A stretch of DNA of 64,000 nucleotides from an uncultured bacterium (GTDB lineage: Bacteria; Patescibacteriota; Minisyncoccia; Phycocordibacterales; PALSA-1337), in contig CAIQIZ010000029.1 in assembly GCA_903872035.1 (NCBI GenBank), positions 479 through 64,478 of the forward strand, given 5' to 3'. This document shows positions 1 through 64,000 of the stretch, one piece after another. The notes under the pieces are model-generated. The model was not told where the DNA came from, did not search any database, and saw only the letters and a list, made by a program, of their open reading frames with translations. Within the stretch, counting starts at the first letter, position 1; the number at the start of each line of letters is the position of its first letter. A program made the translations under genes and the position numbers.

Positions 1-7
1 ATTCGAC

Positions 8-1111
8 TTGACCGTTCCTCTAGCTCGTGTGGTATCTCTCTATGGAGACAGGATATCTCGACCGTTCAAACGATACCAGACCGGTAAGGTCTGGCGTGGT
101 GAAAAAGCACAAGCCGGTCGTTTCCGCGAGTTCGTCCAATTCGACGCCGACATCGTCGGTTCGGAGAGGATGAGCGCGGACGCGGAAATAATCGCCCTTA
201 TGTATGAAACGATGTCCAGCCTCGGCCTAAGTCGTTTTTCCATAAGGATCAACAACCGTAAGCTTTTGAACGGCCTAACGGATTATGTCGGATACGACCA
301 ATCTTTGAACGCGGATGTCCTACGAACCATTGACAAGCTCGACAAGATCGCTTGGGAGGGCGTGTCCGCTGAACTGAAAGAGAGATCCTCCTTTAATGAC
401 GACCAACTATCCAAGTTAAAGAAGTTTCTCGACTTGCGCTCATCGTCATCCTTGGAATTGTTGACTGAACTTTCCGGGCTTATGGCTTCGTCGCCTGTCG
501 CTCAACGCGGAATAGCGGAGCTCACAGAGATCGCGAACAACCTCAAATCTCTGAACGTCCCGGATACCTCGTGGAGAATAGACTTATCCGTCGCGCGCGG
601 TCTTGGGTACTATACTGGGCCAGTCTTTGAGACAATCCTCGATGATCTTCCAAGCATAGGCAGCGTCTTCTCCGGAGGAAGGTATGACGACCTGGTAGCG
701 CGCTTCGGGGATCGAAGCGTTGCCGCCACCGGTGCGTCGGTCGGCGTAGACCGTTTGTTCGCCGCCATGGAGAAGCTCGGCCTCATCAAGAAGGTGATGG
801 CAACCGCGAAAGTCGTCGTCCTCAACTTTGATAGCACCGCCGAGGACTACTGCCAGAAGATAGTCACCGCGATCCGCCAGTCCGGTCTGCAAGCCGAGCT
901 ATATCTGGGAAAAGAAACTAATCTCAAGGCACAGCTCGCGTACGCGCTCGGACAAAACATACCCGTGGTAGTCATCGCCGGCGGCTCAGAAAAAGATCGC
1001 GGAGTCGTCCAAATCAAAGACATTCAACGACGCAAGCAGGTCGAGACGACATTTGATAATGTTTCCGCCGTAATCAAGTCTATATTGCAAAATGCAGAAG
1101 CTGTAGTATAG
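8..1111 (+). CDS. hisS: Histidine--tRNA ligase, C-terminal ~367 aa; the N-terminus lies upstream of the window
   Basis: Class II aaRS motif-2-like 'RFREFVQFDADIVG', a 'GLGYYTGPVFE' motif, and a C-terminal anticodon-binding region. tRNA-His follows directly downstream. The frame is open to the window edge. Confidence 0.85.
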   Translation: MTVPLARVVSLYGDRISRPFKRYQTGKVWRGEKAQAGRFREFVQFDADIVGSERMSADAEIIALMYETMSSLGLSRFSIRINNRKLLNGLTDYVGYDQSLNADVLRTIDKLDKIAWEGVSAELKERSSFNDDQLSKLKKFLDLRSSSSLELLTELSGLMASSPVAQRGIAELTEIANNLKSLNVPDTSWRIDLSVARGLGYYTGPVFETILDDLPSIGSVFSGGRYDDLVARFGDRSVAATGASVGVDRLFAAMEKLGLIKKVMATAKVVVLNFDSTAEDYCQKIVTAIRQSGLQAELYLGKETNLKAQLAYALGQNIPVVVIAGGSEKDRGVVQIKDIQRRKQVETTFDNVSAVIKSILQNAEAVV

Positions 1112-1133
1112 TCGCTAGTAGTTCTTACCGGGT

Positions 1134-1209
1134 GGGTGCGTAGCTTAATGGCTAGAGCAACAGTTTGTGGAACTGTTTAGTGCGGGTTCAAGTCCCGTCG
1201 CACCCACCA
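1134..1209 (+). tRNA. tRNA-His (anticodon GUG), with CCA encoded
   Basis: Cloverleaf read by eye: acceptor gggtgcg/cgcaccc, D-arm gctt..gagc, anticodon stem acagt/actgt with loop ttGTGga, T-arm gcggg-ttcaagt-cccgt. Position -1 is U (1133) pairing with A73, not the canonical G-1:C73. Confidence 0.8.
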
Positions 1210-1221
1210 ACTTCATCTTGG

Positions 1222-1250
1222 TCCGTGGAAGGTTTCCACGGATTTTTTAT
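1222..1250 (+). terminator. Intrinsic terminator after tRNA-His
   Basis: Hairpin tccgtggaa-ggtt-tccacgga followed by a T-run (attttttattt). Confidence 0.6.
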
Positions 1251-1527
1251 TTAACAGAATATTCATGCATTGCCACCAATCTAAGCATGTCCTAACGAAT
1301 TTTACGGCTCAAAATCTATTACTATCGATATCCCCGACTTATCCCCACTTTACCCCTTTACTTCCTACTCCGAATATGGTATAACTAAACCAGTAGGCTA
1401 CTCGCTCATTGAAAAGCGATGTGAAAGCCAAAACTCACTAAAAGTCTGAGAATTTCTCGTTGCCTGTTGCAACGGTTGATTCGCTGACTAACCTGCCACA
1501 AGGTAGGAAACCACAGAAAGGCGCAGT

Positions 1528-2511
1528 ATGAAAACGACAGTATACCGTTGGTTCATTCTTGCGACCCTGGTGGTCGCAATGAATTTCGGATTCGGAACAG
1601 CAGTTGCAGCCCCGCCTGTTCATCATGTTGTAGGCGTCGATTTTCCTGACGCATTGCCGATGATGGGTAGCGAGATGCAGTACCGTGAATGGATCGTAAC
1701 AAACAGGGAGTGTCTCTGCTCGGTCATTCTTCAGTTCACGGATAAAAACGGTGTGCTTCAGGAGCCATCTAACACAGCTACTCCGACAACGTTTCCAAAG
1801 TATGCAGATTTTGTGCATTACGTTCTAACCAACGTAACACACGGCATCCAATTCATTAAGTCGCGTTACAACATTGACGCGTCCACAGATATTAATTTCG
1901 CACTCGCGATAGGCGACTTGGACCTCGACACGTACCCTTATGACGATTTAATTGTCAATTATACCAATATTGGGAAATTGTCGTCTGTTTCGTACAACGC
2001 AGTAACAAACATATGTCCCACGTGGGAACTAGCGCAAGTTGCCGCTGATGATTTGCAAAGACTACAGATTCACGTGGCGTCAACACCGCCTTACGACTAT
2101 GACTCTGCGGTTCCAGACAGTGGTTCCGTGGACTATCCGGAGCAAGCATTCAGTAGTACTACCTTGTTCCTGAATCAGTGGTACTGCGTAGGGACGAACA
2201 GGGTCAGAATTTCACCGACGGTCGGTGCAAACACTTCTACGTTCACGCAGGCTGGAGCTCAGCTTCTGCCGGCGACAGTAGAAATCAATCGATCACGTAA
2301 AGGATCATCGGGAACGACGAATGATGTTTTGACTCGGGCGAGCGTAATAGTATCAATGACCCCCGGATCAGATACGACGGTCCAGAGCACAACGGATCAT
2401 GTTCATTGGCAGAGCATCGGCACGTCTAGTTGGAAATCAAACACCAACGAGATGATCTTGCCGATAACACTTAGTGGCGCACATCGCTATTTCAGGGCCG
2501 TTTCCAATTAG
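1528..2511 (+). CDS. Secreted hypothetical protein with an N-terminal signal peptide
   Basis: Long ORF. A hydrophobic N-terminus ending in AVAAP, an upstream GAAAGG ribosome-binding site, and a downstream terminator. No recognisable catalytic motif. Confidence 0.6.
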   Translation: MKTTVYRWFILATLVVAMNFGFGTAVAAPPVHHVVGVDFPDALPMMGSEMQYREWIVTNRECLCSVILQFTDKNGVLQEPSNTATPTTFPKYADFVHYVLTNVTHGIQFIKSRYNIDASTDINFALAIGDLDLDTYPYDDLIVNYTNIGKLSSVSYNAVTNICPTWELAQVAADDLQRLQIHVASTPPYDYDSAVPDSGSVDYPEQAFSSTTLFLNQWYCVGTNRVRISPTVGANTSTFTQAGAQLLPATVEINRSRKGSSGTTNDVLTRASVIVSMTPGSDTTVQSTTDHVHWQSIGTSSWKSNTNEMILPITLSGAHRYFRAVSN

Positions 2512-2528
2512 GCCCAAGCAAACATAAA

Positions 2529-2560
2529 CCCTCTGACTGCGGTCAGCCAGAGGGTTTTAT
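2529..2560 (+). terminator. Intrinsic terminator between convergent genes
   Basis: Hairpin ccctctgactgcggtcagccagaggg followed by ttttat. Confidence 0.6.
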
Positions 2561-2578
2561 ATGTCATAAATTTAATTT

Positions 2579-4051
2579 CTATATCTCTTTTTCTCCAACA
2601 TTTCTAAGATCTATCCACGTTTCAGTAGTTATTGGAAGATAATGACTCGGATCAGATAGAGACTTACAATTGATCCTAAACTTATATGTCCCAACTGATT
2701 TAGTAGCCGTATCGCTTTCGAATTCTTTATATTCTTTTGGTTGCCCAACATTGTTATATGCTTTAATTGTTGGTGGCGTTTGATTACTATCTCCAATATT
2801 CCACTCCCAATTTCCAGCGCTCGGAGCTGTACCTGGAATTACTTGCGGAATGCACGAATCATAGCGCTGTGAAATATCAACAACATACTGTAAATAGAAC
2901 GACGACCCCTTCTTTACTGGTAGAGGATTCCCTTGCGCATGCTTCGCCGCGAAACCAGACTTTGGACCTGAAAGCAAACTGAATGTATTGGTAGGAGTAC
3001 GTACGACGGCAGTTCCGCAGAGTACAGGCGTACCTGACGTGACACCATTCAAATCAGAAGCTTCCATGTAGATTCTATAAGTATCCGGATCGACTGGGAT
3101 CGTAAGTGTTGACGATGTGAGTTGATGCAACGTCATAGTTGAACCACTCTGACTGTCTTCGATAGCATAATAAAATATATAATCACTTGGACTGTTGTGA
3201 CCTATTCCACCCCAAGCTGAATAGGAACCTAGTGTAACCGTAAATGAGCCGTCGCTATTCGGCAAATTTATCTGTGCCGAGGGAGTTAAACTGCACGATA
3301 TACCAACCGGCGGCGGCGTCCAAGGTCCGCAACCATTGCAAGTGACCGGGGTCGGTTGCACGCTTGCACTCGGAATCGTTGGACTGAAATTTATCCACCC
3401 GACGACCGGACCGCCCCATGCATATCCGTTGAATATTCCCGTAGTCTTGTTGAACGTAACGCCACCAGAGCCGTTCAGTATAGGTGAAGTGTGACTCGCA
3501 CCAGAAAGCTCTATCCAGCCATCCCAACCGTCCTGACGGCTATTCATGCTCGAGCAATCGCCTAATATAGTACCCGCGCAAGCTCTAGCCCAACCGCTCA
3601 CTTTGCCACTGGAATAATCCACTACAGCGTCGTAGCCTTGCCCAGGATAATCGCTAAGACCACCGAATTGTATCCAACCGATATTGGAAGACCAGGCATG
3701 ACCAGTTATATTTCCATATTGATCAACCGATACGCAAAATTGAGGGTTCGAACCAGAACATCCTGTATCAGCAAATGCCTGCTTGAAAAGGTCGAATTTG
3801 AATGATTGCGGAGCTTGCTGTTGGCTTTGATCAGGCGTAGAAGCTGGGCACACAGTCGCATAATCAGAATTGAAGCTGATCCAACCGATATTCGATGACC
3901 AAGCCCAGCCACAAAGAACACCTCCCTTTTGATTCGGATTTGATGGCGCAGCCGTGGCATGCGTCGTCGATGGTGTCGATAATGCCTCAAACATGAAAGC
4001 TCCGAGGGCACAAACAAAGACGATGGCCACAGATGTTATGTATTTTTTCAT
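2579..4051 (-). CDS. Secreted Trp/Gly-rich repeat protein, hypothetical
   Basis: Signal peptide (MKKYITSVAIVFVCALGAF...). Repeated motifs GWAWSSNIGWISF, GHAWSSNIGWIQFGG and GYAWGGPVVGWINFSP suggest a repeated beta-structure module. Confidence 0.6.
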   Translation of the reverse strand: MKKYITSVAIVFVCALGAFMFEALSTPSTTHATAAPSNPNQKGGVLCGWAWSSNIGWISFNSDYATVCPASTPDQSQQQAPQSFKFDLFKQAFADTGCSGSNPQFCVSVDQYGNITGHAWSSNIGWIQFGGLSDYPGQGYDAVVDYSSGKVSGWARACAGTILGDCSSMNSRQDGWDGWIELSGASHTSPILNGSGGVTFNKTTGIFNGYAWGGPVVGWINFSPTIPSASVQPTPVTCNGCGPWTPPPVGISCSLTPSAQINLPNSDGSFTVTLGSYSAWGGIGHNSPSDYIFYYAIEDSQSGSTMTLHQLTSSTLTIPVDPDTYRIYMEASDLNGVTSGTPVLCGTAVVRTPTNTFSLLSGPKSGFAAKHAQGNPLPVKKGSSFYLQYVVDISQRYDSCIPQVIPGTAPSAGNWEWNIGDSNQTPPTIKAYNNVGQPKEYKEFESDTATKSVGTYKFRINCKSLSDPSHYLPITTETWIDLRNVGEKEI

Positions 4052-4176
4052 GTTTAAAATGGGGTTAGGAGAATTAACTACCCCACTATTTTACCGTCAA
4101 ATCAACCTATTCACAAACAAAACTGTGGATAGTGCAGGAAGTAATGCCGTACGGCAAGAAATCGTAATCCCTGAGA

Positions 4177-4563
4177 TTAGTACGGCAAACTGGCGAAATA
4201 TTTCTTGGTTTCAGCGATCACATCCTCGACAGAATGATCGGCTTTGACGAAATACTTGAAAACGCCATTTTCCAGCGCATCCGCGACAACAGTTGGGTTA
4301 TGGAGCTGAGTAAGCAGTACGATACAGGCAGTCTTTCCCCAGACATCCTTGCGAAGCTCTTTGATAAACTGCAGGCCGGTTAAGACCGGCATGACTACGT
4401 CGACCCAGATGAGGTCGGGGTGCTCTTTTATAGCCAAATCCAAGCCGGTCTTGCCATCGGCAGCCTTGAAGACTGTGATACCTTCCGCTTCCAGAGTTTC
4501 AGACAAAACAGTCCGGAATGCCTGATCATCTTCCACAACCAAGACTTTTTTTAGTGTTCTCAT
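4177..4563 (-). CDS. Response regulator, stand-alone CheY-like receiver domain
   Basis: KVLVVEDD...phosphoacceptor region DVVMP...LTGLQFIKELR. 128 aa with no output domain. Directly downstream of the histidine kinase. Confidence 0.8.
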   Translation of the reverse strand: MRTLKKVLVVEDDQAFRTVLSETLEAEGITVFKAADGKTGLDLAIKEHPDLIWVDVVMPVLTGLQFIKELRKDVWGKTACIVLLTQLHNPTVVADALENGVFKYFVKADHSVEDVIAETKKYFASLPY

Positions 4564-4632
4564 GATATTCTATTAATTTTTTATTGGATTTTATAATGGT
4601 GAAAAACTGCAATAGCCTCCCCGTTCGAAACT

Positions 4633-6381
4633 TTAAATAGGAAGGGTGAAATAGAAAGTGCTTCCTTTTCCCTCTTCGCTGGCTGCGCCGACCAGACCTC
4701 CATGCGCCTCGATGATGCCTTTAGCGATGACCAGACCTAGGCCAGTGCCTTTCTTGTCGCCCGACATAGCCGCCGACTGGAACTGCCTGAACTTATTGAA
4801 CAAAAGCGGCAAATTCTCGCGTTTGATACCAACTCCGTTGTCAGTGATAGCTACTACCAGAGACGACGGCAGATCTTTGGACACCTGATCTGCCTCTTTC
4901 AGGAACCATGATACGCCATTGCGACGAGCTTCGTCAATGACGTCTTTGCCACGTTGATGCAGGAACGCTTGGATAGCTATTTTCCCTCCATCTCTGGTGA
5001 ATTTAATAGCATTGAAGATGAAATTGTTGAAAACCCCAACCAGGGCATTCTCGTCGAAGCTCATGCTCCCTGGCGCATCGGCCGAAATCTCTATCTTCAC
5101 CACAAGCTGCTTGGCTTTGACTGATGGATCAAAGAATTTTACCCTCTCCGCGACTAACTTTCTGATATCGCCAATAGGTTCCTTGAAGATCTGGTACTTT
5201 CCAGACTCGACTTTGGCGGCATCCAAGAGATTGCTGACCAATCGGAGCATGTCGGACGAGCTCTTGTGGATGATAGGAACGTACTCATGAACAACCTTCT
5301 CTGCGTGCTTGTGAGTCCGGTCGCTCATTATGAGCTCGGCGATCTTGTTGATGCCATCCAGCGGCGAGCGCAGCTCATGCACCATCATGGAGGTGAAATC
5401 CTCACGTAGAGTGTCGAGCTCCTTTTCTCGTGTTATATCGTGGAATATGACCACACCGCCCAAGGTCTCACCGCTGGTCATAGCCGCCGTGCTTTTGACT
5501 GGCGAGATGAATATCTGGAAGAATCGTTCGCCCAAGATGACTTCCGGTACTTCCAAGACTTTGCCGAGCTTGATGCTTTCTTCCAATTTGCTGCGGATAT
5601 CAAATTTGCCAGCAACATGCTCGATGATATCGAAAATAGACAATTCCCGAGCGCTCACCAGTCCAAGCAACGTCTTCACTGCCGGATTGGCGACCAAAAC
5701 CCGGTAATCATTGTCGGTCATGACGATTCCGTCAGCCATGCTCTCCACCATAGAGTTCAGCTTCCTCTGCTCCATTCTGACGACTTCTTGGAGCTTGCTC
5801 ACAGCCTTCGAAGCCTGCTGAGTGATCTTGTAAAGGATGGTCATTTCCTCTTCCTTATAGAGGCCCGGCTTGGTATCGGATACTGTCAGTACTCCGACTA
5901 CTTTTTCACCGATGACTAGCGGAATGTTGAAAAATGAACGCACTGGCTCATTCGTATCTTCAGATAAGATGACGCCGGATAGAACTTCCTCGATGACGCT
6001 CTTCGACAATTCCTTGTCCAAGAGAGCTGAAAGAGAACCTAGCATCCGTTCACGGATCTCGTTCAAAAATCCTCGATTGACCGATTTTTCCAACTGCACC
6101 TTGAAGATGACCTTCTCCGGCTGGATGAGCATGTAGGAAACCGCGCTGTATTCGATGAATTGCCGAAGCGAGCCGGTGATGATGTCGATGATCTCGTGAA
6201 CATCTAGCGAATAGCCGATCCTGTCGCCGAGTTCCTTCAGGATCGCCAGTTCGTACATCTTTCTACCAGTTTCTTTTTCCTTGCCAGACATCTTTTCCAA
6301 CAAAAAGCGGCTGCGCACATAAAAGGCCAGACCGGCGATCAAAGCCAGAGAGGCTGAAAAGATTATGGTTAAACTAGGCAT
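4633..6381 (-). CDS. Sensor histidine kinase: membrane anchor, PAS/GAF-like region, HisKA and HATPase_c domains
   Basis: N-terminal transmembrane helix. H-box 'MMVHELRSPLDGI'. G-boxes 'GTGLGLVIAKGIIEAHGG' and 'AITDNGVGI'. Confidence 0.85.
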   Translation of the reverse strand: MPSLTIIFSASLALIAGLAFYVRSRFLLEKMSGKEKETGRKMYELAILKELGDRIGYSLDVHEIIDIITGSLRQFIEYSAVSYMLIQPEKVIFKVQLEKSVNRGFLNEIRERMLGSLSALLDKELSKSVIEEVLSGVILSEDTNEPVRSFFNIPLVIGEKVVGVLTVSDTKPGLYKEEEMTILYKITQQASKAVSKLQEVVRMEQRKLNSMVESMADGIVMTDNDYRVLVANPAVKTLLGLVSARELSIFDIIEHVAGKFDIRSKLEESIKLGKVLEVPEVILGERFFQIFISPVKSTAAMTSGETLGGVVIFHDITREKELDTLREDFTSMMVHELRSPLDGINKIAELIMSDRTHKHAEKVVHEYVPIIHKSSSDMLRLVSNLLDAAKVESGKYQIFKEPIGDIRKLVAERVKFFDPSVKAKQLVVKIEISADAPGSMSFDENALVGVFNNFIFNAIKFTRDGGKIAIQAFLHQRGKDVIDEARRNGVSWFLKEADQVSKDLPSSLVVAITDNGVGIKRENLPLLFNKFRQFQSAAMSGDKKGTGLGLVIAKGIIEAHGGLVGAASEEGKGSTFYFTLPI

Positions 6382-6417
6382 GACAAATTGCTACTGCTTC
6401 GAACTCCCGACTCTGGC

Positions 6418-6687
6418 TTACTCGACCTTATTGATACCCGGATACTTCTCGAAGATAGAGCTCAAAGCGCTTTTGACGATCTGGCCGGATAATTCGACAT
6501 AAGCATTGACTAGCTGCTGTATGACCTCCTTGGGATCTCCGGCGATATCTGTGACCGCGCAATCGTCGCTGACTTTCAAGCCAGAAATGCTTCTAGCTTT
6601 CAAGAGAGCGATATCAGGACCCAAGATGACCGCTTGTTTTTTTATAATCTCCGTCAGTAATTTGAGATATTGTTCTTTGTTTTCCAT
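6418..6687 (-). CDS. Hypothetical protein, first gene of a three-gene minus-strand unit with the kinase and receiver
   Basis: An 89-aa ORF placed tightly upstream of the kinase gene. No recognisable motif. Confidence 0.4.
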   Translation of the reverse strand: MENKEQYLKLLTEIIKKQAVILGPDIALLKARSISGLKVSDDCAVTDIAGDPKEVIQQLVNAYVELSGQIVKSALSSIFEKYPGINKVE

Positions 6688-6714
6688 GGAATTATGTGAA
6701 TTATTTTTAAATTG

Positions 6715-7047
6715 TTAGCCCTGGTTCATCTTGTGGACTTCATTCCTAGCCGAAATTAAGGTTCTCATCGACCAGATGAACATCACAAACCAGATCAAAA
6801 AGATCGGGATGCCGAAGTAGACTCCGTTTTGAACATTTTCGAACATATAAGCAGTAGTCACCACGCCTAGACTATACATTTCCACCAACATGGTTATGAC
6901 CAGCACCTTGGTGATCTTTCCGATCATTGATCCTCTGACCATGCTATATACTTGACGACCTTTGACGAATAGATAGATGCTGCCGGCTATGAGGACCGGC
7001 CAGCCTACGACCAATATTATTGTTCTCAAAGTTGTAAGATTACTCAT
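6715..7047 (-). CDS. Small integral membrane protein
   Basis: Three predicted transmembrane segments. 110 aa. Confidence 0.45.
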   Translation of the reverse strand: MSNLTTLRTIILVVGWPVLIAGSIYLFVKGRQVYSMVRGSMIGKITKVLVITMLVEMYSLGVVTTAYMFENVQNGVYFGIPIFLIWFVMFIWSMRTLISARNEVHKMNQG

Positions 7048-7117
7048 GTTGATAATGTTATCAGTAATAGCGTGCTTATATTATAGCGTGAAACAATTAT
7101 AACCTGAATCACCTAGA

Positions 7118-8566
7118 TCATTCAATCTCTTTTGTCCCCTTCTGATATGACTTGAGCGGCAATCGATCCCAATTCGCTAAGATCGGAGTGACAAATTTCC
7201 AGGAAGCCATGATCTCTTCAGTCGAAGCGAATAACGTCTGATCGCCGATGAAAGCATCGTGTATGAGCCGTTCATAATCGTCGGGCAAATCCGCATACGA
7301 TGGCACATCGGCGTACTTGAATTTCAGCGTCTTGGCATCGATAGCAAACTCATAGCCCGGCTTCTTCAAGAAGAACTTGATCTTGATCCCCTCATCAGGC
7401 TGGATCCGGAAGGTCAGAATATTCTGACGCTCCGCAGCCGACACGGACGAACTTTGATCCTTTTCTAATTTTTTATCTAGAATTTTTAATTTCGATTTTT
7501 TAAAATAGACGTCGATTTCTGTTTTTGACTCGGCCATGGCCTTGCCACTTTCCAGATATATCGGCACTCCGCGCCATCTCGATGAACCGATACTGGCTTG
7601 GAGGCGGATATATGTTTCAGTCTTCGACTGGGGAGAGACTCCGGTTTCAGATCTGTAACCGTCATATTGGCCTTTGGCGGCAGTCTTTAATAGCTCCGAG
7701 GTCGAGATCCGACGAAGGGATTTCAAAACTTTGGCTCGCTCTCGACGGATATCATCCGCAGCGTATGAACGCGGCTCATCCATAGTGACCAAGGCCAGCA
7801 TCTGTAGAAGATGGTTCTGCCCAACGTCCTTGAGCGCGCCTATCCGATCATAGAAATCTCCACGGCTATGTACCCCCTCGCTTTCCATGAGCTTTATGTG
7901 GATCTTGTCGATATATTCCCTGCGCCACATCGGCTCGAATATCTGATTCATGAAGCGAAATGCCAAGATGTTCTGCAAAGCCTCCTTGGCTAGATAGTGA
8001 TCGATGCGGAAGATCTGCTTTTCTTCGAAGAGAACTTCCAAAAGCTTGTCCAACGATCGGGCGGTTTCGATATCATTACCAAAAGGCTTCTCGATAAGGA
8101 TCCGAGTCCAGCCAGAAAGATCGTCGCAAGGTACGGTCAATTTTGAGTGTGCCAAATTGTTCAGGATACCCTCATACATATTTGGCGGCACGGAGAGATG
8201 GAAAAGCTTGTTCGAACATTGACCCCAACGATCATCTATAGATCGTAGTCGCTCCGCCAAACGTTCGTAGGCCGGCATATTATCGAAGAATCCCTGCTCA
8301 TATGACATATGGTCAAGAAAATGCTTGATGTCCTCTTCGTGATACTTGCCAGGCTTCACGTTTAGATGCTCTCGAATGTAGTCACGGAATTCCTCACGGC
8401 TAAAAGACCGGCGCGAAAAGCCGATGATAGCAAAATTCGGTGGCAACATTCTCTTTGAATATAGAGCTAAAAGGGCTGGCAACAGTTTGCCAGAAGCGAG
8501 ATCACCGGTGATACCGAAGATGACGAATATAGTTGGATGCAAAGCTAAGGGCGAGGATGAATTCAT
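7118..8566 (-). CDS. zwf: Glucose-6-phosphate 1-dehydrogenase
   Basis: NAD(P)-binding 'IFGITGDLASGKLLPALLALY' and the G6PD signature 'RIDHYLAKE'. Confidence 0.9.
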   Translation of the reverse strand: MNSSSPLALHPTIFVIFGITGDLASGKLLPALLALYSKRMLPPNFAIIGFSRRSFSREEFRDYIREHLNVKPGKYHEEDIKHFLDHMSYEQGFFDNMPAYERLAERLRSIDDRWGQCSNKLFHLSVPPNMYEGILNNLAHSKLTVPCDDLSGWTRILIEKPFGNDIETARSLDKLLEVLFEEKQIFRIDHYLAKEALQNILAFRFMNQIFEPMWRREYIDKIHIKLMESEGVHSRGDFYDRIGALKDVGQNHLLQMLALVTMDEPRSYAADDIRRERAKVLKSLRRISTSELLKTAAKGQYDGYRSETGVSPQSKTETYIRLQASIGSSRWRGVPIYLESGKAMAESKTEIDVYFKKSKLKILDKKLEKDQSSSVSAAERQNILTFRIQPDEGIKIKFFLKKPGYEFAIDAKTLKFKYADVPSYADLPDDYERLIHDAFIGDQTLFASTEEIMASWKFVTPILANWDRLPLKSYQKGTKEIE

Positions 8567-8660
8567 GATGACGTTAGTCTACACCATAGTTCATCAAGTT
8601 GGAAAGTTACAAGTCAGAAAGTTGTCGCAGTACAAACTTTCTAACTTTATGAACTTGCAA

Positions 8661-8924
8661 CTACATTCCTTCCCCCCATTCCACCCATTTCGGATAGATC
8701 TCGCCAGCAACGAACACACAAGGCAGGACCACGATAGCCGTAAGCACCCAAAGGATAAAGGAGATGACTTTAGGTAGAATCTCAATGAATGCAGACCACA
8801 TCTCACCCCAGACTGCCAATAGGGAGCCCAGTATTTCCGTTAGTATATTTCCGCCTGATTCGTCCATATAATGGATACTAGCGCAGCTCATTATTCGGCG
8901 CAAGATGAGGTCAGATATCCACAT
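8661..8924 (-). CDS. Small membrane protein, hypothetical
   Basis: Hydrophobic 87-aa ORF. Low support. Confidence 0.25.
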   Translation of the reverse strand: MWISDLILRRIMSCASIHYMDESGGNILTEILGSLLAVWGEMWSAFIEILPKVISFILWVLTAIVVLPCVFVAGEIYPKWVEWGEGM

Positions 8925-8971
8925 TTTGTCAAATTTGGCTTAATGATAAGTGGTATACTATAGGCACATCC

Positions 8972-9160
8972 ATGGAAGAAGCATTGAATACGCCGATCCT
9001 TTCGGGTCAGCCTTTACCGAAGCATGAGCATCGTCGAATGATGATAGGATTCATCGCGATCGCTGTCATACTCATCATCGCAATTTTGGCAATTTATTAT
9101 TTTGCTTCGAGACCTTCATCAAACATATCCACCGCTCCAGTAGCTCAAAGACAGCCTTAG
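8972..9160 (+). CDS. Small single-pass membrane protein, hypothetical
   Basis: A 62-aa ORF with one transmembrane segment. Confidence 0.25.
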   Translation: MEEALNTPILSGQPLPKHEHRRMMIGFIAIAVILIIAILAIYYFASRPSSNISTAPVAQRQP

Positions 9161-9343
9161 AAAATAGAATTATTTCACTCGTGTGCACCCTGCAGGGCTC
9201 GGTCCCTACGGGACCGATACAGTCTTCGCATTTTCTCAGACTCGATATTCTCGTCCTCGAAAATATGCTCAGACTTTTCTCGCCCTTGACGCAAGTCGCA
9301 CATGCGACTTGCTCAGGGTGCACAAATTCGCTCTGCTCATTTG

Positions 9344-9417
9344 TGCACCCTGCAGGGCTCGAACCTGCGACCTCACCCGTGTGAAGGGTGCGCTCTAGCC
9401 AACTGAGCTAAGGGTGC
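9344..9417 (-). tRNA. tRNA-Val (anticodon CAC)
   Basis: Reverse complement folds as gcaccct-...-ttCACac-...-gcagg ttcgagc cctgc-agggtgc-a. No CCA encoded. Confidence 0.8.
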
Positions 9418-9462
9418 TCTTTACAAAAACGAAATCCGAATCTCGAAATACTAAACGATCGT

Positions 9463-9533
9463 TCGGGCTGCCGAGAATCGAACTCGGACCGCATCCACCC
9501 CATGGATGTATACTACCACTATACTACAGCCCG
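9463..9533 (-). tRNA. tRNA-Pro (anticodon GGG)
   Basis: Acceptor cgggctg/cagcccg, anticodon stem catcc/ggatg with loop atGGGgt, T-arm ccgag-ttcgatt-ctcgg. Confidence 0.75.
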
Positions 9534-9575
9534 CACTTACCATTTGAAACATACTACCACCATACTACAGCCCGG
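9534..9575 (-). repeat. Partial 5' copy of a tRNA-Pro-like gene abutting the intact tRNA-Pro(GGG)
   Basis: Minus-sense cgggctgtagtatggtggtagtat duplicates the first ~24 nt of the adjacent tRNA, then diverges. Confidence 0.6.
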
Positions 9576-9757
9576 TATCATCACCATCAAAGCGGCAGTT
9601 CGTATAGCTTACGATATTTTTGATAATTTCTCAATTTATGTTACCATTCTCACGTTACTGATTCGAGTTCGTATTTTTCGGGCCTAAACTAGCTTCGCTA
9701 AATTAGGCCCATCGCTCGAACGAAATGAATATGGTATATTCACTTCGCTTCTCGCTC

Positions 9758-9828
9758 GGGCCTATAGTAAAGCGGTATTACGCGTCCATGGCATGGACGA
9801 AGTCGGGGTCCGACTCCCCGTAGGTCCA
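9758..9828 (+). tRNA. tRNA-Ala (anticodon GGC), with an atypical T-loop UCCGACU
   Basis: G3:U70 alanine identity pair present. Anticodon loop atGGCat. C55 replaces the near-universal U55, so it may be a variant or a pseudogene. Confidence 0.6.
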
Positions 9829-9911
9829 CAAAAACAAGGAGCTCGCTTGCGAGCGACTATGTTTTTGTAGGATGTCGCCTGCAGGGCGGCGCCACATGCA
9901 GGAAGAATAGT

Positions 9912-9982
9912 CGGGGCGTAGTATAGTGGTAGTATACACGCTTCGGGTGCGTGAGGTCCGAGTTCGATTCTCGGCGCCCCGA
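9912..9982 (+). tRNA. tRNA-Pro (anticodon CGG)
   Basis: Acceptor cggggcg/cgccccg, anticodon loop ttCGGgt, T-arm ccgag-ttcgatt-ctcgg. Confidence 0.75.
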
Positions 9983-9988
9983 CAAGAT

Positions 9989-10059
9989 GGGCCTATAGTA
10001 AAGTGGTATTACGCGTCATTCGCATTGACGAAGCGGGAGTTCGATTCTCCCTAGGTCCA
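9989..10059 (+). tRNA. tRNA-Ala (anticodon CGC)
   Basis: Acceptor gggccta/taggtcc with G3:U70. Anticodon loop ttCGCat. T-loop ttcgatt. Confidence 0.75.
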
Positions 10060-10162
10060 CTGAAGATCTGCAGCCTTGTGCATAACTTCCCCGCTCACAA
10101 TTGACAATAATTTGCTATAATGGGGACGTCCATTTATTAATTATAAACATAATTTTAATATC

Positions 10163-10405
10163 ATGAAATCACTCCACGGAGTAGCATTTATTTTATTGAT
10201 TATCGGCGGTATCAATTGGCTTCTGGTTGGCCTTGGAATGTGGTTCGGCGGAAACTGGAATGTCGTCACTCTTATTCTCGGCGGTGTTCCATGGCTCGAA
10301 GCATTGGTTTATGTCCTGGTAGGCCTATCAGCCATCAAGCTTCTCATGTGTCACAAGAAGACTTGCAAGGAATGTGACAAGGGAGCCGCTCCGGCACAGA
10401 TGTAA
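10163..10405 (+). CDS. DUF378-family small membrane protein
   Basis: 'GGINWLLVGLGMWFGGNWNVVTLILGG' is the characteristic DUF378 double-transmembrane motif. A terminator follows. Confidence 0.65.
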   Translation: MKSLHGVAFILLIIGGINWLLVGLGMWFGGNWNVVTLILGGVPWLEALVYVLVGLSAIKLLMCHKKTCKECDKGAAPAQM

Positions 10406-10445
10406 TTCAGCAGAATTACCTACTGGGTAGTATTTGAAAAGTTTC

Positions 10446-10472
10446 GGATGAAAAAACCATCTCAAAACGAGG
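10446..10472 (+). terminator. Intrinsic terminator
   Basis: Hairpin accatctc-aaaac-gaggtggt followed by tttttt. Confidence 0.55.
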
Positions 10473-10533
10473 TGGTTTTTTCTATCAATGTACAACCATT
10501 CGTTTTTGGGTTATTATAGCCAAACCGTCAAAA

Positions 10534-10588
10534 GGGCCCGTAGCTCAATTGGTAGAGCGTCCCGATGCACATCGGGGAGGCAAGCGGT
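10534..10588 (+). pseudogene. 5' fragment of a tRNA-Ala-like gene, from the acceptor through the 5' strand of the T-stem
   Basis: The first 26 nt are identical to tRNA-Ala(UGC) at 10864. It has a different, irregular anticodon arm (tcccg-atgcacat-cgggg, an 8-nt loop). It shares aggcaagcggt, then runs straight into the GIY-YIG ORF. Confidence 0.6.
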
Positions 10589-10591
10589 ACT

Positions 10592-10855
10592 ATGTCTTTC
10601 GTATATATCTTACAGAGCAAAAAGACAGGCCGATACTACATAGGTAGCACAAATGATTTGTCGCGACGATTAGCGGAGCATAATTCAGACCAAACCAAAT
10701 CGCTCATCTACCAAAGGCCATTGGTTGTAGTATTCTCGAAAGAATACGGTAACTTGTCAGATGCGAGAAGGATAGAAAGGAAATTGAAGAAAATGAAAAG
10801 TCGGAGTATCATCGAGCACATAGTACACGACCAGGAGATCAAAGTTGTTTCATAA
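10592..10855 (+). CDS. Small stand-alone GIY-YIG nuclease (YazA/UPF0213-like)
   Basis: 'FVYILQSKKTGRYYIGSTNDLSRRLAEHN' is a textbook GIY-YIG motif. About 88 aa. Confidence 0.8.
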   Translation: MSFVYILQSKKTGRYYIGSTNDLSRRLAEHNSDQTKSLIYQRPLVVVFSKEYGNLSDARRIERKLKKMKSRSIIEHIVHDQEIKVVS

Positions 10856-10863
10856 CGTCATCA

Positions 10864-10939
10864 TGGGCCCGTAGCTCAATTGGTAGAGCGCCTCATTTGC
10901 AATGAGGAGGCAAGCGGTTCGAAACCGCTCGGGTCCACC
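10864..10939 (+). tRNA. tRNA-Ala (anticodon UGC), with CCA encoded
   Basis: Acceptor gggcccg/cgggtcc with G3:U70. Anticodon loop ttTGCaa. T-arm agcgg-ttcgaaa-ccgct. Confidence 0.85.
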
Positions 10940-11076
10940 ACTGGCAAAAATGCCGAGACTTGTTCTCGGTATTTTTGACAGTGAGGGGGCGGTCGGGAGT
11001 GGTTTCGAAGGACGGAGCGAGCGGAGGCGAGCGAGTCGGGGTCGCGGGCCGAGCCAGCAGGCGAGGACCCGTGACC

Positions 11077-11096
11077 GAAACCGCTCGGGTCCACCA
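11077..11096 (+). repeat. Direct repeat of the 3' 20 nt of tRNA-Ala(UGC), located 137 bp downstream of the gene
   Basis: gaaaccgctcgggtccacca occurs at 10920-10939 and again at 11077-11096. The segment between them is GC-rich and purine-rich with GCGAG-like repeats. Confidence 0.7.
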
Positions 11097-11259
11097 CAAG
11101 TCTCACTATTTCATGGCTTGACTAAGCGGTAATATCGTTGTCTTTAAATATGGCTTGCCTTTCTGCTAATACTGTGCTATACTATTAACAGTTTAAAACA
11201 CGGTAAACAACTGCCCTCTGTACCCTTTTAGGGAAGATGGCAAGAAAGGACCTTGTAAT

Positions 11260-11631
11260 ATGATTAGATTCGCTTGTAAGTGGTTTAAGCGCTGCGGCGG
11301 CTGGCTGGTAATCGCCGCACTCTTCATCGGCCTAGTAATATCGATCCGCTCCTGCAAATCGCCGTCACCGGAAAAAGTGGCGCATGCACGTGCCATGACC
11401 ACGGAATTGACGACGCTCGTACGCGGAGATTTGGTACATATCAATTATGACTGGGAGATTGTGAGCTCGTGCACCACAGAAACCCTAATAACTGTGAGCT
11501 TCCGTGATCAGAAGTACGTCAATCGCGAGACATCTCGTGCAAGATGGATCGTCGATCGTGTGGTTGGTAAATCGGACACCAACAGTTACTCAGCAGTTTG
11601 TGTTGACCTCATTACACGGATGGTTCACTAA
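11260..11631 (+). CDS. Hypothetical protein with an N-terminal membrane anchor
   Basis: A 123-aa ORF with a hydrophobic N-terminus and a downstream terminator. Confidence 0.4.
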   Translation: MIRFACKWFKRCGGWLVIAALFIGLVISIRSCKSPSPEKVAHARAMTTELTTLVRGDLVHINYDWEIVSSCTTETLITVSFRDQKYVNRETSRARWIVDRVVGKSDTNSYSAVCVDLITRMVH

Positions 11632-11645
11632 CGCCGTCCTCCCAT

Positions 11646-11692
11646 AGTCCCACAAGGAAAGTCCTACGACTCCTCGTGGGACTTTCTCTTTA
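11646..11692 (+). terminator. Intrinsic terminator between convergent genes
   Basis: agtcccac...gtgggact stem followed by ttctctttat. Confidence 0.55.
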
Positions 11693-11717
11693 TCTGAATA
11701 ATATACAAATTCCAATA

Positions 11718-12704
11718 TTAGCTCCTACTCAACGCCAACTCGATGACATGATCAACCAGCTCATACGTGTCGCTGCCGACAGCGCGAAGAGCTTTGGGCA
11801 TGAGAGATTCGCCGGTCAGACCTGGCAAAGTATTCACTTCAAGCACATAGATCCCCCGCCGCGGATGGATGATGAAATCAGAACGGGAATAGTGGCGCAA
11901 ACCGAGCACTTGGTGGATCTTTCGCGCCAGGCTCTCGATGGCACGCTTGAACATATCTTGAAAAGTAGCGGGCACGATCTCTTGGGACATGCCTTGATAC
12001 TTGGCTTCGTAGTCGAAGAACTTGGTCATGGGACGGATCTCTATGGGTGGCAAGGCATACAATTCCTGGCCACGAAATCCTTCGATGACGCCACAGGTCG
12101 CTTCGATGCCTGGAATGAATTCTTCTATCATGACTGAATCAGAATGGAGAGAGGCCGCCTTCAAAGCTTCGGGCAATTCGTTGTAATAGATGACCTTGGT
12201 CACGCCGACCGACGAACCGCTTGCCGTTGGTTTGACGATGGCTGGCATAAGAAAGGAATGAAATAGATCGCCTGCAACATTTGTCGTATTATCCCTGATC
12301 AACGCTGATGGAATCTCCCTGCTGTAAGGCGAACGAATGCCATGATCCTTGAAAGCCTTCTTAGACAATACTTTATTCATTCCCACAGCCGAGCCTAATG
12401 AACCGCTTCCGGTAAAAGGCAAGCCGTGTGCCTCCAAAAAAGCCTGAACTTTTCCATCTTCGCCATAGGCGCCATGTAAGGCATTGAAAGCCACGTCGAT
12501 ATGTTTTGATGCGTCAGATGGCTGGATCGGGACGCCATTCATATGCCAAATGCCATTCTTATCAATAAAAACGTCACAGGCCTCGTACTTATCACTAAAT
12601 CGATCCTTGAGCACAGACAATACTGCCGCTCCGGAATTCAACGACACCTGGTATTCATTCGATGGCCCTCCGCGCAAAACGCCGACACGTGTGTGGTGAT
12701 TCAT
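11718..12704 (-). CDS. ddl: D-alanine--D-alanine ligase
   Basis: ATP-grasp fold. 'AFNALHGAYGEDGKVQAFLEAHGLPFTGSG' and the C-terminal 'EVNTLPGLT' motif. Confidence 0.9.
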   Translation of the reverse strand: MNHHTRVGVLRGGPSNEYQVSLNSGAAVLSVLKDRFSDKYEACDVFIDKNGIWHMNGVPIQPSDASKHIDVAFNALHGAYGEDGKVQAFLEAHGLPFTGSGSLGSAVGMNKVLSKKAFKDHGIRSPYSREIPSALIRDNTTNVAGDLFHSFLMPAIVKPTASGSSVGVTKVIYYNELPEALKAASLHSDSVMIEEFIPGIEATCGVIEGFRGQELYALPPIEIRPMTKFFDYEAKYQGMSQEIVPATFQDMFKRAIESLARKIHQVLGLRHYSRSDFIIHPRRGIYVLEVNTLPGLTGESLMPKALRAVGSDTYELVDHVIELALSRS

Positions 12705-12908
12705 GCAGACATTGTAACGTATTTACAATGTATTCAGAAGTGAATAGAAACGATTCGCTTGGTGAATGATGTCTCCTCGCCTCCTCGCAAGGTCGCCATT
12801 CCAAATTGCAGCCGTATGCGCTTCCAGGGATTCAGCTCATACGGGCAATTTGTTCATGGCTCAGATCGCATTGCGAGTCATCTCGAAGACATCATTCACC
12901 AAGCTCAC

Positions 12909-14168
12909 CTAGAACAAACTCTTTGATCTTCGCAACCGATGATACTTGATAGCAAATCTATGCGCCTCTGCATTCACAGCAATGATTTCTTGACGATGTG
13001 CATTTACAAGTTCAGCCGAACCGATCAATTCAGATGCTTTATGTTTGTCGTCTTTTTTTACAGCGACGACTGGAATCTCTACTCGCCTGGCTTTGAGCAC
13101 TGATTCAGCAGCTTTCTTTTGCATTTCATTTCCATCGACGACGATCAGATCTGGGTAATCCCATTCGCTATGATTCAAACGCCTGAATAGAATTTCCGAA
13201 AGTCCGGCCACATCATTATTCGCTTCTCTAGATATCTTGAATTTTCGGTACTCGTTTGAAGATAGTTGGCCATTTATTGAAACCGTCATGGCTCCGACGA
13301 CATTTGTGCCAGATAGATGTGCGATGTCGTATGCTTCTATTCTGTAAGTCCGATTGGATGGTCCGACCGCGGAATCGCTCGATGTGCCCCCATTCGATTC
13401 AGTCGCATTCCTCTTGATCAACGCTATATCGTTAATGTGATCGAGAGCGTAGAGCAGCTTTCTATTCTGGCCAGCTTCTTCAAATTTCATAGCCTTAGCA
13501 TTTCGCTTCATATCACGTTCAATCAATGAACGGACTCGCTTGCTATTCCCTTCAAAGAAAAGCGATAAATATCTGATAGTTTTCAGGTAGTCTTTTCTTG
13601 CCTCCGAATCATTACTATCCGGCGACTGACCCAAAGATTCGTAGAACCTCTCATGCCGAGGATCGTGAGCTTTCTTGTCTCTGAATGGAAAGATTCGACG
13701 CAATATCTTCAACGCTTCTTTGATCAGTGCTCCCTCCACAAACGGCCCGAACTGCTTCAAAACCTTGTATTGCAAAACGCCTCCATCTGAATGTTGCTCA
13801 AAATCTCTCGCTCTTACCAGGAAGACTCTCGGCCAAGGTTCGTCCGTAATGATCACATACTGATCGCTCTTATCATCCCTCTCGGCCACATTATGATATG
13901 GCTGGTAGCGTTTGATGAGAGAGCTCTCTAAAAGGATTGCTTCCAAGACCGAATCTGTCTTCTGCCAAGTCAGAGTCTTTGCTTTGGTAACCATGTCAAT
14001 GATCCGCGGACCACGAGTATCGATGAGATCAATAGCAAAATAGCTTTTGACACGATCTTTTAGGGAGGTAGCACGACCGATGTAGATTGGCCGTCGGCGA
14101 TAGTCCCTGAATATGTAAACGCCCGGCTGATCAGGCAGTTTCTTGTTTTTGACATATTGACGTTTCAT
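12909..14168 (-). CDS. uvrC: Excinuclease ABC subunit C, short 419-aa form without the C-terminal helix-hairpin-helix region
   Basis: N-terminal GIY-YIG 'GVYIFRDYRRRPIYIGRATSLKDRVKSYF'. Central RNase H-like region 'EAYDIAHLSGTNVVGAMTV'. Adjacent to uvrA. Confidence 0.8.
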   Translation of the reverse strand: MKRQYVKNKKLPDQPGVYIFRDYRRRPIYIGRATSLKDRVKSYFAIDLIDTRGPRIIDMVTKAKTLTWQKTDSVLEAILLESSLIKRYQPYHNVAERDDKSDQYVIITDEPWPRVFLVRARDFEQHSDGGVLQYKVLKQFGPFVEGALIKEALKILRRIFPFRDKKAHDPRHERFYESLGQSPDSNDSEARKDYLKTIRYLSLFFEGNSKRVRSLIERDMKRNAKAMKFEEAGQNRKLLYALDHINDIALIKRNATESNGGTSSDSAVGPSNRTYRIEAYDIAHLSGTNVVGAMTVSINGQLSSNEYRKFKISREANNDVAGLSEILFRRLNHSEWDYPDLIVVDGNEMQKKAAESVLKARRVEIPVVAVKKDDKHKASELIGSAELVNAHRQEIIAVNAEAHRFAIKYHRLRRSKSLF

Positions 14169-14697
14169 GATTGTAAGAGTATTGTAATTTTAGAGCACTT
14201 GCAAGTTATCGCGCTCTTTGAGAAAGGAAAGCTAGTTCTATGCTAACCAATTTATCATCTACATCTGTATTCATTATCGTCTTGTCGCTTTGCTTTGCTA
14301 TGATCATTCTCTGGCCCAAGATCGGCCGAAAAACCAAGAATGGCAGCCCAATGGAAAAGCCCAACAACAACGACGTCGAGAAGGCAATCGATGACTTCTG
14401 CAAAGGTCGTTAACTCAATATTCAGAAAGGACAATGAATTATGCTTTTCGAAAATGATGACCCTGAAGATGACGGATCTGGACCGGCGGTCAAGATATTA
14501 ATATACCTGATTCTGGTGGTCGGGGCAGTCCTAGCTTTGATCAATCTTCCAGGCCAAGCACTTCGTACGTTACGGCATGCGCCGAAAGATATTGGTGATT
14601 CACCTGGTACATTGATGGAGGTATTTACTTTATGGTGACCTCCGATCCCCAATCGATATCAGTGTTCGCCGCCGGCCTACCACCGGCTTTTTTGTGC

Positions 14698-17424
14698 CTA
14701 CTTTTTTAGAATTTTCTTCAAATACTGACCTGTGTAGCTCTTCTCGCTCTTGGCGATATCTTCCGGTGTACCTTTAGCGACTATCTTACCGCCACGATCA
14801 CCACCATCAGGGCCGATATCTATGACGTAGTCAGCATTCTTTACAAGATCCAGATTGTGTTCGATGACAACGACCGTATTCCCTTTGTCTACTAATTTTT
14901 GCAGAATGTCGATCAATTTCTTTACATCTTCATAGTGCAATCCAACTGTCGGCTCATCTAATAAGTAAATAGTCTTCTGTAAATGAGCGCGATAAAGCTC
15001 CGATGAGATCTTTACCCTTTGCGCCTCACCGCCGGAAAGCGTCGTGGCCGATTGGCCAAGCTTCACATATCCGAGTCCGACGTCCATAAGAGTCTTTAAT
15101 CTGTCTTCAATCGCCGGAATGTCCTCAAAGAATTTCAAAGCTTCTTCAATTGTAAGATCCAACACTTCGTGGATATTCTTCTTACGAAACTTGATTTCAA
15201 GAGTCTCCTTTGTGAAACGAGTGCCATTACATATATCACAAGTTACATAGACTGTTGGCAGAAAATGCATCTCTACCGCGATCTCGCCGTTACCCTCACA
15301 AGCTTCGCAGCGTCCTCCTGGACGATTGAATGAGAATCTTCCAGGACCCCAACCTCGCGCCCGTGCTTCTGATTCAGCAGCGAACATGTCGCGGATATGC
15401 GTCCAAGCACCTGTATAGGTCGCTGGATTTGATCGTGGTGTCCTGCCGATCGGAGACTGATCGATGAGGATGACTCGACTGACATACTCAGAACCGCCAA
15501 AGCTCTTGCAATTGAATAATTCATTTGTGCGCAATCGTGATTCGAATCTAGCTTGCAGATTCCTATGTAATATCTCGTACATGAATGAGGACTTGCCTGA
15601 ACCAGAGACTCCGGTTATGACATTGAGACATCCGAGCGGCACGTCCACGTCCATATTCTGAATATTGAAGATATGACCACCCCTAACCATTATCTTCCCT
15701 TTGGGTTGACGACGCTCCTTAGGCAGAGGTATCGACTCCTCGCCTCGCAGATAGGCCAAAGTCAACGAACCGCTGGTATTCTTCTCGGCAGTAAGAAGAT
15801 CATCCAAATAGCCGGAAACTACAACTTTGCCACCATGCACGCCGGCACCTGGTCCGATATCCACGAGGTAGTCAGAAGCGAACATGGTATCTTCATCGTG
15901 CTCTACGACAATGATGGTATTCCCGAGGTCGCGCAAACGCTTCAAAGTACCGATCAGGCGGTCATTGTCGCGCTGATGCAAGCCGATAGTCGGCTCATCC
16001 AGCACATATAGCGCGCCGACAAGCCCTGACCCCAATTGCGAAGCTAGTCTTATACGCTGGGCTTCTCCACCAGATAACGTATGTGCACGACGGTCTAGAG
16101 TAAGATATTCGATACCGACGTTGACCATGAATAGGAGCCGGCCAGATATTTCTTTCAATACCACTTTAGCGATCTCTTTTTCACCTTCAGTCAATTTGAT
16201 ATCTTTGAAATACACGATCGCGTTCTCGATGGACATGTCAGTGATCTCCACGATATTCTTTCCGTCGACGAGCACTTTTAAAGCTTCATCGCGAAGCCTG
16301 GCACCCTTACAAGTCGGGCACGGTTTGTCGCTCCAGATGCTTTCTGTGCCAAGGCCATTACAGGCGGCGCAAGCGCCATATGGCGAGTTGAACGAGAATA
16401 GACGCGGCTCGACTTCGGGATACGAGAAGCCGTCGTATGGGCACATGAATTTGACGGACATCAGTTGCTCGTTCGACTCTGCGGCTGCGGAACTGCTGTC
16501 AGTTCGAGTGCTGTGAGCCAGTTTCGAGACGACATTGTTATTACGTCCTGGATACTCAATCCGGATCAATCCATCAGCCTCGAGGATGGCCCTTTCAAGA
16601 GCTTCCGATAATCGTTCGCGGGCATTCTCGAAAGCCTTCCTGTCCTTTGAGTCTTTAAATTCGCTCAAGAATAGTTCATCCACCAGAACATCGATGTCAT
16701 GCTTCTTGTTCTTTTCCAGGATTATCTGATCGCGAAGACGATGAATAGTGCCGTCTATGCGGACACGGTCATAACCTTTGCCGAGCATGTCGTAAAGCAT
16801 TTGGTAGTACTCACCCTTTCGACCGACAACGACCGGGGCATAGATCCTAACCTTGGCATCGGCAATGTCGACACCAAAGACTTTTTTGGCACGATTTGTT
16901 CGTGTCGTCACTGTCTTCAAGATCGTTTCAAGTATCTCTTCTTTTGAAATTCGTTCGATCGGCCGATTGCAAATCAAGCAATGCGGCTTACCTACGCGAG
17001 CGAAAAGCACGCGCATGTAGTCATAGATCTCGGTGATCGTTGCCACAGTCGAACGCGGATTGTTAGAACGAGATTTTTGATCGATGGAAATTGCTGGTGA
17101 GAGACCGATGATCTCATCTACATCCGGTTTCTGCATTTTATGCAGGAATTGGCGGGCATAAGCGGAAAGCGACTCGACGTAACGCCTCTGACCTTCGGCG
17201 AATATGGTATCGAAAGCCAGCGAAGATTTGCCAGAACCAGAAAGTCCGGTGATGGCTATCATCGTATTCCGCGGCATTTCCACGGTGATATTCTTCAGAT
17301 TATGGGTACGCGCTCCTTTGACGATGATCTTATCACCGCTTTTGGATGGCTCGCCGTGCTTTGTTACGGCCTGATTTTGGTTGTGACCACGCGCATTCGC
17401 GTCGGCCTTGGACATGGCTGACAT
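14698..17424 (-). CDS. uvrA: Excinuclease ABC subunit A
   Basis: Two ABC ATPase modules with Walker [13 protein letters not shown] and [13 protein letters not shown] signatures LSGGEAQR (twice), and zinc-finger cysteine clusters. Confidence 0.95.
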
Positions 17425-17568
17425 AGTGCGCGGATAGTATCATGAAAATGACCTAAAATCAAATCCGAGGAGTAAACTAGCTATCAGTAGACAAAAAAAG
17501 AGCGGCCCGCCTGTGCGAAAACCGCCCGTAAACTCGAATGTGAAATTGTCGTGGCAGTCCATCGCCTC

Positions 17569-18054
17569 TTAATCGACCAGGCCGCCACGATATTCGTGAT
17601 AACCAATTTCAACTTGATGACTATCTAGAATCTGCTCACGTCCCTTAAATTTCCGGAAATCGTTACGCTCCGGAAAATTGACGTAGGTGTAGTCTTTCGC
17701 GGCGAAAATGATCGGCCCGCGGCCACCGTAGAATCGTTTTTCTAAGAAATAAGCCTGCTTCAAACTTTCGCGCAGGTATGGAATGACCCGTTTTGGGTAG
17801 TGGCCTTCATAGCTCATGAACCAGACCATCTCACCGTTGTGATGTATCAATGTGGTGCCATGGCTTTGATCTGACGATGGCGACGTGAAATACATGTCGT
17901 ACATCTCAAAGTTTCCGTAGACGACCCTGATGAGGTGCGAGCCGGGGATATCCTGGAGAGTCGTGATCTTCGGATCGTTTCCAACCCAACCGCGTGTCAT
18001 GGCCTCAAAAAAGGCGTCCCTGATTTGATCATCTGCAAGTATCTTTGCTTTCAT
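17569..18054 (-). CDS. Hypothetical protein, 161 aa
   Basis: A clean ORF with no recognisable motif. Confidence 0.4.
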   Translation of the reverse strand: MKAKILADDQIRDAFFEAMTRGWVGNDPKITTLQDIPGSHLIRVVYGNFEMYDMYFTSPSSDQSHGTTLIHHNGEMVWFMSYEGHYPKRVIPYLRESLKQAYFLEKRFYGGRGPIIFAAKDYTYVNFPERNDFRKFKGREQILDSHQVEIGYHEYRGGLVD

Positions 18055-18674
18055 TTTATTATGTTCAATTTCCTTTCAAAGGACAGAATATAATACAATG
18101 TGTATTATGTCAACTTGCCCGTACCTACCAATCTAGTCTTACCCATTTATCTTTCCCAGTCGTATACTACTACGTGACAAGCACAGAAGAAAATAGAATA
18201 TGGAACGTAGGACCCTATGCTTGGGCCAGCATTTTTTTGGTGATCGTCTCAATGGCGGCCAGGATCGCTTTCTATCCGGTCGCCAGCACGGACTACACAG
18301 TGAGCATTGTCCATTGGATTCAAGCTCTGCGAACTTATCCAGGATTGACAGCCTTCAGATATCCGTTCGCCGACTACGTGCCATCCTACCTTTATGCATT
18401 GAAGATCGTCGCGCTCATCAACCTGAATGATCTATACCTGGTCAAGACCATCTCTGCAATATTCGATACATGTGTAGCAGTTATGAGCTATCTCCTGTTA
18501 GGACTGGCAAATGAGAACAAATACACAAAGTGGCAACGGATATTTGCTGCAGCTGTGATCTTCGCCATTCCAACCGTAGTCATGAACAGCTCTCTCTGGG
18601 CTCAATCCGATTCCATATATACAGCAAAGGAACAGGCTTTTTTGAACATTATTTTGTTTTCATTGTATTTTTAA
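18045..18674 (+). CDS. GT-C-like membrane glycosyltransferase N-terminal region, probably a truncated or frameshifted remnant
   Basis: Multi-transmembrane N-terminus resembling PMT/ArnT-type glycosyltransferases, only ~200 aa long. An overlapping +1 ORF (18530-18760) suggests a frameshift. Confidence 0.3.
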   Translation: MLSFYYVQFPFKGQNIIQCVLCQLARTYQSSLTHLSFPVVYYYVTSTEENRIWNVGPYAWASIFLVIVSMAARIAFYPVASTDYTVSIVHWIQALRTYPGLTAFRYPFADYVPSYLYALKIVALINLNDLYLVKTISAIFDTCVAVMSYLLLGLANENKYTKWQRIFAAAVIFAIPTVVMNSSLWAQSDSIYTAKEQAFLNIILFSLYF

Positions 18675-18909
18675 TAATAGGTCACAGGCGGAACAGCCGC
18701 GTGCTTAGCAGAAAAGTGTACTCCGATGAGTCGACCGTTCAAGCTACATTTATTGTCTAATGGTCGCGGAATCGAGATTGTTCTATAGCGGCTGATCTTC
18801 GAACTATTTTGCCATGGTCTAATTTTTTATAAATGATCCAAGAAGAAACTCCGCGTAATGTCAATGACTCGCGGACCCCTTCAAAGGAAACCTGTCGTTG
18901 TATGAGGCA

Positions 18910-21618
18910 TCATTTCTGCCCCACCAGATCATGCATGATGATCGGACTCTCGCCTTTGTGCTTCTTTTTTACTTCAAAAGTAAATTTGACCTCTTTTTCA
19001 CCGAGCGTGTTCTTGACTGGAGGAGCGACGTCGACTTGGATCTTGCCACCTTTGGCAACTTGCTGACCGATGAGCAGATTGGCAACCGGAGTTAGGATCT
19101 TTGTTTGGATGAGACGCTTCAACGGACGAGCGCCGTATTGAGGGTTGTAGCCTTCCTTGGCTAGGTAATCGTAGACCGTCGGAGACAGGGCCAGTTCGAT
19201 GCTCTTTTCAGCAAGACGCTTGACTGTCTGAGCAACTTGGATAGTGACGATCTCTCTTATAGCTTCAGGCGTGAGGATATCGAAGATGATGATGTCATCG
19301 ACGCGATTGAGAAATTCTGGTCGGAAATAATCCTTGAGGGCCGAGTTGATCTTGTTCTTGGCCTCAGTGTAATTCTCCTTTTCCGGATTTGTGGTATTGG
19401 TGGCAAAACCGATCTTCTCCATTCGTTCGATATGCTGAGCGCCAATGTTCGACGTCATGATGATGACGGTATTGCGGAAGTTCACGACGCGTCCCTTGGA
19501 ATCGGTCAACCGGCCGTTATCGAGAACCTGCAACAAGACGTTGAAAACTTCCGGATGCGCCTTCTCTATCTCATCGAAAAGTATAACGGAATACGGACGA
19601 TGGCGGACGGTTTCGGTGAGACCTCCCGATTCATCGTAGCCGACATAACCTGGAGGAGCGCCGATGAGCTTGGAAACTGAATGCTTTTCCATGAATTCGG
19701 ACATGTCGACTCGGATCAAAGCCTTTTCGTCATTGAAAAGGAATTCAGCCAAAGCTTTGGTCAGCTCCGTCTTTCCTACTCCTGTCGGTCCAAGGAATAT
19801 GAACGAGCCTATAGGTCTATTTGGATCGGCGATTCCGGCGCGCGAGCGACGAATGGTATCTGAGATTTTGGTAACTGCCTCGTTCTGGCCGACGATACGC
19901 TTCTTGAGTTCCTCTTCCATGCGGACCAGCTTTATTGCTTCCGATTCCAGCATCCTAGTAACAGGGATGCTCGTCCAGCGAGAAACGACACCAGCAATAT
20001 CTTCGGCGGTGATCTCTTCTTTCAAGATCCGGCGAGACGACTGAAGCTTCTTCAGACGCTTATTCTTCATCTCCAATTCCTTTTCCAAAGCCGGCAATCG
20101 TCCATAACGGATCTCTGCAGCTTTAGCCAAATCAGCACGAGCTTCAGCGCTTTCACCTTCCAAACGCAATACTTCAAGTTCCTTTTTCAAGCGCTTGATA
20201 TCGGCAATGGTTTCCTTTTCATTCTTCCATTTGAGCTCCAATTCGGAAGTGCTCTCCTTGAGATCTGCGATCTCCGTCTCTATCTTGGCGGTGCGGGCTT
20301 TTGATTCTTTGCTAGTCTCTTTTTTCAAAGCTTCACGCTCTATCTCCAGGCGCATGATCTTGCGGCGCGTCTCCTCTAACTGAGGCGGCATATTCTCCAA
20401 AGAAATTCGTAACGAAGAAGAGGCCTCATCTATAAGGTCAACGACTTTGTCAGGCAAGAATCTGTCAGTTATGTAACGGCTGGCCAAATTGACCGCCGCT
20501 ACGATGGCATCATCGGTGATATGGACTCCATGGAACATCTCATATTTCTCCTTGAGCCCACGAAGAATGGCGATAGCATCATCGATCGAAGGCTCATTTA
20601 CATATACTGGTTGAAAACGTCTAGTCAAAGCAGGGTCTTTCTCTATATATTTCTGATATTCCTTTATGGTAGTGGCACCGATGGCTCGGAGCTCTCCACG
20701 TGAAAGGGCTGGCTTCAACATGTTTGAAGCGTCCATGGAACCCTCGGAGGCACCGGCGCCAACCAAGGTATGTATCTCGTCTATGAAAAGAATGATCTTA
20801 CCTTCGGAACGTTCGACTTCCTTCAAAATATTCTTTAGTCTTTCCTCGAATTCGCCGCGATACTTCGTGCCGGCTATGAGCGAACCCAGGTCGAGCGAGA
20901 CAAGTTCCTTGTCTTTCAATGATTCTGGTATATCTCCTTGGGCCATACGCAAAGCCAAACCTTCGACTATGGCGGTCTTACCGACACCAGCCTCGCCAAT
21001 GAGGATCGGGTTGTTCTTCGTTCGGCGAGAAAGAATCTGGATGATACGCATAATCTCCGACTCGCGGCCGATGACAGGATCGAGCTTGTTCTCACGGGCT
21101 AGTTTGGTGAGCGATCGAGCGTACTTATAGAGAGTGCGGAACTTCTTTGGCTCAGCATCCTTGGACACCGGATTGGTTTTGAGCTCCTCTATGATCTTGA
21201 CCACGGCGTCCTTCTCTATCTTGAATCGCGCCAAGACATCGCGCGCCACGCATGGCACGTCGAATATAGACAAGAATAGGTGTTCAGTCGAAATGAACTC
21301 ATCTTTTAGTATGGTCGAGACTTTGACTGAATTATCCAGGATCTGCGCCAAATCTGGTGTCAGATATATTTGATATGAAGGAGAAAGGACGTTCGAACCT
21401 TCTGGGGATTCGATGTGTTCTAAGACCACGTCTGTAAGCATCGGGGTGTCTATCTCCATCCGGTCAAGAATGGAAGCAACCATGCTCTCTTCCTGTAATA
21501 TGAGAGCGCACAGAAGGTGCACCGGATTTACATGGTTCTGGCCGCGTTCTATGGCCAATTCATGGGCTCGGCGCAAGGCTTCTCTGGCTTTGGTGGTGAG
21601 TTTGGCTAGTGGTGGCAT
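18910..21618 (-). CDS. clpB: ATP-dependent chaperone ClpB
   Basis: Two AAA+ modules (GEAGVGKT... and GPTGVGKTE...), a long coiled-coil middle domain, and the N-domain. 902 aa. Confidence 0.95.
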
Positions 21619-22008
21619 GGGTGTTATGTGGTTGCATTTTACTATTAATTGTAGTCGCCGTCAATGATTATTTGAGGCCTATGAACGATGGATTTGAGCG
21701 ATCATGCTGCTCGTAAAGAGTACGATGACTAATAAGGTTTTGGTTCGATTGCCGCGCTATAAACATGTCTTTTCCTGAATTAATTTCATTCACACAAATT
21801 GATTTGCGTGATATTATCAACGACTCTACAGAGCCATATTTCTTTATCATTACACAACAAATTACACAATTCCTGTCAATGAGAATATTTTAGGAATTGA
21901 TGAATCCCAGTCGCCACGCACAGCGAGTCTATGGTGCCTCTCTTCTTTTATAAGCTATAAGCCGGCCTAGTGCGACCCTTATGAGTAGTTTTTTTGCGCT
22001 AGATAATC

Positions 22009-23250
22009 TTACCTAATCGGCACCATTTCAACCTTACCAGTCAACCGATCCTTGGTTTCAATAGAATTTGATTTCAAGCTCTTCTCACTTATGACATAGC
22101 GCTTGGGGATACCCATGAGATCTGAATCAGCAAACTTAGCGCCAGCACCTGTATCGCGGTCATCATATAGAACTTCAATTCTTTTCTTGGTGAGCTTTTC
22201 ATAGAGTTCATCCGCTGCTTTCTTTACCGTTCCAGCCTCATCGAACAATGCCACCAAATGAACAGCAAACGGAGCGACTGATTCCGGCCAGACCAATCCT
22301 TTGTCATCAGACCAGACTTCGGCGATCGTACCCATGAGACGTCCAGGACCGATACCATAGCTTCCCATGACGACCGGCTTGGACTTCCCTTCAGCGTCTT
22401 TGTAATTCAAGCCGAGGGCTTCGGAGAAGCGCGTACCTAAGCTAAAAATATTTCCGACTTCGATCGATTTCTTTTCAACCAATTGAGACTTTTCCAGTTT
22501 CAAATCCTTTAAGACCTCATCATTGAATACTTCCTTATTCACAGCCATCTTCTTTTCTTCGTGGACATAGATCAAATCTTCACCAGCTTCACAAGTAGTT
22601 TGAAATTCATGGGAGTATTTAGAGAATGATCCTCCACTAGCGAACGTCACGTATGTTTGCGCTCCAATACCAGCACGCTCGAATATCTTTACATAAGCCA
22701 TCTTGGCCTTCTCATAGAATTCCTGATGAGCCTTATCGTCAACATTGAATGAATACAGGTCCTTCATGAGAAATTCGCGGCCGCGCAATATTCCTGACTT
22801 GGCACGCTCTTCGTTACGGAATTTTGTTTGGAATTGGTATGCAGAAATAGGCAAATCTCGAAATGAGCTGATGTGATCCTTCATAAGCGCTGTCAAAGGC
22901 TCCTCGTGTGTAAATCCGAGTCCGACTTCGTTACCATTCTTGAGATTCGTCTTGAACCAATTGTCTACCTTTTCGTCGCTCCAACGATCGGTCGCTTCCC
23001 AATTGCGCTTATCTTGTAAAGCCGTCAAATGGATCTCTTGCCCACCAATAGAGTTCATCTCTTCACGAATGATTCCTCTGATCTTATTCAAAGTCCTGAG
23101 CCCTAATGGCAAATATGAATAAACACCAGCCATTTCTTTGTGAATAAATCCAGCACGAATGAGGAGTTGGGCATTCTTGGCCACTTCATCCTTTGGAGCT
23201 TCGCGACGAGTTTTGGTAAATAGTTGTGATTGTTTCATGGCTGTAATCAT
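22009..23250 (-). CDS. proS: Proline--tRNA ligase, short form
   Basis: Class II core with a C-terminal anticodon-binding domain. 413 aa with no editing insertion domain. Confidence 0.8.
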   Translation of the reverse strand: MITAMKQSQLFTKTRREAPKDEVAKNAQLLIRAGFIHKEMAGVYSYLPLGLRTLNKIRGIIREEMNSIGGQEIHLTALQDKRNWEATDRWSDEKVDNWFKTNLKNGNEVGLGFTHEEPLTALMKDHISSFRDLPISAYQFQTKFRNEERAKSGILRGREFLMKDLYSFNVDDKAHQEFYEKAKMAYVKIFERAGIGAQTYVTFASGGSFSKYSHEFQTTCEAGEDLIYVHEEKKMAVNKEVFNDEVLKDLKLEKSQLVEKKSIEVGNIFSLGTRFSEALGLNYKDAEGKSKPVVMGSYGIGPGRLMGTIAEVWSDDKGLVWPESVAPFAVHLVALFDEAGTVKKAADELYEKLTKKRIEVLYDDRDTGAGAKFADSDLMGIPKRYVISEKSLKSNSIETKDRLTGKVEMVPIR

Positions 23251-23261
23251 AACCTAAAAAC

Positions 23262-24395
23262 CTAATGTTGCACCAGCTTGGCGATATCCTTATAAGTGAC
23301 TGCCACCATGAGGATCATGAGCAGGATGAAGCCGACAGTATTCACGATGTTAGTGAATTTGGCGGAGATACGTCGACGGAATATGCCTTCAATGGCCACG
23401 AACAGGATGCGCCCGCCATCCAGCGCTGGGAATGGAATTAGATTTATGATTCCCAAGTTTACGGATATGAGAGCGGTGAACATGAGCAGGCTCATAAATC
23501 CTAGCGAGAGAACGTTTCCAACATCGGCCGCTATGCCAACTGGACCACTCACTTGTGACCACTGTGCCGTGCCTTGGAATATACTCGTGATGAAGATGAA
23601 TAATCCGACTGCAGTCTGTTCCATAGTGATCCAGGTGTAGTGAGTCGCTTCATATATAGCGGTCAAGATTGGCAACCTCAACGTCACAGCGTCGGCTAGT
23701 TGGATACCGACGACAAATCTGCCAGGAACCAAAGTGCCAGAAGGAGTGATGGTCGTAGTGCTAGCTTGCCCTCCATGCATGAAACTGACGATGACAGGTG
23801 TCCCTAGACTAGCATTGACTGTGTCTGGAATAACAGTTGCAGAAAGTTTGGTGGTGCTACTCGTGCCGTTTAGCGAAAGCTCCGCATGTGTAGATGGAAC
23901 CGATATCTTTGTTATCGTGTCACCAGGGTTGAGTCCAGCCTTCTTGGCAGGAGAATTATCAGAGACGTAAGTGATGATAGTTCTTGGATCATGAAAACGG
24001 CTAACATATTGCTGAAAATCACCAGGAGCTGCAGTCATGCCGCAAGCGAATACGATCACGTACAAAATCCAAGCGAATATGAAATTGAAAAGCACACCAG
24101 CGACTAGAACTGCCGCCTGGCGCCAGCGATTCTTGTGAACAAAGCTCCGATCCTTGTCAGGACCAAATGTATTCTCTTCGTCCGGATTCTCGCCGAAGAT
24201 CTTGACGAAACCACCAAAAGGAATGAGGTTGAGACCGTATTCAGTTTCGCCCTTTGTCCAATGGATGAGCCTTGGACCAAAGCCGATCTTGAAAGAATCG
24301 ACTCGGATGCCGTTCATTCGTGCAAAGATAAAATGGCCCAATTCGTGGACGAATATGAGCACGGCAAGAACGATGAGAAAAATGATTACGGTCAT
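23262..24395 (-). CDS. rseP: RIP zinc metalloprotease RseP (site-2 protease, M50 family) with a PDZ domain
   Basis: HExxH 'FVHELGHFIFAR', a multi-transmembrane region, and a PDZ segment. Confidence 0.85.
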   Translation of the reverse strand: MTVIIFLIVLAVLIFVHELGHFIFARMNGIRVDSFKIGFGPRLIHWTKGETEYGLNLIPFGGFVKIFGENPDEENTFGPDKDRSFVHKNRWRQAAVLVAGVLFNFIFAWILYVIVFACGMTAAPGDFQQYVSRFHDPRTIITYVSDNSPAKKAGLNPGDTITKISVPSTHAELSLNGTSSTTKLSATVIPDTVNASLGTPVIVSFMHGGQASTTTITPSGTLVPGRFVVGIQLADAVTLRLPILTAIYEATHYTWITMEQTAVGLFIFITSIFQGTAQWSQVSGPVGIAADVGNVLSLGFMSLLMFTALISVNLGIINLIPFPALDGGRILFVAIEGIFRRRISAKFTNIVNTVGFILLMILMVAVTYKDIAKLVQH

Positions 24396-24399
24396 ATAT

Positions 24400-24951
24400 C
24401 TAGCCGATTATTTCCTTCTCTTTCTTTACATACATCTCCTCCAGCTTCTTGTTGGCATCATCCACCATCTTCTGCGTCTCATGCTTTAGTCGAAAGATAT
24501 CATCTTTACCAAAACCACCCTCTTTCTCTTTGGCGGTGAGATCTTTGATGACGGATTCGCGATGCATCCTCATCTGTTTCTTGGCTTCTTCCAACTTTTC
24601 CTTGGCTGTTTTGGCGATGTCTTTGCGACGGTCGGCTGTAAGTTCCGGGAACATGACACGCAAGCCCTGGTCGTCGACGACTACGGAAAGACCGAGGTTG
24701 GCGACAGTAATGGCCTTCTCTATGTCTTTGACCTGACCCTTTTCCCACGGAGCCACACGTAAGGTCCGTGCTCCCTCGATAGTGACGCTAGCCAATTCCT
24801 TGAGTCCCATCGGCGCTCCATAGACCTCGACTTTGACACCGTCGAGAACGGCCGGCGATGCTTGTCCTGTCCGGATCTGCTGAAACTCCTTTTTGAGCCA
24901 TTCCTCGGCTCCGGTCATCTGTTTCTTTAGTGGATTGAAATCGTAAGCCAT
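24400..24951 (-). CDS. frr: Ribosome recycling factor
   Basis: 183 aa. Typical RRF N-terminal and C-terminal helices. Confidence 0.9.
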   Translation of the reverse strand: MAYDFNPLKKQMTGAEEWLKKEFQQIRTGQASPAVLDGVKVEVYGAPMGLKELASVTIEGARTLRVAPWEKGQVKDIEKAITVANLGLSVVVDDQGLRVMFPELTADRRKDIAKTAKEKLEEAKKQMRMHRESVIKDLTAKEKEGGFGKDDIFRLKHETQKMVDDANKKLEEMYVKKEKEIIG

Positions 24952-25060
24952 GAAATTATAAATTAATGATTAATTCTTAATGATCAATGCATAATGTCGT
25001 ACCTGCGATAAATTAGATATTAAACATTCATCATTGAACATTACGTAAGTCAGTATAGCA

Positions 25061-25743
25061 CTAAATATTCAATGCCACATATTCCAAAAGCATCTTAAGC
25101 GAAGGTGCCCGATCATTCATATACGTCCGTGCCTTTTCGATAGTTTCAAGGGCTTGCTTTCCACTCTTTGATCCCTTCGATCCGTATACGACAGATTGAA
25201 TATTATTCAAGAAATCAATGGCATCCTGTTTGGTCTTCTTTTCTTTGGTGATGTCTTCAACCAAAGATTTTATGATCTCCAATCGTTTCGGCGGCATCAT
25301 AGTTAGAAATTTCTTGGCGTCAGCTAAGCCCACTGATTCATTTTCGCTTTGGCCAGAGTTACCGATCATCGATAGCCGCGATCTTACAGTTGGTAGCAAT
25401 AGATGTGCAGAAGGAACTATTAGAAAGAAATGAACGTATTCCGCCGGTTCCTCTAGTAATTTAAGCAAAGCGTTCTGGGCTTCGACGGTGATGGCATTCA
25501 TCGTCACGATAAATATGCGCTTGCCTCCGGGATTCACCGGCATGAGCGATGCTAATGATTTCAATTCGCGAGCATCATCAATAGTAAAATTCTCATATTG
25601 CTTGGCGTCGAAGTCAGGATTGCCATGAGTGGCGACCTTGAATTTCTTCTCAAGAATTGAAATGAGTTCGACTCTAAGCGAATCACCACCGATCAAAAGG
25701 TATGCGTGGTGATCCAAACCAGTAAGTTGCGTGCGTAAATCCA
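25061..25743 (-). CDS. holB: DNA polymerase III delta' subunit
   Basis: AAA+ clamp-loader fold. 'AYLLIGG...IFIVTMNAITVEAQNALLKLLEEP...SRL'. The likely start is the internal ATG at 25743 (MDLRTQL). Confidence 0.7.
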
Positions 25744-25789
25744 TAAGGCAATTGTATATCTTTAATTCTAAATGTAAATGAAAAGGGCG

Positions 25790-25832
25790 CGCCGACTGGA
25801 TCAAAATCCAACTATCGACACGCCCTGAAACC
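25790..25832 (-). terminator. Strong intrinsic terminator on the minus strand
   Basis: Minus-sense gggcgtgtcga...tcggcgcgccc: an 11-bp stem with an inner tggat-tttg-atcca hairpin, followed by ttttcattt. Confidence 0.6.
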
Positions 25833-25879
25833 GTTGCTCCCCATGCGGCACTCTTTACTAGCGGCAGTGGATGAACGCA

Positions 25880-26210
25880 ACGATTTCGAATAGAAGTGGC
25901 CGTCTCGGTGCGGGCCAAATGGCTGTACCGCTAGTTCCAGGCGCGGTTATGCCGTTGGCCGAATTGCCGAGCCATCACTGGCTGGGGCGACAGACCGAGG
26001 TACCGGGGGAAACGGAGCATTGCAGACCAAGCTGCTACTCCTTCCGGTGTTCGTCCTCGGCTGCGACGAACCACTTCTCTATGGACTAATCCGATGAGAC
26101 CGCGTAGGCTCCCAGCGAACTAGCCAAATCAGACTGTAAAGAACAACGCTCGGTAGCAGCATGGATCCAATGGCAAGCACGGACTTTTCCAGAGGCCACT
26201 ACCGAGCGTC
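25880..26210 (-). ncRNA. ffs: Structured ncRNA, most consistent with SRP RNA (ffs); ends uncertain
   Basis: Minus-sense ...GACGAACACC-GGAA-GGAGUAGCAGC... at ~26031-26060 matches the conserved SRP RNA domain IV (helix 8) GGAA tetraloop and AGCAGC internal loop. It has flanking CCGAGG/CCUCGG pairing. A ~400-nt gene-free stretch lies between mreB and a minus-strand terminator. A GGAAAAGUCCG motif upstream resembles RNase P CR-I, but no P4 partner was found. Confidence 0.4.
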
Positions 26211-26255
26211 TAAGACTGTTATAGCACAGCAAATGTTTTTGTCAAGCCAAATCAG

Positions 26256-27269
26256 CTATCTTTTGGAAATTATCGACTTCTTGTACATATCCAAATGTTC
26301 GAGAGCGATGCCAGTCCCCTTCACCACACAAAGCAAAGGCTCCTCGGCCAATTGCGCTTTGACGCCAGTCCTGCGAAAAACCAATTCTGGCAGATTGCGT
26401 AGCAAGGAGGAACCGCCGGTCATGATGATACCCTGATCTATGATGTCGGCCGCCAATTCCGGTGGAGTCTCTTGAAGCACATCACGAACAGCTCTGATCA
26501 TATCGCGGAGTGGCGCGGCGATGGCTTTGACGATCTCATTGGTCTTGATCTCCGTCGAGCGTGGCAGACCGGAAAGGTAATCACGTCCTTTGACATTCAT
26601 GGCCAATTCCTGATCGAGCGGCACAGCTGAACCGATATTTATCTTAATGATCTCGGCCATGTGATCTCCGATGGCCAGATTGAAAGTCCGTTTGACGTAA
26701 TCAGCAATGGCCGCATCAATTTTGTTGCCAGCAACTTTGACAGAAGTCGACGAGACGATGCCACCGAGCGATATGACGGCAACATCTGTCGTACCACCGC
26801 CGATATCGATGACCATGTGACCTTTGGCCTCATGGATGGGAATGCCTGCGCCGATAGCCGCGAGGACTGGTTCCTTGACTACATAAGCGTTACGAGCTCC
26901 TGCGCGTATTGTCGCTTCGATGACCGCCCGTCGCTCGGTTGAAGTTATAGATGCTGGAACAGAGATCATGACTTCTGGTTTGAAAATATTGAAACGTCCC
27001 AAAGCTTTGTCGATGAAATAGCGGAGCATGGCTTCGGTCACCCGGTAGTCAGCAATGACTCCGTCGCGCATCGGTCGATAGGCGATGATGGTATCCGGAG
27101 TGCGGCCGATCATCTCCTTGGCATCATTCCCGACCGACAGAACTTTTTTGTCTACCTCCGAAACAGCCACGACCGATGGTTCATTGAGAACGATACCCTT
27201 ACCAGGCACAAATACCAAAGTATTGGCGGTTCCCAAGTCTATGCCCAATTTTGGCGAGAAAATGCTCAT
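26256..27269 (-). CDS. mreB: Rod-shape-determining protein MreB
   Basis: Actin-like ATPase. 'GIDLGTANTLV' and 'DIGGGTTDVAVIS'. Likely start MSIFSPK at 27269. Confidence 0.9.
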   Translation of the reverse strand: MSIFSPKLGIDLGTANTLVFVPGKGIVLNEPSVVAVSEVDKKVLSVGNDAKEMIGRTPDTIIAYRPMRDGVIADYRVTEAMLRYFIDKALGRFNIFKPEVMISVPASITSTERRAVIEATIRAGARNAYVVKEPVLAAIGAGIPIHEAKGHMVIDIGGGTTDVAVISLGGIVSSTSVKVAGNKIDAAIADYVKRTFNLAIGDHMAEIIKINIGSAVPLDQELAMNVKGRDYLSGLPRSTEIKTNEIVKAIAAPLRDMIRAVRDVLQETPPELAADIIDQGIIMTGGSSLLRNLPELVFRRTGVKAQLAEEPLLCVVKGTGIALEHLDMYKKSIISKR

Positions 27270-27497
27270 GAAGTTGAATACTAGCACAATTTTCCGCGAG
27301 GTGAAGCCCAGCGGCAAGCCTCGCGGACTTTCGCGGGGTGAGACCTCGACGGATTGAGCCGCATTTTAGGCACGCGATATCCGCTAACTATTTGACAAAT
27401 TCCAATTACTATGCAGAATGAGATATTGGGAGTGTCGAGCGTACCTTGGCACTTTGAAACAGACAGAACAACAAAAACCTACGGAAATTGAAGAAAT

Positions 27498-28424
27498 ATG
27501 AAAAGACCATTAATGGTGTTGGTACTAACAATTGCGACTATTACCGGCGTTCAAGGTGCTGGGGCCCAATCGAGCGCGGTTAGCATTGTCGTGGATTCGT
27601 GGCAGAACAACCACGACGGATGGAGCCAAGTATGTGACGATCCGATCCCGCCGTCACTGTCCCAGTCACATTACACGCACGCAGGCATTGATTCTTCCGT
27701 GTTCACCTGGTATTCGACTACCGGCGAAGCGAACTATGCTGCCACTGGCAACAAGACATACACGTCCGGGACTCAGAACATCTTCACGACAGACGACGCA
27801 GCACGTTATGGGATAACAATACAACAAAATGTTACCACGTGGTCCGATACGTCGGCATCCGGTAAGACGCAGACTTCTAAACTTGGACCCGCGGCCGGCA
27901 ATATGACCACGGTTCCAGTGTATAGCGCTCCAGGAGCAACGACAGACTACTCGCATTATAACGGCCAGTGCAGCTCCTCCTACGATGCCTATGCCGATCA
28001 TAACATCACTTTGGTCGGCTACTCATATTCAGTGACTGCCAATACGACCGCGGCGCTTCGTCTACTTTACGGTGCTCCGAACAGGACTTACAACGTTACC
28101 ATCTCAGTTGGCCTGAGTGGTTGGCGATTGGCTGATAGCCGTGAACAAGTCTCGCCGGGTAAATGGTGGAATCCGCAGGCCATCGTCAATACCGGCCCGA
28201 TTCCTGCTAGCTCTATCACTTTGAACGGCGGTATAGGCCTGGACAATTCGGGACAAACTCACATTATTATGACGTCAGATTCCCGGGGTAACGCTGTCAC
28301 GCAAATTAAACCGACCTCACCTGCCAGTGCTACTACGGTCTGGAGCGTCAACGTCCTTGGCATAGCCGATGCTGGTCCGGCGGTGCAGACTACATCATCA
28401 GCACCGGCACCTTCCACGAACTAG
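27498..28424 (+). CDS. Secreted hypothetical protein (signal peptide, Thr/Ser-rich)
   Basis: Signal peptide MKRPLMVLVLTIATITGVQGAGAQ. Own terminator. Confidence 0.55.
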   Translation: MKRPLMVLVLTIATITGVQGAGAQSSAVSIVVDSWQNNHDGWSQVCDDPIPPSLSQSHYTHAGIDSSVFTWYSTTGEANYAATGNKTYTSGTQNIFTTDDAARYGITIQQNVTTWSDTSASGKTQTSKLGPAAGNMTTVPVYSAPGATTDYSHYNGQCSSSYDAYADHNITLVGYSYSVTANTTAALRLLYGAPNRTYNVTISVGLSGWRLADSREQVSPGKWWNPQAIVNTGPIPASSITLNGGIGLDNSGQTHIIMTSDSRGNAVTQIKPTSPASATTVWSVNVLGIADAGPAVQTTSSAPAPSTN

Positions 28425-28463
28425 CCTGTTCGCTCGAGTTGTACGATTACAAATCTCCACAAA

Positions 28464-28490
28464 CTCCGTCACTAAGTGACGGAGTTTTTT
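28464..28490 (+). terminator. Intrinsic terminator
   Basis: ctccgtcac-taa-gtgacggag followed by tttttt. Confidence 0.65.
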
Positions 28491-28627
28491 GTATCCGAAT
28501 AGCCGTCGAGGATACCGGCGACCCGTCATGAAATATATCCCCAGCCAGCATTGCTGGCTTATCGCATATATGCTATACTAGACAAACAACCAAGATGTAA
28601 CATTATTATATATAAACAATCACCAAA

Positions 28628-30151
28628 ATGAAGACAAATTCATCGCTTACACAGATCGGATCATCTATCGCCAGATCACGTGAAGACCGCGGACTTACAC
28701 AGGCTGTTCTGGCCAAGAAGATAGGCACCACTCAGAGCGTCATCGCCCGCATAGAGAACGGCGAGCAGAACATCTCCACCAAGACCATGGCCAGGCTTAG
28801 CAAAGCTCTCGACCGGGAGATCATGAGCCTCTCCAAAGCGGGAACTATCAATTTCAAGATCGAAGGAGGACACGAGCTCAAGGGCCAGATCAAAGTCAGA
28901 GCCTCGAAGAACGGTGCCATCGGAGTCATGTGCGCTTCTCTTTTGAATAGCGGGGTGACAACCATAAAGAGTGCGCCACGGATCGAGGAGGTCTACAGAA
29001 TCATCGAGGTATTCAAGTCGATCGGTGTACGCACCGAATGGAAAGGTGGCGACTTGGTCATCAAACCGGCAGCCAAGCTGAATCTCAGCCGGGCTGAATA
29101 TTATTCGGCTCCTCATACTAGAGGCGACATCATGCTAATCGGACCATTGGTGCACAGGTTTAAGACTTTTAAGGTGAATCAACCCGATGGCTGCCGTCTG
29201 GGTTCTCGAACCGTCAAACCTTATTTCTATGCGCTGGAAAAGCTCGGCGTGACGATCGAAACGACATCGAAGCACTACGAGGTCCGCCATGACGGCTTGA
29301 AGAAGGATAAAGAGATAATCATGTATGAAGCCGGTGACACAGTCACTGAAACGGTCATCATGGCCGCTGCCCTAATCCCTGGTCAGACGACCATCAAATT
29401 CGCTTCAGCAAACTATCAAGTTCAGGATGTCTGTTTCTATCTAGAACAGCTCGGCCTAAAGATAGACGGGATCGGAACTTCCACTATGACGATCCACGGC
29501 CAGAGCAAAATAGACAAAGATATCGAATATCATCTAGGTGAAGATCCCATAGAAGCGATGTCTCTCATCGCCGCGGCCATCGTCACAAGATCCGGTATCA
29601 CTATAGAGCGATGTCCCATCGATTTTCTGGAATTGGAACTGCTGAAGCTTGAGAAGATGGGCTTCAAATACAAGATCGTGAAGAGATACAAAGGAGAAAA
29701 TGGCAGGGTAAATCTTGTCGACATCGAGACTTCCCCTTCAAAGCTGATAGCTCTGGCAGAAAAGATCCACGCTCTCCCCTATCCAGGCATAAATATGGAC
29801 AACCTCCCATTCTTTGCCTTGATCGGCGCCTTCGCTACTGGAGAGACTTTCATACATGATTGGGTCTATGAAGAACGCGCCATCTACTACAAGGAGCTAG
29901 ATAGGCTAGGTGTAGAATCCATTCTGGCTGACCCGCACCGCTTCTACGTGAAGGGCCCAGCTAAACTCAAGCCGGCAGAAGTCGTCTGCCCGCCAGCACT
30001 ACGTCCATCAGTCATCATCATGCTGGCTATGCTAGCCATCCCCGGGACTTCTATACTTCGGAACGTCTACAATATCAATCGCGGATATGAAGACCTGGCC
30101 GCTAGACTGAATAAACTCGGTGCAAGGATAGAGACTTTCCGAGATCTCTAA
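28628..30151 (+). CDS. murA: UDP-N-acetylglucosamine 1-carboxyvinyltransferase with an N-terminal XRE-family helix-turn-helix domain (fusion)
   Basis: Residues ~1-65 form a Cro/C1-type HTH (LTQAVLAKKIGTTQSVIARIENGEQNIS). The remaining ~430 aa align to MurA: ASKNGAIG, active-site loop 'QPDGCRLGSRTV' with Cys, and 'NINRGYEDLAARLNKLGARIE'. No stop codon separates the two parts. Confidence 0.8.
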   Translation: MKTNSSLTQIGSSIARSREDRGLTQAVLAKKIGTTQSVIARIENGEQNISTKTMARLSKALDREIMSLSKAGTINFKIEGGHELKGQIKVRASKNGAIGVMCASLLNSGVTTIKSAPRIEEVYRIIEVFKSIGVRTEWKGGDLVIKPAAKLNLSRAEYYSAPHTRGDIMLIGPLVHRFKTFKVNQPDGCRLGSRTVKPYFYALEKLGVTIETTSKHYEVRHDGLKKDKEIIMYEAGDTVTETVIMAAALIPGQTTIKFASANYQVQDVCFYLEQLGLKIDGIGTSTMTIHGQSKIDKDIEYHLGEDPIEAMSLIAAAIVTRSGITIERCPIDFLELELLKLEKMGFKYKIVKRYKGENGRVNLVDIETSPSKLIALAEKIHALPYPGINMDNLPFFALIGAFATGETFIHDWVYEERAIYYKELDRLGVESILADPHRFYVKGPAKLKPAEVVCPPALRPSVIIMLAMLAIPGTSILRNVYNINRGYEDLAARLNKLGARIETFRDL

Positions 30152-30170
30152 TTAAGGGTATAACTATGGC

Positions 30171-32135
30171 ATGAACATCATCACGGTCATCCCGCTCACC
30201 CGATCAAAGGTGGCGTCCGAGCTTACTTACTTTACCGGCTCCGTTGTACCAGTCGGCGCTATAGTCTCAGTGCCTCTACGCTCAAAAACCATCCATGCCA
30301 TCGTCACGAAGAGCCAGAACGCCGAGGATCTGAAGATAGATATCAAGAATGCTCCATTCGAGATACGCAAGCTCGGCAAAGTCAAAGCCACCGTCTTCTT
30401 CCCTGCTTCATTCATAGAAGCTTGCGGCATCGTGGCCGAATCATACGCTACAACTATGGGAGCCGTCATAGATGCCGTGGTGGCCGATACTCTCATGCAA
30501 AACGCCGCCAAGATATCTCCACCTCTTCCAAAGCAACCGAGCCTGAGCATGGACACTCCAATACCAACAGAGGTATTACCGACAAGGATTGCACCAAAGC
30601 CAAAGGCAGAATCAGAACGGGTCTTCGCTGTACAAGGAGACGATCAAGACCGCATAAGCTCATGGCGTAGCCTGATCCGTCAGGAATTCGCCAGAAAGAA
30701 ATCTATTGCCATGTATGTGCCAACCATCGAAGATGGACACAACCTTTTCCGAGAATTAGAAAAAGGTATCGAAGGCTACATATTCGTTTTACACAGCGGC
30801 CTTACTCCCAAAAAGGTAGTCGAGACATGGCGCACGATCGCTGAAACCGATCACCCGGTCGTAATTATAGCAACCGGCTCATTTTCCATAATGCCCCGCG
30901 GCGATATAGAGACAGTTATAATAGAACGAGAGAACAATCGCGGTTGGATCGGACAAAGGGCCCCATATCTAGATCTTCGCTACGCCCTTGAAATGATCGC
31001 TCGTCGCAGCAGACAAACCGTCTTCCTGGGCGATAGCTTCCTACGAGTTGAAACTCTGAACCGCTTGGACAACGACAGTATATATCAAGGCTCACCTTTC
31101 AAGTGGCGATCTATCTCCAACGCTCGCGATTCGCTGGTCGACATGAAATCATTCCAGGCGGTAAACAAGGCCGTGAAGAATGACTTCAAGGTCATATCAC
31201 CGAACCTGGCAGATTTGATCCGCCTCAATCGAGAAGAGAGTACGCATATGTTCATATTCGCTTTGAGACGAGGACTTTCTTCCATGACAATTTGCGACGA
31301 CTGCGAAACCGTCATCACTTGCCGGAACTGTTCAACACCGGTCATATTGCACACATCGACGACATCAGGCAAGAACTTCTTTATGTGCCACAAATGCGGC
31401 GAGAGACGCAGCGCTGAGGAGATGTGTGTAGTCTGCGGCGGTTGGAGACTGACCCCGCTCGGCATCGGCATAGACCGAGTCGCCGAAGAGCTCAAGGCGC
31501 GTTTCCCGGAAACAGATGTCTTCCAAATAGACGCCGATGTGACCAAGACGCCGAAGCAGATCGAGGACGCATTGCTAAGATTCAAGAATAAACCAGGGAG
31601 CATCCTTCTTGGCACAGAAACTGCCCTGCTTCACCTCGCCGAAAAAGTCGAGCATGTCGCTGTGACTTCCATGGACAGCTTGTTCGCTTTGCCAGATTTT
31701 CGCATCCAAGAAAAGATCATGTACATGCTCATCCGACTGCGCGCACAAGCCATGCGTTCGATCGTGGTCCAAACCCGCAAACCAGAGGAAAAAGTCTTTG
31801 AATACGGACTCAAAGGAAATCTAAGCGATTTCTATCGTCTTACACTTGAAGAGCGTAAAAGATTTAAATATCCTCCATTCTCCGTTCTCATTAAGTTAAC
31901 GATCGAGGGTAAGAAGGACGCTATAGCCGAAGCTATGGTCAAGACCCAAGAAGCCTTACTGCCATACGAGATAGATGTCTTCCCCGCCTTCACGGCCACC
32001 GTCAAAGGAAATTCTATCATCCACGGCCTGCTCAATGTGGAGACTCATTCCTGGCCTGATCCAGTCCTTATCGGAAAGCTACGCTCCTTGCCGCCGAACG
32101 TCATGGTCAAAGTCAATCCCGAGACGTTGTTGTGA
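30171..32135 (+). CDS. priA: Primosomal protein N' (PriA)-like, with degenerate helicase motifs
   Basis: PriA zinc-binding cysteine cluster 'CDDCETVITCRNCSTPV...CHKCGERRSAEEMCVVCGG' and C-terminal domain. Walker A is replaced (QGDDQDRI where GxGKT is expected) and no DExH box is present. Confidence 0.65.
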   Translation: MNIITVIPLTRSKVASELTYFTGSVVPVGAIVSVPLRSKTIHAIVTKSQNAEDLKIDIKNAPFEIRKLGKVKATVFFPASFIEACGIVAESYATTMGAVIDAVVADTLMQNAAKISPPLPKQPSLSMDTPIPTEVLPTRIAPKPKAESERVFAVQGDDQDRISSWRSLIRQEFARKKSIAMYVPTIEDGHNLFRELEKGIEGYIFVLHSGLTPKKVVETWRTIAETDHPVVIIATGSFSIMPRGDIETVIIERENNRGWIGQRAPYLDLRYALEMIARRSRQTVFLGDSFLRVETLNRLDNDSIYQGSPFKWRSISNARDSLVDMKSFQAVNKAVKNDFKVISPNLADLIRLNREESTHMFIFALRRGLSSMTICDDCETVITCRNCSTPVILHTSTTSGKNFFMCHKCGERRSAEEMCVVCGGWRLTPLGIGIDRVAEELKARFPETDVFQIDADVTKTPKQIEDALLRFKNKPGSILLGTETALLHLAEKVEHVAVTSMDSLFALPDFRIQEKIMYMLIRLRAQAMRSIVVQTRKPEEKVFEYGLKGNLSDFYRLTLEERKRFKYPPFSVLIKLTIEGKKDAIAEAMVKTQEALLPYEIDVFPAFTATVKGNSIIHGLLNVETHSWPDPVLIGKLRSLPPNVMVKVNPETLL

Positions 32136-32220
32136 TCGAATATTGATTAATTCACTGGACTATAAAAAATCGCACATGCAGAGCTATTTAGAGATGCATG
32201 TGCGGAAATGAAATTGTGTT

Positions 32221-32880
32221 TTAGTCTGGCAAACGGACTAGGACGTAGCCCTCGTAATCTGCTCTGTCACCTTTGGCCGGAATACCTGAATTGAATGGCC
32301 GGAAATGCACGGGGCAAATGTAGGGGCTTACATCCAGACACCACGCGCACGGTAACGTATCCGCCGGCTCCAGCGTATCCAAAGCGAACATCATGAAGCT
32401 CTGTTTTGGGTATCTTGTCCCATGGAATACACAAGCAAACGCCATCAGTTCCCATAGATCTGTCATCAGATATCCGCATTCCGAGAGCAATACCACAGCT
32501 TCATCATATTCTACCCGTCTTAGAAAACGAGCCAGCTTATACTTTGCTTTGGTGGGTCCGCCGTTCAGCCTGAAGTGTGTGCGCTCAACATCATCTACTC
32601 TGGATTGATCGACACTGATACCGGCCCGTTTGATGGCTTCCAGAGGTCCTAGGCTCCTATCAACCGTCACGTTATAGCTCCTGTCGCTCATCACGAACGG
32701 TAGCGTCTCGAAGTCGTGTTCGGAAACATGTAACACCGGTTTTCCCTGGATGATGAGCTGGAGACTGTCGGCGACTTTAGTTGGCACCAAAGTGCCTTCA
32801 AGCACTCGCCGCATAAGTTCGTGCTGTTTGATTGCTATACGTCCAACGACGTCGTCAGCGACAATAATATTCTTCGTCAT
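32221..32880 (-). CDS. Hypothetical protein
   Basis: Clean ORF. Likely start MTKNIIV at 32880. No motif. Confidence 0.4.
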   Translation of the reverse strand: MTKNIIVADDVVGRIAIKQHELMRRVLEGTLVPTKVADSLQLIIQGKPVLHVSEHDFETLPFVMSDRSYNVTVDRSLGPLEAIKRAGISVDQSRVDDVERTHFRLNGGPTKAKYKLARFLRRVEYDEAVVLLSECGYLMTDLWELMAFACVFHGTRYPKQSFMMFALDTLEPADTLPCAWCLDVSPYICPVHFRPFNSGIPAKGDRADYEGYVLVRLPD

Positions 32881-33036
32881 ACGACAACTTCTTTCTTTGT
32901 TTATCTGCGTTATCTGTTCTATTTTTAAGGAGCACAATACCCCTCACCAAAACACAATCTAATATGCAAATAAGCATTTGTCAAAGCGTTCAAAAGATGA
33001 GTTTACCAACTACTCTTTTCCTGTTATATTTGCTCC

Positions 33037-33567
33037 ATGAAAGACATCGTCCAAAGAGAAGCCCCCGTGCTTCGCGAGATCGCCAAAGCCGTACCGATAA
33101 TCGAGATAACCTCTGATAAGACCAGGAAGATCATCAGCGAGATGAAAGACGCCATGGCCTTACAGAAGGACGGTGTAGCCATAGCCGCACCACAGATCGG
33201 GGTCAATCAGCGCATTTTCGTCATTTCTGGAACTCTTCTCAAACAAGCCGACAAGAAATACAAAGGCGATGACTCTGACTTGATATTCATAAATCCAGAG
33301 ATCGTCAAAGCTTCCAAAGAAAAGAAAGCGGTCGAGGAGGGCTGTCTATCAGTTCGCTGGTTGTATGGAAAAGTTAATCGTTCCGTACGCGTTACTCTCA
33401 GAGCTTTTAACGAAAAAGGTGAAAAGATCGAACGTGGCGCCAGTGGCCTTCTAGCACAAATATTCCAGCATGAAGTCGACCACCTGAATGGCGTACTGTT
33501 CATAGACAAAGCCAAAGAGGTTTGGGAAATGAGCGATGAAGAGATAGAGGAGCTACAAAGAAAGTAG
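33037..33567 (+). CDS. def: Peptide deformylase
   Basis: Motifs GVAIAAPQIG, EGCLSV and QHEVDHLNG. Confidence 0.92.
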   Translation: MKDIVQREAPVLREIAKAVPIIEITSDKTRKIISEMKDAMALQKDGVAIAAPQIGVNQRIFVISGTLLKQADKKYKGDDSDLIFINPEIVKASKEKKAVEEGCLSVRWLYGKVNRSVRVTLRAFNEKGEKIERGASGLLAQIFQHEVDHLNGVLFIDKAKEVWEMSDEEIEELQRK

Positions 33568-33569
33568 AT

Positions 33570-33663
33570 TCCAGGCTCCAGATCACAGATTCCAGTTAGT
33601 TTTCAGATTTCAGGATTCAGGCACTAATTTGTAATCTGTATTCTGAAATCTATTTGGAATCTG
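33570..33663. repeat. Cluster of short inverted and direct repeats in the def-fmt spacer
   Basis: cagattccag / ctggaatctg, ttcagatttcagg / ctgaaatct, ttcaggcac / gtgcctg, and repeated ggaatctg units within ~95 bp. Confidence 0.55.
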
Positions 33664-33699
33664 GTGCCTGTGGTTTGGAATCTGTATTATTTCATAAGC

Positions 33700-34581
33700 A
33701 TGAATCATGAATCCAGCATAAAGTTCGCTTTCTTCGGATCATCCAGGATGTCTGTTGTCGTTCTTGAGGAATTGAAAACGGCCGGATTGACGCCGATCTT
33801 CGTCGTAACCACACCCGACAAGCCTCAGGGCCGCAAATTGGTTCTTACGCCAAACGTGGTCAAAACATGGGCAATTTCAAATCGCGTCCACGTCTTTGAT
33901 TTTGGTAAGTTCGACAAGGTCGCCATCGATTCACTGTCGAAAGAAACTACGGGTGGATCAGTGAGCGTATTCATCGTCGCTTCTTATGGTAAGATCCTTC
34001 CTTCTTCGGTGATAAATATACCTCCTCGGAAAACTTTGAATATCCATCCTTCCTTGCTCCCAAAATATCGCGGACCATCGCCATTACAACAAGCGATTCT
34101 AGATGACACAAAACGAACTGGCGTAACTATTATGAGAATAGATGAGCAAATGGATCATGGACCTATCGTTGCCCAAAAAGAGATCATAATGAATGAATGG
34201 CCAGTCTATGAGGACTTCGAGGAGATGATGGCCAAAGAAGGCGCGCATCTATTGGCAAGCATATTACCTGAATGGATTGCCGGCAAATTACCAGAAATGG
34301 AACAGGATCATTCCAAGGCCACAACGACCCGGAAATTCATCAAAGAGGATGGACTAATCGACTTCACTGGAGATCAATATAAGAATTTCCGTAAGATACA
34401 AGCCTTCCATGAATGGCCGCAGTCCTATTTCTTCATCGATCATGCTAGCCGGAAGATTCGCATCAAAATCACCTCTGCTTCGTTCACAAATGGTAAATTG
34501 GAGATTATCAAAGTCATACCAGAAGGCTCATCTGAAATATCCTTCTCAGATTTCCAAAAAGGCTACAAATTTTCTTTGTAA
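33700..34581 (+). CDS. fmt: Methionyl-tRNA formyltransferase
   Basis: 'HPSLLPKYRGPSPLQQAIL' formyltransferase motif and a C-terminal domain. Follows def. Confidence 0.9.
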   Translation: MNHESSIKFAFFGSSRMSVVVLEELKTAGLTPIFVVTTPDKPQGRKLVLTPNVVKTWAISNRVHVFDFGKFDKVAIDSLSKETTGGSVSVFIVASYGKILPSSVINIPPRKTLNIHPSLLPKYRGPSPLQQAILDDTKRTGVTIMRIDEQMDHGPIVAQKEIIMNEWPVYEDFEEMMAKEGAHLLASILPEWIAGKLPEMEQDHSKATTTRKFIKEDGLIDFTGDQYKNFRKIQAFHEWPQSYFFIDHASRKIRIKITSASFTNGKLEIIKVIPEGSSEISFSDFQKGYKFSL

Positions 34582-34894
34582 GCTAGCTGCTATTGTAGTT
34601 CCCTGACACGCGAGTCCTTAGTCGTTATGGGCACTTTTCTTGCTGGCTGAGATCTGATCTCGCTATTTTGGATAAAATAATTAGTATCGGAGGCATAGCT
34701 CTCGCCAATGAGCTGAGTCTTTTGAGTAAAATAGTAAAGAAGAGTCCAAAAACAAAAGACTCCGAGAAAAGCGATACAAAGCCACTGATTGACCGGCTGC
34801 CTCATCTCGGCCAAACTAAAAAATTTTGGTTTATTCATGTCCTAATTATCGCATATATACAGATACCTTCAAACCGAGTTATCCCCCGCGAGCA

Positions 34895-35281
34895 TTAAAC
34901 CTTCAACTTTCTAGTCCTCCAAGGCCAAAGCCCTTTGACCATATCCTTGACCCTGGCACCACTCCGCCGGACCAAAGAGATCCTCTTGGCCTTACCGGCG
35001 CTTATCTCATGCAAGATATCATCACGGACAATATCTATGGCCGCATACAGATCCGGCTGTTCTGAGCTGGCATAATAGTTCTTTCCAGCTCCGACGATAT
35101 GTACCTCGGCCTTGAAAATATTCCCTTTTTGATGATGCGCACTCACCTTTCCCAGCTCCACATCACACTGGGCACTCTTGTCTCCGTCGAGTAGTCTCAC
35201 GACTTTTTCCAGACGCTTGTTCGTATAATCAGATATAGCCGGAGTCAAAGAGATCGTCGTTGCCTTGATATTTATGTTCAT
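34895..35281 (-). CDS. hpf: Ribosome hibernation-promoting factor (HPF/RaiA, short form)
   Basis: 'MNINIKATTISLTPAISDYTNKRLEKV...KAEVHI' sigma54-modulation/S30EA fold. Confidence 0.85.
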   Translation of the reverse strand: MNINIKATTISLTPAISDYTNKRLEKVVRLLDGDKSAQCDVELGKVSAHHQKGNIFKAEVHIVGAGKNYYASSEQPDLYAAIDIVRDDILHEISAGKAKRISLVRRSGARVKDMVKGLWPWRTRKLKV

Positions 35282-35322
35282 GCTTTTATCTCTTAATTAA
35301 TAGTTGAATAATCTATCGGCGA

Positions 35323-35907
35323 CTATTTGCGCTCATACATACCCATCAGTTTGGTTTCGGCCAGAACATGTCCTTTCATAGCCTCGATGACTGCTTCCTT
35401 GGTCGAACCCTCTGCTAATGATAACTTGATATCGAGCGCATACAAAGTGAAAATATAACGATGCGATCCAGACGGCGGACAAGGACTCAAATATTCGACA
35501 GTTCCCGCCGAGTTCTTGCCTTCCGTACCAAATGTCGGCGAAGTTTTGGGCATACCTTCCTCAACTGTGGTCGTCTTGGGATCTATGTTAAAAACCACCC
35601 AATGAGTGAATGTACCCATCGACGTATCAGGATCCTCAAGGAATAGTGTCAACGACTTCGCACCCTTAGGAACACCACTCACTAAAAGCGCCGGGCTGAT
35701 TTCCGATCCGTCGCAAGTAAATTTTTTAGGAATAGTATCCCCCTCCCTAAAAGCACTGCTCTCAAGCTTCAATATTGATGACGAACTTGTTGGCATAATT
35801 GTGGGAGTTATCGTCTGACTCTCTATTAATGTTAAGGATACGATGACCACAATGATCGCGGTGCAGACTGCCACAATAATACCCACCTTTTTCGTAAATA
35901 GAGCCAT
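35323..35907 (-). CDS. YbhB/YbcL-family PEBP protein, membrane-anchored
   Basis: PEBP motifs 'HWVVFNI' and 'CPPSGSHRYIFTLYALD'. N-terminal transmembrane segment. Confidence 0.8.
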   Translation of the reverse strand: MALFTKKVGIIVAVCTAIIVVIVSLTLIESQTITPTIMPTSSSSILKLESSAFREGDTIPKKFTCDGSEISPALLVSGVPKGAKSLTLFLEDPDTSMGTFTHWVVFNIDPKTTTVEEGMPKTSPTFGTEGKNSAGTVEYLSPCPPSGSHRYIFTLYALDIKLSLAEGSTKEAVIEAMKGHVLAETKLMGMYERK

Positions 35908-35914
35908 ATATAAA

Positions 35915-36145
35915 TCATAACATATGGTCTTTGTCCGCGACCTCAATGACTTTGGCCGGCATATGATGACCTTTAATTATTGTAACTCGCCGTTTAGGGA
36001 AAATGTTACGAAATATCTCAAGTAGGCGGCTGTTAGCGCGATTTTCTTCGGCCGGTTCCTTGACAGAAATGAGATATCTCGCCTCCGAGATCTTCTCGAT
36101 TTTCTCCTTTCTAGCGCCAGCAGTGACTTTGATGCCGATTAACAT
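35915..36145 (-). CDS. DUF167 (YggU-like) protein
   Basis: 76 aa. 'IKVTAGARKEKIEKI...RANSRLLEIF...RVTIIKG'. Confidence 0.7.
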   Translation of the reverse strand: MLIGIKVTAGARKEKIEKISEARYLISVKEPAEENRANSRLLEIFRNIFPKRRVTIIKGHHMPAKVIEVADKDHML

Positions 36146-36238
36146 TTTGATTTAGTATAGCCGATATGGTACATTTTCACATGTTCGTACGTTGAAAGCC
36201 AAATTCCGGTGTAGCTCAATGGTAGAGCAAGCGACTGT

Positions 36239-36792
36239 AGACGCATGATTTTTGATATACTTTTAAGTATGTCAGATATCAGGAAATATGCCGACCGAAG
36301 AGAAGCAATGATCAAAGCTGTTTCGAAACGTAGAAAGAAGATCAAAGCTCTCGCAATAGAATACAAAGGTGGGAAATACCAATTATGTGGTTATTCCCGC
36401 TATCAAGGCGCATTAGAATTGCATCATCGTGACCCAAAAGAAAAATCCTTTGGAATAGGAGAGAAAGGATATACTCGGTCATGGGATAGCGTTCGATGTG
36501 AATTGGATAAATGCATTCTCCTTTGTGCGAATTGTCACAGAGAAGTTGCGGCAGGCATACAGCAGCCTCCGAGAGAAATCTCGGTTGTAAACGAGGTGAA
36601 CTCGGGGAAACCCAACTAGAGCATTTCTAGGGGCAATCCCGAGCCAAGTCCGCGATCCGCGGAAAGGTGTAGAGACTATCCCTTTATGGGAGTACTCCGA
36701 CGTACGTCGGAGGAAGCGCCTCGTCCCTAAATCTGTCTTCGACAGACATGGGAATGATATAGTCCGCGCCACTAGTAACAGTGGATTACGCG
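36239..36792 (+). mobile_element. Group I intron (~554 nt) carrying an HNH homing endonuclease ORF
   Basis: The last exon nucleotide is U and the intron 3'-terminal nucleotide is G. Core elements are visible: R-like 'gagacta' and S element 'aatgatatagtccg' (P7 region). The ORF sits in the 5' peripheral region. Confidence 0.7.
36245..36619 (+). CDS. HNH homing endonuclease encoded in the intron
   Basis: 'CGYSRYQGALELHHRDPKEK...CILLCANCHREV' is an HNH zinc-finger nuclease motif. Alternative start at 36269 (MSDIRKY). Confidence 0.8.
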   Translation: MIFDILLSMSDIRKYADRREAMIKAVSKRRKKIKALAIEYKGGKYQLCGYSRYQGALELHHRDPKEKSFGIGEKGYTRSWDSVRCELDKCILLCANCHREVAAGIQQPPREISVVNEVNSGKPN

Positions 36793-36909
36793 TAATCGCT
36801 TGGTTGTAGGTTCGAGTCCTACCACCGGAGCAATTTTTTCCAGCATTATCTCCCGATGTTCTTTTTTGATACCCCAGACAGGGTTCAGAACTTTTGGTAT
36901 ACTTTGTAA

Positions 36910-37449
36910 ATGAAAACGCCAGCTACATACTTTATTACTGGCGTATCTGGAGTAGGAAAATCTACGACGATGATGAGTTTAAAGGAACTTCTTCCTTCTA
37001 ACGAATTCGATATTAGAGATTTTGATGAGCGAGGTGTACCTGATGGAGGTGGGGACGTATGGCACTCAAGAGAAACCAAATATTGGCTTGATATGGCTAT
37101 TATAAATACTCAAAGCGGTAGATCAACCATTATTTGCGGTTTCAATGAGCCCATAAGAATAAAGGCGGTTCAAACAGAAGAACACCCTTCTGTTACTCTT
37201 ATTCTTTTAAATGCTTCTCCCGAGACTATTCAAAAAAGACTTCACGGGAGATATCCTACCAAGGAAAGTGAACGAGAGATTGAAAGAGCTTCTGGTACTT
37301 CCCTGGAAAAGTTTATAGAGAACTGCACAACTTATCTTCCTGTTATGTACAAAAAGTTCAAGGAAGAAGGGTGTCCCATTATTGAAACTGACAACAAGAC
37401 TCCTGATGAAATTGCCGGAGAAATTATTAATTACGTAAACACAAATTGA
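36910..37449 (+). CDS. P-loop NTPase/kinase-like protein (Walker A GVSGVGKST), in the low-GC islet
   Basis: 'YFITGVSGVGKSTTMM' near the N-terminus. ~37% GC against ~48-50% for neighbouring core genes. Confidence 0.55.
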   Translation: MKTPATYFITGVSGVGKSTTMMSLKELLPSNEFDIRDFDERGVPDGGGDVWHSRETKYWLDMAIINTQSGRSTIICGFNEPIRIKAVQTEEHPSVTLILLNASPETIQKRLHGRYPTKESEREIERASGTSLEKFIENCTTYLPVMYKKFKEEGCPIIETDNKTPDEIAGEIINYVNTN

Positions 37450-37602
37450 GATTTAGAATAATCTGATAATTCGCTTCTATTTTCAATTCAATTCACGTTT
37501 TTGAACTCGTTCAATATATCTATATGTAGAATTTATAATTGAAGCTACTATAAATAGTAGTATAATTATGATATAGAAAATAGCTTAATTAGAAAAACAT
37601 AT

Positions 37603-38355
37603 ATGGAAAATGATAATCGAAACGCTTCTCCGATATACAGCGGCATCGGCGAGATTAATGAACCGAGTCCTTGGTATACAAAGAAAATATTTGTGTATAC
37701 CATTATTTTGTTTTTTATAGTGGCTAGTATGATATCCGCTTACTTTATTCTAAATCGGCCAAAAGATTTCGCACCGCTCATGAATAATGAACTAAACTCT
37801 ACGGGACAGTTCGAAGCAGTTATGAAAATTGATGTAGCCACCAGTACACCGACATCTACAACTAATTCCATAAAGCAACAAACAACCGCCCCGACTCCAT
37901 TAGTATCTGCGCGGATTCCTGCTGTTTCAAAAACACAAGCAAAATCAACAAAAACCACCAGCGTTTCAAATACTCCTGCTACAGCCCCAATTACCAAGCC
38001 GGTTACTACCCCTGTTACCCTTCCTGTAACAAAATTGGTTTATAATAACGATCAATACGGTTTCGGTCTTAGTTTCCCGTCAACCTGGAATGGATATAAG
38101 GTTACCAATGAGACCGTACCCGGCACGGCGGGAGTTCTCGATTTTGGTTTTGCTCAACAAAAATCAATTTTCACCATCGCAATCTATACTCGACAAATGT
38201 GGGACAAATCGAAACACAATGACATGACTTATTATTTGGGAGAAAATGCTCGTTATGCTTTCATCTATAATCCAGCTCTAGGAGGCGCTGATCAATCTAT
38301 GAGCTCTCGATTGGCAGAAATGAAAAGTATTTTAGCGACTTTTGCGTTCAAATAG
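37603..38355 (+). CDS. Membrane-anchored protein with a Thr/Pro-rich linker, hypothetical
   Basis: Transmembrane helix IFVYTIILFFIVASMISAYFIL, then a T/P-rich low-complexity region. Low GC. Confidence 0.5.
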   Translation: MENDNRNASPIYSGIGEINEPSPWYTKKIFVYTIILFFIVASMISAYFILNRPKDFAPLMNNELNSTGQFEAVMKIDVATSTPTSTTNSIKQQTTAPTPLVSARIPAVSKTQAKSTKTTSVSNTPATAPITKPVTTPVTLPVTKLVYNNDQYGFGLSFPSTWNGYKVTNETVPGTAGVLDFGFAQQKSIFTIAIYTRQMWDKSKHNDMTYYLGENARYAFIYNPALGGADQSMSSRLAEMKSILATFAFK

Positions 38356-38483
38356 CGGGGGCTGTTTTTAGTTCTTGTACCATGACGATTCGTCGGAGGT
38401 CTTTTTATATAGACATTCCCTCTTTTAAGATATAGACTCGAAATAGGATTTCCTGAATAAACAGGAAAACAAATAGGAGTTCT

Positions 38484-39254
38484 ATGAAATATACTATGTC
38501 AGTCGCAGTGCTCATCTTCGCTATTTTGCCTCCATGCGTCGCAGAAAATATCAACCCGACCAATTACACACGGTCAGTTGTCAGCATCTTTGCGTATTTC
38601 GATGCCGAACATGCCAAACAAAACCCAAAGTACGATGGGAATCTCGGGACTGCCTGGTTTTTGAATAGCGACCGGATCATTGTAACCGCAACACATGTGA
38701 TCGACGGTACCACGATTACGAGCACCAACTGGACTGAAGTTATTTTCCGTCAAGAGAGTGTGAGCGGTGAACCTGTTCGTAAAGAAGCAAATGAAGCTCG
38801 TCTAGTTGCGAGACTGGGACCACCTATGGAGTCGGCATCTATTCTTGAACTCAAGAGATCGTTCACCAATGCCATACCGCTCTCAGTTAATTCAACACCC
38901 CTTACAAAAGGCGACTCCGTTGTGTCTGTCGCTTACCCTAACAAGCGTCTACGATTTGCTACCGGCCAATTTCTTGGAACGGTTCCCACTAACGCCAAGG
39001 AGGAAAAGCTCGCAGGATTGGCATTGTTCGAATTAGCCGATGGCAATCAACGCGACGCACTGGACCATGGTTCTTCTGGCGGTCCAATATTGGATAAATA
39101 CGGGCAAGTTGTTGGCGTCATAAGTGCACTACTATACATCGGAGAGATATCGTTTGGAGATAAAACTGTCAAATATACCGCTTCATGGGGCAATCCGAAC
39201 ATGTCGGCGATCCCTACTGATCTATCGAACAATTTCTTCGCTCCGAAAAAATGA
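38484..39254 (+). CDS. Secreted trypsin-like serine peptidase (S1 family)
   Basis: Signal peptide. His motif 'IIVTATHVIDG'. Serine motif 'GSSGGPILDKYGQVVGV'. Confidence 0.7.
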   Translation: MKYTMSVAVLIFAILPPCVAENINPTNYTRSVVSIFAYFDAEHAKQNPKYDGNLGTAWFLNSDRIIVTATHVIDGTTITSTNWTEVIFRQESVSGEPVRKEANEARLVARLGPPMESASILELKRSFTNAIPLSVNSTPLTKGDSVVSVAYPNKRLRFATGQFLGTVPTNAKEEKLAGLALFELADGNQRDALDHGSSGGPILDKYGQVVGVISALLYIGEISFGDKTVKYTASWGNPNMSAIPTDLSNNFFAPKK

Positions 39255-39304
39255 TTCGATCTGGACGCTTTCTCAGCTGATCATGTGCACTCAATGGTTT
39301 TCAT

Positions 39305-39345
39305 GCCCCGCTACCGTTCTCAATCGGCTAGCGGGCTTTTTATTT
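39305..39345 (+). terminator. Intrinsic terminator
   Basis: gccccgctaccgttctcaatcggctagcgggc followed by tttttattt. Confidence 0.65.
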
Positions 39346-39465
39346 CTGGTTCTAAAGTCTTTCTGAACCTACAAGCCGTTGACATATCTACTACAAAATT
39401 GTAACGTGAAATAAAAGTTCTTTGTCATTGTGGCATTGAACGAAACTACAACCAGAGGATAATAA

Positions 39466-40854
39466 ATGAAAAGAATCGTCATCGGTGCATTGATCATGGC
39501 GTGCTTGTTCACACCAGGCTTCATAGCAATACCCCAGACCATAAACATATCGAGCTATCCGAGTCTCGGAAACCCCGGCTCGATCATCGGAAGTGTGAGT
39601 GGCGTGGTCCCGACAAAATACAAGATGGCTATCGTCATCGATGTATTCGGAACATATTGGAGCAAGCCAACTGAAGCATCTCCATCCGTCGCGATCGACA
39701 GCGGTGGATATTTCAACGCTATGATACGTAGCACTGACGGGAATGATATCTACGCGGAGAAGATACACCTCTTCATGGTACCGACCAACTCGGTGATCCC
39801 AGTGGTTTTAGGCGGAGGAACCATACCGACCACCCTTTTTGACCTAGCGGCGGCTACAGCAGTAGTCGATCGGGCTCCGGCTGCCAATCATTTAGTCTGG
39901 TCAGGACGACACTGGACTATCAAAGATACCTACGACACTGTCTGGGGTCCCGGACCGAACTACTTCTCGGCGTCGTCAGTCCATGTCGATGCAGAGGACA
40001 AGTTGCATCTCACTGTTCGCTATGTGAGCAATCACTGGCGTTGTGCAGAGATCATCTTGGATGACTCACTAGGATATGGGTCATACAGGTTCTACGTGGA
40101 TTCGAACCTCACGAACCTGCCCGATCCAATTGTATTCGGAGCCTTCACTTACGATAATGACATTGACTATCATTATCGCGAGATTGACTGCATTGAATTC
40201 AACAACGGCCTGGTTGTTGGCAGAAATGCTCCGCTGCAGTACGTCATTCAACCATATACGATTACCGATCAAAGACACGTTTTCGTTTCACCCTCGGGAC
40301 TTGGAAGTGCCACGCACTCGTTCCTATGGCTACCAGAATTTGTGTCCTGGAACAGTTATAGCGGCAAACAATCATTCGTTGATGAGTACACGGTCGGACA
40401 CACGATCCAACAGAACCCACGTCCTATAATGGACTCAATGTTCTTTGCAACGAGTTGGGAGGACGTAAGCAGTGTCATGATGCGCGCGCTGTATCCAACC
40501 AATATCGTTGTCACAGAAAATCCGCGAATATTATGGTCAAATCCGAGTCGGCTATTTAGAACAAAGATGACTTCGTTCTATGAGAGTGGAGCAAACGCTT
40601 CTTTTGAACACTGGAGCACCAGTTCAGGTGTTCCACCGAAAGGCAATGAGAAGGTTCACATCAATCTCTGGCTATTCGATGGTATCTCGCCAGGGGAAAC
40701 AAATCAGAGTTTCGAAGTCGTCCTGAGCGGATTCGAGTTTCGACCACCAACGTTCGCCAGCCGATCATTGCAACCGAGACTAGAAATACTCAAGGTAGAA
40801 GATCCGCTGGGCCGCGCTCCAGTGACCTTACGCCTCACATGTCCAGGTAACTGA
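39466..40854 (+). CDS. Secreted hypothetical protein, 462 aa
   Basis: Signal peptide MKRIVIGALIMACLFTPGFIA. Own terminator. Confidence 0.55.
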   Translation: MKRIVIGALIMACLFTPGFIAIPQTINISSYPSLGNPGSIIGSVSGVVPTKYKMAIVIDVFGTYWSKPTEASPSVAIDSGGYFNAMIRSTDGNDIYAEKIHLFMVPTNSVIPVVLGGGTIPTTLFDLAAATAVVDRAPAANHLVWSGRHWTIKDTYDTVWGPGPNYFSASSVHVDAEDKLHLTVRYVSNHWRCAEIILDDSLGYGSYRFYVDSNLTNLPDPIVFGAFTYDNDIDYHYREIDCIEFNNGLVVGRNAPLQYVIQPYTITDQRHVFVSPSGLGSATHSFLWLPEFVSWNSYSGKQSFVDEYTVGHTIQQNPRPIMDSMFFATSWEDVSSVMMRALYPTNIVVTENPRILWSNPSRLFRTKMTSFYESGANASFEHWSTSSGVPPKGNEKVHINLWLFDGISPGETNQSFEVVLSGFEFRPPTFASRSLQPRLEILKVEDPLGRAPVTLRLTCPGN

Positions 40855-40879
40855 GTCGGCCACTATACCATCCTCGATA

Positions 40880-40912
40880 CCCGCACTACGTCGAACCGTA
40901 GGCGGGTTTTTA
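40880..40912 (+). terminator. Intrinsic terminator
   Basis: cccgcactacgtcgaaccgtaggcggg followed by ttttta. Confidence 0.6.
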
Positions 40913-40938
40913 TCGTATAAAGGTGTATAATCCAAACA

Positions 40939-41271
40939 ATGAAGCATCCAAACCGAACAATTGGCCTGTTCCAAGCAAGCGGCATAATACTATATGTATG
41001 TCTATTCGCGACGGTCATACAAGCATTATCTGGATGGTCATCAGCGCAAAGTATCCAATTACAGCCGATACTAGCAATAAGCATATTCTTGCTGACATTC
41101 ATCGTATCCGCACTGATCTGCGGATCCATCTTTCTAGCCTATCCTATAAAACTATTCTTCAATGACCAAAAAGACCGCGCCTACAGAATCATTCTCTGGA
41201 GCATAGCTTGGCTATTAACATTTTTCATATTGTTCTTAGCGATGGTGCTAATTCTCATAAACAGTTTCTAG
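40939..41271 (+). CDS. Integral membrane protein, hypothetical
   Basis: Three to four transmembrane segments. 110 aa. Confidence 0.45.
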   Translation: MKHPNRTIGLFQASGIILYVCLFATVIQALSGWSSAQSIQLQPILAISIFLLTFIVSALICGSIFLAYPIKLFFNDQKDRAYRIILWSIAWLLTFFILFLAMVLILINSF

Positions 41272-41355
41272 ATGTAGTCCAATTGTTATATTAAAAACAA
41301 AAAATCTTATCCTGGATGATGTCTCCAAGATAAGATATAAGCTCATATACACTGT

Positions 41356-42519
41356 TTATTTCACATTCAGGCGCTCGACATTGGGCGGCTTTACGCCACG
41401 CAAGATCGTCTCCATGTATCTGTAGTCGACGACTTGGGTGTTGATGAGCTTGTTCTCCTCTTCGGTACAGAAGATGAACTCGCCCAAGACTTCCAGCCCG
41501 CCGACGGTCCCAGACATGCCCGGCGAGCGCGAATAGAATCGATTGCGCGGGATGAGATACATGACCAAACTGGAACCTTCCCAGATGGCGGTGATATTGG
41601 CCGAAGCGGTATCGCCGGACATGGTATTCCACTTCCGAAGGCGCTCGACGACGTCACCGATCATCTTGCTGCGCTCGCCGCGGAAACGAAAAGAGGTCAG
41701 AGGGTAATCACGCGCATCGATCATCAAGGTCGAGATGTTCTCATCAGCCAACATAGCAGCCGACTTGGCTCTGGCTTCGACGGCTCCAGCGATCTGTTGG
41801 AGCGGGAACAATCCATGACCACTGGGGATCTTGAAGAACTGGTAATGGAAATGCTCTTCGATGCTGGCCCCAGCTCCGACGCCGTTGTAGAACCCGACGA
41901 AACCGGGCAAATGCAAGGCGATGTCGTAGAGATCCTGTACCAACCTCGTCACCTTGTCTCCCTTCCAGGCAGTCATCTCCTGCCACGATTGGGGCTCATG
42001 TTCGACTGCGGCGATCGTCATATGCGTCGGCATGAATGGGAATGGGTTGCAGAGGATGTTATAGGTATTCTCTCCGACCTTGAATTGGTAATAGAGCTGT
42101 ATCCCCCGAGATTGCCAACGCACGTTGTCAGCACAGAGGAAACATTTCGTTAAGGGTGTCGTCTTTGTAGCGACGCCAGGCGGCGGAACAGAACGACCGG
42201 CACCTTTTCCACGGTCGGCCCGACGAGGATTGTATTGTCCAATGAAGAACACATCTCCAGGCCCATAACATTGGAAATAACGGACCTGCTTCAAGTCGTC
42301 ACAGATGTACCCGATATCCATCTGCTGTTCCTGCAACAGCTTCAGGGCTTCGGGAAGCGTGTGCTTGTCGAGATCGACCTGGAGTTGGAGCCGCTTGCGC
42401 TCGTAGGAAAGATCATTTTGCTTTCCCATCGCCGTTCGTTTCGCTGGATCAAGATAGTCGGGCAATACAGGCTCGACTGCTTTTGTTAAAGGGCTGTCTA
42501 TCATAATGTATGCTTTCAT
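41356..42519 (-). CDS. GalT/Ap4A-phosphorylase-like HIT-superfamily nucleotidyltransferase or phosphorylase
   Basis: HxHxQ motif 'EHFHYQFF' of the GalT/GDP-hexose phosphorylase branch. CxxC 'KCFLCADN' and 'NPFPFMPTHMTIAAVEHE'. Confidence 0.5.
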   Translation of the reverse strand: MKAYIMIDSPLTKAVEPVLPDYLDPAKRTAMGKQNDLSYERKRLQLQVDLDKHTLPEALKLLQEQQMDIGYICDDLKQVRYFQCYGPGDVFFIGQYNPRRADRGKGAGRSVPPPGVATKTTPLTKCFLCADNVRWQSRGIQLYYQFKVGENTYNILCNPFPFMPTHMTIAAVEHEPQSWQEMTAWKGDKVTRLVQDLYDIALHLPGFVGFYNGVGAGASIEEHFHYQFFKIPSGHGLFPLQQIAGAVEARAKSAAMLADENISTLMIDARDYPLTSFRFRGERSKMIGDVVERLRKWNTMSGDTASANITAIWEGSSLVMYLIPRNRFYSRSPGMSGTVGGLEVLGEFIFCTEEENKLINTQVVDYRYMETILRGVKPPNVERLNVK

Positions 42520-42617
42520 TTTCCAGGACCGTTATGGTGCCTAGATTCTGCCGCAAATACTACTCGCTTCTATCCGGAGCGCAATAGGTCTTTGATAACC
42601 AATCGGTAAATGCCCTA

Positions 42618-42646
42618 GCTTAGGTATTTGACATACATACTTTATA
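42618..42646 (+). promoter_or_regulatory. Sigma70-like promoter
   Basis: TTGACA, a 17-nt spacer, then TATCAT. An AGAGG ribosome-binding site lies before the ATG at 42704. Confidence 0.45.
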
Positions 42647-42703
42647 GTGCTATCATATGAACAGTTCCTAAACATAAAATCGAACAAACAGAAAGAGGTC
42701 GTT

Positions 42704-43096
42704 ATGCCGCAAATCAAAGTTCTCATGACCGGAATAGCTCACAACATGATCACCCCCGGGGTCTTCCCGGAAATGGATCGTGCTCTGACTGAAGCAGTAG
42801 AGACTGCATTCAACATCAAAGGTAGACACGACGTCGCCTTCGATGTCTTGTACCTCCCCTACACGCGCGGTGAGTCCCCCGTACAGATCGGGGTGATCTA
42901 TACCGCCGGAACCGATGAGTACCGCACCGGCAGAATCTTTGACCCCACCAAAGAAGAACGTGAGGCCGCCGCCATAAAAGTTCAGGAGAGCTTCGCGGCT
43001 TTCCTCATAGCAAACGGCATCGGCCCAATCACCCCGTCAGTCTGGATCATACCCTTGTACAATAGCCATTTTCTGTCAGGTCAGGTGGAAAACTGA
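42704..43096 (+). CDS. Hypothetical protein
   Basis: Start at MPQIKVL with an RBS. Own terminator. Confidence 0.5.
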   Translation: MPQIKVLMTGIAHNMITPGVFPEMDRALTEAVETAFNIKGRHDVAFDVLYLPYTRGESPVQIGVIYTAGTDEYRTGRIFDPTKEEREAAAIKVQESFAAFLIANGIGPITPSVWIIPLYNSHFLSGQVEN

Positions 43097-43142
43097 CCCT
43101 CGACCACAAATGGTCAAAACCCCGCCCCCGAATCATGAGCAA

Positions 43143-43176
43143 CCCGCTCGGTTCGTCGGCGGGTTTCTCTTTTTTT
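43143..43176 (+). terminator. Intrinsic terminator
   Basis: cccgctcggttcgtcggcggg followed by tttctcttttttt. Confidence 0.65.
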
Positions 43177-43285
43177 GATACGATCCGAATCCGTATAGAA
43201 CTTTGAGCAAACCTTGACGCCACTGCTATTTTGTGCCATTCTAAATCTCGGTAGCTTTAACGACAAACATAAAAAAGGAGTTAAT

Positions 43286-44272
43286 TTGAAAACTAAAAAA
43301 CGTAAGAAACTGACCTCGCAGGATTATTGGTTCATCTTTGCGCTCGCGGTAGTCTTCCTCGGCACCTTGGCGCTCATGACTCTACCAGATCCAAGTAAAA
43401 ACACTGTGTCGTCGACCGAGACAAATGCGATCAATATCCAAGTCGTCTGGACGACTAATTCCCTTCAAAGCGCCTATGCACCCGATACGACTACGAATGA
43501 TATCGTCGGGGATACGTTGGACAGAATGGACCAGCTCTACGCATTCGTGGCCAATGAATTGCAGAGCGATGCCAATCTAATCCGACTATTCTCAAAGGAA
43601 CGAGCTATCGCAATCACTCGAGATCAGTTCGAAGCCGACTTGGGAAAGCTAAGGGGTTTGGAGCTGACATTTGTCGGTCAACTACATGAATCAGTCAACT
43701 CGGCTGGCTACCCGATAAAGGAAGTCCAATCTCACATCGCCGAGCTGGTCCGCGAACTCTGCGACGTTATGTGGACGGAAGAATTCACTGGCGGATCTCA
43801 GATAACCGCAGAGAAGGGGTGTTCGCAGTTCATCGAGGAGTCCAGCGAGTCAGATATCCCAGCATTCCGTAACTTCAACGACCCGGAGTCGACAAAGGCG
43901 TACATGATGAGAAGCTCTCCCCTTCACGCTAGCTTTCAATTGCTATTCGACCCACGATCACGGATCGAGGTGCGCGGAGCAGACTACCTGCCAGTGAAAG
44001 CATTGCAACAACACTTCATGGAATACGAGCTTCCAGCGAACATCCGAGGTCCGCTGCCAAAGATCCTGACACCAGCTCAAAAAACTCTCATAATGAGAAC
44101 TCTGAGCGATGTGAGGAATCTATACGCGTTACGATACATCGCGCTCAATGCCGACCGTAGTAAAAGGAACACCCTCGTCTTGGGGACATATCACGCAAAC
44201 CATATCGCGTACATCATGTCTAAATACGGAGTAAAGTGCAGCTTTATCCTTCCAGAGGTTAGCAAGCACTGA
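43286..44272 (+). CDS. Membrane-anchored hypothetical protein
   Basis: TTG start preceded by AGGAG. Transmembrane helix YWFIFALAVVFLGTLALMTL. Own terminator. Confidence 0.5.
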   Translation: MKTKKRKKLTSQDYWFIFALAVVFLGTLALMTLPDPSKNTVSSTETNAINIQVVWTTNSLQSAYAPDTTTNDIVGDTLDRMDQLYAFVANELQSDANLIRLFSKERAIAITRDQFEADLGKLRGLELTFVGQLHESVNSAGYPIKEVQSHIAELVRELCDVMWTEEFTGGSQITAEKGCSQFIEESSESDIPAFRNFNDPESTKAYMMRSSPLHASFQLLFDPRSRIEVRGADYLPVKALQQHFMEYELPANIRGPLPKILTPAQKTLIMRTLSDVRNLYALRYIALNADRSKRNTLVLGTYHANHIAYIMSKYGVKCSFILPEVSKH

Positions 44273-44293
44273 CGCGTACCGAGAGATTGCAAG

Positions 44294-44350
44294 CGCCCGC
44301 CGCCGAACTTCGAGCCCACAGCTCAGGTTCTCTGGCGGGTTTTCATTTTA
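44294..44350 (+). terminator. Intrinsic terminator
   Basis: GC-rich hairpin cgcccgccgcc...ggcggg followed by ttttcatttt. Confidence 0.5.
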
Positions 44351-44446
44351 AAATGATCGCCTCAATGAACGATTTGACAATCATTACTTCTTACATTATA
44401 GTTAGATAGTATTCGCACATGTCACAACAAAATGAATAGGTAACAT

Positions 44447-44995
44447 ATGAAGCTACGAAACTTGATGACCGATATCCAGACCCGCCTTGCGATGATGGGG
44501 TATGACCCAGCAGGCATTGCATATATGATAGACGCACTGTGCCGAACACTGAGCAAATTCACAGACCCAGAAGCAGCCACTCGTTCATTGAACACTGGGT
44601 TCAGCCGATTCGTGCGCAACCGATTCGCTGATGAGCAGTTCGTCCGGTTCACGCACCGCATCGATCCGGAGGTCTCTTCCTTTTACAGAGATGGCCACGA
44701 CGAAAGCGTCTATGCGCCACTCGAAGACTTCGAGAGAGAAATGATGCCTGCATCGGAAATAACCGAATTCGAAGAAGAACGGAGGCGATATCTGGTTCAA
44801 GCCGTTCAATTCGCCAAAAGATCTCACAAGAAGCTGGAAAATGAAATGGCCTATGCCCCACTATTTGGCGTCCATTACCTCGAGAGCAAACGTCCGTCAC
44901 CTTTACCGGAAACAGGACCAGTCCGGCATGCAAAGCTGGTCTATACTCCCCAAGGCGGGCAACCAGGTTTCAGAAGGAAAACGCGTGTACGGTAA
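44447..44995 (+). CDS. Hypothetical protein, 182 aa
   Basis: Clean ORF. No motif. Confidence 0.45.
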   Translation: MKLRNLMTDIQTRLAMMGYDPAGIAYMIDALCRTLSKFTDPEAATRSLNTGFSRFVRNRFADEQFVRFTHRIDPEVSSFYRDGHDESVYAPLEDFEREMMPASEITEFEEERRRYLVQAVQFAKRSHKKLENEMAYAPLFGVHYLESKRPSPLPETGPVRHAKLVYTPQGGQPGFRRKTRVR

Positions 44996-45033
44996 ACCAA
45001 AACGATCTGTGATCAGTCTTTAGGAGTAGAAAT

Positions 45034-45240
45034 ATGAATGATATTACTGAAATGTTCAGCAACGCACGACTGCGGTTTGTCAAAGCCACGGTCGTGAGTA
45101 ACCTGTTCCCCATGTACCCCCATCTTGGTCAAATGGAAATGAACTTCGCAGCCAAGATCAATGGCCGCTTCGAGATCGGCCGTTACACTCTCGTTCCCAT
45201 CGCCGACCTCAATAGGCTCAAGGCTGAGTCCAAGGAGTAG
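45034..45240 (+). CDS. Small hypothetical protein, 68 aa
   Basis: An ORF with a downstream terminator. Confidence 0.4.
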   Translation: MNDITEMFSNARLRFVKATVVSNLFPMYPHLGQMEMNFAAKINGRFEIGRYTLVPIADLNRLKAESKE

Positions 45241-45266
45241 TCCGCGGACTTCGAGCTTAGTATCTT

Positions 45267-45300
45267 CCCTGCTTGGCGCATGCCAGACAGGGATTTTTCA
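45267..45300 (+). terminator. Intrinsic terminator
   Basis: ccctg...caggg hairpin followed by atttttcatt. Confidence 0.55.
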
Positions 45301-45342
45301 TTAACTAATCTACTATATACATTGAAGCTAGCAATATCCTAA

Positions 45343-45372
45343 CTATTGACATCGAATCAACTCAACGTATAT
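45343..45372 (+). promoter_or_regulatory. Sigma70-like promoter
   Basis: TTGACA, a 16-nt spacer, then TATATT. Confidence 0.4.
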
Positions 45373-45393
45373 TGCTAAAGCCTGCAATGAGCA

Positions 45394-45993
45394 GTGTCTG
45401 GTATCCGTGCCATTCACGGACCTTTGCCAGAGGTCCTGGCGGGAGGTAGCTTGTACATCGTAATCAAAAGCAAACAGATCGGCCGCGTGGCCTTTATTGT
45501 GCGTCGGAATGCGGAGAGGCGGCTCAACAAAAGATGTTTTCGCCGCTCGAAACGCATGGCGGGAAACTTCATCTATTGGAACGGCGTGAGTGAGGTCATC
45601 AGACAGCACCATGTCATGAATTCCCTGCTGGTGAGCGTCAGGGACGCACTGGCGGAGAACTGCCCCGAAAACAGCACATGCACCAAGGTGCCGTGGGTCG
45701 TCGGCTGGTCCAGCACTGACGCACGCCACAAGTACCATCCGGAAGATCTCGAGACCTTTACGCCGAATGGCAAATGGTGGGCGCTCCGAGTGAAACGGAA
45801 TTGCCGGAAGTTTCGGGCACCAGCGACAAACCAAGTCACCCTGGTCTATGAGATCAAACGCGAACCAAGGCAGACCGCAGTTATCGTCCATTCGATGTAT
45901 CCCGGACCTGATGTAGGTGAATTGGTAGGCGACGTCACAAGACGCGAGGATCGTGTCTTCTTTGATTGGAACCATCCCGGCCAGGCCGTCTGA
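45394..45993 (+). CDS. Hypothetical Arg/Trp-rich protein; strand chosen from the flanking promoter and terminator
   Basis: GTG start. Fully overlapped by an antisense ORF (45343-45975). The plus strand is preferred because of the upstream promoter-like site and the downstream terminator at 46057. Confidence 0.35.
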   Translation: MSGIRAIHGPLPEVLAGGSLYIVIKSKQIGRVAFIVRRNAERRLNKRCFRRSKRMAGNFIYWNGVSEVIRQHHVMNSLLVSVRDALAENCPENSTCTKVPWVVGWSSTDARHKYHPEDLETFTPNGKWWALRVKRNCRKFRAPATNQVTLVYEIKREPRQTAVIVHSMYPGPDVGELVGDVTRREDRVFFDWNHPGQAV

Positions 45994-46056
45994 TTGGAGC
46001 GAAGTAATAGCGATCTAACTTAGTACATTCTTAAAGATTTGCATATTAGTTTTCAG

Positions 46057-46092
46057 CCCACCAGTAGACACACGCTGGCGGGTTTTTTATTT
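46057..46092 (+). terminator. Intrinsic terminator
   Basis: cccaccagtagacacacgctggcggg followed by ttttttattt. Confidence 0.6.
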
Positions 46093-46167
46093 CGCCGAGC
46101 AAGACATCTCGTGATCTTTACAGATTTTAAGCATGTTTAACCCTAACTGGGTGTATACTAGACTTAC

Positions 46168-46644
46168 ATGAATCGCTTCTTGATCGTTTTGATCACCATT
46201 ATGCTCTTGGTAGGAGGGATTTTTTATTGGCAGTCGAAACAATCGAGCACGCCACCTGACATGAAACACCAGGTGCTTTCGGAAGACCTGTACCCTCTTT
46301 ACAACGGCACATCTTGGAACGCTTCTGGAGACGAAAGTTTTGCTATCGGAAACACGACATTCTCTGGTGCGAGCATAAAGTCAGCAACTATTGCAGACAC
46401 GATGGACCCAGGAAGCATCTTCACTCCATTCGAAAGCTATTATGACCAGAAACTCAAAGCACTAGGTTGGCAGACAACAAATGATCTTGCCGCAGGCGGT
46501 CATGTCGGCGGACAAACCGGCTATCGCAAAAATGCCTCGATCATTCTTACGCGTTTCCAAATTGTCTATCACTCTGTCCCAGATAACGCGCCGTCCGAAT
46601 GTCCCTGCGATGTCACGCTTTCGCTCTTTTCTTCAGAAAATTAG
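46168..46644 (+). CDS. Membrane-anchored or secreted hypothetical protein
   Basis: N-terminal hydrophobic helix. 158 aa. Confidence 0.5.
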   Translation: MNRFLIVLITIMLLVGGIFYWQSKQSSTPPDMKHQVLSEDLYPLYNGTSWNASGDESFAIGNTTFSGASIKSATIADTMDPGSIFTPFESYYDQKLKALGWQTTNDLAAGGHVGGQTGYRKNASIILTRFQIVYHSVPDNAPSECPCDVTLSLFSSEN

Positions 46645-46719
46645 TAAATACTACGAATTATTGCTACATTGCTGAGAGATTTCAAGACACTAGTTCGTTA
46701 ACAAAAGGAAATTGTATCA

Positions 46720-48099
46720 ATGAATACTGAAATAATTCAGGGTGGAATGGGGGTATATATCTCGACTCCATCCCTGGCAAATATCGTCTCTCGCAACGGT
46801 GCTCTAGGCACAGTGTCTGGAGTAGCTGCAGAACGGATACTAGCCCTCATCTTAGGAAAAGGCGACCCTGGTGGGCATTTTCGAAGAGCCTTGTCACATT
46901 TCCCTTCTCAAAAAATGGCAGAACAGGTCATCGACACCTACTTTATCGAGGAAGGCAATCCGAAAGGTCTGGCGGCCAAACGTGCGCCAATGTTCACGAT
47001 AAACCCATCGGAAATACTCATTGCCCTTAGCGTCACAGCCAATTTTGCATTCGTCTACCTGGCAAAGGAGGGACACGATAAACTCGTCTCCGTGAACTAT
47101 CTGGAGAAGATTGCCATGCCGCACATTTATGCCATCTACGGCGCAATGCTGGCTGGTGTGGACTTCATCACTATGGGAGCGGGCATACCACTTCTGATCC
47201 CTGACGTTATCAACAACTATGCCGAAGGAAAGCCTGCTAGCTATCGCGTACCTGTCGTCGGCCAGAATATCACGAGCCATGCTATGGTTTTTGACCCGAG
47301 TTCATATTTCGGGGAAAAAATGCCTGGCCTCAAAAAACCTGGATTCATCCCGATCATTGCTTCAAATCTCTTGGCATCTATCTTTATGAAGAAATTCAAG
47401 GATAGACCTGGAGACATCTACGGATTTGTAGTCGAGGAATGGACGGCGGGCGGACACAACGCTCCACCCAGAAAAGGTGGCGTATACGGACCAAAGGATG
47501 AGGTCGACTATGGAAAGATCCACGATCTCGGTCTACCGTTCTGGATCGGTGGCTCCAAAGCATCACCAGAGAAATTGCATTGGGCAAAGTCAGTCGGTGC
47601 AACTGGGATTCAGGCGGGTTCAATATTCGCTCTTTGTAGAGAATCGGGTATGGATACAACAATCCGCAAGATAAGTCTTAGGCTTGGTTTCAACAAGGAC
47701 CTTATAGTGAGAACATCTTTAATCGCGTCTCCAGCAGGGTTTCCTTTCAAAGTCGCATGCCTGCCCGGATCTTTGTCTGAGGAAAGTGCTTACCTGTCCA
47801 GGAAAAGAGTCTGCGACCAAGGCGGTTTGAGGACATTATTCGAAAGGCCGGACGGATCGATAGGCTATCGCTGTGCGGCGGAACCTGTAGAAGAATATAT
47901 CAGGAAGCTTGGGTTGTTGAAAGAAACCGAGGGAGCACGTTGTATCTGCAACGGACTCATATCCACCGCCGGCTTGGGCGACGTGGGCGAAGCACCCATC
48001 ATCACGCTAGGTGACGATAACAGATTCCTACAGTACCTCCTGACCCACCCTGAAGGCTCATATGGAGCAGTTGATGCGATCAAGTACCTGTCTCGATGA
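46720..48099 (+). CDS. Nitronate monooxygenase/FabK-family FMN-dependent TIM-barrel oxidoreductase-like protein
   Basis: N-terminal 'IIQGGMGVYISTPSLANIVSRNGALGTVSG', typical of the NMO/2-nitropropane dioxygenase family. 459 aa. Confidence 0.5.
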   Translation: MNTEIIQGGMGVYISTPSLANIVSRNGALGTVSGVAAERILALILGKGDPGGHFRRALSHFPSQKMAEQVIDTYFIEEGNPKGLAAKRAPMFTINPSEILIALSVTANFAFVYLAKEGHDKLVSVNYLEKIAMPHIYAIYGAMLAGVDFITMGAGIPLLIPDVINNYAEGKPASYRVPVVGQNITSHAMVFDPSSYFGEKMPGLKKPGFIPIIASNLLASIFMKKFKDRPGDIYGFVVEEWTAGGHNAPPRKGGVYGPKDEVDYGKIHDLGLPFWIGGSKASPEKLHWAKSVGATGIQAGSIFALCRESGMDTTIRKISLRLGFNKDLIVRTSLIASPAGFPFKVACLPGSLSEESAYLSRKRVCDQGGLRTLFERPDGSIGYRCAAEPVEEYIRKLGLLKETEGARCICNGLISTAGLGDVGEAPIITLGDDNRFLQYLLTHPEGSYGAVDAIKYLSR

Positions 48100-48127
48100 T
48101 CGATTTGACACATCTCGATCATTACAG

Positions 48128-48158
48128 TCCGCCGGTTTTATATCGGCGGATTTTCTTT
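48128..48158 (+). terminator. Intrinsic terminator
   Basis: tccgccggttttatatcggcgga followed by ttttcttt. Confidence 0.65.
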
Positions 48159-48253
48159 CCAATTATTCTGATATGGTTGACAATTTGCTAATTTGTTGTA
48201 TTCTTATACGTGGTAGCAACAGTTGTCTGAAAACTCAACAACGAAAGGACCCT

Positions 48254-48646
48254 ATGCGAACAGAATTATATCGACGGTCAAACGAAACGGACATATCTCA
48301 CCTTCGGAGACTACACGCCTCGATCCTCAGGGATTCCGGATCAATGCAAGACGCGGACACAGAAGCGATCATGTTCCTCATCGACTACATCCCCCGTCTT
48401 TTAGACGAAGTTCAAAGGGCAAGAGACGATCGTCAGGCTAACGCGGAAAAACTTCCGGCGGCGGCGAAAGCTGACAAGAAGGTGGTCGATATCGGATACA
48501 GTAGCCAAGATGGACGTGTCATCTGGCGCCTGCGATATAGCGACAACTCCGTCGGAACATGGAACGATACGACCGTAGAGACCGTTCACACCGAACTATT
48601 CCAAGTATTAAGGGCCAAACTTCGGAGAGAACACGGCCTTGAGTAA
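48254..48646 (+). CDS. Hypothetical protein
   Basis: Internal ATG after the terminator of the preceding gene. 130 aa. Confidence 0.4.
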   Translation: MRTELYRRSNETDISHLRRLHASILRDSGSMQDADTEAIMFLIDYIPRLLDEVQRARDDRQANAEKLPAAAKADKKVVDIGYSSQDGRVIWRLRYSDNSVGTWNDTTVETVHTELFQVLRAKLRREHGLE

Positions 48647-49007
48647 TAGGAAACAAATCATGAGTACAATTATTGAAATCGCCAAATCGCCCCACGAGGG
48701 GATCGGGGCCCAAGCGGGTACTTTCCGCAAAGCGATAGATATCAACGTCGAACACATTTACACGAAAACGGTCGACAGTGCAGTCCTCTATAAAAGCGGA
48801 TTGCTCATTGCCACAGGTCAGATCGCTGTCAAAGGACAGAACAAAGGAATTGTCTTCGAGCTACGCGACGCTCGGATCATCGAGGATTTTATCGGCATCT
48901 GGTGGCCGTCTGAGGTTGAACTGAGATGGTACAGTATGTTGCAACTTTTCACAGAAGAGATCACCCTAGATGGCAGATCTCTCCGTCCACCTCGGGACAA
49001 ACAGTAA
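48639..49007 (+). CDS. Hypothetical protein
   Basis: Overlaps the previous ORF by 8 nt, suggesting an operon pair. A terminator follows. Confidence 0.4.
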   Translation: MSNRKQIMSTIIEIAKSPHEGIGAQAGTFRKAIDINVEHIYTKTVDSAVLYKSGLLIATGQIAVKGQNKGIVFELRDARIIEDFIGIWWPSEVELRWYSMLQLFTEEITLDGRSLRPPRDKQ

Positions 49008-49122
49008 TCCCAACTTCCCTTTCAGCTCGCCGACGCAACTCAACGCGCCGGCTTTTTTATACTCTTTAATTAATCCCAATTATCGGATATAATCGACGAT
49101 GTCATAGAAACCTCTACTCACA

Positions 49123-50154
49123 ATGCCCTTCTCGCCTAACTATTTTCTCATATTCGAAGCCAGCGGCTTTCTTTTTTTCATAGTGATCTTGGCGCGTGAG
49201 ATATACCAGCGCAATTATGGCAAAATATTTGAGATTATAAGCTGCGCCGTCTTCGGCATGCTCTTGGAGATCGGCGACACTTACCTGGCACACACATATT
49301 CCTATGGCACGAATTTTCTGGTCAACCTAGCTCATGTGCCGGTGGCCATCGGTCTGGGCTGGTCGATCATCATCTATTCGGCCATGCTCCTGAGCGATCA
49401 ATACAATATCCCATGGATGCTTCGACCATTTATGGACGCTTTAACAGCCGTCATGCTGGATCTAGCCATTGATGCAGTAGCCATCCGTCTGGGCTTCTGG
49501 CACTGGGCCATACCGCTGGACCGAGAATGGTACGGGGTTCCTTTTGAGAATATCGTCGGATGGATCTTGGTCGTCCTATCATTTTCCTTCCTGATACGCT
49601 TCATCAGAACCTTGAATCACAAAAGGTTCTTTACCAAAGTCCTCATGGTACTCTCGCCGATACTTTCATACATGGGCCTCATGATCGGACTGTTGACCTT
49701 GAGCATCATAGCTATCCTTCCATATCAAATAAACAATTGGATGACACTGATCTGGTTCAAATACTCGCCTGACCTCTCGATACTCACCAATCCGCAAGTC
49801 GAGCTTTGGAAGTCTATCATCTTGACCATCATGATGACTGAGCTCATCAACATCGTCGTCTGGTCTCTCGTCAAATATCGCCGGAATTATTTGAGACATT
49901 TCGATATCGTCTCATTTACAGCCTTGTCAGGGATCCACCTCATATTTTTTGTGGCCATATTCACTGAAGGAATATATCTGCAATTGCCGGTTCTCGTCGC
50001 CATATCGCTGGTATGTTTCGTCGTCCATCTCCTCATCCACTTCTTACCATTCATGATCAATAGGAAATCGATCTATTTCTTTAAAGTCATAAAGAAGGCC
50101 ACGATCCATGGTGAGGAAAAGCTAGATGATGCCATTGAAGCGGTTTTGAAATGA
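49123..50154 (+). CDS. Polytopic integral membrane protein, hypothetical
   Basis: About 8-9 transmembrane segments across 343 aa. Confidence 0.55.
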   Translation: MPFSPNYFLIFEASGFLFFIVILAREIYQRNYGKIFEIISCAVFGMLLEIGDTYLAHTYSYGTNFLVNLAHVPVAIGLGWSIIIYSAMLLSDQYNIPWMLRPFMDALTAVMLDLAIDAVAIRLGFWHWAIPLDREWYGVPFENIVGWILVVLSFSFLIRFIRTLNHKRFFTKVLMVLSPILSYMGLMIGLLTLSIIAILPYQINNWMTLIWFKYSPDLSILTNPQVELWKSIILTIMMTELINIVVWSLVKYRRNYLRHFDIVSFTALSGIHLIFFVAIFTEGIYLQLPVLVAISLVCFVVHLLIHFLPFMINRKSIYFFKVIKKATIHGEEKLDDAIEAVLK

Positions 50155-50157
50155 CAT

Positions 50158-50826
50158 CTAATACATACCGTACATGCCTCTGACTTCTGAAAGATGGAAG
50201 TCTAGATCCTTACGCAGCGGATGGTCAGGCCAGAGACGGATAAGCTCCTCGATGGTCTCGACATAGTGCTGTATCAAGTGGTCTTTTGGAACATTGAATC
50301 TTCTGAAAGTGCTGTCGCCTTCTTTGCGAAAATCAGCTAAAAGCTCAGTGCAGTTAGCAATGACGTCGGCTGATTTAACCAGAAGAGAATCTTGAGCCAT
50401 TACTGAAAGCTTTTTGACAGTGGCGCTCTTGTGGTCGACCCACGGAAGCTCCCTTTTGCTTTCCGTCACATCACTCACGATCCGGGCGACTTTGGCGCCG
50501 AAACGACGCTTGATCACGCTGACTGTGACCTTTTTTGTATCTAGACTGTCTTCAACAGTATCATGCAACAATCCAGCTACGATGATATCTTCATCATGCG
50601 AGATCCGCGAAAGAATCAGTCCGACTATGAGCGGGTGGATGATGTAAGGGATATCTTTTCCCTTTCTCTTCTGCTTTTGATCCAATTCATGGACCCTTAT
50701 GGCCATATGTATTGCAGCTTTGATTTTTTGTGTATATTCCATGGCGATATTTTGAGTTTTGAAAGACGGAAGGTAGACATTGTAAACCAAATTATTTTGG
50801 CGCACAACTGCCGTTGTTCCTTGCAA
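50158..50826 (-). CDS. HD-domain (p)ppGpp hydrolase-like protein (small alarmone hydrolase / SpoT HD family)
   Basis: 'HPLIVGLILSRISHDEDIIVAGLLHDTVEDS' carries the HD motif of the RelA/SpoT hydrolase domain. Confidence 0.7.
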   Translation of the reverse strand: MQGTTAVVRQNNLVYNVYLPSFKTQNIAMEYTQKIKAAIHMAIRVHELDQKQKRKGKDIPYIIHPLIVGLILSRISHDEDIIVAGLLHDTVEDSLDTKKVTVSVIKRRFGAKVARIVSDVTESKRELPWVDHKSATVKKLSVMAQDSLLVKSADVIANCTELLADFRKEGDSTFRRFNVPKDHLIQHYVETIEELIRLWPDHPLRKDLDFHLSEVRGMYGMY

Positions 50827-50896
50827 TCACCATAAAATGGTCTATCATACCTGCTAGATTCCTCTTTCAGATTAACTCCGAACGAAGACAGAACAA

Positions 50897-51157
50897 ATGA
50901 CTTTAATGGTTTTTGATCTCGCACAATACACAAAACGACAATTCGTCGACGCCCTGACCTGCCCAATAAATAGGCATGGGACACGCGTAGAGCACGGCTG
51001 CGACGATTGGGCATTGTATGAGCACCCAGAATGGCTCATGGCTCACTATTTCGCCAACGGCGGCCCTGAGGCGTTCGCTAGACGGCGAGACGAGTTCGTC
51101 AGGAACATCGAGGTTCCCGATCCTCCAGCTCACTTTGAGATAGAGTTCTATCTCTGA
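50897..51157 (+). CDS. Hypothetical protein, 86 aa
   Basis: An ORF with a downstream terminator. Confidence 0.35.
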   Translation: MTLMVFDLAQYTKRQFVDALTCPINRHGTRVEHGCDDWALYEHPEWLMAHYFANGGPEAFARRRDEFVRNIEVPDPPAHFEIEFYL

Positions 51158-51182
51158 TTCATTTAACTGCACGAATCGACAT

Positions 51183-51210
51183 CCGCCGTCGCTACGCTGC
51201 GGTTTTTTTG
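51183..51210 (+). terminator. Intrinsic terminator
   Basis: ccgccgtcgctacgctgcgg followed by tttttttg. Confidence 0.55.
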
Positions 51211-51582
51211 TTATTTAATGAGACAATCTTTGTATGTCGGGCTATTCGGATCTCCCTCTGTAATGAATGCCGTGTTCCCCTTGTTCCAGAAGACTATCGA
51301 CTCGTCGGTATTGGCATATCTAGCGCCGGAAGCAGAGATGGTCTGCGGCAATGTTAATTCTCCCAAACGTGCAGTCCTGATTCGCGCAAAATTTTTGTAG
51401 AACTCAGCATCGATCGATTTGGAATCAGCACAAGAAAAAGTCACGACATTTATCGGGTATCCCAAGATCTTCACAATAGCTACCTTATGGCCTAGATAAA
51501 AGCCAAAATAGAATACCGCCACAAACAGAATAATGGCAACGATCTGCGAAAAGACAGTGACTTTGGTCCAAATTATTTTCAT
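51211..51582 (-). CDS. MliC-family membrane-bound lysozyme-inhibitor-like protein
   Basis: N-terminal anchor. 'SASGARYANTDESIVFWNKGNTAFI' with two cysteines bracketing the domain (CADS...KDC). Confidence 0.55.
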   Translation of the reverse strand: MKIIWTKVTVFSQIVAIILFVAVFYFGFYLGHKVAIVKILGYPINVVTFSCADSKSIDAEFYKNFARIRTARLGELTLPQTISASGARYANTDESIVFWNKGNTAFITEGDPNSPTYKDCLIK

Positions 51583-51589
51583 GCGATTA

Positions 51590-54500
51590 TTATAACTTTA
51601 ATACATTCTTCACACCACTGACGACACGATCAAAAACATATACAGCGCCGGATGGAACGGCCCATAAAAGATTTTTGGTAAACGACCAGAGAAAGGTTGG
51701 AATGCTAGGCGGCGTGACTAAAACGGTTATTTCAGCATTTGGAGACACGCTATCCATTTCGAGGTTATCTTGTACCGACTGATTAGAATTTGAAACAGGG
51801 GCAGACTTCCTTACCAATACATTTGCGGGAGGATTATTTACAACTGGAGGCACCACGACATTATGTGCCTGTATATCTGCGAGAGTCGAGAACATGCCAT
51901 CGCCGGAAATAGCGCTATTACCAGATCCATCAGTCGAGATCACTGCGTAATGATAAGTCGTGCTCGGTGTAAGGCCGCTCAAAATGACAGAGTGATAAGC
52001 GCTTCTAGTCGAATCCAGGGACGTGAGCTGACCGTAAGTATAGTATAAGCCGTATTTAACCTGGTTAGTGGATAGCTCGTTGGTGTCCCAAGTTATCTCG
52101 ACACTGTTCTTGGTAACATTCGATACGCCAATAGAATAAAGTGACGGCGGTATACTGTCGACTGCTGCACTAAAATTGGCCGAAATAGTATGATTGGCGG
52201 AGATATTGGAAAATGTGTAGGTACCGTTCGTTAAGGAAGAGCTGTTGCCATCAACGACGAAGGAAGATACCTGATAGCCGGCATTGGGAACGATAGTAAA
52301 TGTCTGATTGCTTCCTGAACTTACCGTGATGATTCCGCTGGGAACGACCGAACCATTGGAACGGTAGGAGGAATCGATCGTGTAAGTTACTGTTGGATGA
52401 CTTGAGGCAGTCACAGTTACGCGGTCGGTCGAAGAACGAGATCCATCGGAAACTGAGACTTCTAACACATAGCTACCAGCTTGAGAGAATGTTGCAGTCG
52501 GAGAGATGTTGTGCAAGTTAGAGAATGTTACTGATCCGGGACCAGAGATCTTTGACCACGAGTATGTAAGCGAATCAGCATCAGGATCAGATGAAGCGGC
52601 TGCCGAAAGACTTGCCGTAGCTGGCAAAATAACGGTCTGATCTTGTCCTGCTTCCGCCACTGGAGACCTGTCCAAGTTTATGACAGAGACAGTGACAATC
52701 TTCGAAGCAGAAGCACCATGAGAGTCAGTCGCTGTGAAGGTCACTGCGTAATTTCCAGACTGACTGTACGTCGGTGTCCAAGAGAATGTTTGGTTTGAGA
52801 AATTGAAGGTAGCACCGCTCGGCATATTTGAAGTGCTATACGCTATCACATCACCGTCAGGGTCAGAAGCTGAAACTGTGAAACTCAAACTGGAGTTCTC
52901 ATTGACTGACTTATCACTGATCGCCGTGAACGTAGGCGCGTGATTGCTCTGCTGAGCTGAAAAACTGGCTACGATCGTATGATTGGCGGATATATTGGAG
53001 AGCGTATATGTATTGGCTGTAAGAGAAACTCCAGATCCATCCACGGTCACATTTGAGATTTGATATCCAGGATTGGCGGACACTATGAAAGCCTGGCTGC
53101 TGCCTGAATTTACCGTGACTGAACCGCTTGGCGCGATCGAACCATTAGATCCTGCTGAAGCCGAAATAGTATATGTGACTCTGGGAATATTCACTGGCAA
53201 AGTTACGGTTACTACAGCAGACCTTGATACTGAAACATTCCCTGATCCGTCTTTTGCCCAGGCATATAGGGTCTTTGTTCCTGCCGATGCAAATGTGTAT
53301 GTCGTAGGAGCTGCCGATAACCAACCGGCTGCCCCGGAAGACGGTGTCGTAGCGCCGGTATAGATAGATGTCGCATTTCCAGCACCAGCTGTTTGGCCTT
53401 GCGAACTACCATCTGACTCTGTGACCATGTATCCACTAACGCCAGAAACGATCTGTCCGCTCGTCGAAGGATCACTAGCCACAACAGTGATCGGGACCGT
53501 CAACGAACTGGCTGTTGTAGGCACGGTGAATGTGGTGACGATAGGTATAGTCATATCAGAGCCTGGAGGAGACGCTGGAATATTTGTAACATTTACGTAT
53601 AGTCTACGAATCAAACTATTTGAAACATTGCCAGCTGCATCTTTTGCCCAGGCATACAGAGTCTTTGCGCCACCAGAAGCAACAGTGTAACTAGCTGGTG
53701 CCGTTGCCGACCAGCCGGATGCTGTCGCTAACGGCTTTGTCGACGACTCAGTTATCATATACCCGGTGACTGCCGTCGAATCGACCGCAGTGAGCGAACT
53801 CACCGGGATCGTAAGCGACGTGACCGGACTAGGAGTGAGAAAAGCTGTAACCGTCGGAGGAGTGACATCGAGGTAGGGGTCACCGCTCGAAGATGTCACA
53901 TTTATCGTAACCGATCCCTGAAGAGACGAGACCTGATCATCTGGCGGTGCCCAAACACCGGTCATAGAGATATTCAAAGTAAACTGTGTATGATTTTGAA
54001 TATTAAATATAGCCGAATTCGCCACCAATATCTGACCGGCCGAGTCGATTGAGAATGCCCCGCTTTCATTCCCGCTATTTATCGTAAATCCTCTCGCCTG
54101 GATCGCGTCTGATTGCGAATAAGCGACCTTTCCTACCACAGTACCATTCGCTGCAGATCTATCCACAGTGAATGTCTGAGATTGGATAGTAGGCGGAGTG
54201 TATGAGTTAAAACAGGACATATCCAGGGTCGTCACTTGGTAGATATTGGGATTATTCCCAAGATCAGTCATGGCCTGGTTTATTTCAGGAATATACGCTC
54301 CGACCATAGATGCAATTCCACCACCATGCTGAACTGAAACCAAAATCAAGGTGTTATTGATGAGAAAAAAGCTGGGATGACCAGAGTCCCCGTCATAGGC
54401 CATTTGTGAAAGAAACGGTGTCGCTGCCCAAGTGATAGCTTCCAGACCGAACGGATAGAAGGCGGAATTGGAAGAGTATGCTGTCGTATTATCGCCGCCA

Positions 54501-55204
54501 TTATCGATTTTTCGTATCAAAAATTCGTTAAGCTGATCGAAAAAGATCATTGGCACGTAGAGCGATTGCGATATATGAGAAGACAAATCTGAGCTGGATA
54601 TCACTGGATAATACGCAACTGTGCTGGGTAAATCACTATCAAAGACAACCAGGGCCAGATCGGTTGAACCGATCTCTTTCAACCCCACGACTGTACGGGT
54701 GTAATCGACGCCGTCGGTACCACGGAACAAGACTATTTGATTGAGGTGCACTCCATAACCATTCAAATGCCACGCCGTTAGAGCATGCCTGGGACTGATC
54801 AGAGTAAATCCATAGAAATCGGTGGCAGTGTGGACAATGCTATGACCAGTAAAATTGAGACCAGTCGGCCAAGTACGCAAATAATAACTGGGACTACCAT
54901 TAGGGTCTCTGTTAACATTGGTTGTCGCGTCGGATGGTATAGAGACTCCATTGATCTTACCTTTCAGCTGGCTGAATAATTCCGTATACAAGTACTTTGA
55001 GGCGGGACATGATGAAAGATGGAAAACCGGACCACTAAAACCGACGACTTGTGCCTTCAAGACGTTCGGATTCAGCAATGAAACTGTTCTATTAATCGAG
55101 CTATATTGTGTGCAAATAACAATTAAGGAGGCGACGATAAAAAAACTAATTATGGGCGAAACCTTAGGAGAATTTTTTATGCAAAACTGCATACGGATAT
55201 ACAC
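51590..55204 (-). CDS. Giant surface protein: N-terminal trypsin-like serine protease domain, tandem Ig/PKD/cadherin-like repeats, conserved C-terminal module
   Basis: N-terminal transmembrane or signal segment. S1-like triad motifs 'LTAWHL', 'TDLALVVFD' and 'GDSGHPSFF'. At least four repeated ~90-aa modules (...TYTFSNISANHTI..., ...DPDGD...SWTPTYSQSGNYAVTFTATDSHG...). The C-terminus '...DRVVSGVKNVLKL' is shared with the next gene. Confidence 0.75.
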   Translation of the reverse strand: MYIRMQFCIKNSPKVSPIISFFIVASLIVICTQYSSINRTVSLLNPNVLKAQVVGFSGPVFHLSSCPASKYLYTELFSQLKGKINGVSIPSDATTNVNRDPNGSPSYYLRTWPTGLNFTGHSIVHTATDFYGFTLISPRHALTAWHLNGYGVHLNQIVLFRGTDGVDYTRTVVGLKEIGSTDLALVVFDSDLPSTVAYYPVISSSDLSSHISQSLYVPMIFFDQLNEFLIRKIDNGGDNTTAYSSNSAFYPFGLEAITWAATPFLSQMAYDGDSGHPSFFLINNTLILVSVQHGGGIASMVGAYIPEINQAMTDLGNNPNIYQVTTLDMSCFNSYTPPTIQSQTFTVDRSAANGTVVGKVAYSQSDAIQARGFTINSGNESGAFSIDSAGQILVANSAIFNIQNHTQFTLNISMTGVWAPPDDQVSSLQGSVTINVTSSSGDPYLDVTPPTVTAFLTPSPVTSLTIPVSSLTAVDSTAVTGYMITESSTKPLATASGWSATAPASYTVASGGAKTLYAWAKDAAGNVSNSLIRRLYVNVTNIPASPPGSDMTIPIVTTFTVPTTASSLTVPITVVASDPSTSGQIVSGVSGYMVTESDGSSQGQTAGAGNATSIYTGATTPSSGAAGWLSAAPTTYTFASAGTKTLYAWAKDGSGNVSVSRSAVVTVTLPVNIPRVTYTISASAGSNGSIAPSGSVTVNSGSSQAFIVSANPGYQISNVTVDGSGVSLTANTYTLSNISANHTIVASFSAQQSNHAPTFTAISDKSVNENSSLSFTVSASDPDGDVIAYSTSNMPSGATFNFSNQTFSWTPTYSQSGNYAVTFTATDSHGASASKIVTVSVINLDRSPVAEAGQDQTVILPATASLSAAASSDPDADSLTYSWSKISGPGSVTFSNLHNISPTATFSQAGSYVLEVSVSDGSRSSTDRVTVTASSHPTVTYTIDSSYRSNGSVVPSGIITVSSGSNQTFTIVPNAGYQVSSFVVDGNSSSLTNGTYTFSNISANHTISANFSAAVDSIPPSLYSIGVSNVTKNSVEITWDTNELSTNQVKYGLYYTYGQLTSLDSTRSAYHSVILSGLTPSTTYHYAVISTDGSGNSAISGDGMFSTLADIQAHNVVVPPVVNNPPANVLVRKSAPVSNSNQSVQDNLEMDSVSPNAEITVLVTPPSIPTFLWSFTKNLLWAVPSGAVYVFDRVVSGVKNVLKL

Positions 55205-55206
55205 TA

Positions 55207-56685
55207 TTATAACTTTAATACATTCTTCACACCACTGACGACACGATCAAAAGCGTACTGGAAAAAAGATGGGATGGCGAATACAATTTCCTTGGTAAAT
55301 GACCAGATAAATGCCGGAATGCTGGGCGGCGTTGCAGATGCTATATCCTGACTAATAGGGGAATTTAATATGATAGGGGTGACTTTCTGATCAGATGGGG
55401 CCGGTGTCTTATTGGCAGGCTGGGAGATCTTTTTTGTTACGGATACATTGGCAGGTGGATCGTGCACAACCGGAGGACTAATGATTACTGGCGGATCGAT
55501 AGCGGCATGAGTCTGCACCGGAGATGGACTTATAGTAGCGGCCACGGCAGTGAAATTGGCCATGATCGTATGATTGGCAGTGATATTAGTAAATGTATAA
55601 GTACTATTGGTCAGCGAACCATTGTTATTATCGACAATGACACTGGCGGTTTGGTATCCAGGGTCGGGAATCAAGGTGAAGGTCTGATTGCTTCCGGAAT
55701 TCACCGTCAACTTTCCATTTGGAGAGATGCGTCCGTTCGGATTAGCGGAGGAATTAATAGTGTAGGTGACCATCGGAACGTTAGAAACAGTCATCGTGAT
55801 ACGGTCAGTTGAAGACTTTGTTCCATCTGAAACTGCCAGTTCGATCACATATACGCCAGACTGTGAAAAAGAGGCGGCCGAAGCGACAGTGTGATAACTG
55901 GAAAACGAGACGAGTCCTGGACCAGAGACCTTTGACCACGAATATGTTAACGGATCATTGTCGGGATCGTACGAAGCTGCCGCCGAAAGATTTGCCGAGG
56001 CTGGCAAGCCGATGGTCTGGTCCTGCCCCGCCTCCGCAACTGGAGGCCGGTCGATGTTCACGACCGAGATTGTGACGATTTCAGAAGCAGATACGCCATG
56101 AGTATCAGTAGCTGTGAAGATCACAGAGTAAATGCCCGACTGGTAGTATGTCGGCGTCCAAGAGAATGTTCGACTCGTTGAGTCGAAACTGGCACCACTT
56201 GGCAGATTTGAAGCGGAATAAGTCAGAGTGCCACCATTAGATGGAGATGCGGTAACAGTGAAATTCAATGCGGAACTTTCATTGACAGATTTATTCCCTG
56301 TCGCCACGAAAACAGGCGGGTGCTGGTCTGGCAGCGCAGAAAAACTAACTGCGATCGTATGAGTGGCGATGACATTAGAAAACGTATACGAACCGTTCGT
56401 CAGAGAAACCCCGCTTCCATCGACCACCGCATTCGAAACTTGATATCCCGAGTTAACGGAAACAATGAAGGCCTTACTGCTTCCGGAATTCGCAGTGATC
56501 GTGCCACTCGGTGCTATAGAACCGTTCGGACCGGCGAAAGCAGTAATAGAATATGTAGCCGCCTGACTGGAATCAGCACTCATGGTGGTCGGTCGATATT
56601 GCGTGCAAATAACGATAGTTAATGCAACGAGCAATAAGCTGAGGATCCGTGATACTTCGCGTGAGTTAAATATTTGAGACCGCAT
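55207..56685 (-). CDS. Paralogous surface protein: Ig/PKD-like repeats and the same C-terminal module, with no protease domain
   Basis: Repeats near-identical to 51590-55204 (SWTPTYYQSGIYSVIFTATDTHG). The last ~14 aa are identical. A ~50-bp identical DNA segment lies at both gene 3' ends (51580-51640 and 55200-55260). Confidence 0.75.
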   Translation of the reverse strand: MRSQIFNSREVSRILSLLLVALTIVICTQYRPTTMSADSSQAATYSITAFAGPNGSIAPSGTITANSGSSKAFIVSVNSGYQVSNAVVDGSGVSLTNGSYTFSNVIATHTIAVSFSALPDQHPPVFVATGNKSVNESSALNFTVTASPSNGGTLTYSASNLPSGASFDSTSRTFSWTPTYYQSGIYSVIFTATDTHGVSASEIVTISVVNIDRPPVAEAGQDQTIGLPASANLSAAASYDPDNDPLTYSWSKVSGPGLVSFSSYHTVASAASFSQSGVYVIELAVSDGTKSSTDRITMTVSNVPMVTYTINSSANPNGRISPNGKLTVNSGSNQTFTLIPDPGYQTASVIVDNNNGSLTNSTYTFTNITANHTIMANFTAVAATISPSPVQTHAAIDPPVIISPPVVHDPPANVSVTKKISQPANKTPAPSDQKVTPIILNSPISQDIASATPPSIPAFIWSFTKEIVFAIPSFFQYAFDRVVSGVKNVLKL

Positions 56686-56779
56686 GATAGAATATTTTCA
56701 TAATTGTAGCATTGAAATAGTTTTTTAGGAGGCCTTCGTTATACGGAAGCTTACACAAGTCCCCGCTTGACGCTATAAT

Positions 56780-57745
56780 GTGACCATGAGGCGTTTTGTA
56801 TACGTTATATCCCTAGCTATACTGGTAATCGCAGGTATTTTCATGTACCAAAGATCAGCCATCGTCCAGCAGGTGTTCAATAAGATAGCAATCGGCATAA
56901 AGAATGCGTATTCTCCACCGGTACCCTGCACTCAACCTACCCTGTATTCAGTAGATTCATTCGACGACCGATTTGGCATAGATGTCGGTCAATTCCGGGT
57001 CGATATTGCCAAAGCCGCCACTGTTTGGAACGCCGCTCTGGGAAAAACGCTTTTCAAATACGATCCCGCCGGCCCATTGAAGGTTAACTTGATCTACGAT
57101 TACCGCGAACAAGCTACAGTCCAATTGAAGAAGATAGACATGGCCATAAGCACAGACAAAGGCACCTACGAGGCACTCAAAGCGAAATATGACAGTCTCC
57201 AGCAACAATATTCAGTCCGTAAGGCTTCCCTCCAATCGAGAACCGACTCATACAATCAAGCGCTATCAGCTTACAATGCCCTGGTGGCTTCCTGGAACGA
57301 CCGTGGCGGCGCTCCGCAGGCTGAATATCAGAATCTCCAGACAACAAAGCAAAACCTGGCAAACCAAGCAGCTTCTATTACAAAAGACCGCGCATCTTTC
57401 AACCAATTGGTAGAAAACTTGAATTCAACGGCCGCCGAACTAAATAGCCTCGGCCGGACACTGAACATGAACGTCAAAAATTATAATACCGTCGGAGCCT
57501 CGACTGGCGAGCAATTCAGCGAGGGCGAATATGTGCAAGATTCAGGCAGTACGCGCATCGATATCTACCAGTTCAAAGATGAGAATCAGCTCATCCGAGT
57601 CCTAGAACACGAGCTCGGTCACGCCCTCGGACTGGGGCACGTCAATGATCCCAAAGCCATCATGTATTATCTGAACTCGGGAACAAATGAGAAGCTGACA
57701 GAGGCAGATCTCTCCGAATTGAATGCGATCTGCAGCCAAAAGTAG
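56780..57745 (+). CDS. Membrane-anchored matrixin-like zinc metalloprotease (M10 family) with a coiled-coil region
   Basis: 'LEHELGHALGLGHVNDPKAIMY' is an HExxHxxGxxH plus Met-turn motif. N-terminal transmembrane segment. A Q/A/L-rich coiled-coil middle region. Confidence 0.75.
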   Translation: MTMRRFVYVISLAILVIAGIFMYQRSAIVQQVFNKIAIGIKNAYSPPVPCTQPTLYSVDSFDDRFGIDVGQFRVDIAKAATVWNAALGKTLFKYDPAGPLKVNLIYDYREQATVQLKKIDMAISTDKGTYEALKAKYDSLQQQYSVRKASLQSRTDSYNQALSAYNALVASWNDRGGAPQAEYQNLQTTKQNLANQAASITKDRASFNQLVENLNSTAAELNSLGRTLNMNVKNYNTVGASTGEQFSEGEYVQDSGSTRIDIYQFKDENQLIRVLEHELGHALGLGHVNDPKAIMYYLNSGTNEKLTEADLSELNAICSQK

Positions 57746-58180
57746 CGGTCAGGTAATATTATATCGAGGCTTGGCTTTTGAAGGAATTGAACTATAATGC
57801 AGACAGAGAAAGGCCTCCATATGATAGACGATGAAACTTCAAAAAGTATCATGGCTGGTAGGCTCATCAGACTTGAAACTACCTGCGCCATCGAAGACGA
57901 GGTTATGAACCTAAAGGCGTGGCTCCAGCAATTCCGGCCTGTCGTCACCGTCAATGTTTTTACGGAACAAAACATTACTCGAGCGACATTGTGGATCGGC
58001 GCCCTGCCGCTCGATCGACGATCGCTTTTAGCCGGTACTCTGCGATCCAATCGTCTCAACTTCCGAATTCTGAACGGCAACTCGAGCTGACGCTTCAAGT
58101 ATCATCTCGAAAACGACGTTCACGTGATGTTAAATACCTATCGTGAACGCTTTTTTGTCCAACATAGCCTACACACAACA

Positions 58181-58576
58181 ATGAATCATCAAAATCAAAA
58201 TCGGATCTTCGTCTTTGGAAACCCTGACTTGGAGATGGATTCATTGCCTTTCAAACTCATGCCAAAGCTTGCCGAAGCCTTCCCTTCCATGCGATTCGAA
58301 TTGAAAGATCCAAATGAGGAATGGGATGTACCAGAAGAAATGGTAGTCATAGATGCTGTTATCGACTTGGAAAAGGTCACCATTTTCAATGACTTGGAAT
58401 CGTTCGACGCTTCGCCGCATCTTTCCATGCATGATTTTGATGCGCTCTCCAATCTAAAATACTTAAAGAAACTAGGTAAACTCAAGAAAATTACCATCAT
58501 TGGAGTACCCGTAGGGATAACTGAAGAGGAAGCATTTGAAAATATCACCAAAAGAATCAGAGAGGTCGTGAACTAG
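58181..58576 (+). CDS. [NiFe]-hydrogenase maturation endopeptidase (HycI/HyaD/FrhD family)
   Basis: 'RIFVFGNPDLEMDSLPFKLMPKL' matches the conserved N-terminal motif of hydrogenase maturation proteases. About 130 aa. Adjacent to the hydrogenase genes. Confidence 0.6.
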   Translation: MNHQNQNRIFVFGNPDLEMDSLPFKLMPKLAEAFPSMRFELKDPNEEWDVPEEMVVIDAVIDLEKVTIFNDLESFDASPHLSMHDFDALSNLKYLKKLGKLKKITIIGVPVGITEEEAFENITKRIREVVN

Positions 58577-58577
58577 A

Positions 58578-58604
58578 GACAAAAAAGCGACCTCGCGAGG
58601 CCGC
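58578..58604 (-). terminator. Intrinsic terminator for the minus-strand hydrogenase unit
   Basis: Minus-sense gcggcctcgcgaggtcgc followed by ttttttg. Confidence 0.55.
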
Positions 58605-58608
58605 CGTG

Positions 58609-59064
58609 TTAGATCGATCCATCCTTCTCAACTTCGGCAATGCCAAACAAATGGCAGTAAACCAAATCATCAGTGGCAATAGGAAGCTTGTACCTGTTGA
58701 AGGCACGAAATTTCTTGTCGCCAACAGCGATCAGAGCAGAAATCTCGTTGAAGCTCAGAACTTTACCGACAACGGTATCACATTGGCGCACTCGGCCTTT
58801 ATGCTTCCGCCAGAATGGTCTGACCAAATCTGTAGGCCAATCAGACAGAGTTCGAATGTCAAATCCAGTCTCTTGTGCAAATCGACCAGTCGCTGCCTGA
58901 TAGCAGTTTACCAACAATCTCGTATCTGGCTCTTCGTTTTGATCGACGCACCTGGTCAATTCATCAGCTTCGAACTGTCTAATTTGGCCCCGCTTTACCC
59001 TGAGGTCCAAGCAGAAATATGCGTATCGCAAGAAAAGCAGCTTTCCTGGTATATCAGAAATCAA
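58609..59064 (-). CDS. Hypothetical protein co-transcribed downstream of the hydrogenase large subunit
   Basis: A 151-aa ORF. The minus strand is preferred over the overlapping plus ORF because of the minus-strand terminator at 58578-58604. Confidence 0.35.
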   Translation of the reverse strand: MISDIPGKLLFLRYAYFCLDLRVKRGQIRQFEADELTRCVDQNEEPDTRLLVNCYQAATGRFAQETGFDIRTLSDWPTDLVRPFWRKHKGRVRQCDTVVGKVLSFNEISALIAVGDKKFRAFNRYKLPIATDDLVYCHLFGIAEVEKDGSI

Positions 59065-59126
59065 GTTTCCTTTCTAAAGGCCACAATAATTGGAGCCGAT
59101 TTATTATCTAAAATTAGGATAGCACC

Positions 59127-60506
59127 TTAGGCGCTGCATGTGTAGGGACCGTGATTGTGAGGATGATTTTGATCATGAGAATGACCGTGATCGTGAGAAT
59201 GTGGACCAGCATCTTTCCCCATCCACTTAACTTTCAAGAAATGTGCTCCACAACTCATACAAGGGTCATAAGCACGGATTAACTTCTCTATTTCCATACC
59301 GATCTTCTCTTTGGATTCAGTCTCTATGATAGGCTCAACGACGGCTGCCACATCTCTCTCGATATTCACTTGATTTTGTCCTGTTGGAACAATGACTTCC
59401 CCATCATGGACGATTCCCTGATCATCAATCACGACCTTGTGATACAAAGTGCCCCTCGGCGCTTCAATAACACCAATACCAGTACCAGCACGCATAGGAA
59501 CTTTTATGACAGGTTCTGGCTTGAAGACTGTGCTGCTCAAGATCTCTATCGATTCATCGATCGAATGCAAGATCTCTATAGCTTGCGCCAAATTGTTGTG
59601 GAAGATATTAGTCGATGGGAATAGCTTCAATGCTTCTGCAGCCGACTTCTTGGTATTCGGATGTAACTTATCTTTAGCTAGATTTATCCTGGCCAATGCT
59701 CCAACCATATAGCTCTCACCTTTGTATTTATATGCTGAGGCTTGAGAATATGGAAGCACTGTATGTTCCAAATGGGAGCGGAATTCCTTCTGTTCGTAGA
59801 CCTCACCTGTATCAGTGATGATCTTTCCACCGATATAGCCGAATGTGTCTTCTGGTATCAATGCCATAAACTTGGTCTTTCTGTCCAAGTGCTGTGAATC
59901 CTTAGCAAAAATCTCGATCAAGCGAAGAACGGCCGGTCTGGCAGCTTTCATTTCTTCTATACATTGAGCGGCGCCTTCAGGTGATGGAAATTGTAAGAAA
60001 CCACCAATGACTGGGAACGTGGCATGGACGCTTCTTCCGGCCACCAACTGCGAGAGATGATTTCCAGCAGACTTCACGTCGAAACCATCATGTAATAGCT
60101 GATGCTGCGTAGGGTCGTTATCATCAAAATCGAGAAAGGCGTCTTTATTGAATAGGTCAGGCATGACGAACAAATAGAGATGCAGAGCATGATCACGCGA
60201 AACCAAACCGTGCATGGTCAGCTTGCGGAGCAATTTCGTCTGTGGTGTGACTTCGATTCCTAGAGCATCCTCTGCTGCAGCAATAGCAGCCATGACATGA
60301 GCGTTGGAACATGTACCGCAGATCCTCGACAAATGGGCTGGAATAGCGGCGATGTTCTTGCCTTTCATAGCTTCGGTGAAGAAACGCTTGTACTCGACGA
60401 TAGCGAACTTCACATCGGTGACCTTGCCGTCATTCACGGTCACGTCCATTGAGGCGTCACCTTCTATTTTGGTTATGTGGTCTAGCCGTAGGTCGATTCT
60501 GTGCAT
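59127..60506 (-). CDS. [NiFe]-hydrogenase large (catalytic) subunit
   Basis: N-terminal 'RICGTCSNAH' (RxCGxCxxxH). C-terminal 'DPCMSCGAH' followed by a His-rich tail that matches a protease-cleaved extension. Confidence 0.88.
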   Translation of the reverse strand: MHRIDLRLDHITKIEGDASMDVTVNDGKVTDVKFAIVEYKRFFTEAMKGKNIAAIPAHLSRICGTCSNAHVMAAIAAAEDALGIEVTPQTKLLRKLTMHGLVSRDHALHLYLFVMPDLFNKDAFLDFDDNDPTQHQLLHDGFDVKSAGNHLSQLVAGRSVHATFPVIGGFLQFPSPEGAAQCIEEMKAARPAVLRLIEIFAKDSQHLDRKTKFMALIPEDTFGYIGGKIITDTGEVYEQKEFRSHLEHTVLPYSQASAYKYKGESYMVGALARINLAKDKLHPNTKKSAAEALKLFPSTNIFHNNLAQAIEILHSIDESIEILSSTVFKPEPVIKVPMRAGTGIGVIEAPRGTLYHKVVIDDQGIVHDGEVIVPTGQNQVNIERDVAAVVEPIIETESKEKIGMEIEKLIRAYDPCMSCGAHFLKVKWMGKDAGPHSHDHGHSHDQNHPHNHGPYTCSA

Positions 60507-60557
60507 GGTGATTATTAGGGATTAAAGATTATTTATCGGAAGTTTTGAATTCAAATA

Positions 60558-61043
60558 TTAATAAGATCGCAGCTCTTTAACAAGCGCGTTCACCTTCTCC
60601 AAAAAGACTTTTGGATCCATGGGGCAACCAGGAATCTCTACATCTACCTTTACCACATCGGAGACTTTCTTTACGTCGGTCAAAGCGCCGAATCTGGTCA
60701 GGAGATAATCAATACTGGCTTTTTGTTCTGCCGTAAAATTGTTGCGTTGACCAGCTGGCATGCCGACAATAGCACAGGCACCGACGGCCACAAGCTTCTT
60801 GGAACGATTGCGGATATCTTTGAGTTTCTCAACATGTTCTGGTGAAGCCATGGCACCTTCGATAAAAGCGATATCAAATTCATCCATGATATTGTTGGAC
60901 TTCAAGACGCGAGCGTGGCGAAAATCGAACATTTCTTTCCATTCCTGCCAGTGGTCATTCATGACTTCGGTCATGACGATAGTATTATCCTCACAACATG
61001 AGAATGAGAACCAGCCGATCTTGATCTTGGGTAGGTCTGCCAT
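60558..61043 (-). CDS. [NiFe]-hydrogenase small subunit, minimal form with only the proximal [4Fe-4S] cluster
   Basis: Cysteines at 'FSCCEDN', 'GACAIVG' and 'PGCPM', as in small subunits of group 3/4 enzymes. About 160 aa from the MADLPKIKI start. Confidence 0.8.
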   Translation of the reverse strand: MADLPKIKIGWFSFSCCEDNTIVMTEVMNDHWQEWKEMFDFRHARVLKSNNIMDEFDIAFIEGAMASPEHVEKLKDIRNRSKKLVAVGACAIVGMPAGQRNNFTAEQKASIDYLLTRFGALTDVKKVSDVVKVDVEIPGCPMDPKVFLEKVNALVKELRSY

Positions 61044-61082
61044 AAAAGTGATTGTATCATAATTATCATGTATAATTAAGGC

Positions 61083-62843
61083 GTGAGAAAATCCCACGAC
61101 AGTGTGTTCACAGTCGGCATAGGTGGAGCAGCCGGCGATGGTATCCGGGAATCGGGTTCCACTCTTGGCGCCATCCTGACCGAGCTCGGATATGAGTCGT
61201 TCATGTCATTCACCTATCCTTCGCTCATCCGCGGCGGGCACAATTTTGCGCGCATAACTTTCAGCAAAGACAAAGTCTACTCCGATCACGAAGCCTTGGA
61301 CGTCATGATCGCCTTGAATGAAGAGAGTGTCGTCTTCCATCGAGCCGAGATGGCCGAAAACTCCGTAGTCATGGCGGATACGTTTGAACAAGCCGACCTC
61401 GATGTGTTGAAAGACAAAGCTTTGGTAATTCCCATGCAAGCCAAGGCCAAGGAAATAAACGCTCCAGCCATCACCAGAAACTCAATGGCCCTAGGCGCAC
61501 TCTGTTATCTGCTCGACCTTGATTTTGATCTTATGCAAAAAGTCCTCGGTGATGTGTTCAAGAACAAAATGCCTGAGATGAATATCAAATTGGCCGATGC
61601 TGGGTACCAATTGCTCAAAGCCAAGGGATTCAAACATTCGAAAAAGATCCAGCCGAGCCAAGAAAAAAAACAATTCGTCGACGGCAACGAAGCTTTCGGC
61701 CGAGGCTTGGTAGCAGCGGGCCTCGACTTCTATGTCGGGTATCCGATGACTCCAGCAACAACCATACTTCAATACCTGGCTGGCGCAGCTCAAAAAGCCG
61801 CCCAGTCGCCCGAACGCGAAATCGGTTCGAATCTGCGCGTCATTCAACCTGAAAGCGAACTCTCTGTTATCAATATGGCCCTGGGAATGTCCTATGCCGG
61901 CAAGCGCGTGGCTATCGGATCCGCATCCGGCGGCTTCGCATTGATGCAAGAAGCTTTCAGCTGTGCAGGAATGGCCGAATTGCCGCTTGTTGTGGCTGTC
62001 TCCCAGAGACAAGCACCGGCTACCGGTTTACCTACATATTCTAGCCAAACTGACCTCCGTTTCGTCATTCATGCCGGTCATGGAGAATTCCCTAGGATCG
62101 TCGTCGCACCAGGCGATGGAGAAGAAGCATTCAAGCTTGGCGCAGACGCATTGAACTTAGCCTGGAAGTATCAGTTGCCAGTGATCGTATTGTTGGACAA
62201 GATTATTTCAGAACACATCACCTCGTGCGACTTGAAAACAGACGCGATTAAGATCGACCGTGGATTGATATTAACTGCTGCCGATAATTACGGCCGATAC
62301 CAAATCACTTCTGATGGCATCTCCCCTATAGCATTTCCAGGAACTTCCAATGCCGTAGTCAAAGTGACAAGCTATGAGCATGATCAGAATGGCATTACAG
62401 TCGATGATCCGGATGCTACCAAAGCCATGCTCAATAAGCGTTTCGCCAAATCTGACAGATTGAAGAAATCGCTCGGTGACCAAGAGACAGTCAAAGTATA
62501 TGGAGACCGTCTTAGCAAGGATGTCGTTGTTTTCTGGGGTTCGACTAAAGGACCTGTTTTGGAATCAGCCAGATATCTGAAGAAAAAAGTAAAATTCGTA
62601 CAAATCGTCTGGCTGGAACCTTTTGACGTCAAACGAGTTGCCAAAGAATTGGCTGGGGTAAGAAGAATAATCAACATCGAATGTAACCACGATGCCCAAA
62701 TGGCTAATTTGATCAGAGAGAAGACTGGCATCGAGGTGACGGATAAGATATTGAAATTTGATTCGAGGCCATTCGAGCCGGTGGCACTGGCCGAGGAGAT
62801 CAACAAGTCGCTAGGTGAAGCCTCGCGAGATCTCGCAAGGTGA
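61083..62843 (+). CDS. 2-oxoacid:ferredoxin oxidoreductase alpha subunit (KorA/PorA-type, fused domains)
   Basis: 586 aa. A pyruvate/2-oxoglutarate:ferredoxin oxidoreductase domain arrangement with conserved 'GYPMTPAT...' and 'VAPGDGEEAF'. Translationally coupled to the beta subunit. Confidence 0.8.
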   Translation: MRKSHDSVFTVGIGGAAGDGIRESGSTLGAILTELGYESFMSFTYPSLIRGGHNFARITFSKDKVYSDHEALDVMIALNEESVVFHRAEMAENSVVMADTFEQADLDVLKDKALVIPMQAKAKEINAPAITRNSMALGALCYLLDLDFDLMQKVLGDVFKNKMPEMNIKLADAGYQLLKAKGFKHSKKIQPSQEKKQFVDGNEAFGRGLVAAGLDFYVGYPMTPATTILQYLAGAAQKAAQSPEREIGSNLRVIQPESELSVINMALGMSYAGKRVAIGSASGGFALMQEAFSCAGMAELPLVVAVSQRQAPATGLPTYSSQTDLRFVIHAGHGEFPRIVVAPGDGEEAFKLGADALNLAWKYQLPVIVLLDKIISEHITSCDLKTDAIKIDRGLILTAADNYGRYQITSDGISPIAFPGTSNAVVKVTSYEHDQNGITVDDPDATKAMLNKRFAKSDRLKKSLGDQETVKVYGDRLSKDVVVFWGSTKGPVLESARYLKKKVKFVQIVWLEPFDVKRVAKELAGVRRIINIECNHDAQMANLIREKTGIEVTDKILKFDSRPFEPVALAEEINKSLGEASRDLAR

Positions 62844-62850
62844 AACCTCT

Positions 62851-63636
62851 ATGAATTCAATTCCCAACTTATCAACAACCGCAAAGATCACCTGGTGCCC
62901 AGGTTGCCCGAATTCGCAGATTCTGGTGGCTTTCAGGCAGACTATTGAAGATATGGTGTCATCCGGCGGCCTTAAGATCGAAAATCTGGTGGCGTGTGCT
63001 GGTATCGGATGCCATGGCAAAATTAGCGACTACTTAAACGTTAACACTTTCACCGCTTTGCATGGCCGAGTCATCCCTGTAATGACCGGAATAAAGTGTG
63101 CAAATCCAAATTTAACAGTAATAGGCATGAGCGGCGATGGCGATTCATATGATGAAGGATTCGAACACTTGATCCATGCCGCCAGACGTAATTCCGACAT
63201 AAAGCTTTTCATTCATGACAATCAGCTTTTCGCTTTGACCACCGGCCAAGCTTCGGCTGCAAGCCCCAAAGGATTCAAGGGCAAAACCACACCCGGCGGT
63301 AATATTGAAGAACCTTTCGATGCTATCCCTGTACTACTTCAAGCCGGTGCCACCTTCGTCGCCCGCTCCTACGCGGGTGACATCGCCGGCACCAAGCGCG
63401 TTATGGAAGCAGCCATCAAACACAAGGGCTTCTCATTCACGGAGATAATCCAGCCATGTATCACCTTCTTCGACACTCGCGACTATTTCAAAGAGCGCGT
63501 CTTCTGGCGTACCGGAGAGCCTGCCAGCAATGTCGACGACGCCATGAAGATGTCCCGCAAAGAAGGTGAAAAAGTGCCGCTAGGTGTGTTTTACAACGCG
63601 GTGAAGCCGACATTTGAGGAGCAAGTAATACATTAG
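62851..63636 (+). CDS. 2-oxoacid:ferredoxin oxidoreductase beta subunit (TPP-binding)
   Basis: 'TWCPGCPNSQIL' and the TPP motif 'GMSGDGDSYDEG'. Confidence 0.85.
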   Translation: MNSIPNLSTTAKITWCPGCPNSQILVAFRQTIEDMVSSGGLKIENLVACAGIGCHGKISDYLNVNTFTALHGRVIPVMTGIKCANPNLTVIGMSGDGDSYDEGFEHLIHAARRNSDIKLFIHDNQLFALTTGQASAASPKGFKGKTTPGGNIEEPFDAIPVLLQAGATFVARSYAGDIAGTKRVMEAAIKHKGFSFTEIIQPCITFFDTRDYFKERVFWRTGEPASNVDDAMKMSRKEGEKVPLGVFYNAVKPTFEEQVIH

Positions 63637-63664
63637 AACTCTAATCAATTCTCAATGAATCTTT

Positions 63665-64000
63665 ATAATCTTTTCAACCCCCGCTCCATCGCCGTCATCG
63701 GCGCATCCAACGACAAAAGTAAGGTCGGTTATGCTTTGGTGTCCAATCTTTTAAGCGGTGCCAAACGGGATATTTACCCCGTAAGCATCACTGAGAAAGA
63801 GATCCTCGGCTTGCAAGCGTATCCTTCAGTCAAAAACATTGAAGGTGAAGTGGACTTGGCCTTGATCGCCGTACGTGCAGACAGCGTTCCTTCAATACTT
63901 GAAGATTGCGGCGCCAAGAAGATCGGCACGGTGATCGTGATCGCGGCAGGATTCAAAGAGATGGGACCGGCTGGAGCGGAACTCGAAAAGCGCGTGACTG
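63665..64000 (+). CDS. Acetyl-CoA synthetase (ADP-forming) CoA-binding alpha domain, 5' part; continues past the window
   Basis: 'LFNPRSIAVIGASNDKSKVGYALVSNL...LALIAVRADSVPSILEDC' is the CoA-binding domain of NDP-forming acyl-CoA synthetases. Confidence 0.7.

Follow-up and report, generated by a model that had tools for sequence, protein, structure and literature searches.

The locus raises the question of what is encoded by four neighbouring genes, preliminarily described as a surface-proteome cluster, and whether the C-terminal module common to two of their products is a sorting or anchoring signal. In the window (the whole 64-kb stretch of DNA that was analysed), all four of the previously listed open reading frames were present. 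Gene B (55207..56685, minus strand; 492 aa), gene A (51590..55204, minus strand; 1204 aa from a GTG at 55204) and the MliC-like gene (51211..51582, minus strand; 123 aa) follow one another, and the gene of an M10-like metzincin (56780..57745, plus strand; 321 aa from a GTG) diverges from B. The word “giant,” applied earlier to A and B, overstated lengths of 1204 and 492 aa. Public gene callers place the start of A at the ATG at 55192, and the resulting 1200 aa are more likely than the 1204 aa from the GTG; in public assemblies, the gene call for B is 492 or 458 aa long. The stop codon of B is separated from the start of A by 2 nt (GTG) or 14 nt (ATG), and the stop codon of A from the start of the MliC-like gene by 7 nt. 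From this gene spacing, B, A, and the MliC-like gene are predicted to form one tightly packed, co-transcribed operon.

The same gene arrangement was found in at least 18 contigs from several metagenomes. Five retrieved metagenome sequences showed 100% identity with the window across 8.6 kb (6.1 kb in the case of the shorter L004), and all the retrieved contigs carrying the locus were clonal. The gene content of the contig, which was found again in metagenome assemblies probably originating from lakes, is ordinary and includes housekeeping functions and anaerobic fermentation. Two other members of the protease family of A (P0001 and P0002) have neither an MliC nor an M10 gene in their surroundings; thus, these genes do not occur together as a conserved system. 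The three-gene operon together with the zinc protease gene is an ordinary kind of cell-surface locus.

Protein A consists of a hydrophobic N-terminus, an S1-like protease domain, approximately eight beta-sandwich modules, a Pro-rich linker, and a C-terminal tail shared with B. The stalk of beta-sandwich modules (51905..54175, minus strand; residues 344–1100), delimited by Pfam and NCBIfam matches, comprises in order a weak cadherin-like module, two repeats, Flg_new_2, He_PIG/Big_9, PKD, Flg_new_2, and fn3. The two repeats, of about 100 aa each, are visible in the sequence as “TLYAWAKD.(A/S)GNVS.” The PKD/Ig-like repeats proposed earlier were borne out by matches above the curated cut-offs (given in brackets, in bits): K319L-like_PKD with 69.5 (27), PKD_4 with 64.4 (27), He_PIG with 60.0 (24), Big_9 with 59.8 (23.6), and Flg_new_2 with 34.0 (23.6). 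The fn3 assignment is marginal, with Pur_ac_phosph_N just above its cut-off (31.8 bits against 30) and PF00041 fn3 just below. The cadherin-like match at residues 344–427 was not significant (E 0.12).

Protein B, which had been described as a 492-aa paralogue carrying only the repeats, indeed has no protease domain and contains the Pfam set of A without fn3. Its order is an N-terminal hydrophobic segment, Flg_new_2, He_PIG/Big_9, PKD, Flg_new_2, a Pro-rich linker, and the common tail. B is 64% identical to residues 677–1021 of A and thus represents a copy of the central cassette of A with both termini. The results support B as a protease-less paralogue of A.

The two genes also share the DNA of their 3′ ends. 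A block of 46 nt occurs at 51590..51635 (minus strand), at the 3′ end of A and directly before the start of the MliC-like gene, and again at 55207..55252 (minus strand), at the 3′ end of B and directly before the start of A. It comprises the last 14 sense codons, the stop codon, and 1 nt of the preceding codon, which gives a 43-nt coding run; with the next two bases, the identity extends to 48 nt, close to the approximately 50 bp reported before. The window contains exactly two copies of the block, and none was found in 100 shuffles. The rest of the codon alignment of A and B is about 65% identical, and its next-longest exact run is 15 nt. Outside the block, 49% of the codons for identical residues differ synonymously; at this rate, the probability of 14 unchanged codons is ~8e-5. 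Taken from the alignment, the identical 3′ ends appear to indicate either recent gene conversion or a constraint at the nucleotide level. Overall, the pattern has the character of gene conversion, with nucleotide-level constraint as the other reading. A diversity-generating retroelement acting on the repeated 3′ end was also considered, but no third copy of either 3′ end was present in the window or the contig extension, and no reverse transcriptase was found among the annotated ORFs.

If selection on the nucleotides had kept the block identical, it could serve translation initiation or coupling at the gene that follows, A in one case and the MliC-like gene in the other. The next start codon lies at a distance of 2–14 nt from one copy and 7 nt from the other; A+T make up about 85% of the last 20 nt of the block, and no synonymous change occurred over the 14 codons. 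In addition, GGAGG-type motifs are missing upstream of 20 genes in the window, as in a genome that mostly lacks Shine-Dalgarno sequences. However, the block stretches over 46 nt in the upstream direction, and initiation would not obviously require its GC-rich 5′ half; no significant RNA fold was found in the block, which is also missing from all the other gene junctions of the window. Gene conversion between the tandem paralogues accounts for the identity more simply, and we therefore consider such selection unlikely.

The protein tail to which the block belongs covers the last 41 residues of both proteins (A, 51593..51715, residues 1164–1204; B, 55210..55332, residues 452–492; both on the minus strand), and the two copies are 73% identical. 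It consists of TPPSIP, an aromatic/hydrophobic stretch, and the amphipathic DRVVSGVKNVLKL, which, as noticed in the preliminary description, stands unchanged at the very end of both A and B. The last 11–18 residues have a helical hydrophobic moment of 0.5–0.7. The Kyte-Doolittle mean of the tail is below 1.3, and its hydrophobic stretch, broken by K/N or K/E, stays below transmembrane thresholds. A classic transmembrane helix would be less polar than this, so an anchoring role would be a guess. Most likely, the tail acts at the membrane interface or binds a partner, with an aromatic stretch that precedes a putative amphipathic helix.

The module had been proposed as a sorting or anchoring signal, and its absence from other surface proteins had been named as evidence to the contrary. 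As far as the searches reach, it is absent: there was no third copy in the rest of the 64-kb window or the 10.7-kb contig extension (75 kb together), in 276 related proteins, or in scans of GTDB genomes and JGI metagenomes. The N-terminal segment IVICTQY, present in A and at residues 24–30 of B, was likewise not found in other proteins when the 276 related proteins and the contig were searched. One could still suppose a dedicated, lineage-specific tripartite sorting system, in which IVICTQY and the C-terminal series of TPPSIP, hydrophobic stretch and DRVVSGVKNVLKL would be processed by an enzyme that attaches the proteins covalently to the envelope. The layout resembles that of sortase and exosortase substrates, with an enzyme, an Ig-like stalk, a Pro-rich linker, a short motif, a hydrophobic stretch, and a charged end; moreover, the paralogues have kept both termini alike, whereas the linker from stalk to tail has diverged down to 13% amino-acid identity. 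Known tripartite signals (LPXTG, PEP-CTERM, PGF-CTERM, MYXO-CTERM, and GlyGly-CTERM) likewise follow a Pro-rich linker at the very C-terminus and combine a short motif, a hydrophobic stretch, and a charged end. Unlike them, the tail of A and B matched no NCBIfam sorting-signal model, its hydrophobic stretch is interrupted by charges, and its charged end is amphipathic and, at 13 residues, longer than in known signals. Furthermore, no sortase-, exosortase-, archaeosortase- or rhombosortase-like gene was seen in the window, and the only two carriers are tandem paralogues, so that shared ancestry explains their similarity. A sorting system of this kind is accordingly improbable. That the IVICTQY segment and the 41-residue tail together form a new, lineage-restricted mode of fixing long Ig-like proteins to the envelope is, in our view, a long shot; if it were true, either both ends would be tethered or the tail would be recognised by some dedicated machinery, and further tail carriers would be expected elsewhere in the genome.

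At its N-terminus, A contains a hydrophobic signal peptide or signal-anchor (55112..55165, minus strand; residues 14–31), which ends in IVICTQY; nowhere else in the protein does the Kyte-Doolittle profile rise above 1.4. This segment is followed by a chymotrypsin-fold (PA clan, S1-like) serine peptidase domain (54191..55021, minus strand; residues 62–338), which was recognised by a family profile, an AlphaFold model, Foldseek, and hhalign, and which is bracketed by Cys66 and Cys331. The motifs LTAWHL, TDLAL, and GDSGHP start at residues 142, 181, and 272. According to the family alignment, the proposed catalytic residues are His146 (LTAWH; codon 54767..54769), Asp182 (TDLAL; 54659..54661), and the nucleophile Ser274 (GDSGHP; 54383..54385), all on the minus strand. 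The hhalign comparison with bovine trypsin placed them on His57, Asp102, and Ser195, respectively, and thus the triad aligns with that of an S1 protease. The profile search retrieved at least 4,412 cluster representatives of the family; in 154 family domains, His146 was kept in 153, Asp182 in all, and Ser274 in 153, and the GDSG motif was 99–100% conserved. Members of the family often have an N-terminal Big_2 domain, and one phage protein is included.

The AlphaFold model of the domain (pLDDT 83, pTM 0.86) gave 804 Foldseek matches in the PDB at E<=1e-3, and all 50 of the matches listed were chymotrypsin-fold serine proteases; among these, single-domain chains had target-normalised TM values of 0.45–0.61. 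A shallow first model led to the same Foldseek outcome. By sequence, the domain alone was matched by neither Pfam, NCBIfam nor a PDB sequence search, and PF00089 Trypsin and PF13365 Trypsin_2 gave no match in A even at E<=10. PF00089 was reached by 3 of 95 family members (best E 1.8e-6), and the family profile matched PDB trypsins with E 0.03–0.2. The trypsin-like domain of the preliminary description was thus confirmed in its fold and triad, as a member of a separate family that these direct sequence searches do not detect. In common with chymotrypsin and trypsin (MEROPS S1, clan PA), it has the double beta-barrel, the His-Asp-Ser order, and GDSG at the nucleophile; the His-Asp and Asp-Ser spacings are 36 and 92 residues in A versus 45 and 93 in chymotrypsin. 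In contrast to these enzymes, A lacks the conserved disulfides of S1A (AWHL stands in place of AAHC), and has an extra helical N-terminal segment as well as family-specific motifs, namely YVRN..W, SPWNS, and a C-terminal helix ending in QLT..DLS.F. The family profile and the structure model support that the Ig-like chain of A is preceded by a domain of the chymotrypsin fold in which the His/Asp/Ser triad is conserved.

On the basis of these motifs, A is probably an active serine peptidase. The domain could also be a catalytically dead pseudo-protease that serves for binding only, given that A has no detectable sequence similarity to characterised S1 enzymes and that it deviates from the family consensus at positions near the active site (e.g., N111T, W124V, N125H, G133F, and R262T). 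However, His, Asp, and Ser, as well as the GDSG motif that supplies the oxyanion-hole glycine, are intact in A and nearly invariant in the family, which makes a loss of activity very unlikely.

The MliC-like gene beside the pair was identified correctly from the outset. Its product matched PF09864 with 54.2 bits (cut-off 22, E=1.5e-14), and its segment ISASGARY...VFWNKGNTA aligned with ISASGARY..VFWSKGDEA of E. coli MliC/YdhA (2F09); weaker matches were obtained with the PliC/MliC structures 4MIR, 3OE3, and 3F6Z, and all NCBIfam equivalog models remained far below their cut-offs. The SGARY and W.KG loops are intact, and these loops and two cysteines (51 and 120) are shared with E. coli YdhA (2F09), P. 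aeruginosa MliC (3F6Z), and Brucella PliC (4MIR). Where these proteins have a lipobox or a cleaved periplasmic signal, this one has a transmembrane-type hydrophobic helix of about 28 residues (9–36) at its N-terminus; its gene also differs in lying in an operon with surface proteins. No lipobox cysteine was found, the first Cys being at 51; thus, the protein has the targeting of neither MliC (a lipoprotein) nor PliC (soluble periplasmic). Proteins with an MliC domain are not all lysozyme inhibitors. A dedicated inhibitor or immunity protein of protease A, with the operon as a protease/inhibitor pair, would agree with the predicted co-transcription across a gap of only 7 nt and with the fact that some S1 proteases have small beta-barrel inhibitors, such as ecotin, encoded together with or next to them; it is nevertheless the least credible of the alternatives, since the lysozyme-contact motifs SGARY and W.KG are almost exactly those of E. 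coli MliC, P0001 and P0002 have no MliC neighbour, and we know of no MliC-fold protease inhibitor.

The fourth gene was expected to encode a membrane-anchored, matrixin-type zinc protease with a coiled coil, and the order of its product agrees with this: a hydrophobic N-terminus, a helical (coiled-coil-like) region of about 135 aa, a zinc site, and a Met-turn. The likely start is the ATG at 56786, and public gene callers give 300 or 319 aa. A candidate promoter (56750..56779, plus strand), recognised by consensus match only, is the best sigma-70-like match of the region (CTTACA, an 18-nt spacer, and TATAAT); it ends 6 nt before this ATG, which suggests that the M10 mRNA may be leaderless. The zinc site HELGHALGLGH (residues 277–287; HExxHxxGxxH) is followed by the Met-turn AIMYY and aligns with HELGHALGLEHSNDPTAIM of MMP-16. 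The Peptidase_M10 match (37.5 bits, cut-off 24) covers profile positions 102–153 of 159, that is, the zinc-site third. The protein shares HExxHxxGxxH, the Met-turn, and an N-terminal export signal with the matrixin-like metzincins karilysin and fragilysin. Unlike matrixins, it has no full-length matrixin domain match, carries Val instead of Ser after the third His, lacks a cysteine-switch prodomain with the PRCG motif (its only Cys are at 50 and 318), and has the helical region of about 135 residues before the active-site helix.

A single hydrophobic segment lies at the N-terminus of each of the four proteins. We consider it reasonably probable that the locus encodes an envelope-displayed protease and its adhesin-like paralogue, with a B-A-MliC-like operon, a divergent M10-like gene, and four products that are all extracytoplasmic and associated with the envelope. 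Protein A would be exported via its N-terminal hydrophobic segment and would carry a probably active chymotrypsin-fold peptidase on approximately eight beta-sandwich modules, the Pro-rich linker, and the 41-residue tail. Since B duplicates the central four-module cassette of A with the same two termini and has no enzyme, its most likely role is that of an adhesin-like partner for binding or spacing, displayed on the surface that also carries A. For the MliC-like protein, presumably tethered to the membrane through an N-terminal helix of its own, the most likely function is to shield peptidoglycan from c-type lysozyme, and the metzincin may be a second membrane-tethered protease and the fourth exported protein. 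Gene conversion would have held the last 46 nt of the tail identical in the tandem paralogues.

The cell-envelope proteinases of Gram-positive bacteria, such as lactocepin PrtP and the streptococcal C5a peptidase ScpA, are subtilisins (S8) anchored by LPXTG and sortase, unlike A. The SPATE autotransporters, e.g., SepA (PDB 5J44), which was among the structure matches of the A domain, have a chymotrypsin-fold protease as well; however, they combine a beta-helix stalk with a beta-barrel translocator, whereas the stalk of A is Ig-like. In contrast to both groups, the C-terminal element of A is a 41-residue tail for which no matching machinery was seen. Nevertheless, the design logic of A is the same as that of the cell-envelope proteinases and SPATEs, namely a signal peptide, an N-terminal protease, a long repetitive stalk, a linker, and, at the C-terminus, an element that keeps the protein on the cell.

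The four open reading frames given in the preliminary description were reproduced by our ORF calls. The minus strand carries, in the order of reading, gene B (55207–56685, 492 aa), which encodes a protease-less paralogue of A; gene A (51590–55204, 1204 aa from a GTG codon), which encodes a serine protease with an Ig-like stalk; and an MliC-like gene (51211–51582, 123 aa). An M10-like gene lies divergently on the plus strand (56780–57745, 321 aa from a GTG codon). The distance from the stop codon of B to the start of A is 2 nt if the GTG is used and 14 nt if translation begins at the ATG at 55192, where public gene callers place the start; the resulting protein of 1200 aa is identical to P0004 in our collection of relatives of the A protease domain. 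Only 7 nt separate the stop codon of A from the ATG of the MliC-like gene. At least 18 contigs, assembled from several metagenome samples that appear to come from lakes, show the same arrangement; in all five contig sequences that were retrieved, the locus matches the window with 100% identity. This recurrence in identical form shows that the locus did not arise in assembly but is stably present in one clonal population from the environment. Independent assemblies of different samples, among them the contigs behind L002, L003, and L007, produced contigs of almost equal length (75,177, 75,196, 75,198, and 75,232 bp), whose sequences were 100% identical wherever they were compared. Apparently, these assemblies stop at common breakpoints, which hints at repeats on either side; the population is clonal across samples. 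A literature search returned nothing specific. Overall, what had been observed in the preliminary description was confirmed, and its interpretation was partly supported.

The protease domain occupies residues 62–338 of A (54191–55021, minus strand) and has a chymotrypsin fold. Direct sequence searches failed to identify it: Pfam gave no match to the domain at E ≤ 10, NCBIfam gave none, and a phmmer search of the PDB returned only chance matches to GAPDH. The domain was identified only through a profile of its family combined with a predicted structure. The His, Asp, and GDSG motifs were invariant in three distant homologues found by a word-indexed search. The best 150 proteins of the family contain 154 copies of the domain; of these, 153 have His146, all have Asp182, and 153 have Ser274, with the G-D-S-G around Ser274 conserved at 99–100%. 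An AlphaFold model built on a four-sequence alignment reached a pLDDT of 53; when the prediction was rerun with 95 sequences, the pLDDT was 83 and the pTM 0.86. A Foldseek search of the PDB with the domain resulted in 804 matches at E ≤ 1e-3, and all 50 of the matches listed were chymotrypsin-fold serine proteases (TM up to 0.61), including plasmin, factor IXa, factor Xa, chymotrypsin, and Streptomyces trypsin. Profile alignment with bovine trypsin paired LTAWH with VVSAAH (His57), TDLAL with NNDIML (Asp102), and GDSGHP with GDSGGP (Ser195). The three motifs at residues 142, 181, and 272, which had been read as a trypsin-like triad from the sequence, are real, and their His, Asp, and Ser align with those of S1 proteases. 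Judged from the profile and the predicted structure, the domain is an S1-like serine peptidase of the PA clan; its subfamily is large, and curated models cover it poorly. The second peptidase gene of the window, at 38484–39254 on the plus strand (256 aa), is of the conventional trypsin-like type (Trypsin_2 at E = 8.6e-12, Trypsin at E = 3e-5) and unrelated to this family.

The extent of the subfamily was determined by an exhaustive HMMER search with a four-sequence profile against a library clustered at 50% identity, in which 4,412 cluster representatives were found at E ≤ 1e-3 and 1,326 at E ≤ 1e-30. The Pfam Trypsin model PF00089 reached only 3 of the 95 sampled members (about 3%) unaided. 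About a third of the members have an N-terminal Big_2 domain; many of these proteins are approximately 400 aa long, and one relative, P0008, has a pilin-like N-terminus. No conserved protease/MliC neighborhood was detected around two further relatives, P0001 and P0002. A phage origin of the domain was not supported by the PHROGs, since matches came only from Ig (Big_2) regions in other members and no PHROG family covered the protease domain, although an uncharacterised protein of an uncultured tailed phage was a good structural match and the best viral one (BFVD A0A6J7XEP5, E 1e-13). Recognition of this large S1-like family, largely missed by curated models, is the main useful by-product of the analysis; the family merits a curated model, so that its members lose the label “hypothetical.”

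The preliminary description also gave A four or more PKD/cadherin-like repeats. The Ig fold of these repeats was upheld by Pfam matches above the curated cut-offs, namely Flg_new_2 (InlB B-repeat), He_PIG/Big_9, PKD_4/K319L-like PKD, and a second Flg_new_2, whereas the single weak cadherin-like module, located within residues 344–670, was not significant (E 0.12). The same interval contains two repeat copies of about 100 residues, each ending in TLYAWAKD.(A/S)GNVS. An additional fn3-like module is marginal (Pur_ac_phosph_N, 31.8 bits against a cut-off of 30; PF00041 fn3, 23.6 against 25). This Pfam cassette, except for fn3, recurs in B, which is 64% identical to residues 677–1021 of A in amino acids and 68% in nucleotides. 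Thus, about eight beta-sandwich modules are strung together in A and four in B; the term “giant” is generous for these proteins. The best homologues of B were found in MAGs of Omnitrophota, Dehalococcoidales, and Margulisbacteria, with 37–41% identity over 37–44% of its length; they reflect promiscuous Ig domains and not lineage.

The identical DNA at the 3' ends of A and B, from which recent duplication or conversion had been proposed, was also recovered: both genes end in the same 46 nt, stop codon included. In the A/B codon alignment of 489 positions, the overall nucleotide identity was 64.5%, and the longest exact run was formed by the 43 coding nucleotides of this block, followed by a run of 15 nt. 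Elsewhere in the alignment, synonymous differences were found in 49% of the codons for identical residues; at this rate, the probability of 14 consecutive unchanged codons is about 8e-5. A hydrophobic N-terminal segment ending in IVICTQY is also common to A and B and does contain synonymous differences. The simplest explanation of the 46-nt identity is a short gene-conversion tract between tandem paralogues. Less probably, the block may have been kept as an initiation region for the next cistron, since in both copies it lies directly upstream of the following gene and the genome, judged from the upstream regions of about 20 genes, mostly does without Shine-Dalgarno motifs; the block itself showed no significant RNA structure (z between -0.2 and -1.4). 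The two explanations were not separated by strain comparison, given the complete identity of the five contigs. An origin from the target and template repeats of a DGR was ruled out, as there is no reverse transcriptase and neither the window nor the contig extension of 10.7 kb contains a third copy of the block. Such sharp identity over 46 nt, at the ends of tandem genes that have otherwise diverged, is a clean example of short gene conversion or, with lower probability, of a conserved initiation region.

At the protein level, the tail, which comprises the last 41 residues of the two proteins, is 73% identical between A and B, and it had been suggested to be a sorting or anchoring signal. Its layout does recall that of sortase and exosortase substrates: a linker rich in Pro is followed by TPPSIP, then by an aromatic/hydrophobic stretch, and finally by a charged terminus. 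However, the hydrophobic stretch is broken by K/N or K/E and stays under transmembrane thresholds, the final 11–18 residues look like an amphipathic helix (hydrophobic moment 0.5–0.7), and neither protein matched any of the NCBIfam sorting-signal models. Within the 75 kb searched, comprising the window and the contig extension, the tail occurs in A and B only, and no sortase-like enzyme is encoded in the window. The tail was not found in 276 homologues of the A protease domain or of B. Scans of GTDB genomes and JGI metagenomes, which apparently covered only other lineages, revealed no relatives with DRVVSGVKNVLKL back-translated exactly, with the alignment of the two tails, or with full-length B. 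A word-indexed search with the last 62 residues of B also returned no candidate; as B itself (P0152) was indexed, this result was not counted as absence. With two paralogous proteins as the only carriers found, a role of the tail in sorting or anchoring is not supported by the present evidence, under which the tail counts as a relic common to both; our best guess at its role is binding to the membrane interface or to a partner. If it did prove to be an anchoring signal, it would give access to the surface proteome of this uncultivated bacterium from a lake.

The assignment of the MliC-like gene beside the pair held well. Its product matched PF09864 with 54 bits against a cut-off of 22, the stretch ISASGARY...VFWNKGNTA aligns with E. 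coli MliC/YdhA (2F09) at nearly every residue, and weaker matches were obtained to the PliC/MliC structures 4MIR, 3OE3, and 3F6Z. Two cysteines are present in the protein, and its N-terminus is a long hydrophobic helix rather than a lipobox. The M10-like protein corresponds to a matrixin-type zinc protease in its zinc motif and Met-turn, HELGHALGLGH and AIMYY, which align with MMP-16 and matrilysin, but of the matrixin profile only the zinc-site third was matched, the cysteine switch is missing, and the third His is followed by Val instead of Ser. The active-site helix is preceded by a helical region of about 135 residues, in which many weak coiled-coil matches were obtained. The promoter-like sequence that matches best in the region (CTTACA, an 18-nt spacer, TATAAT) ends at 56779, so that the ATG at 56786, with 6 nt in between, is the more likely start; it would give a leaderless mRNA and a protein of 319 aa that keeps the hydrophobic N-terminus. 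A multi-pass membrane protein of 343 aa is encoded about 1 kb from the operon (49123–50154, plus strand); it is only weakly related to the CruF/carotenoid-synthesis proteins (PF04240), with TIGR03460 far under its cut-off.

No link between the locus and a host was found. Housekeeping genes (HisRS, Ddl, UvrABC, ClpB, RseP, RRF, MreB, MurA, PriA, Def/Fmt, and G6PD) are accompanied by genes of anaerobic energy metabolism (PFOR, ADP-forming acetyl-CoA synthetase, and NiFe hydrogenase). The latter form an anaerobic fermentative module adjoining the locus (58124–62843, and 10805–12838 of contig L007), which includes a putative hydrogenase maturation protease, the large and small NiFe hydrogenase subunits, PFOR alpha and beta, and the ADP-forming acetyl-CoA synthetase. 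The gene at 28628–30151 (plus strand, 507 aa) encodes an unusual fusion of an N-terminal HTH_3 (Cro/C1-type) domain with a full EPSP_synthase/MurA-type enolpyruvyl transferase. A tRNA cluster at 9343–10940 occupies both strands and comprises six genes (Val-CAC, Pro-GGG, Ala-GGC, Pro-CGG, Ala-CGC, and Ala-TGC), among them all three GCN-decoding Ala isoacceptors found, and tRNA-His (1134–1209) adjoins the HisRS gene. A run of ORFs had no Pfam or NCBIfam match (37603–38355, 39466–40854, 43214–46644, and 48062–49007), a high fraction of family-less genes, given that core housekeeping genes lie in this region as well.

Taken together, the locus is probably an operon for proteins displayed on the envelope. 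A is predicted to be a probably active serine peptidase carried on an Ig-like stalk, and B would be a protease-less, adhesin-like copy. The MliC-type product is predicted to be membrane-tethered and likely guards peptidoglycan, the presence of which we infer from the Ddl, MurA, and MreB genes in the window; the metzincin encoded beside the operon would likewise be tethered to the membrane. The protease of A would lie next to the membrane if its N-terminus serves as an anchor, and at the tip if the signal is cleaved and the tail does the anchoring. In kind, the locus is ordinary: it encodes proteases for export, surface proteins with Ig-like modules, and a homologue of lysozyme inhibitors. The design of A is similar to that of the cell-envelope proteinases of Gram-positive bacteria and of the SPATE autotransporters, although the parts from which it is built differ from those of both.

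Follow-up and report, generated by a model that had tools for sequence, protein, structure and literature searches.

Closest Described Systems

Compact two-subunit [NiFe] hydrogenases have already been described from the ultra-small bacteria of the CPR (Patescibacteria). The family named 'hyd2' was reported to have a small subunit shortened to a mean of 164 aa, to lack beta and gamma subunits and to be of uncertain function, with gene-context plots that covered the same strand only (Jaffe et al., 2020, BMC Biol 18:69). A hydrogenase of the 3b type, together with a 2-oxoacid oxidoreductase (OFOR) and an ADP-forming acyl/acetyl-CoA synthetase (ACD), makes up a common CPR fermentative set (PMC5220378). 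Among solved enzymes, the closest large subunit to the one studied here is that of the cytoplasmic group 3b sulfhydrogenase I (SHI) of P. furiosus/Thermococcus (HydBGDA; 9nez, 5yxy), natively a heterotetramer whose gamma subunit binds NADPH, whose beta subunit is an Fe-S protein and whose 261-aa delta subunit has a CxxC motif and carries three clusters. The engineered SHI alpha-delta dimer (9e1j, 9e15) has shown that a two-subunit core can be active: it has lost NADPH use and makes H2 with electrons accepted from the 2-oxoacid oxidoreductase POR (Hopkins et al., 2011; PMC3200332). Small subunits of ~180 aa with a proximal cluster only are found in HoxYH (group 3d, 5xf9) and in the bifurcating HydABCSL (7t2r), where this cluster passes electrons to a separate Fe-S/flavin module.

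The locus studied here lies at the end of the window, by which we mean the whole 64-kb stretch of DNA that was analyzed. It is a member of hyd2, with nothing essential differing: it is patescibacterial, its 3b-related large subunit falls in a clade of its own, its small subunit is ~160 aa long and beta and gamma genes are not co-located, while the neighborhood shares with hyd2 a HypC-like family, a PF07992 flavoprotein and a small Fe-S protein. An initial annotation of the window had considered such a minimal enzyme unusual if confirmed; the arrangement is in fact a published one. What we add to the knowledge of hyd2 is a conserved divergent OFOR-ACD linkage, an Fd-FdR-small-large operon in sister lineages, the SCCED(N/S) cluster motif, a diverged protease and the architecture of a HypC-like protein.

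Gene Organization of the Locus

The protease, the two hydrogenase subunits, OFOR and ACD were all recovered where the initial annotation had placed them. On the reverse strand lie the genes for the large subunit (59127–60506, 459 aa; PF00374, NiFeSe_Hases, 105.9 bits) and the small subunit (60558–61043, 161 aa; PF01058, Oxidored_q6, only). Divergent to this operon across a 39-bp gap is OFOR alpha (61083–62843, + strand; gamma-alpha fusion type, PF01558 and PF01855), which exceeds the TIGR03710 cutoff (532.7 bits, cutoff 482.75). It is followed by OFOR beta (62851–63636, +; TPP and [4Fe-4S] binding, PF02775 and PF12367, NF008820 E 2e-90), which is 261 aa as called on L001, a contig near-identical to the window (4 mismatches in 14,874 bases). 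The window end then cuts the ACD gene (63655–64000, +), leaving an N-terminus of 115 of 677 aa (TIGR02717 E 2e-39; PF13380 E 9e-20); the full 677-aa protein on L001 has CoA_binding_2, Succ_CoA_lig and ATP-grasp_5 domains.

The proposed proximity of OFOR-ACD to the hydrogenase can be retained, in divergent orientation: OFOR alpha and beta, with ACD where the flank allows, are divergently adjacent in 14 of the 18 window-clade loci with sufficient upstream sequence. Inside the 64-kb window we found neither membrane nor diaphorase genes, and neither Ech/Mbh nor 3b beta/gamma genes lie near the hydrogenase genes. The earlier observation that Ech/Mbh and diaphorase subunits are missing nearby is thus correct inside the window, but the diaphorase only appears to be missing because the window ends before a flavoprotein gene seen on L001.

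A Large Subunit Related to Group 3b

The large subunit is that of a bona fide [NiFe] hydrogenase, as first annotated, with intact catalytic cysteines. Its motifs R61-ICGTC-SNAH70 and D414-PCMSC-GAH422 are invariant among 27 relatives, including the L1 and L2 cysteines, and it carries a His-rich C-terminal extension of 37 aa. Judged from its sequence, it is group-3b-related and belongs to CPR hyd2. The top PDB match, aligned end to end, is P. furiosus SHI alpha (9nez_D, 5yxy_A; E about 1e-61 to 2e-61), against 2e-46 for Mvh, 7e-41 for HydL and 4e-31 for Hox, and no group 4 or NuoD chain occurred among the 60 matches listed of the 69 below E 0.001. The NCBIfam model ShyA matched at 7e-76 with 255.7 bits, far under its 700-bit cutoff, which distinguishes the protein from the SHI-type equivalog.

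The 'group-4-like motifs' of the initial annotation do not hold for the large subunit, which PDB and NCBIfam scores class as group-3b-related. Against a group-4-like large subunit stand the PF00374 match, an L2 motif whose final residue is His and the PDB matches listed.

Full-length 50%-cluster representatives of the clade scored 425–571 bits, as compared to at most 340 for all other hydrogenases. The hyd2 family is strongly conserved, with more than 120 clusters at 67% identity or higher and small-subunit identities of 73–93%.

A Truncated Small Subunit

The small subunit is minimal, as the initial annotation had recognized. It has exactly four invariant cysteines (C16, C17, C90 and C140) in 161 aa, and its N-terminal motif is a non-canonical FSCCEDN, with tandem cysteines in place of CxxC; SCCED(N/S) is the cluster motif of hyd2 small subunits. 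The match to group-3 small subunits (240–300 aa) spans only their residues 1–150, and the protein is predicted to be able to carry the proximal Fe-S cluster only, unlike SHI delta. Its modeled fold is nearest to group-3 small subunits, including the single-cluster HydS and HoxY, which rank with the model's best structural matches.

Where large-subunit identity is 44% or higher (~75 loci), small subunits without exception measure 151–176 aa and have 3–6 cysteines, and no beta or gamma genes were found nearby in any of these loci. At 31–36% large-subunit identity, small subunits are 238–295 aa with 11–15 cysteines, and loci with enough upstream sequence have two upstream genes (~343 and ~285 aa) that we read as beta and gamma.

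The complex I subunit NuoB/PSST and the group 4 small subunits MbhJ and EchC share this fold and are likewise one-cluster proteins of ~160 aa. In complex I, cluster N2 is reportedly ligated by tandem cysteines (Sazanov and Hinchliffe, 2006), a formal resemblance to the CC pair here. Nevertheless, these proteins match less well than group 3 does by orders of magnitude, both in sequence (E 6e-4 to 0.1 vs. 1e-14) and in Foldseek comparison of the model (2e-4 vs. 4e-7); the large subunit is not NuoD-like and membrane subunits are absent.

Maturation Genes

The gene at 58181–58576 (+) encodes a diverged [NiFe]-hydrogenase maturation endopeptidase of 131 aa from its likely start, the ATG at 58181, in an ORF that opens at 58124. 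The Pfam model HycI is matched weakly, at E 1.6e-4, and TIGR00072 at E 3e-4, both under cutoff; 8 of 16 family members match HycI. The family profile aligns to canonical [NiFe] endopeptidases with an hhalign probability of 97.4% (E 9e-12), and the invariant GN..D20, D58 and H84 align to the canonical GN..DD, D and H. The initial annotation had listed this gene together with the hydrogenase subunits; it is convergent to the hydrogenase operon and does not belong to it, a position downstream of the large subunit that recurs in 54 of the ~75 related loci examined. Between them, directly after the HypC-like gene described below, is a GC-rich hairpin followed by a T-run (58586–58605, −; GGCGGCCTCGCGAGGTCGCT TTTTTG). 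Its terminator-like form is suggestive only, as consensus matches over the whole region did not exceed chance.

The 550-bp 'gap' that separates the protease from the large subunit contains a conserved gene missing from the initial annotation, which encodes 151 aa from a TTG start (58609–59064, −); we call it 'HypCx', and its homologues adjoin the large subunit in 16 loci. It had no Pfam or NCBIfam match. An alignment of 13 sequences nevertheless revealed a HypC-like C-terminal domain when compared to true HypC (hhalign 95.4%, E 1.9e-8), with Cys95 aligned to HypC Cys2 and an invariant His138 within the aligned segment; PDB HypC 2z1c matched at E 0.004. The N-terminal domain is novel, ~90 aa long, and has an invariant Cys18 in a YAxPC motif. 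HypA, B, D, E and F are absent from the whole 64-kb window in the precomputed Pfam annotation. The lack of canonical HypD, E and F there counts against the explanation that we prefer below. The earlier statement that the window holds no hyp genes thus applies to these, but the HypC-like gene gives the window one maturation-type gene besides the protease. The endopeptidase would cut the C-terminal tail after DPCMSCGAH, and the HypC-like protein, with its N-terminal extension, may take part in maturation.

Ferredoxin, Flavoprotein, and Electron Partners

On L001, ~2–3.5 kb past the window end, are genes for a 3-Cys ferredoxin (CIGAASC...CP, Fer4_13/15) and a FAD ferredoxin reductase (FdR; Pyr_redox_2 and Reductase_C). 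The best PDB matches of FdR are P450/dioxygenase ferredoxin reductases (E 1e-44), and it is a full-length homologue of putidaredoxin reductase, BphA4 and ArR (E 1e-44 to 1e-34). As in these class I P450/Rieske dioxygenase systems, the small ferredoxin gene is directly upstream of FdR; the acceptor here, however, would be a hydrogenase and not an oxygenase, and the ferredoxin is of the 3-Cys Fer4_13/15 type. The potential of such a 3-Cys ([3Fe-4S]-type) ferredoxin may be too positive for H2 evolution, which counts against the explanation we prefer below.

Synteny is the one link between this pair and the hydrogenase. The two genes follow just past ACD on L001, L016, L021 and L025. In the window's genome they stand ~7 kb from the hydrogenase genes, grouped with NifU/NifS, and could thus serve Fe-S assembly or another pathway. 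FdR is directly upstream of the small-subunit gene and co-directional with it in six sister loci (L012, L014, L028–L031), its stop overlapping the small-subunit start by 4 bp in L012, and the ferredoxin, FdR, small- and large-subunit genes are all co-directional in L012, L029, L030 and L031. No ferredoxin gene was detected in L014 and L028, where FdR precedes the small subunit, a hint that the flavoprotein may dock directly. In 12 loci FdR could be detected at a distance of up to 10 kb, more often than ferredoxin. Upstream electron-input genes vary across the ~75 related loci: L047 has an FNR-type flavoprotein upstream of the hydrogenase core, and L064 has NuoF-like and HydA-like genes, which recall HydABCSL and HoxYH. 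The partner thus appears to be lineage-specific. Our locus has no HoxFU or HydABC genes; its putative partner genes encode a ferredoxin that is a free protein and an FdR of the glutathione-reductase type.

Our preferred explanation, to which we give about an even chance, is a heterodimeric hydrogenase core served by a soluble ferredoxin that links OFOR, H2 and NAD(P)H. The core would be cytoplasmic, of group 3b descent and cut down to the large and small subunits. Because the small subunit is predicted to retain the proximal cluster only, this cluster would need to trade electrons directly with an external partner, most likely the small single-cluster 3-Cys ferredoxin from the same gene neighborhood. 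We infer that the two-subunit OFOR would oxidize pyruvate or another 2-oxoacid and reduce this ferredoxin, that ACD would convert the acyl-CoA to the acid with formation of ATP, and that the hydrogenase would re-oxidize ferredoxin by producing H2. The FAD enzyme, acting as a ferredoxin:NAD(P)+ reductase, would equilibrate the same pool with NAD(P)H. The ferredoxin coupling suggested in the initial annotation is plausible.

A live rival, though a distinctly less probable one, is coupling to NAD(P)H via a non-homologous reductase, as suggested by the position of FdR directly upstream of the small subunit in sister loci. The Pyr_redox_2/Reductase_C flavoprotein, with or without ferredoxin, would then replace the 3b beta/gamma module, and the enzyme would balance NAD(P)H against H2 in the manner of 3b/3d enzymes, the OFOR adjacency being incidental or reflecting a shared ferredoxin. 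The gene overlap in L012, the greater frequency of FdR over ferredoxin, the NAD(P)-binding partners upstream in L047 (FNR-type) and L064 (NuoF-like), and the PF07992 family reported near hyd2 (Jaffe et al., 2020) all favor such coupling. In the window's own clade, however, FdR lies outside the hydrogenase operon and OFOR-ACD is the conserved immediate neighbor. Moreover, FdR enzymes of this family normally work through ferredoxin, so that ferredoxin would again be the protein in direct contact with the hydrogenase, and H2 formation from NAD(P)H is thermodynamically unfavorable unless H2 is very low.

The conserved pairing of divergent OFOR and hydrogenase operons 39 bp apart could also mean that electrons pass directly from OFOR to the hydrogenase with no soluble carrier, which would be nature's counterpart to the carrier-free pyruvate-to-H2 conversion achieved with two-subunit SHI and POR (Hopkins et al., 2011; PMC3200332). 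We consider this improbable. The P. furiosus delta subunit has three clusters and POR a two-cluster delta subunit, whereas here a one-cluster small subunit faces a two-subunit OFOR without a ferredoxin-like subunit, so that direct docking would have to bridge the cluster-to-cluster distance. In addition, sister lineages have the hydrogenase without OFOR nearby.

Less probable again is an ordinary group 3b sulfhydrogenase with beta and gamma encoded elsewhere in a genome of which ~85 kb was inspected. The initial annotation had envisaged a 3b/3d grouping with partner subunits elsewhere, and the large subunit is indeed closest to 3b enzymes; but the small subunit (161 aa and 4 cysteines vs. ~250 aa and 11–15) lacks the entire C-terminal domain and thereby the medial and distal clusters, which wire delta to beta in SHI, and this argues against canonical 3b partners. 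Beta/gamma genes are nearby in none of the ~75 clade loci and present in the 31–36% loci with enough upstream sequence, and a genome-wide HMM search found none consistently (Jaffe et al., 2020). Least credible is a catalytically inactive relic or an H2 sensor/regulator, for which the absence of HypA, B, D, E and F from the 64-kb window, the unusual proximal-cluster motif and the known loss of metal ligands in CPR Ehr proteins might speak, but no signaling partner genes lie near the hydrogenase genes, and conservation at high identity over hundreds of sequences extends to all four Ni-Fe cysteines, to the tail available for cleavage and to the dedicated protease.

Gene Content of the Hydrogenase Locus

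ORF listing and HMM scans bore out the genes of the initial annotation, which had overlooked one. The reverse strand carries the hydrogenase small subunit (161 aa, 60558-61043) and the [NiFe] large subunit (459 aa, 59127-60506). On the forward strand lie the alpha subunit of a 2-oxoacid:ferredoxin oxidoreductase (OFOR) of the gamma-alpha fusion type (61083-62843; TIGR03710 above cutoff), OFOR beta (62851-63636), and the N-terminal 115 residues of an ADP-forming acyl-CoA synthetase (ACD; 63655 to the window end). Convergent with the hydrogenase genes is a small protease-like gene (58124/58181-58576, forward). The 550 bp separating it from the large-subunit gene are not non-coding: they contain the overlooked gene, a conserved 151-aa ORF with a TTG start (58609-59064, reverse), here called HypCx, with a terminator-like hairpin directly 3' of it. 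Sequence past the window end was taken from JGI contig Ga0073936_10000280 (L001), which is 99.97% identical to the window over a 14.9-kb overlap (4 mismatches in 14,874 bases).

Only 39 bp separate the divergent starts of the small subunit (61043, reverse) and OFOR alpha (61083, forward), so the two promoters must overlap coding sequence. Promoter-like hexamers occur within each other's genes (60961-60988, forward; 61089-61062, reverse), but matches in the promoter scan were not above chance.

A 3b-Related Catalytic Heterodimer With a Single Predicted Cluster

The hydrogenase is a conserved catalytic heterodimer with intact motifs. All four Ni-Fe cysteines are present in the large subunit, in RICGTCSNAH (residues 61-70; RxCGxCxxxH) and DPCMSCGAH (residues 414-422; DPCxxCxxH). 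Both motifs are invariant among 27 aligned relatives of 50-89% identity, and the degenerate catalytic cysteines that the initial annotation had allowed for were not found. The protein scored 105.9 bits against PF00374 (cutoff 25.8 bits) and did not match Complex1_49kDa. Among the 60 PDB matches listed (of 69 below E 0.001), the closest solved chains were the group 3b alpha subunits of the Pyrococcus furiosus and T. kodakarensis sulfhydrogenase I (E 2e-61, residues 5-425), followed by weaker matches to 3c Mvh (2e-46), HydL of HydABCSL (7e-41), and 3d Hox (4e-31); no group 4, NuoD, or complex I chain was among those 60. The best NCBIfam models, ShyA (sulfhydrogenase II alpha, 7e-76) and HydA (5e-69), were both far under their equivalog cutoffs, so the large subunit is predicted to be 3b-related without being a 3b equivalog, a score-based placement drawn from PDB and NCBIfam.

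Because PDB and NCBIfam agree on 3b, the earlier "group-4-like" label is wrong for the catalytic subunit; the small subunit matches NuoB/MbhJ weakly. A group 4 enzyme (Ech/Mbh/Hyc) is ruled out by Pfam, NCBIfam, PDB, and fold scores, and no membrane subunits were found near the hydrogenase genes in the window or on L001.

The small subunit has PF01058 (E 8e-21) as its sole domain, and the Oxidored_q6 fold was also recovered by Foldseek. It aligns solely with residues 1-150 of the 240-300-aa group-3 small subunits (HydD, ShyD) and thus lacks the domain holding the medial and distal clusters. With 161 aa and 4 Cys, as against 238-295 aa and 11-15 Cys in canonical loci, it agrees with the earlier description of a ~160-aa subunit with a single proximal cluster, predicted to be the sole Fe-S site of the heterodimer. 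The predicted structure is of medium confidence (pLDDT 67). Its nearest folds are group-3 small subunits, including the single-cluster HydS (7t2r_E) and HoxY (5xf9_C), and MbhJ and complex I PSST were about three orders of magnitude worse in the same search.

Exactly four Cys (C16, C17, C90, and C140) are common to 18 homologues of 73-88% identity. The family motif is S-C-C-E-D-N, compared with S-C-Y-G-C in the P. furiosus delta subunit; relative to CxxC, the second Cys is replaced and an extra Cys stands immediately ahead of the first. Most members of the wider clade have (S/T)CCED(N/S); variants are TCCEGC, TCDEGC, and SCSEDN, the last bringing Ser to position 17 in six members and leaving them three Cys. 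Given the tandem C16-C17 and this variation, the single cluster probably has non-canonical ligands. The tandem Cys formally resembles complex I cluster N2. FrhG has an Asp aligned at the position of the replaced Cys, and the proximal cluster of that enzyme has an Asp ligand.

Genomic Context and Electron-Input Genes

We compared 11 genome and 80 metagenome loci, with up to 10 kb of flank per side, by tblastn and ORF clustering. Single-linkage clustering of neighbouring ORFs merged ACD, beta/gamma, and FAD ferredoxin reductase (FdR) genes into one cluster, so FdR counts were taken from tblastn. In the ~75 loci with large-subunit identity of at least 44%, the small subunit has 151-176 aa and 3-6 Cys, and a homologue of the protease gene adjoins the large subunit, convergent and downstream, in 54. 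Loci of 31-36% identity have small subunits of 238-295 aa with 11-15 Cys and, where enough upstream sequence exists, two preceding genes of ~343 and 285 aa, which we read as beta and gamma of a classical beta-gamma-delta-alpha operon. No beta or gamma gene was found in the window, on L001, or within 10 kb (or the available flank) in the ~75 clade loci.

The pairing with OFOR and ACD is conserved. In the window's subclade (at least 63% identity), OFOR alpha/beta are divergently adjacent in 14 of the 18 loci with enough upstream sequence, as is ACD where the flank allows. A pair of ferredoxin (Fd) and FdR (Pyr_redox_2/Reductase_C) genes also lies near the hydrogenase here, and in sister lineages the pair shares the hydrogenase operon. 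In L001, L016, L021, and L025 the pair is found just past ACD, beside NifU-type genes. The earlier statement that no diaphorase is adjacent is accurate within the window, but only because the window stops inside ACD; on L001, Fd and FdR follow a short way past it.

The sister subclade (57-63% identity) has co-directional Fd, FdR, small-, and large-subunit genes in L012, L029, L030, and L031, the stop codon of FdR running into the small-subunit start in L012. The order FdR-small-large recurs in L014 and L028, where no ferredoxin gene was detected. The more distant member L047 has an FNR-type flavoprotein upstream. In L064 (5562-8622 and 12493-13566, both forward; 47% identity, 154-aa small subunit), NuoF-like and [FeFe]-HydA-like (Fe_hyd_lg_C) genes lie upstream and HypD lies nearby, an arrangement shared by L065. 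It recalls the bifurcating HydABCSL and shows that the truncated core combines with different electron-input modules.

Over its full length, the FdR flavoprotein is homologous to the ferredoxin reductases of P450 and dioxygenase systems (E 1e-44). Its companion is a single-cluster Fer4_13/15 ferredoxin whose conserved CIGA(A/S)SC...CP motif leaves it three Cys only. On L001, past the window end, positions 847-4275 hold a co-directional block of NifU_N/Fer2_BFD, a 258-aa secreted protein, a NifU C-terminal-domain protein, the 3-Cys ferredoxin, and FdR, preceded by a NifS-like gene. A role of Fd and FdR in Fe-S cluster assembly is just as conceivable.

In L020 (~1220-4700) and L022 (~4030-7230), a ~2.6-kb insertion splits the small- and large-subunit genes. 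It carries two genes (~567 and 314 aa) without assigned function and is possibly a mobile element within the operon.

Membership in the hyd2 Family

Among CPR hydrogenases related to 3b, a previous study described two clades (Jaffe et al., 2020; PMC7304191). One of them, hyd2, lies beside 3b on a long branch of the tree; its small subunit is consistently truncated (mean 164 aa vs 250), proximal beta/gamma are absent, families of HypC-like proteins, PF07992 flavoproteins, and small Fe-S proteins occur in its neighbourhood, and its function "remains uncertain" (Jaffe et al., 2020). We found all of its subunit and neighbourhood features here: the 161-aa small subunit, no beta/gamma, and a HypC-like protein, with a PF07992 flavoprotein and the Fer4_13/15 ferredoxin on L001. 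The locus is therefore a hyd2 member. The arrangement, which the initial annotation considered unusual if confirmed, had already been published (Jaffe et al., 2020), and the locus adds context to that family without being a system of a new kind. The initial interpretation was partly supported: the [NiFe] motifs, the minimal small subunit, and the OFOR-ACD pairing stood, and the group-4-like label did not.

Group 3b, the NADP-coupled sulfhydrogenases (HydBGDA/Hyh), has the closest large subunits, but its ~250-aa three-cluster delta is missing here, and neither its Fe-S subunit beta nor its FAD/NAD(P)/2Fe-2S subunit gamma is encoded nearby. A single-cluster small subunit is shared with group 3d HoxFUYH and HydABCSL. 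Their large subunits are far more distant than those of 3b, and no NuoE/F/G-like genes were found in the window or on L001. Worth recording as new details are the OFOR-ACD linkage, the Fd-FdR operon coupling and variable partner modules (the last two in sister or clade lineages), the departure of the cluster motif from CxxC, the extension of the HypC-like protein, and the association with DUF6390 and EamA in sister lineages.

Hyd2-type enzymes are widespread in Patescibacteria, and their public sequences fall into hundreds of clusters at 90% identity; we know of no characterised enzyme of this type. All named close homologues are from Patescibacteria, Parcubacteria, or Paceibacterota (nearest named genome Ca. 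Taylorbacteria, 91%), and over 120 clusters have at least 67% identity. Bit scores set the clade apart: among 1.84 billion representatives searched, 7 or 8 full-length 50%-cluster representatives scored 425-571 bits and other matches at most 340. Beyond Jaffe et al. (2020), our literature search returned nothing on truncated small subunits in Patescibacteria and no relevant work on hyp genes in this group.

Maturation Genes

HypA, B, D, E, and F were absent from the 64-kb window (precomputed Pfam annotation) and from L001. The earlier statement that the window has no hyp maturation genes is correct for these but missed the HypC-like HypCx, which has no Pfam match and whose homologues adjoin the large subunit in 16 loci. 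The match to true HypC covers the last 57 residues of HypCx (hhalign 95.4%, E 1.9e-8; PDB 2z1c, E 0.004), with Cys95 aligned with HypC Cys2, an essential residue, and an invariant His138 inside the HypC-like segment. The Cys2 equivalent is internal, behind a novel N-terminal domain of ~90 residues with an invariant Cys18 in a YAxPC motif. A word-index search with the HypCx protein returned one homologue only, near-identical, and its single-sequence AlphaFold model was uninformative (pLDDT 40.5). In L038 a HypCx homologue adjoins a true HypC gene, which indicates a separate factor rather than a mis-called HypC.

The protease belongs to a diverged family and scores under the cutoff of Pfam HycI. 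Since the family profile gave no hydrogenase protease match in the PDB, its identity was set instead by profile-profile comparison with the canonical endopeptidases of 3b loci (hhalign 97.4%, E 9e-12), in which the GN..D, D, and H positions aligned. All large subunits of the family continue past the L2 His with FLKV(K/N)W and variable residues (median 9 aa, 37 aa here), a tail predicted from sequence to be removed by the dedicated endopeptidase. The His-rich 37-aa form (PHSHDHGHSHDQNHPHNH...; 59127-59237, reverse) was seen only in this organism's protein and might bind nickel ahead of proteolytic removal.

Directly past the protease gene in ~26 hyd2-like loci (L021 at 12229-13914, L012, L014, L028-L030, L037, L039, L040, L044, L048, and others), we observed genes for DUF6390 (PF19927, ~243 aa) and an EamA-family transporter (~307 aa), sometimes with a true HypC next. 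Homologues of neither were found in the window. DUF6390, on which the literature search gave nothing beyond Jaffe et al. (2020), could be a hydrogenase accessory or maturation factor.

In L067 (12504-15168, reverse), a radical-SAM/BATS protein and a HypC domain-radical-SAM fusion lie beside the protease of a hyd2-like hydrogenase (45% identity). By eye, the former looks HydG/ThiH-like. Maturases of the radical-SAM type are a hallmark of [FeFe] rather than [NiFe] hydrogenases.

Proposed Role and Alternatives

The most likely scheme is a ferredoxin-linked route through OFOR, ACD, and H2, joined by FdR. OFOR would make acyl-CoA and reduce Fd, ACD would harvest ATP, and the hydrogenase would vent the electrons as H2, with Fd probably the direct partner of the exposed proximal cluster and FdR coupling the Fd pool to NAD(P)H. 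In previous work, an engineered two-subunit 3b core of P. furiosus abandoned NADPH use and accepted electrons from pyruvate oxidoreductase (Hopkins et al., 2011; PMC3200332), and OFOR, ACD, and a 3b-type hydrogenase form a common CPR fermentative kit (PMC5220378).

The main rival is coupling to NAD(P)H via FdR, possibly docked directly on the small subunit, and the apparent lack of a ferredoxin gene in L014 and L028 hints at such docking; in four other sister loci Fd and FdR share the operon. Direct docking of OFOR on the hydrogenase, next to which it is encoded in the window's subclade, seems less likely. So does a canonical beta/gamma pair encoded elsewhere, which the initial annotation had tied to a 3b grouping: 3b is indeed closest, but beta/gamma left no trace near the locus and the small subunit is single-cluster. 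An inactive relic is likewise less likely, the catalytic motifs being intact.

Beyond the ferredoxin-linked scheme, hyd2 as a whole may be a soluble [NiFe]-hydrogenase of naturally minimal build that receives its electrons directly from free Fd or the neighbouring OFOR via a complex-I-like tandem-Cys (or Cys3-Asp) cluster and is matured without HypD/E/F by lineage-specific factors (HypCx here, DUF6390 in sister lineages), a combination that we consider improbable. If the heterodimer truly works with free Fd, no earlier case is known of a soluble [NiFe]-hydrogenase with two subunits and a link to ferredoxin. The enzyme would then account for reductant disposal from 2-oxoacid oxidation in tiny fermenters and bear on H2 transfer to the hosts or partners of Patescibacteria. 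A ~600-aa minimal core with interchangeable electron-input modules would also interest enzyme engineering, the end for which the P. furiosus dimer was built.

Other Features of the Window

Two very large secreted or surface proteins (1204 and 492 aa; 51590-56685, reverse) carry PKD, Big_9, and He_PIG repeats and near-identical C-terminal anchor segments. Their genes are adjoined by an M10 metallopeptidase (56780-57745) and an MliC-like lysozyme inhibitor (51211-51582), and such a set is typical of the cell surface of episymbionts. A group of six tRNA genes, on both strands, occupies 9343-10940 (Val, two Pro, and three Ala with three different anticodons), and a separate tRNA-His lies at 1134-1209.
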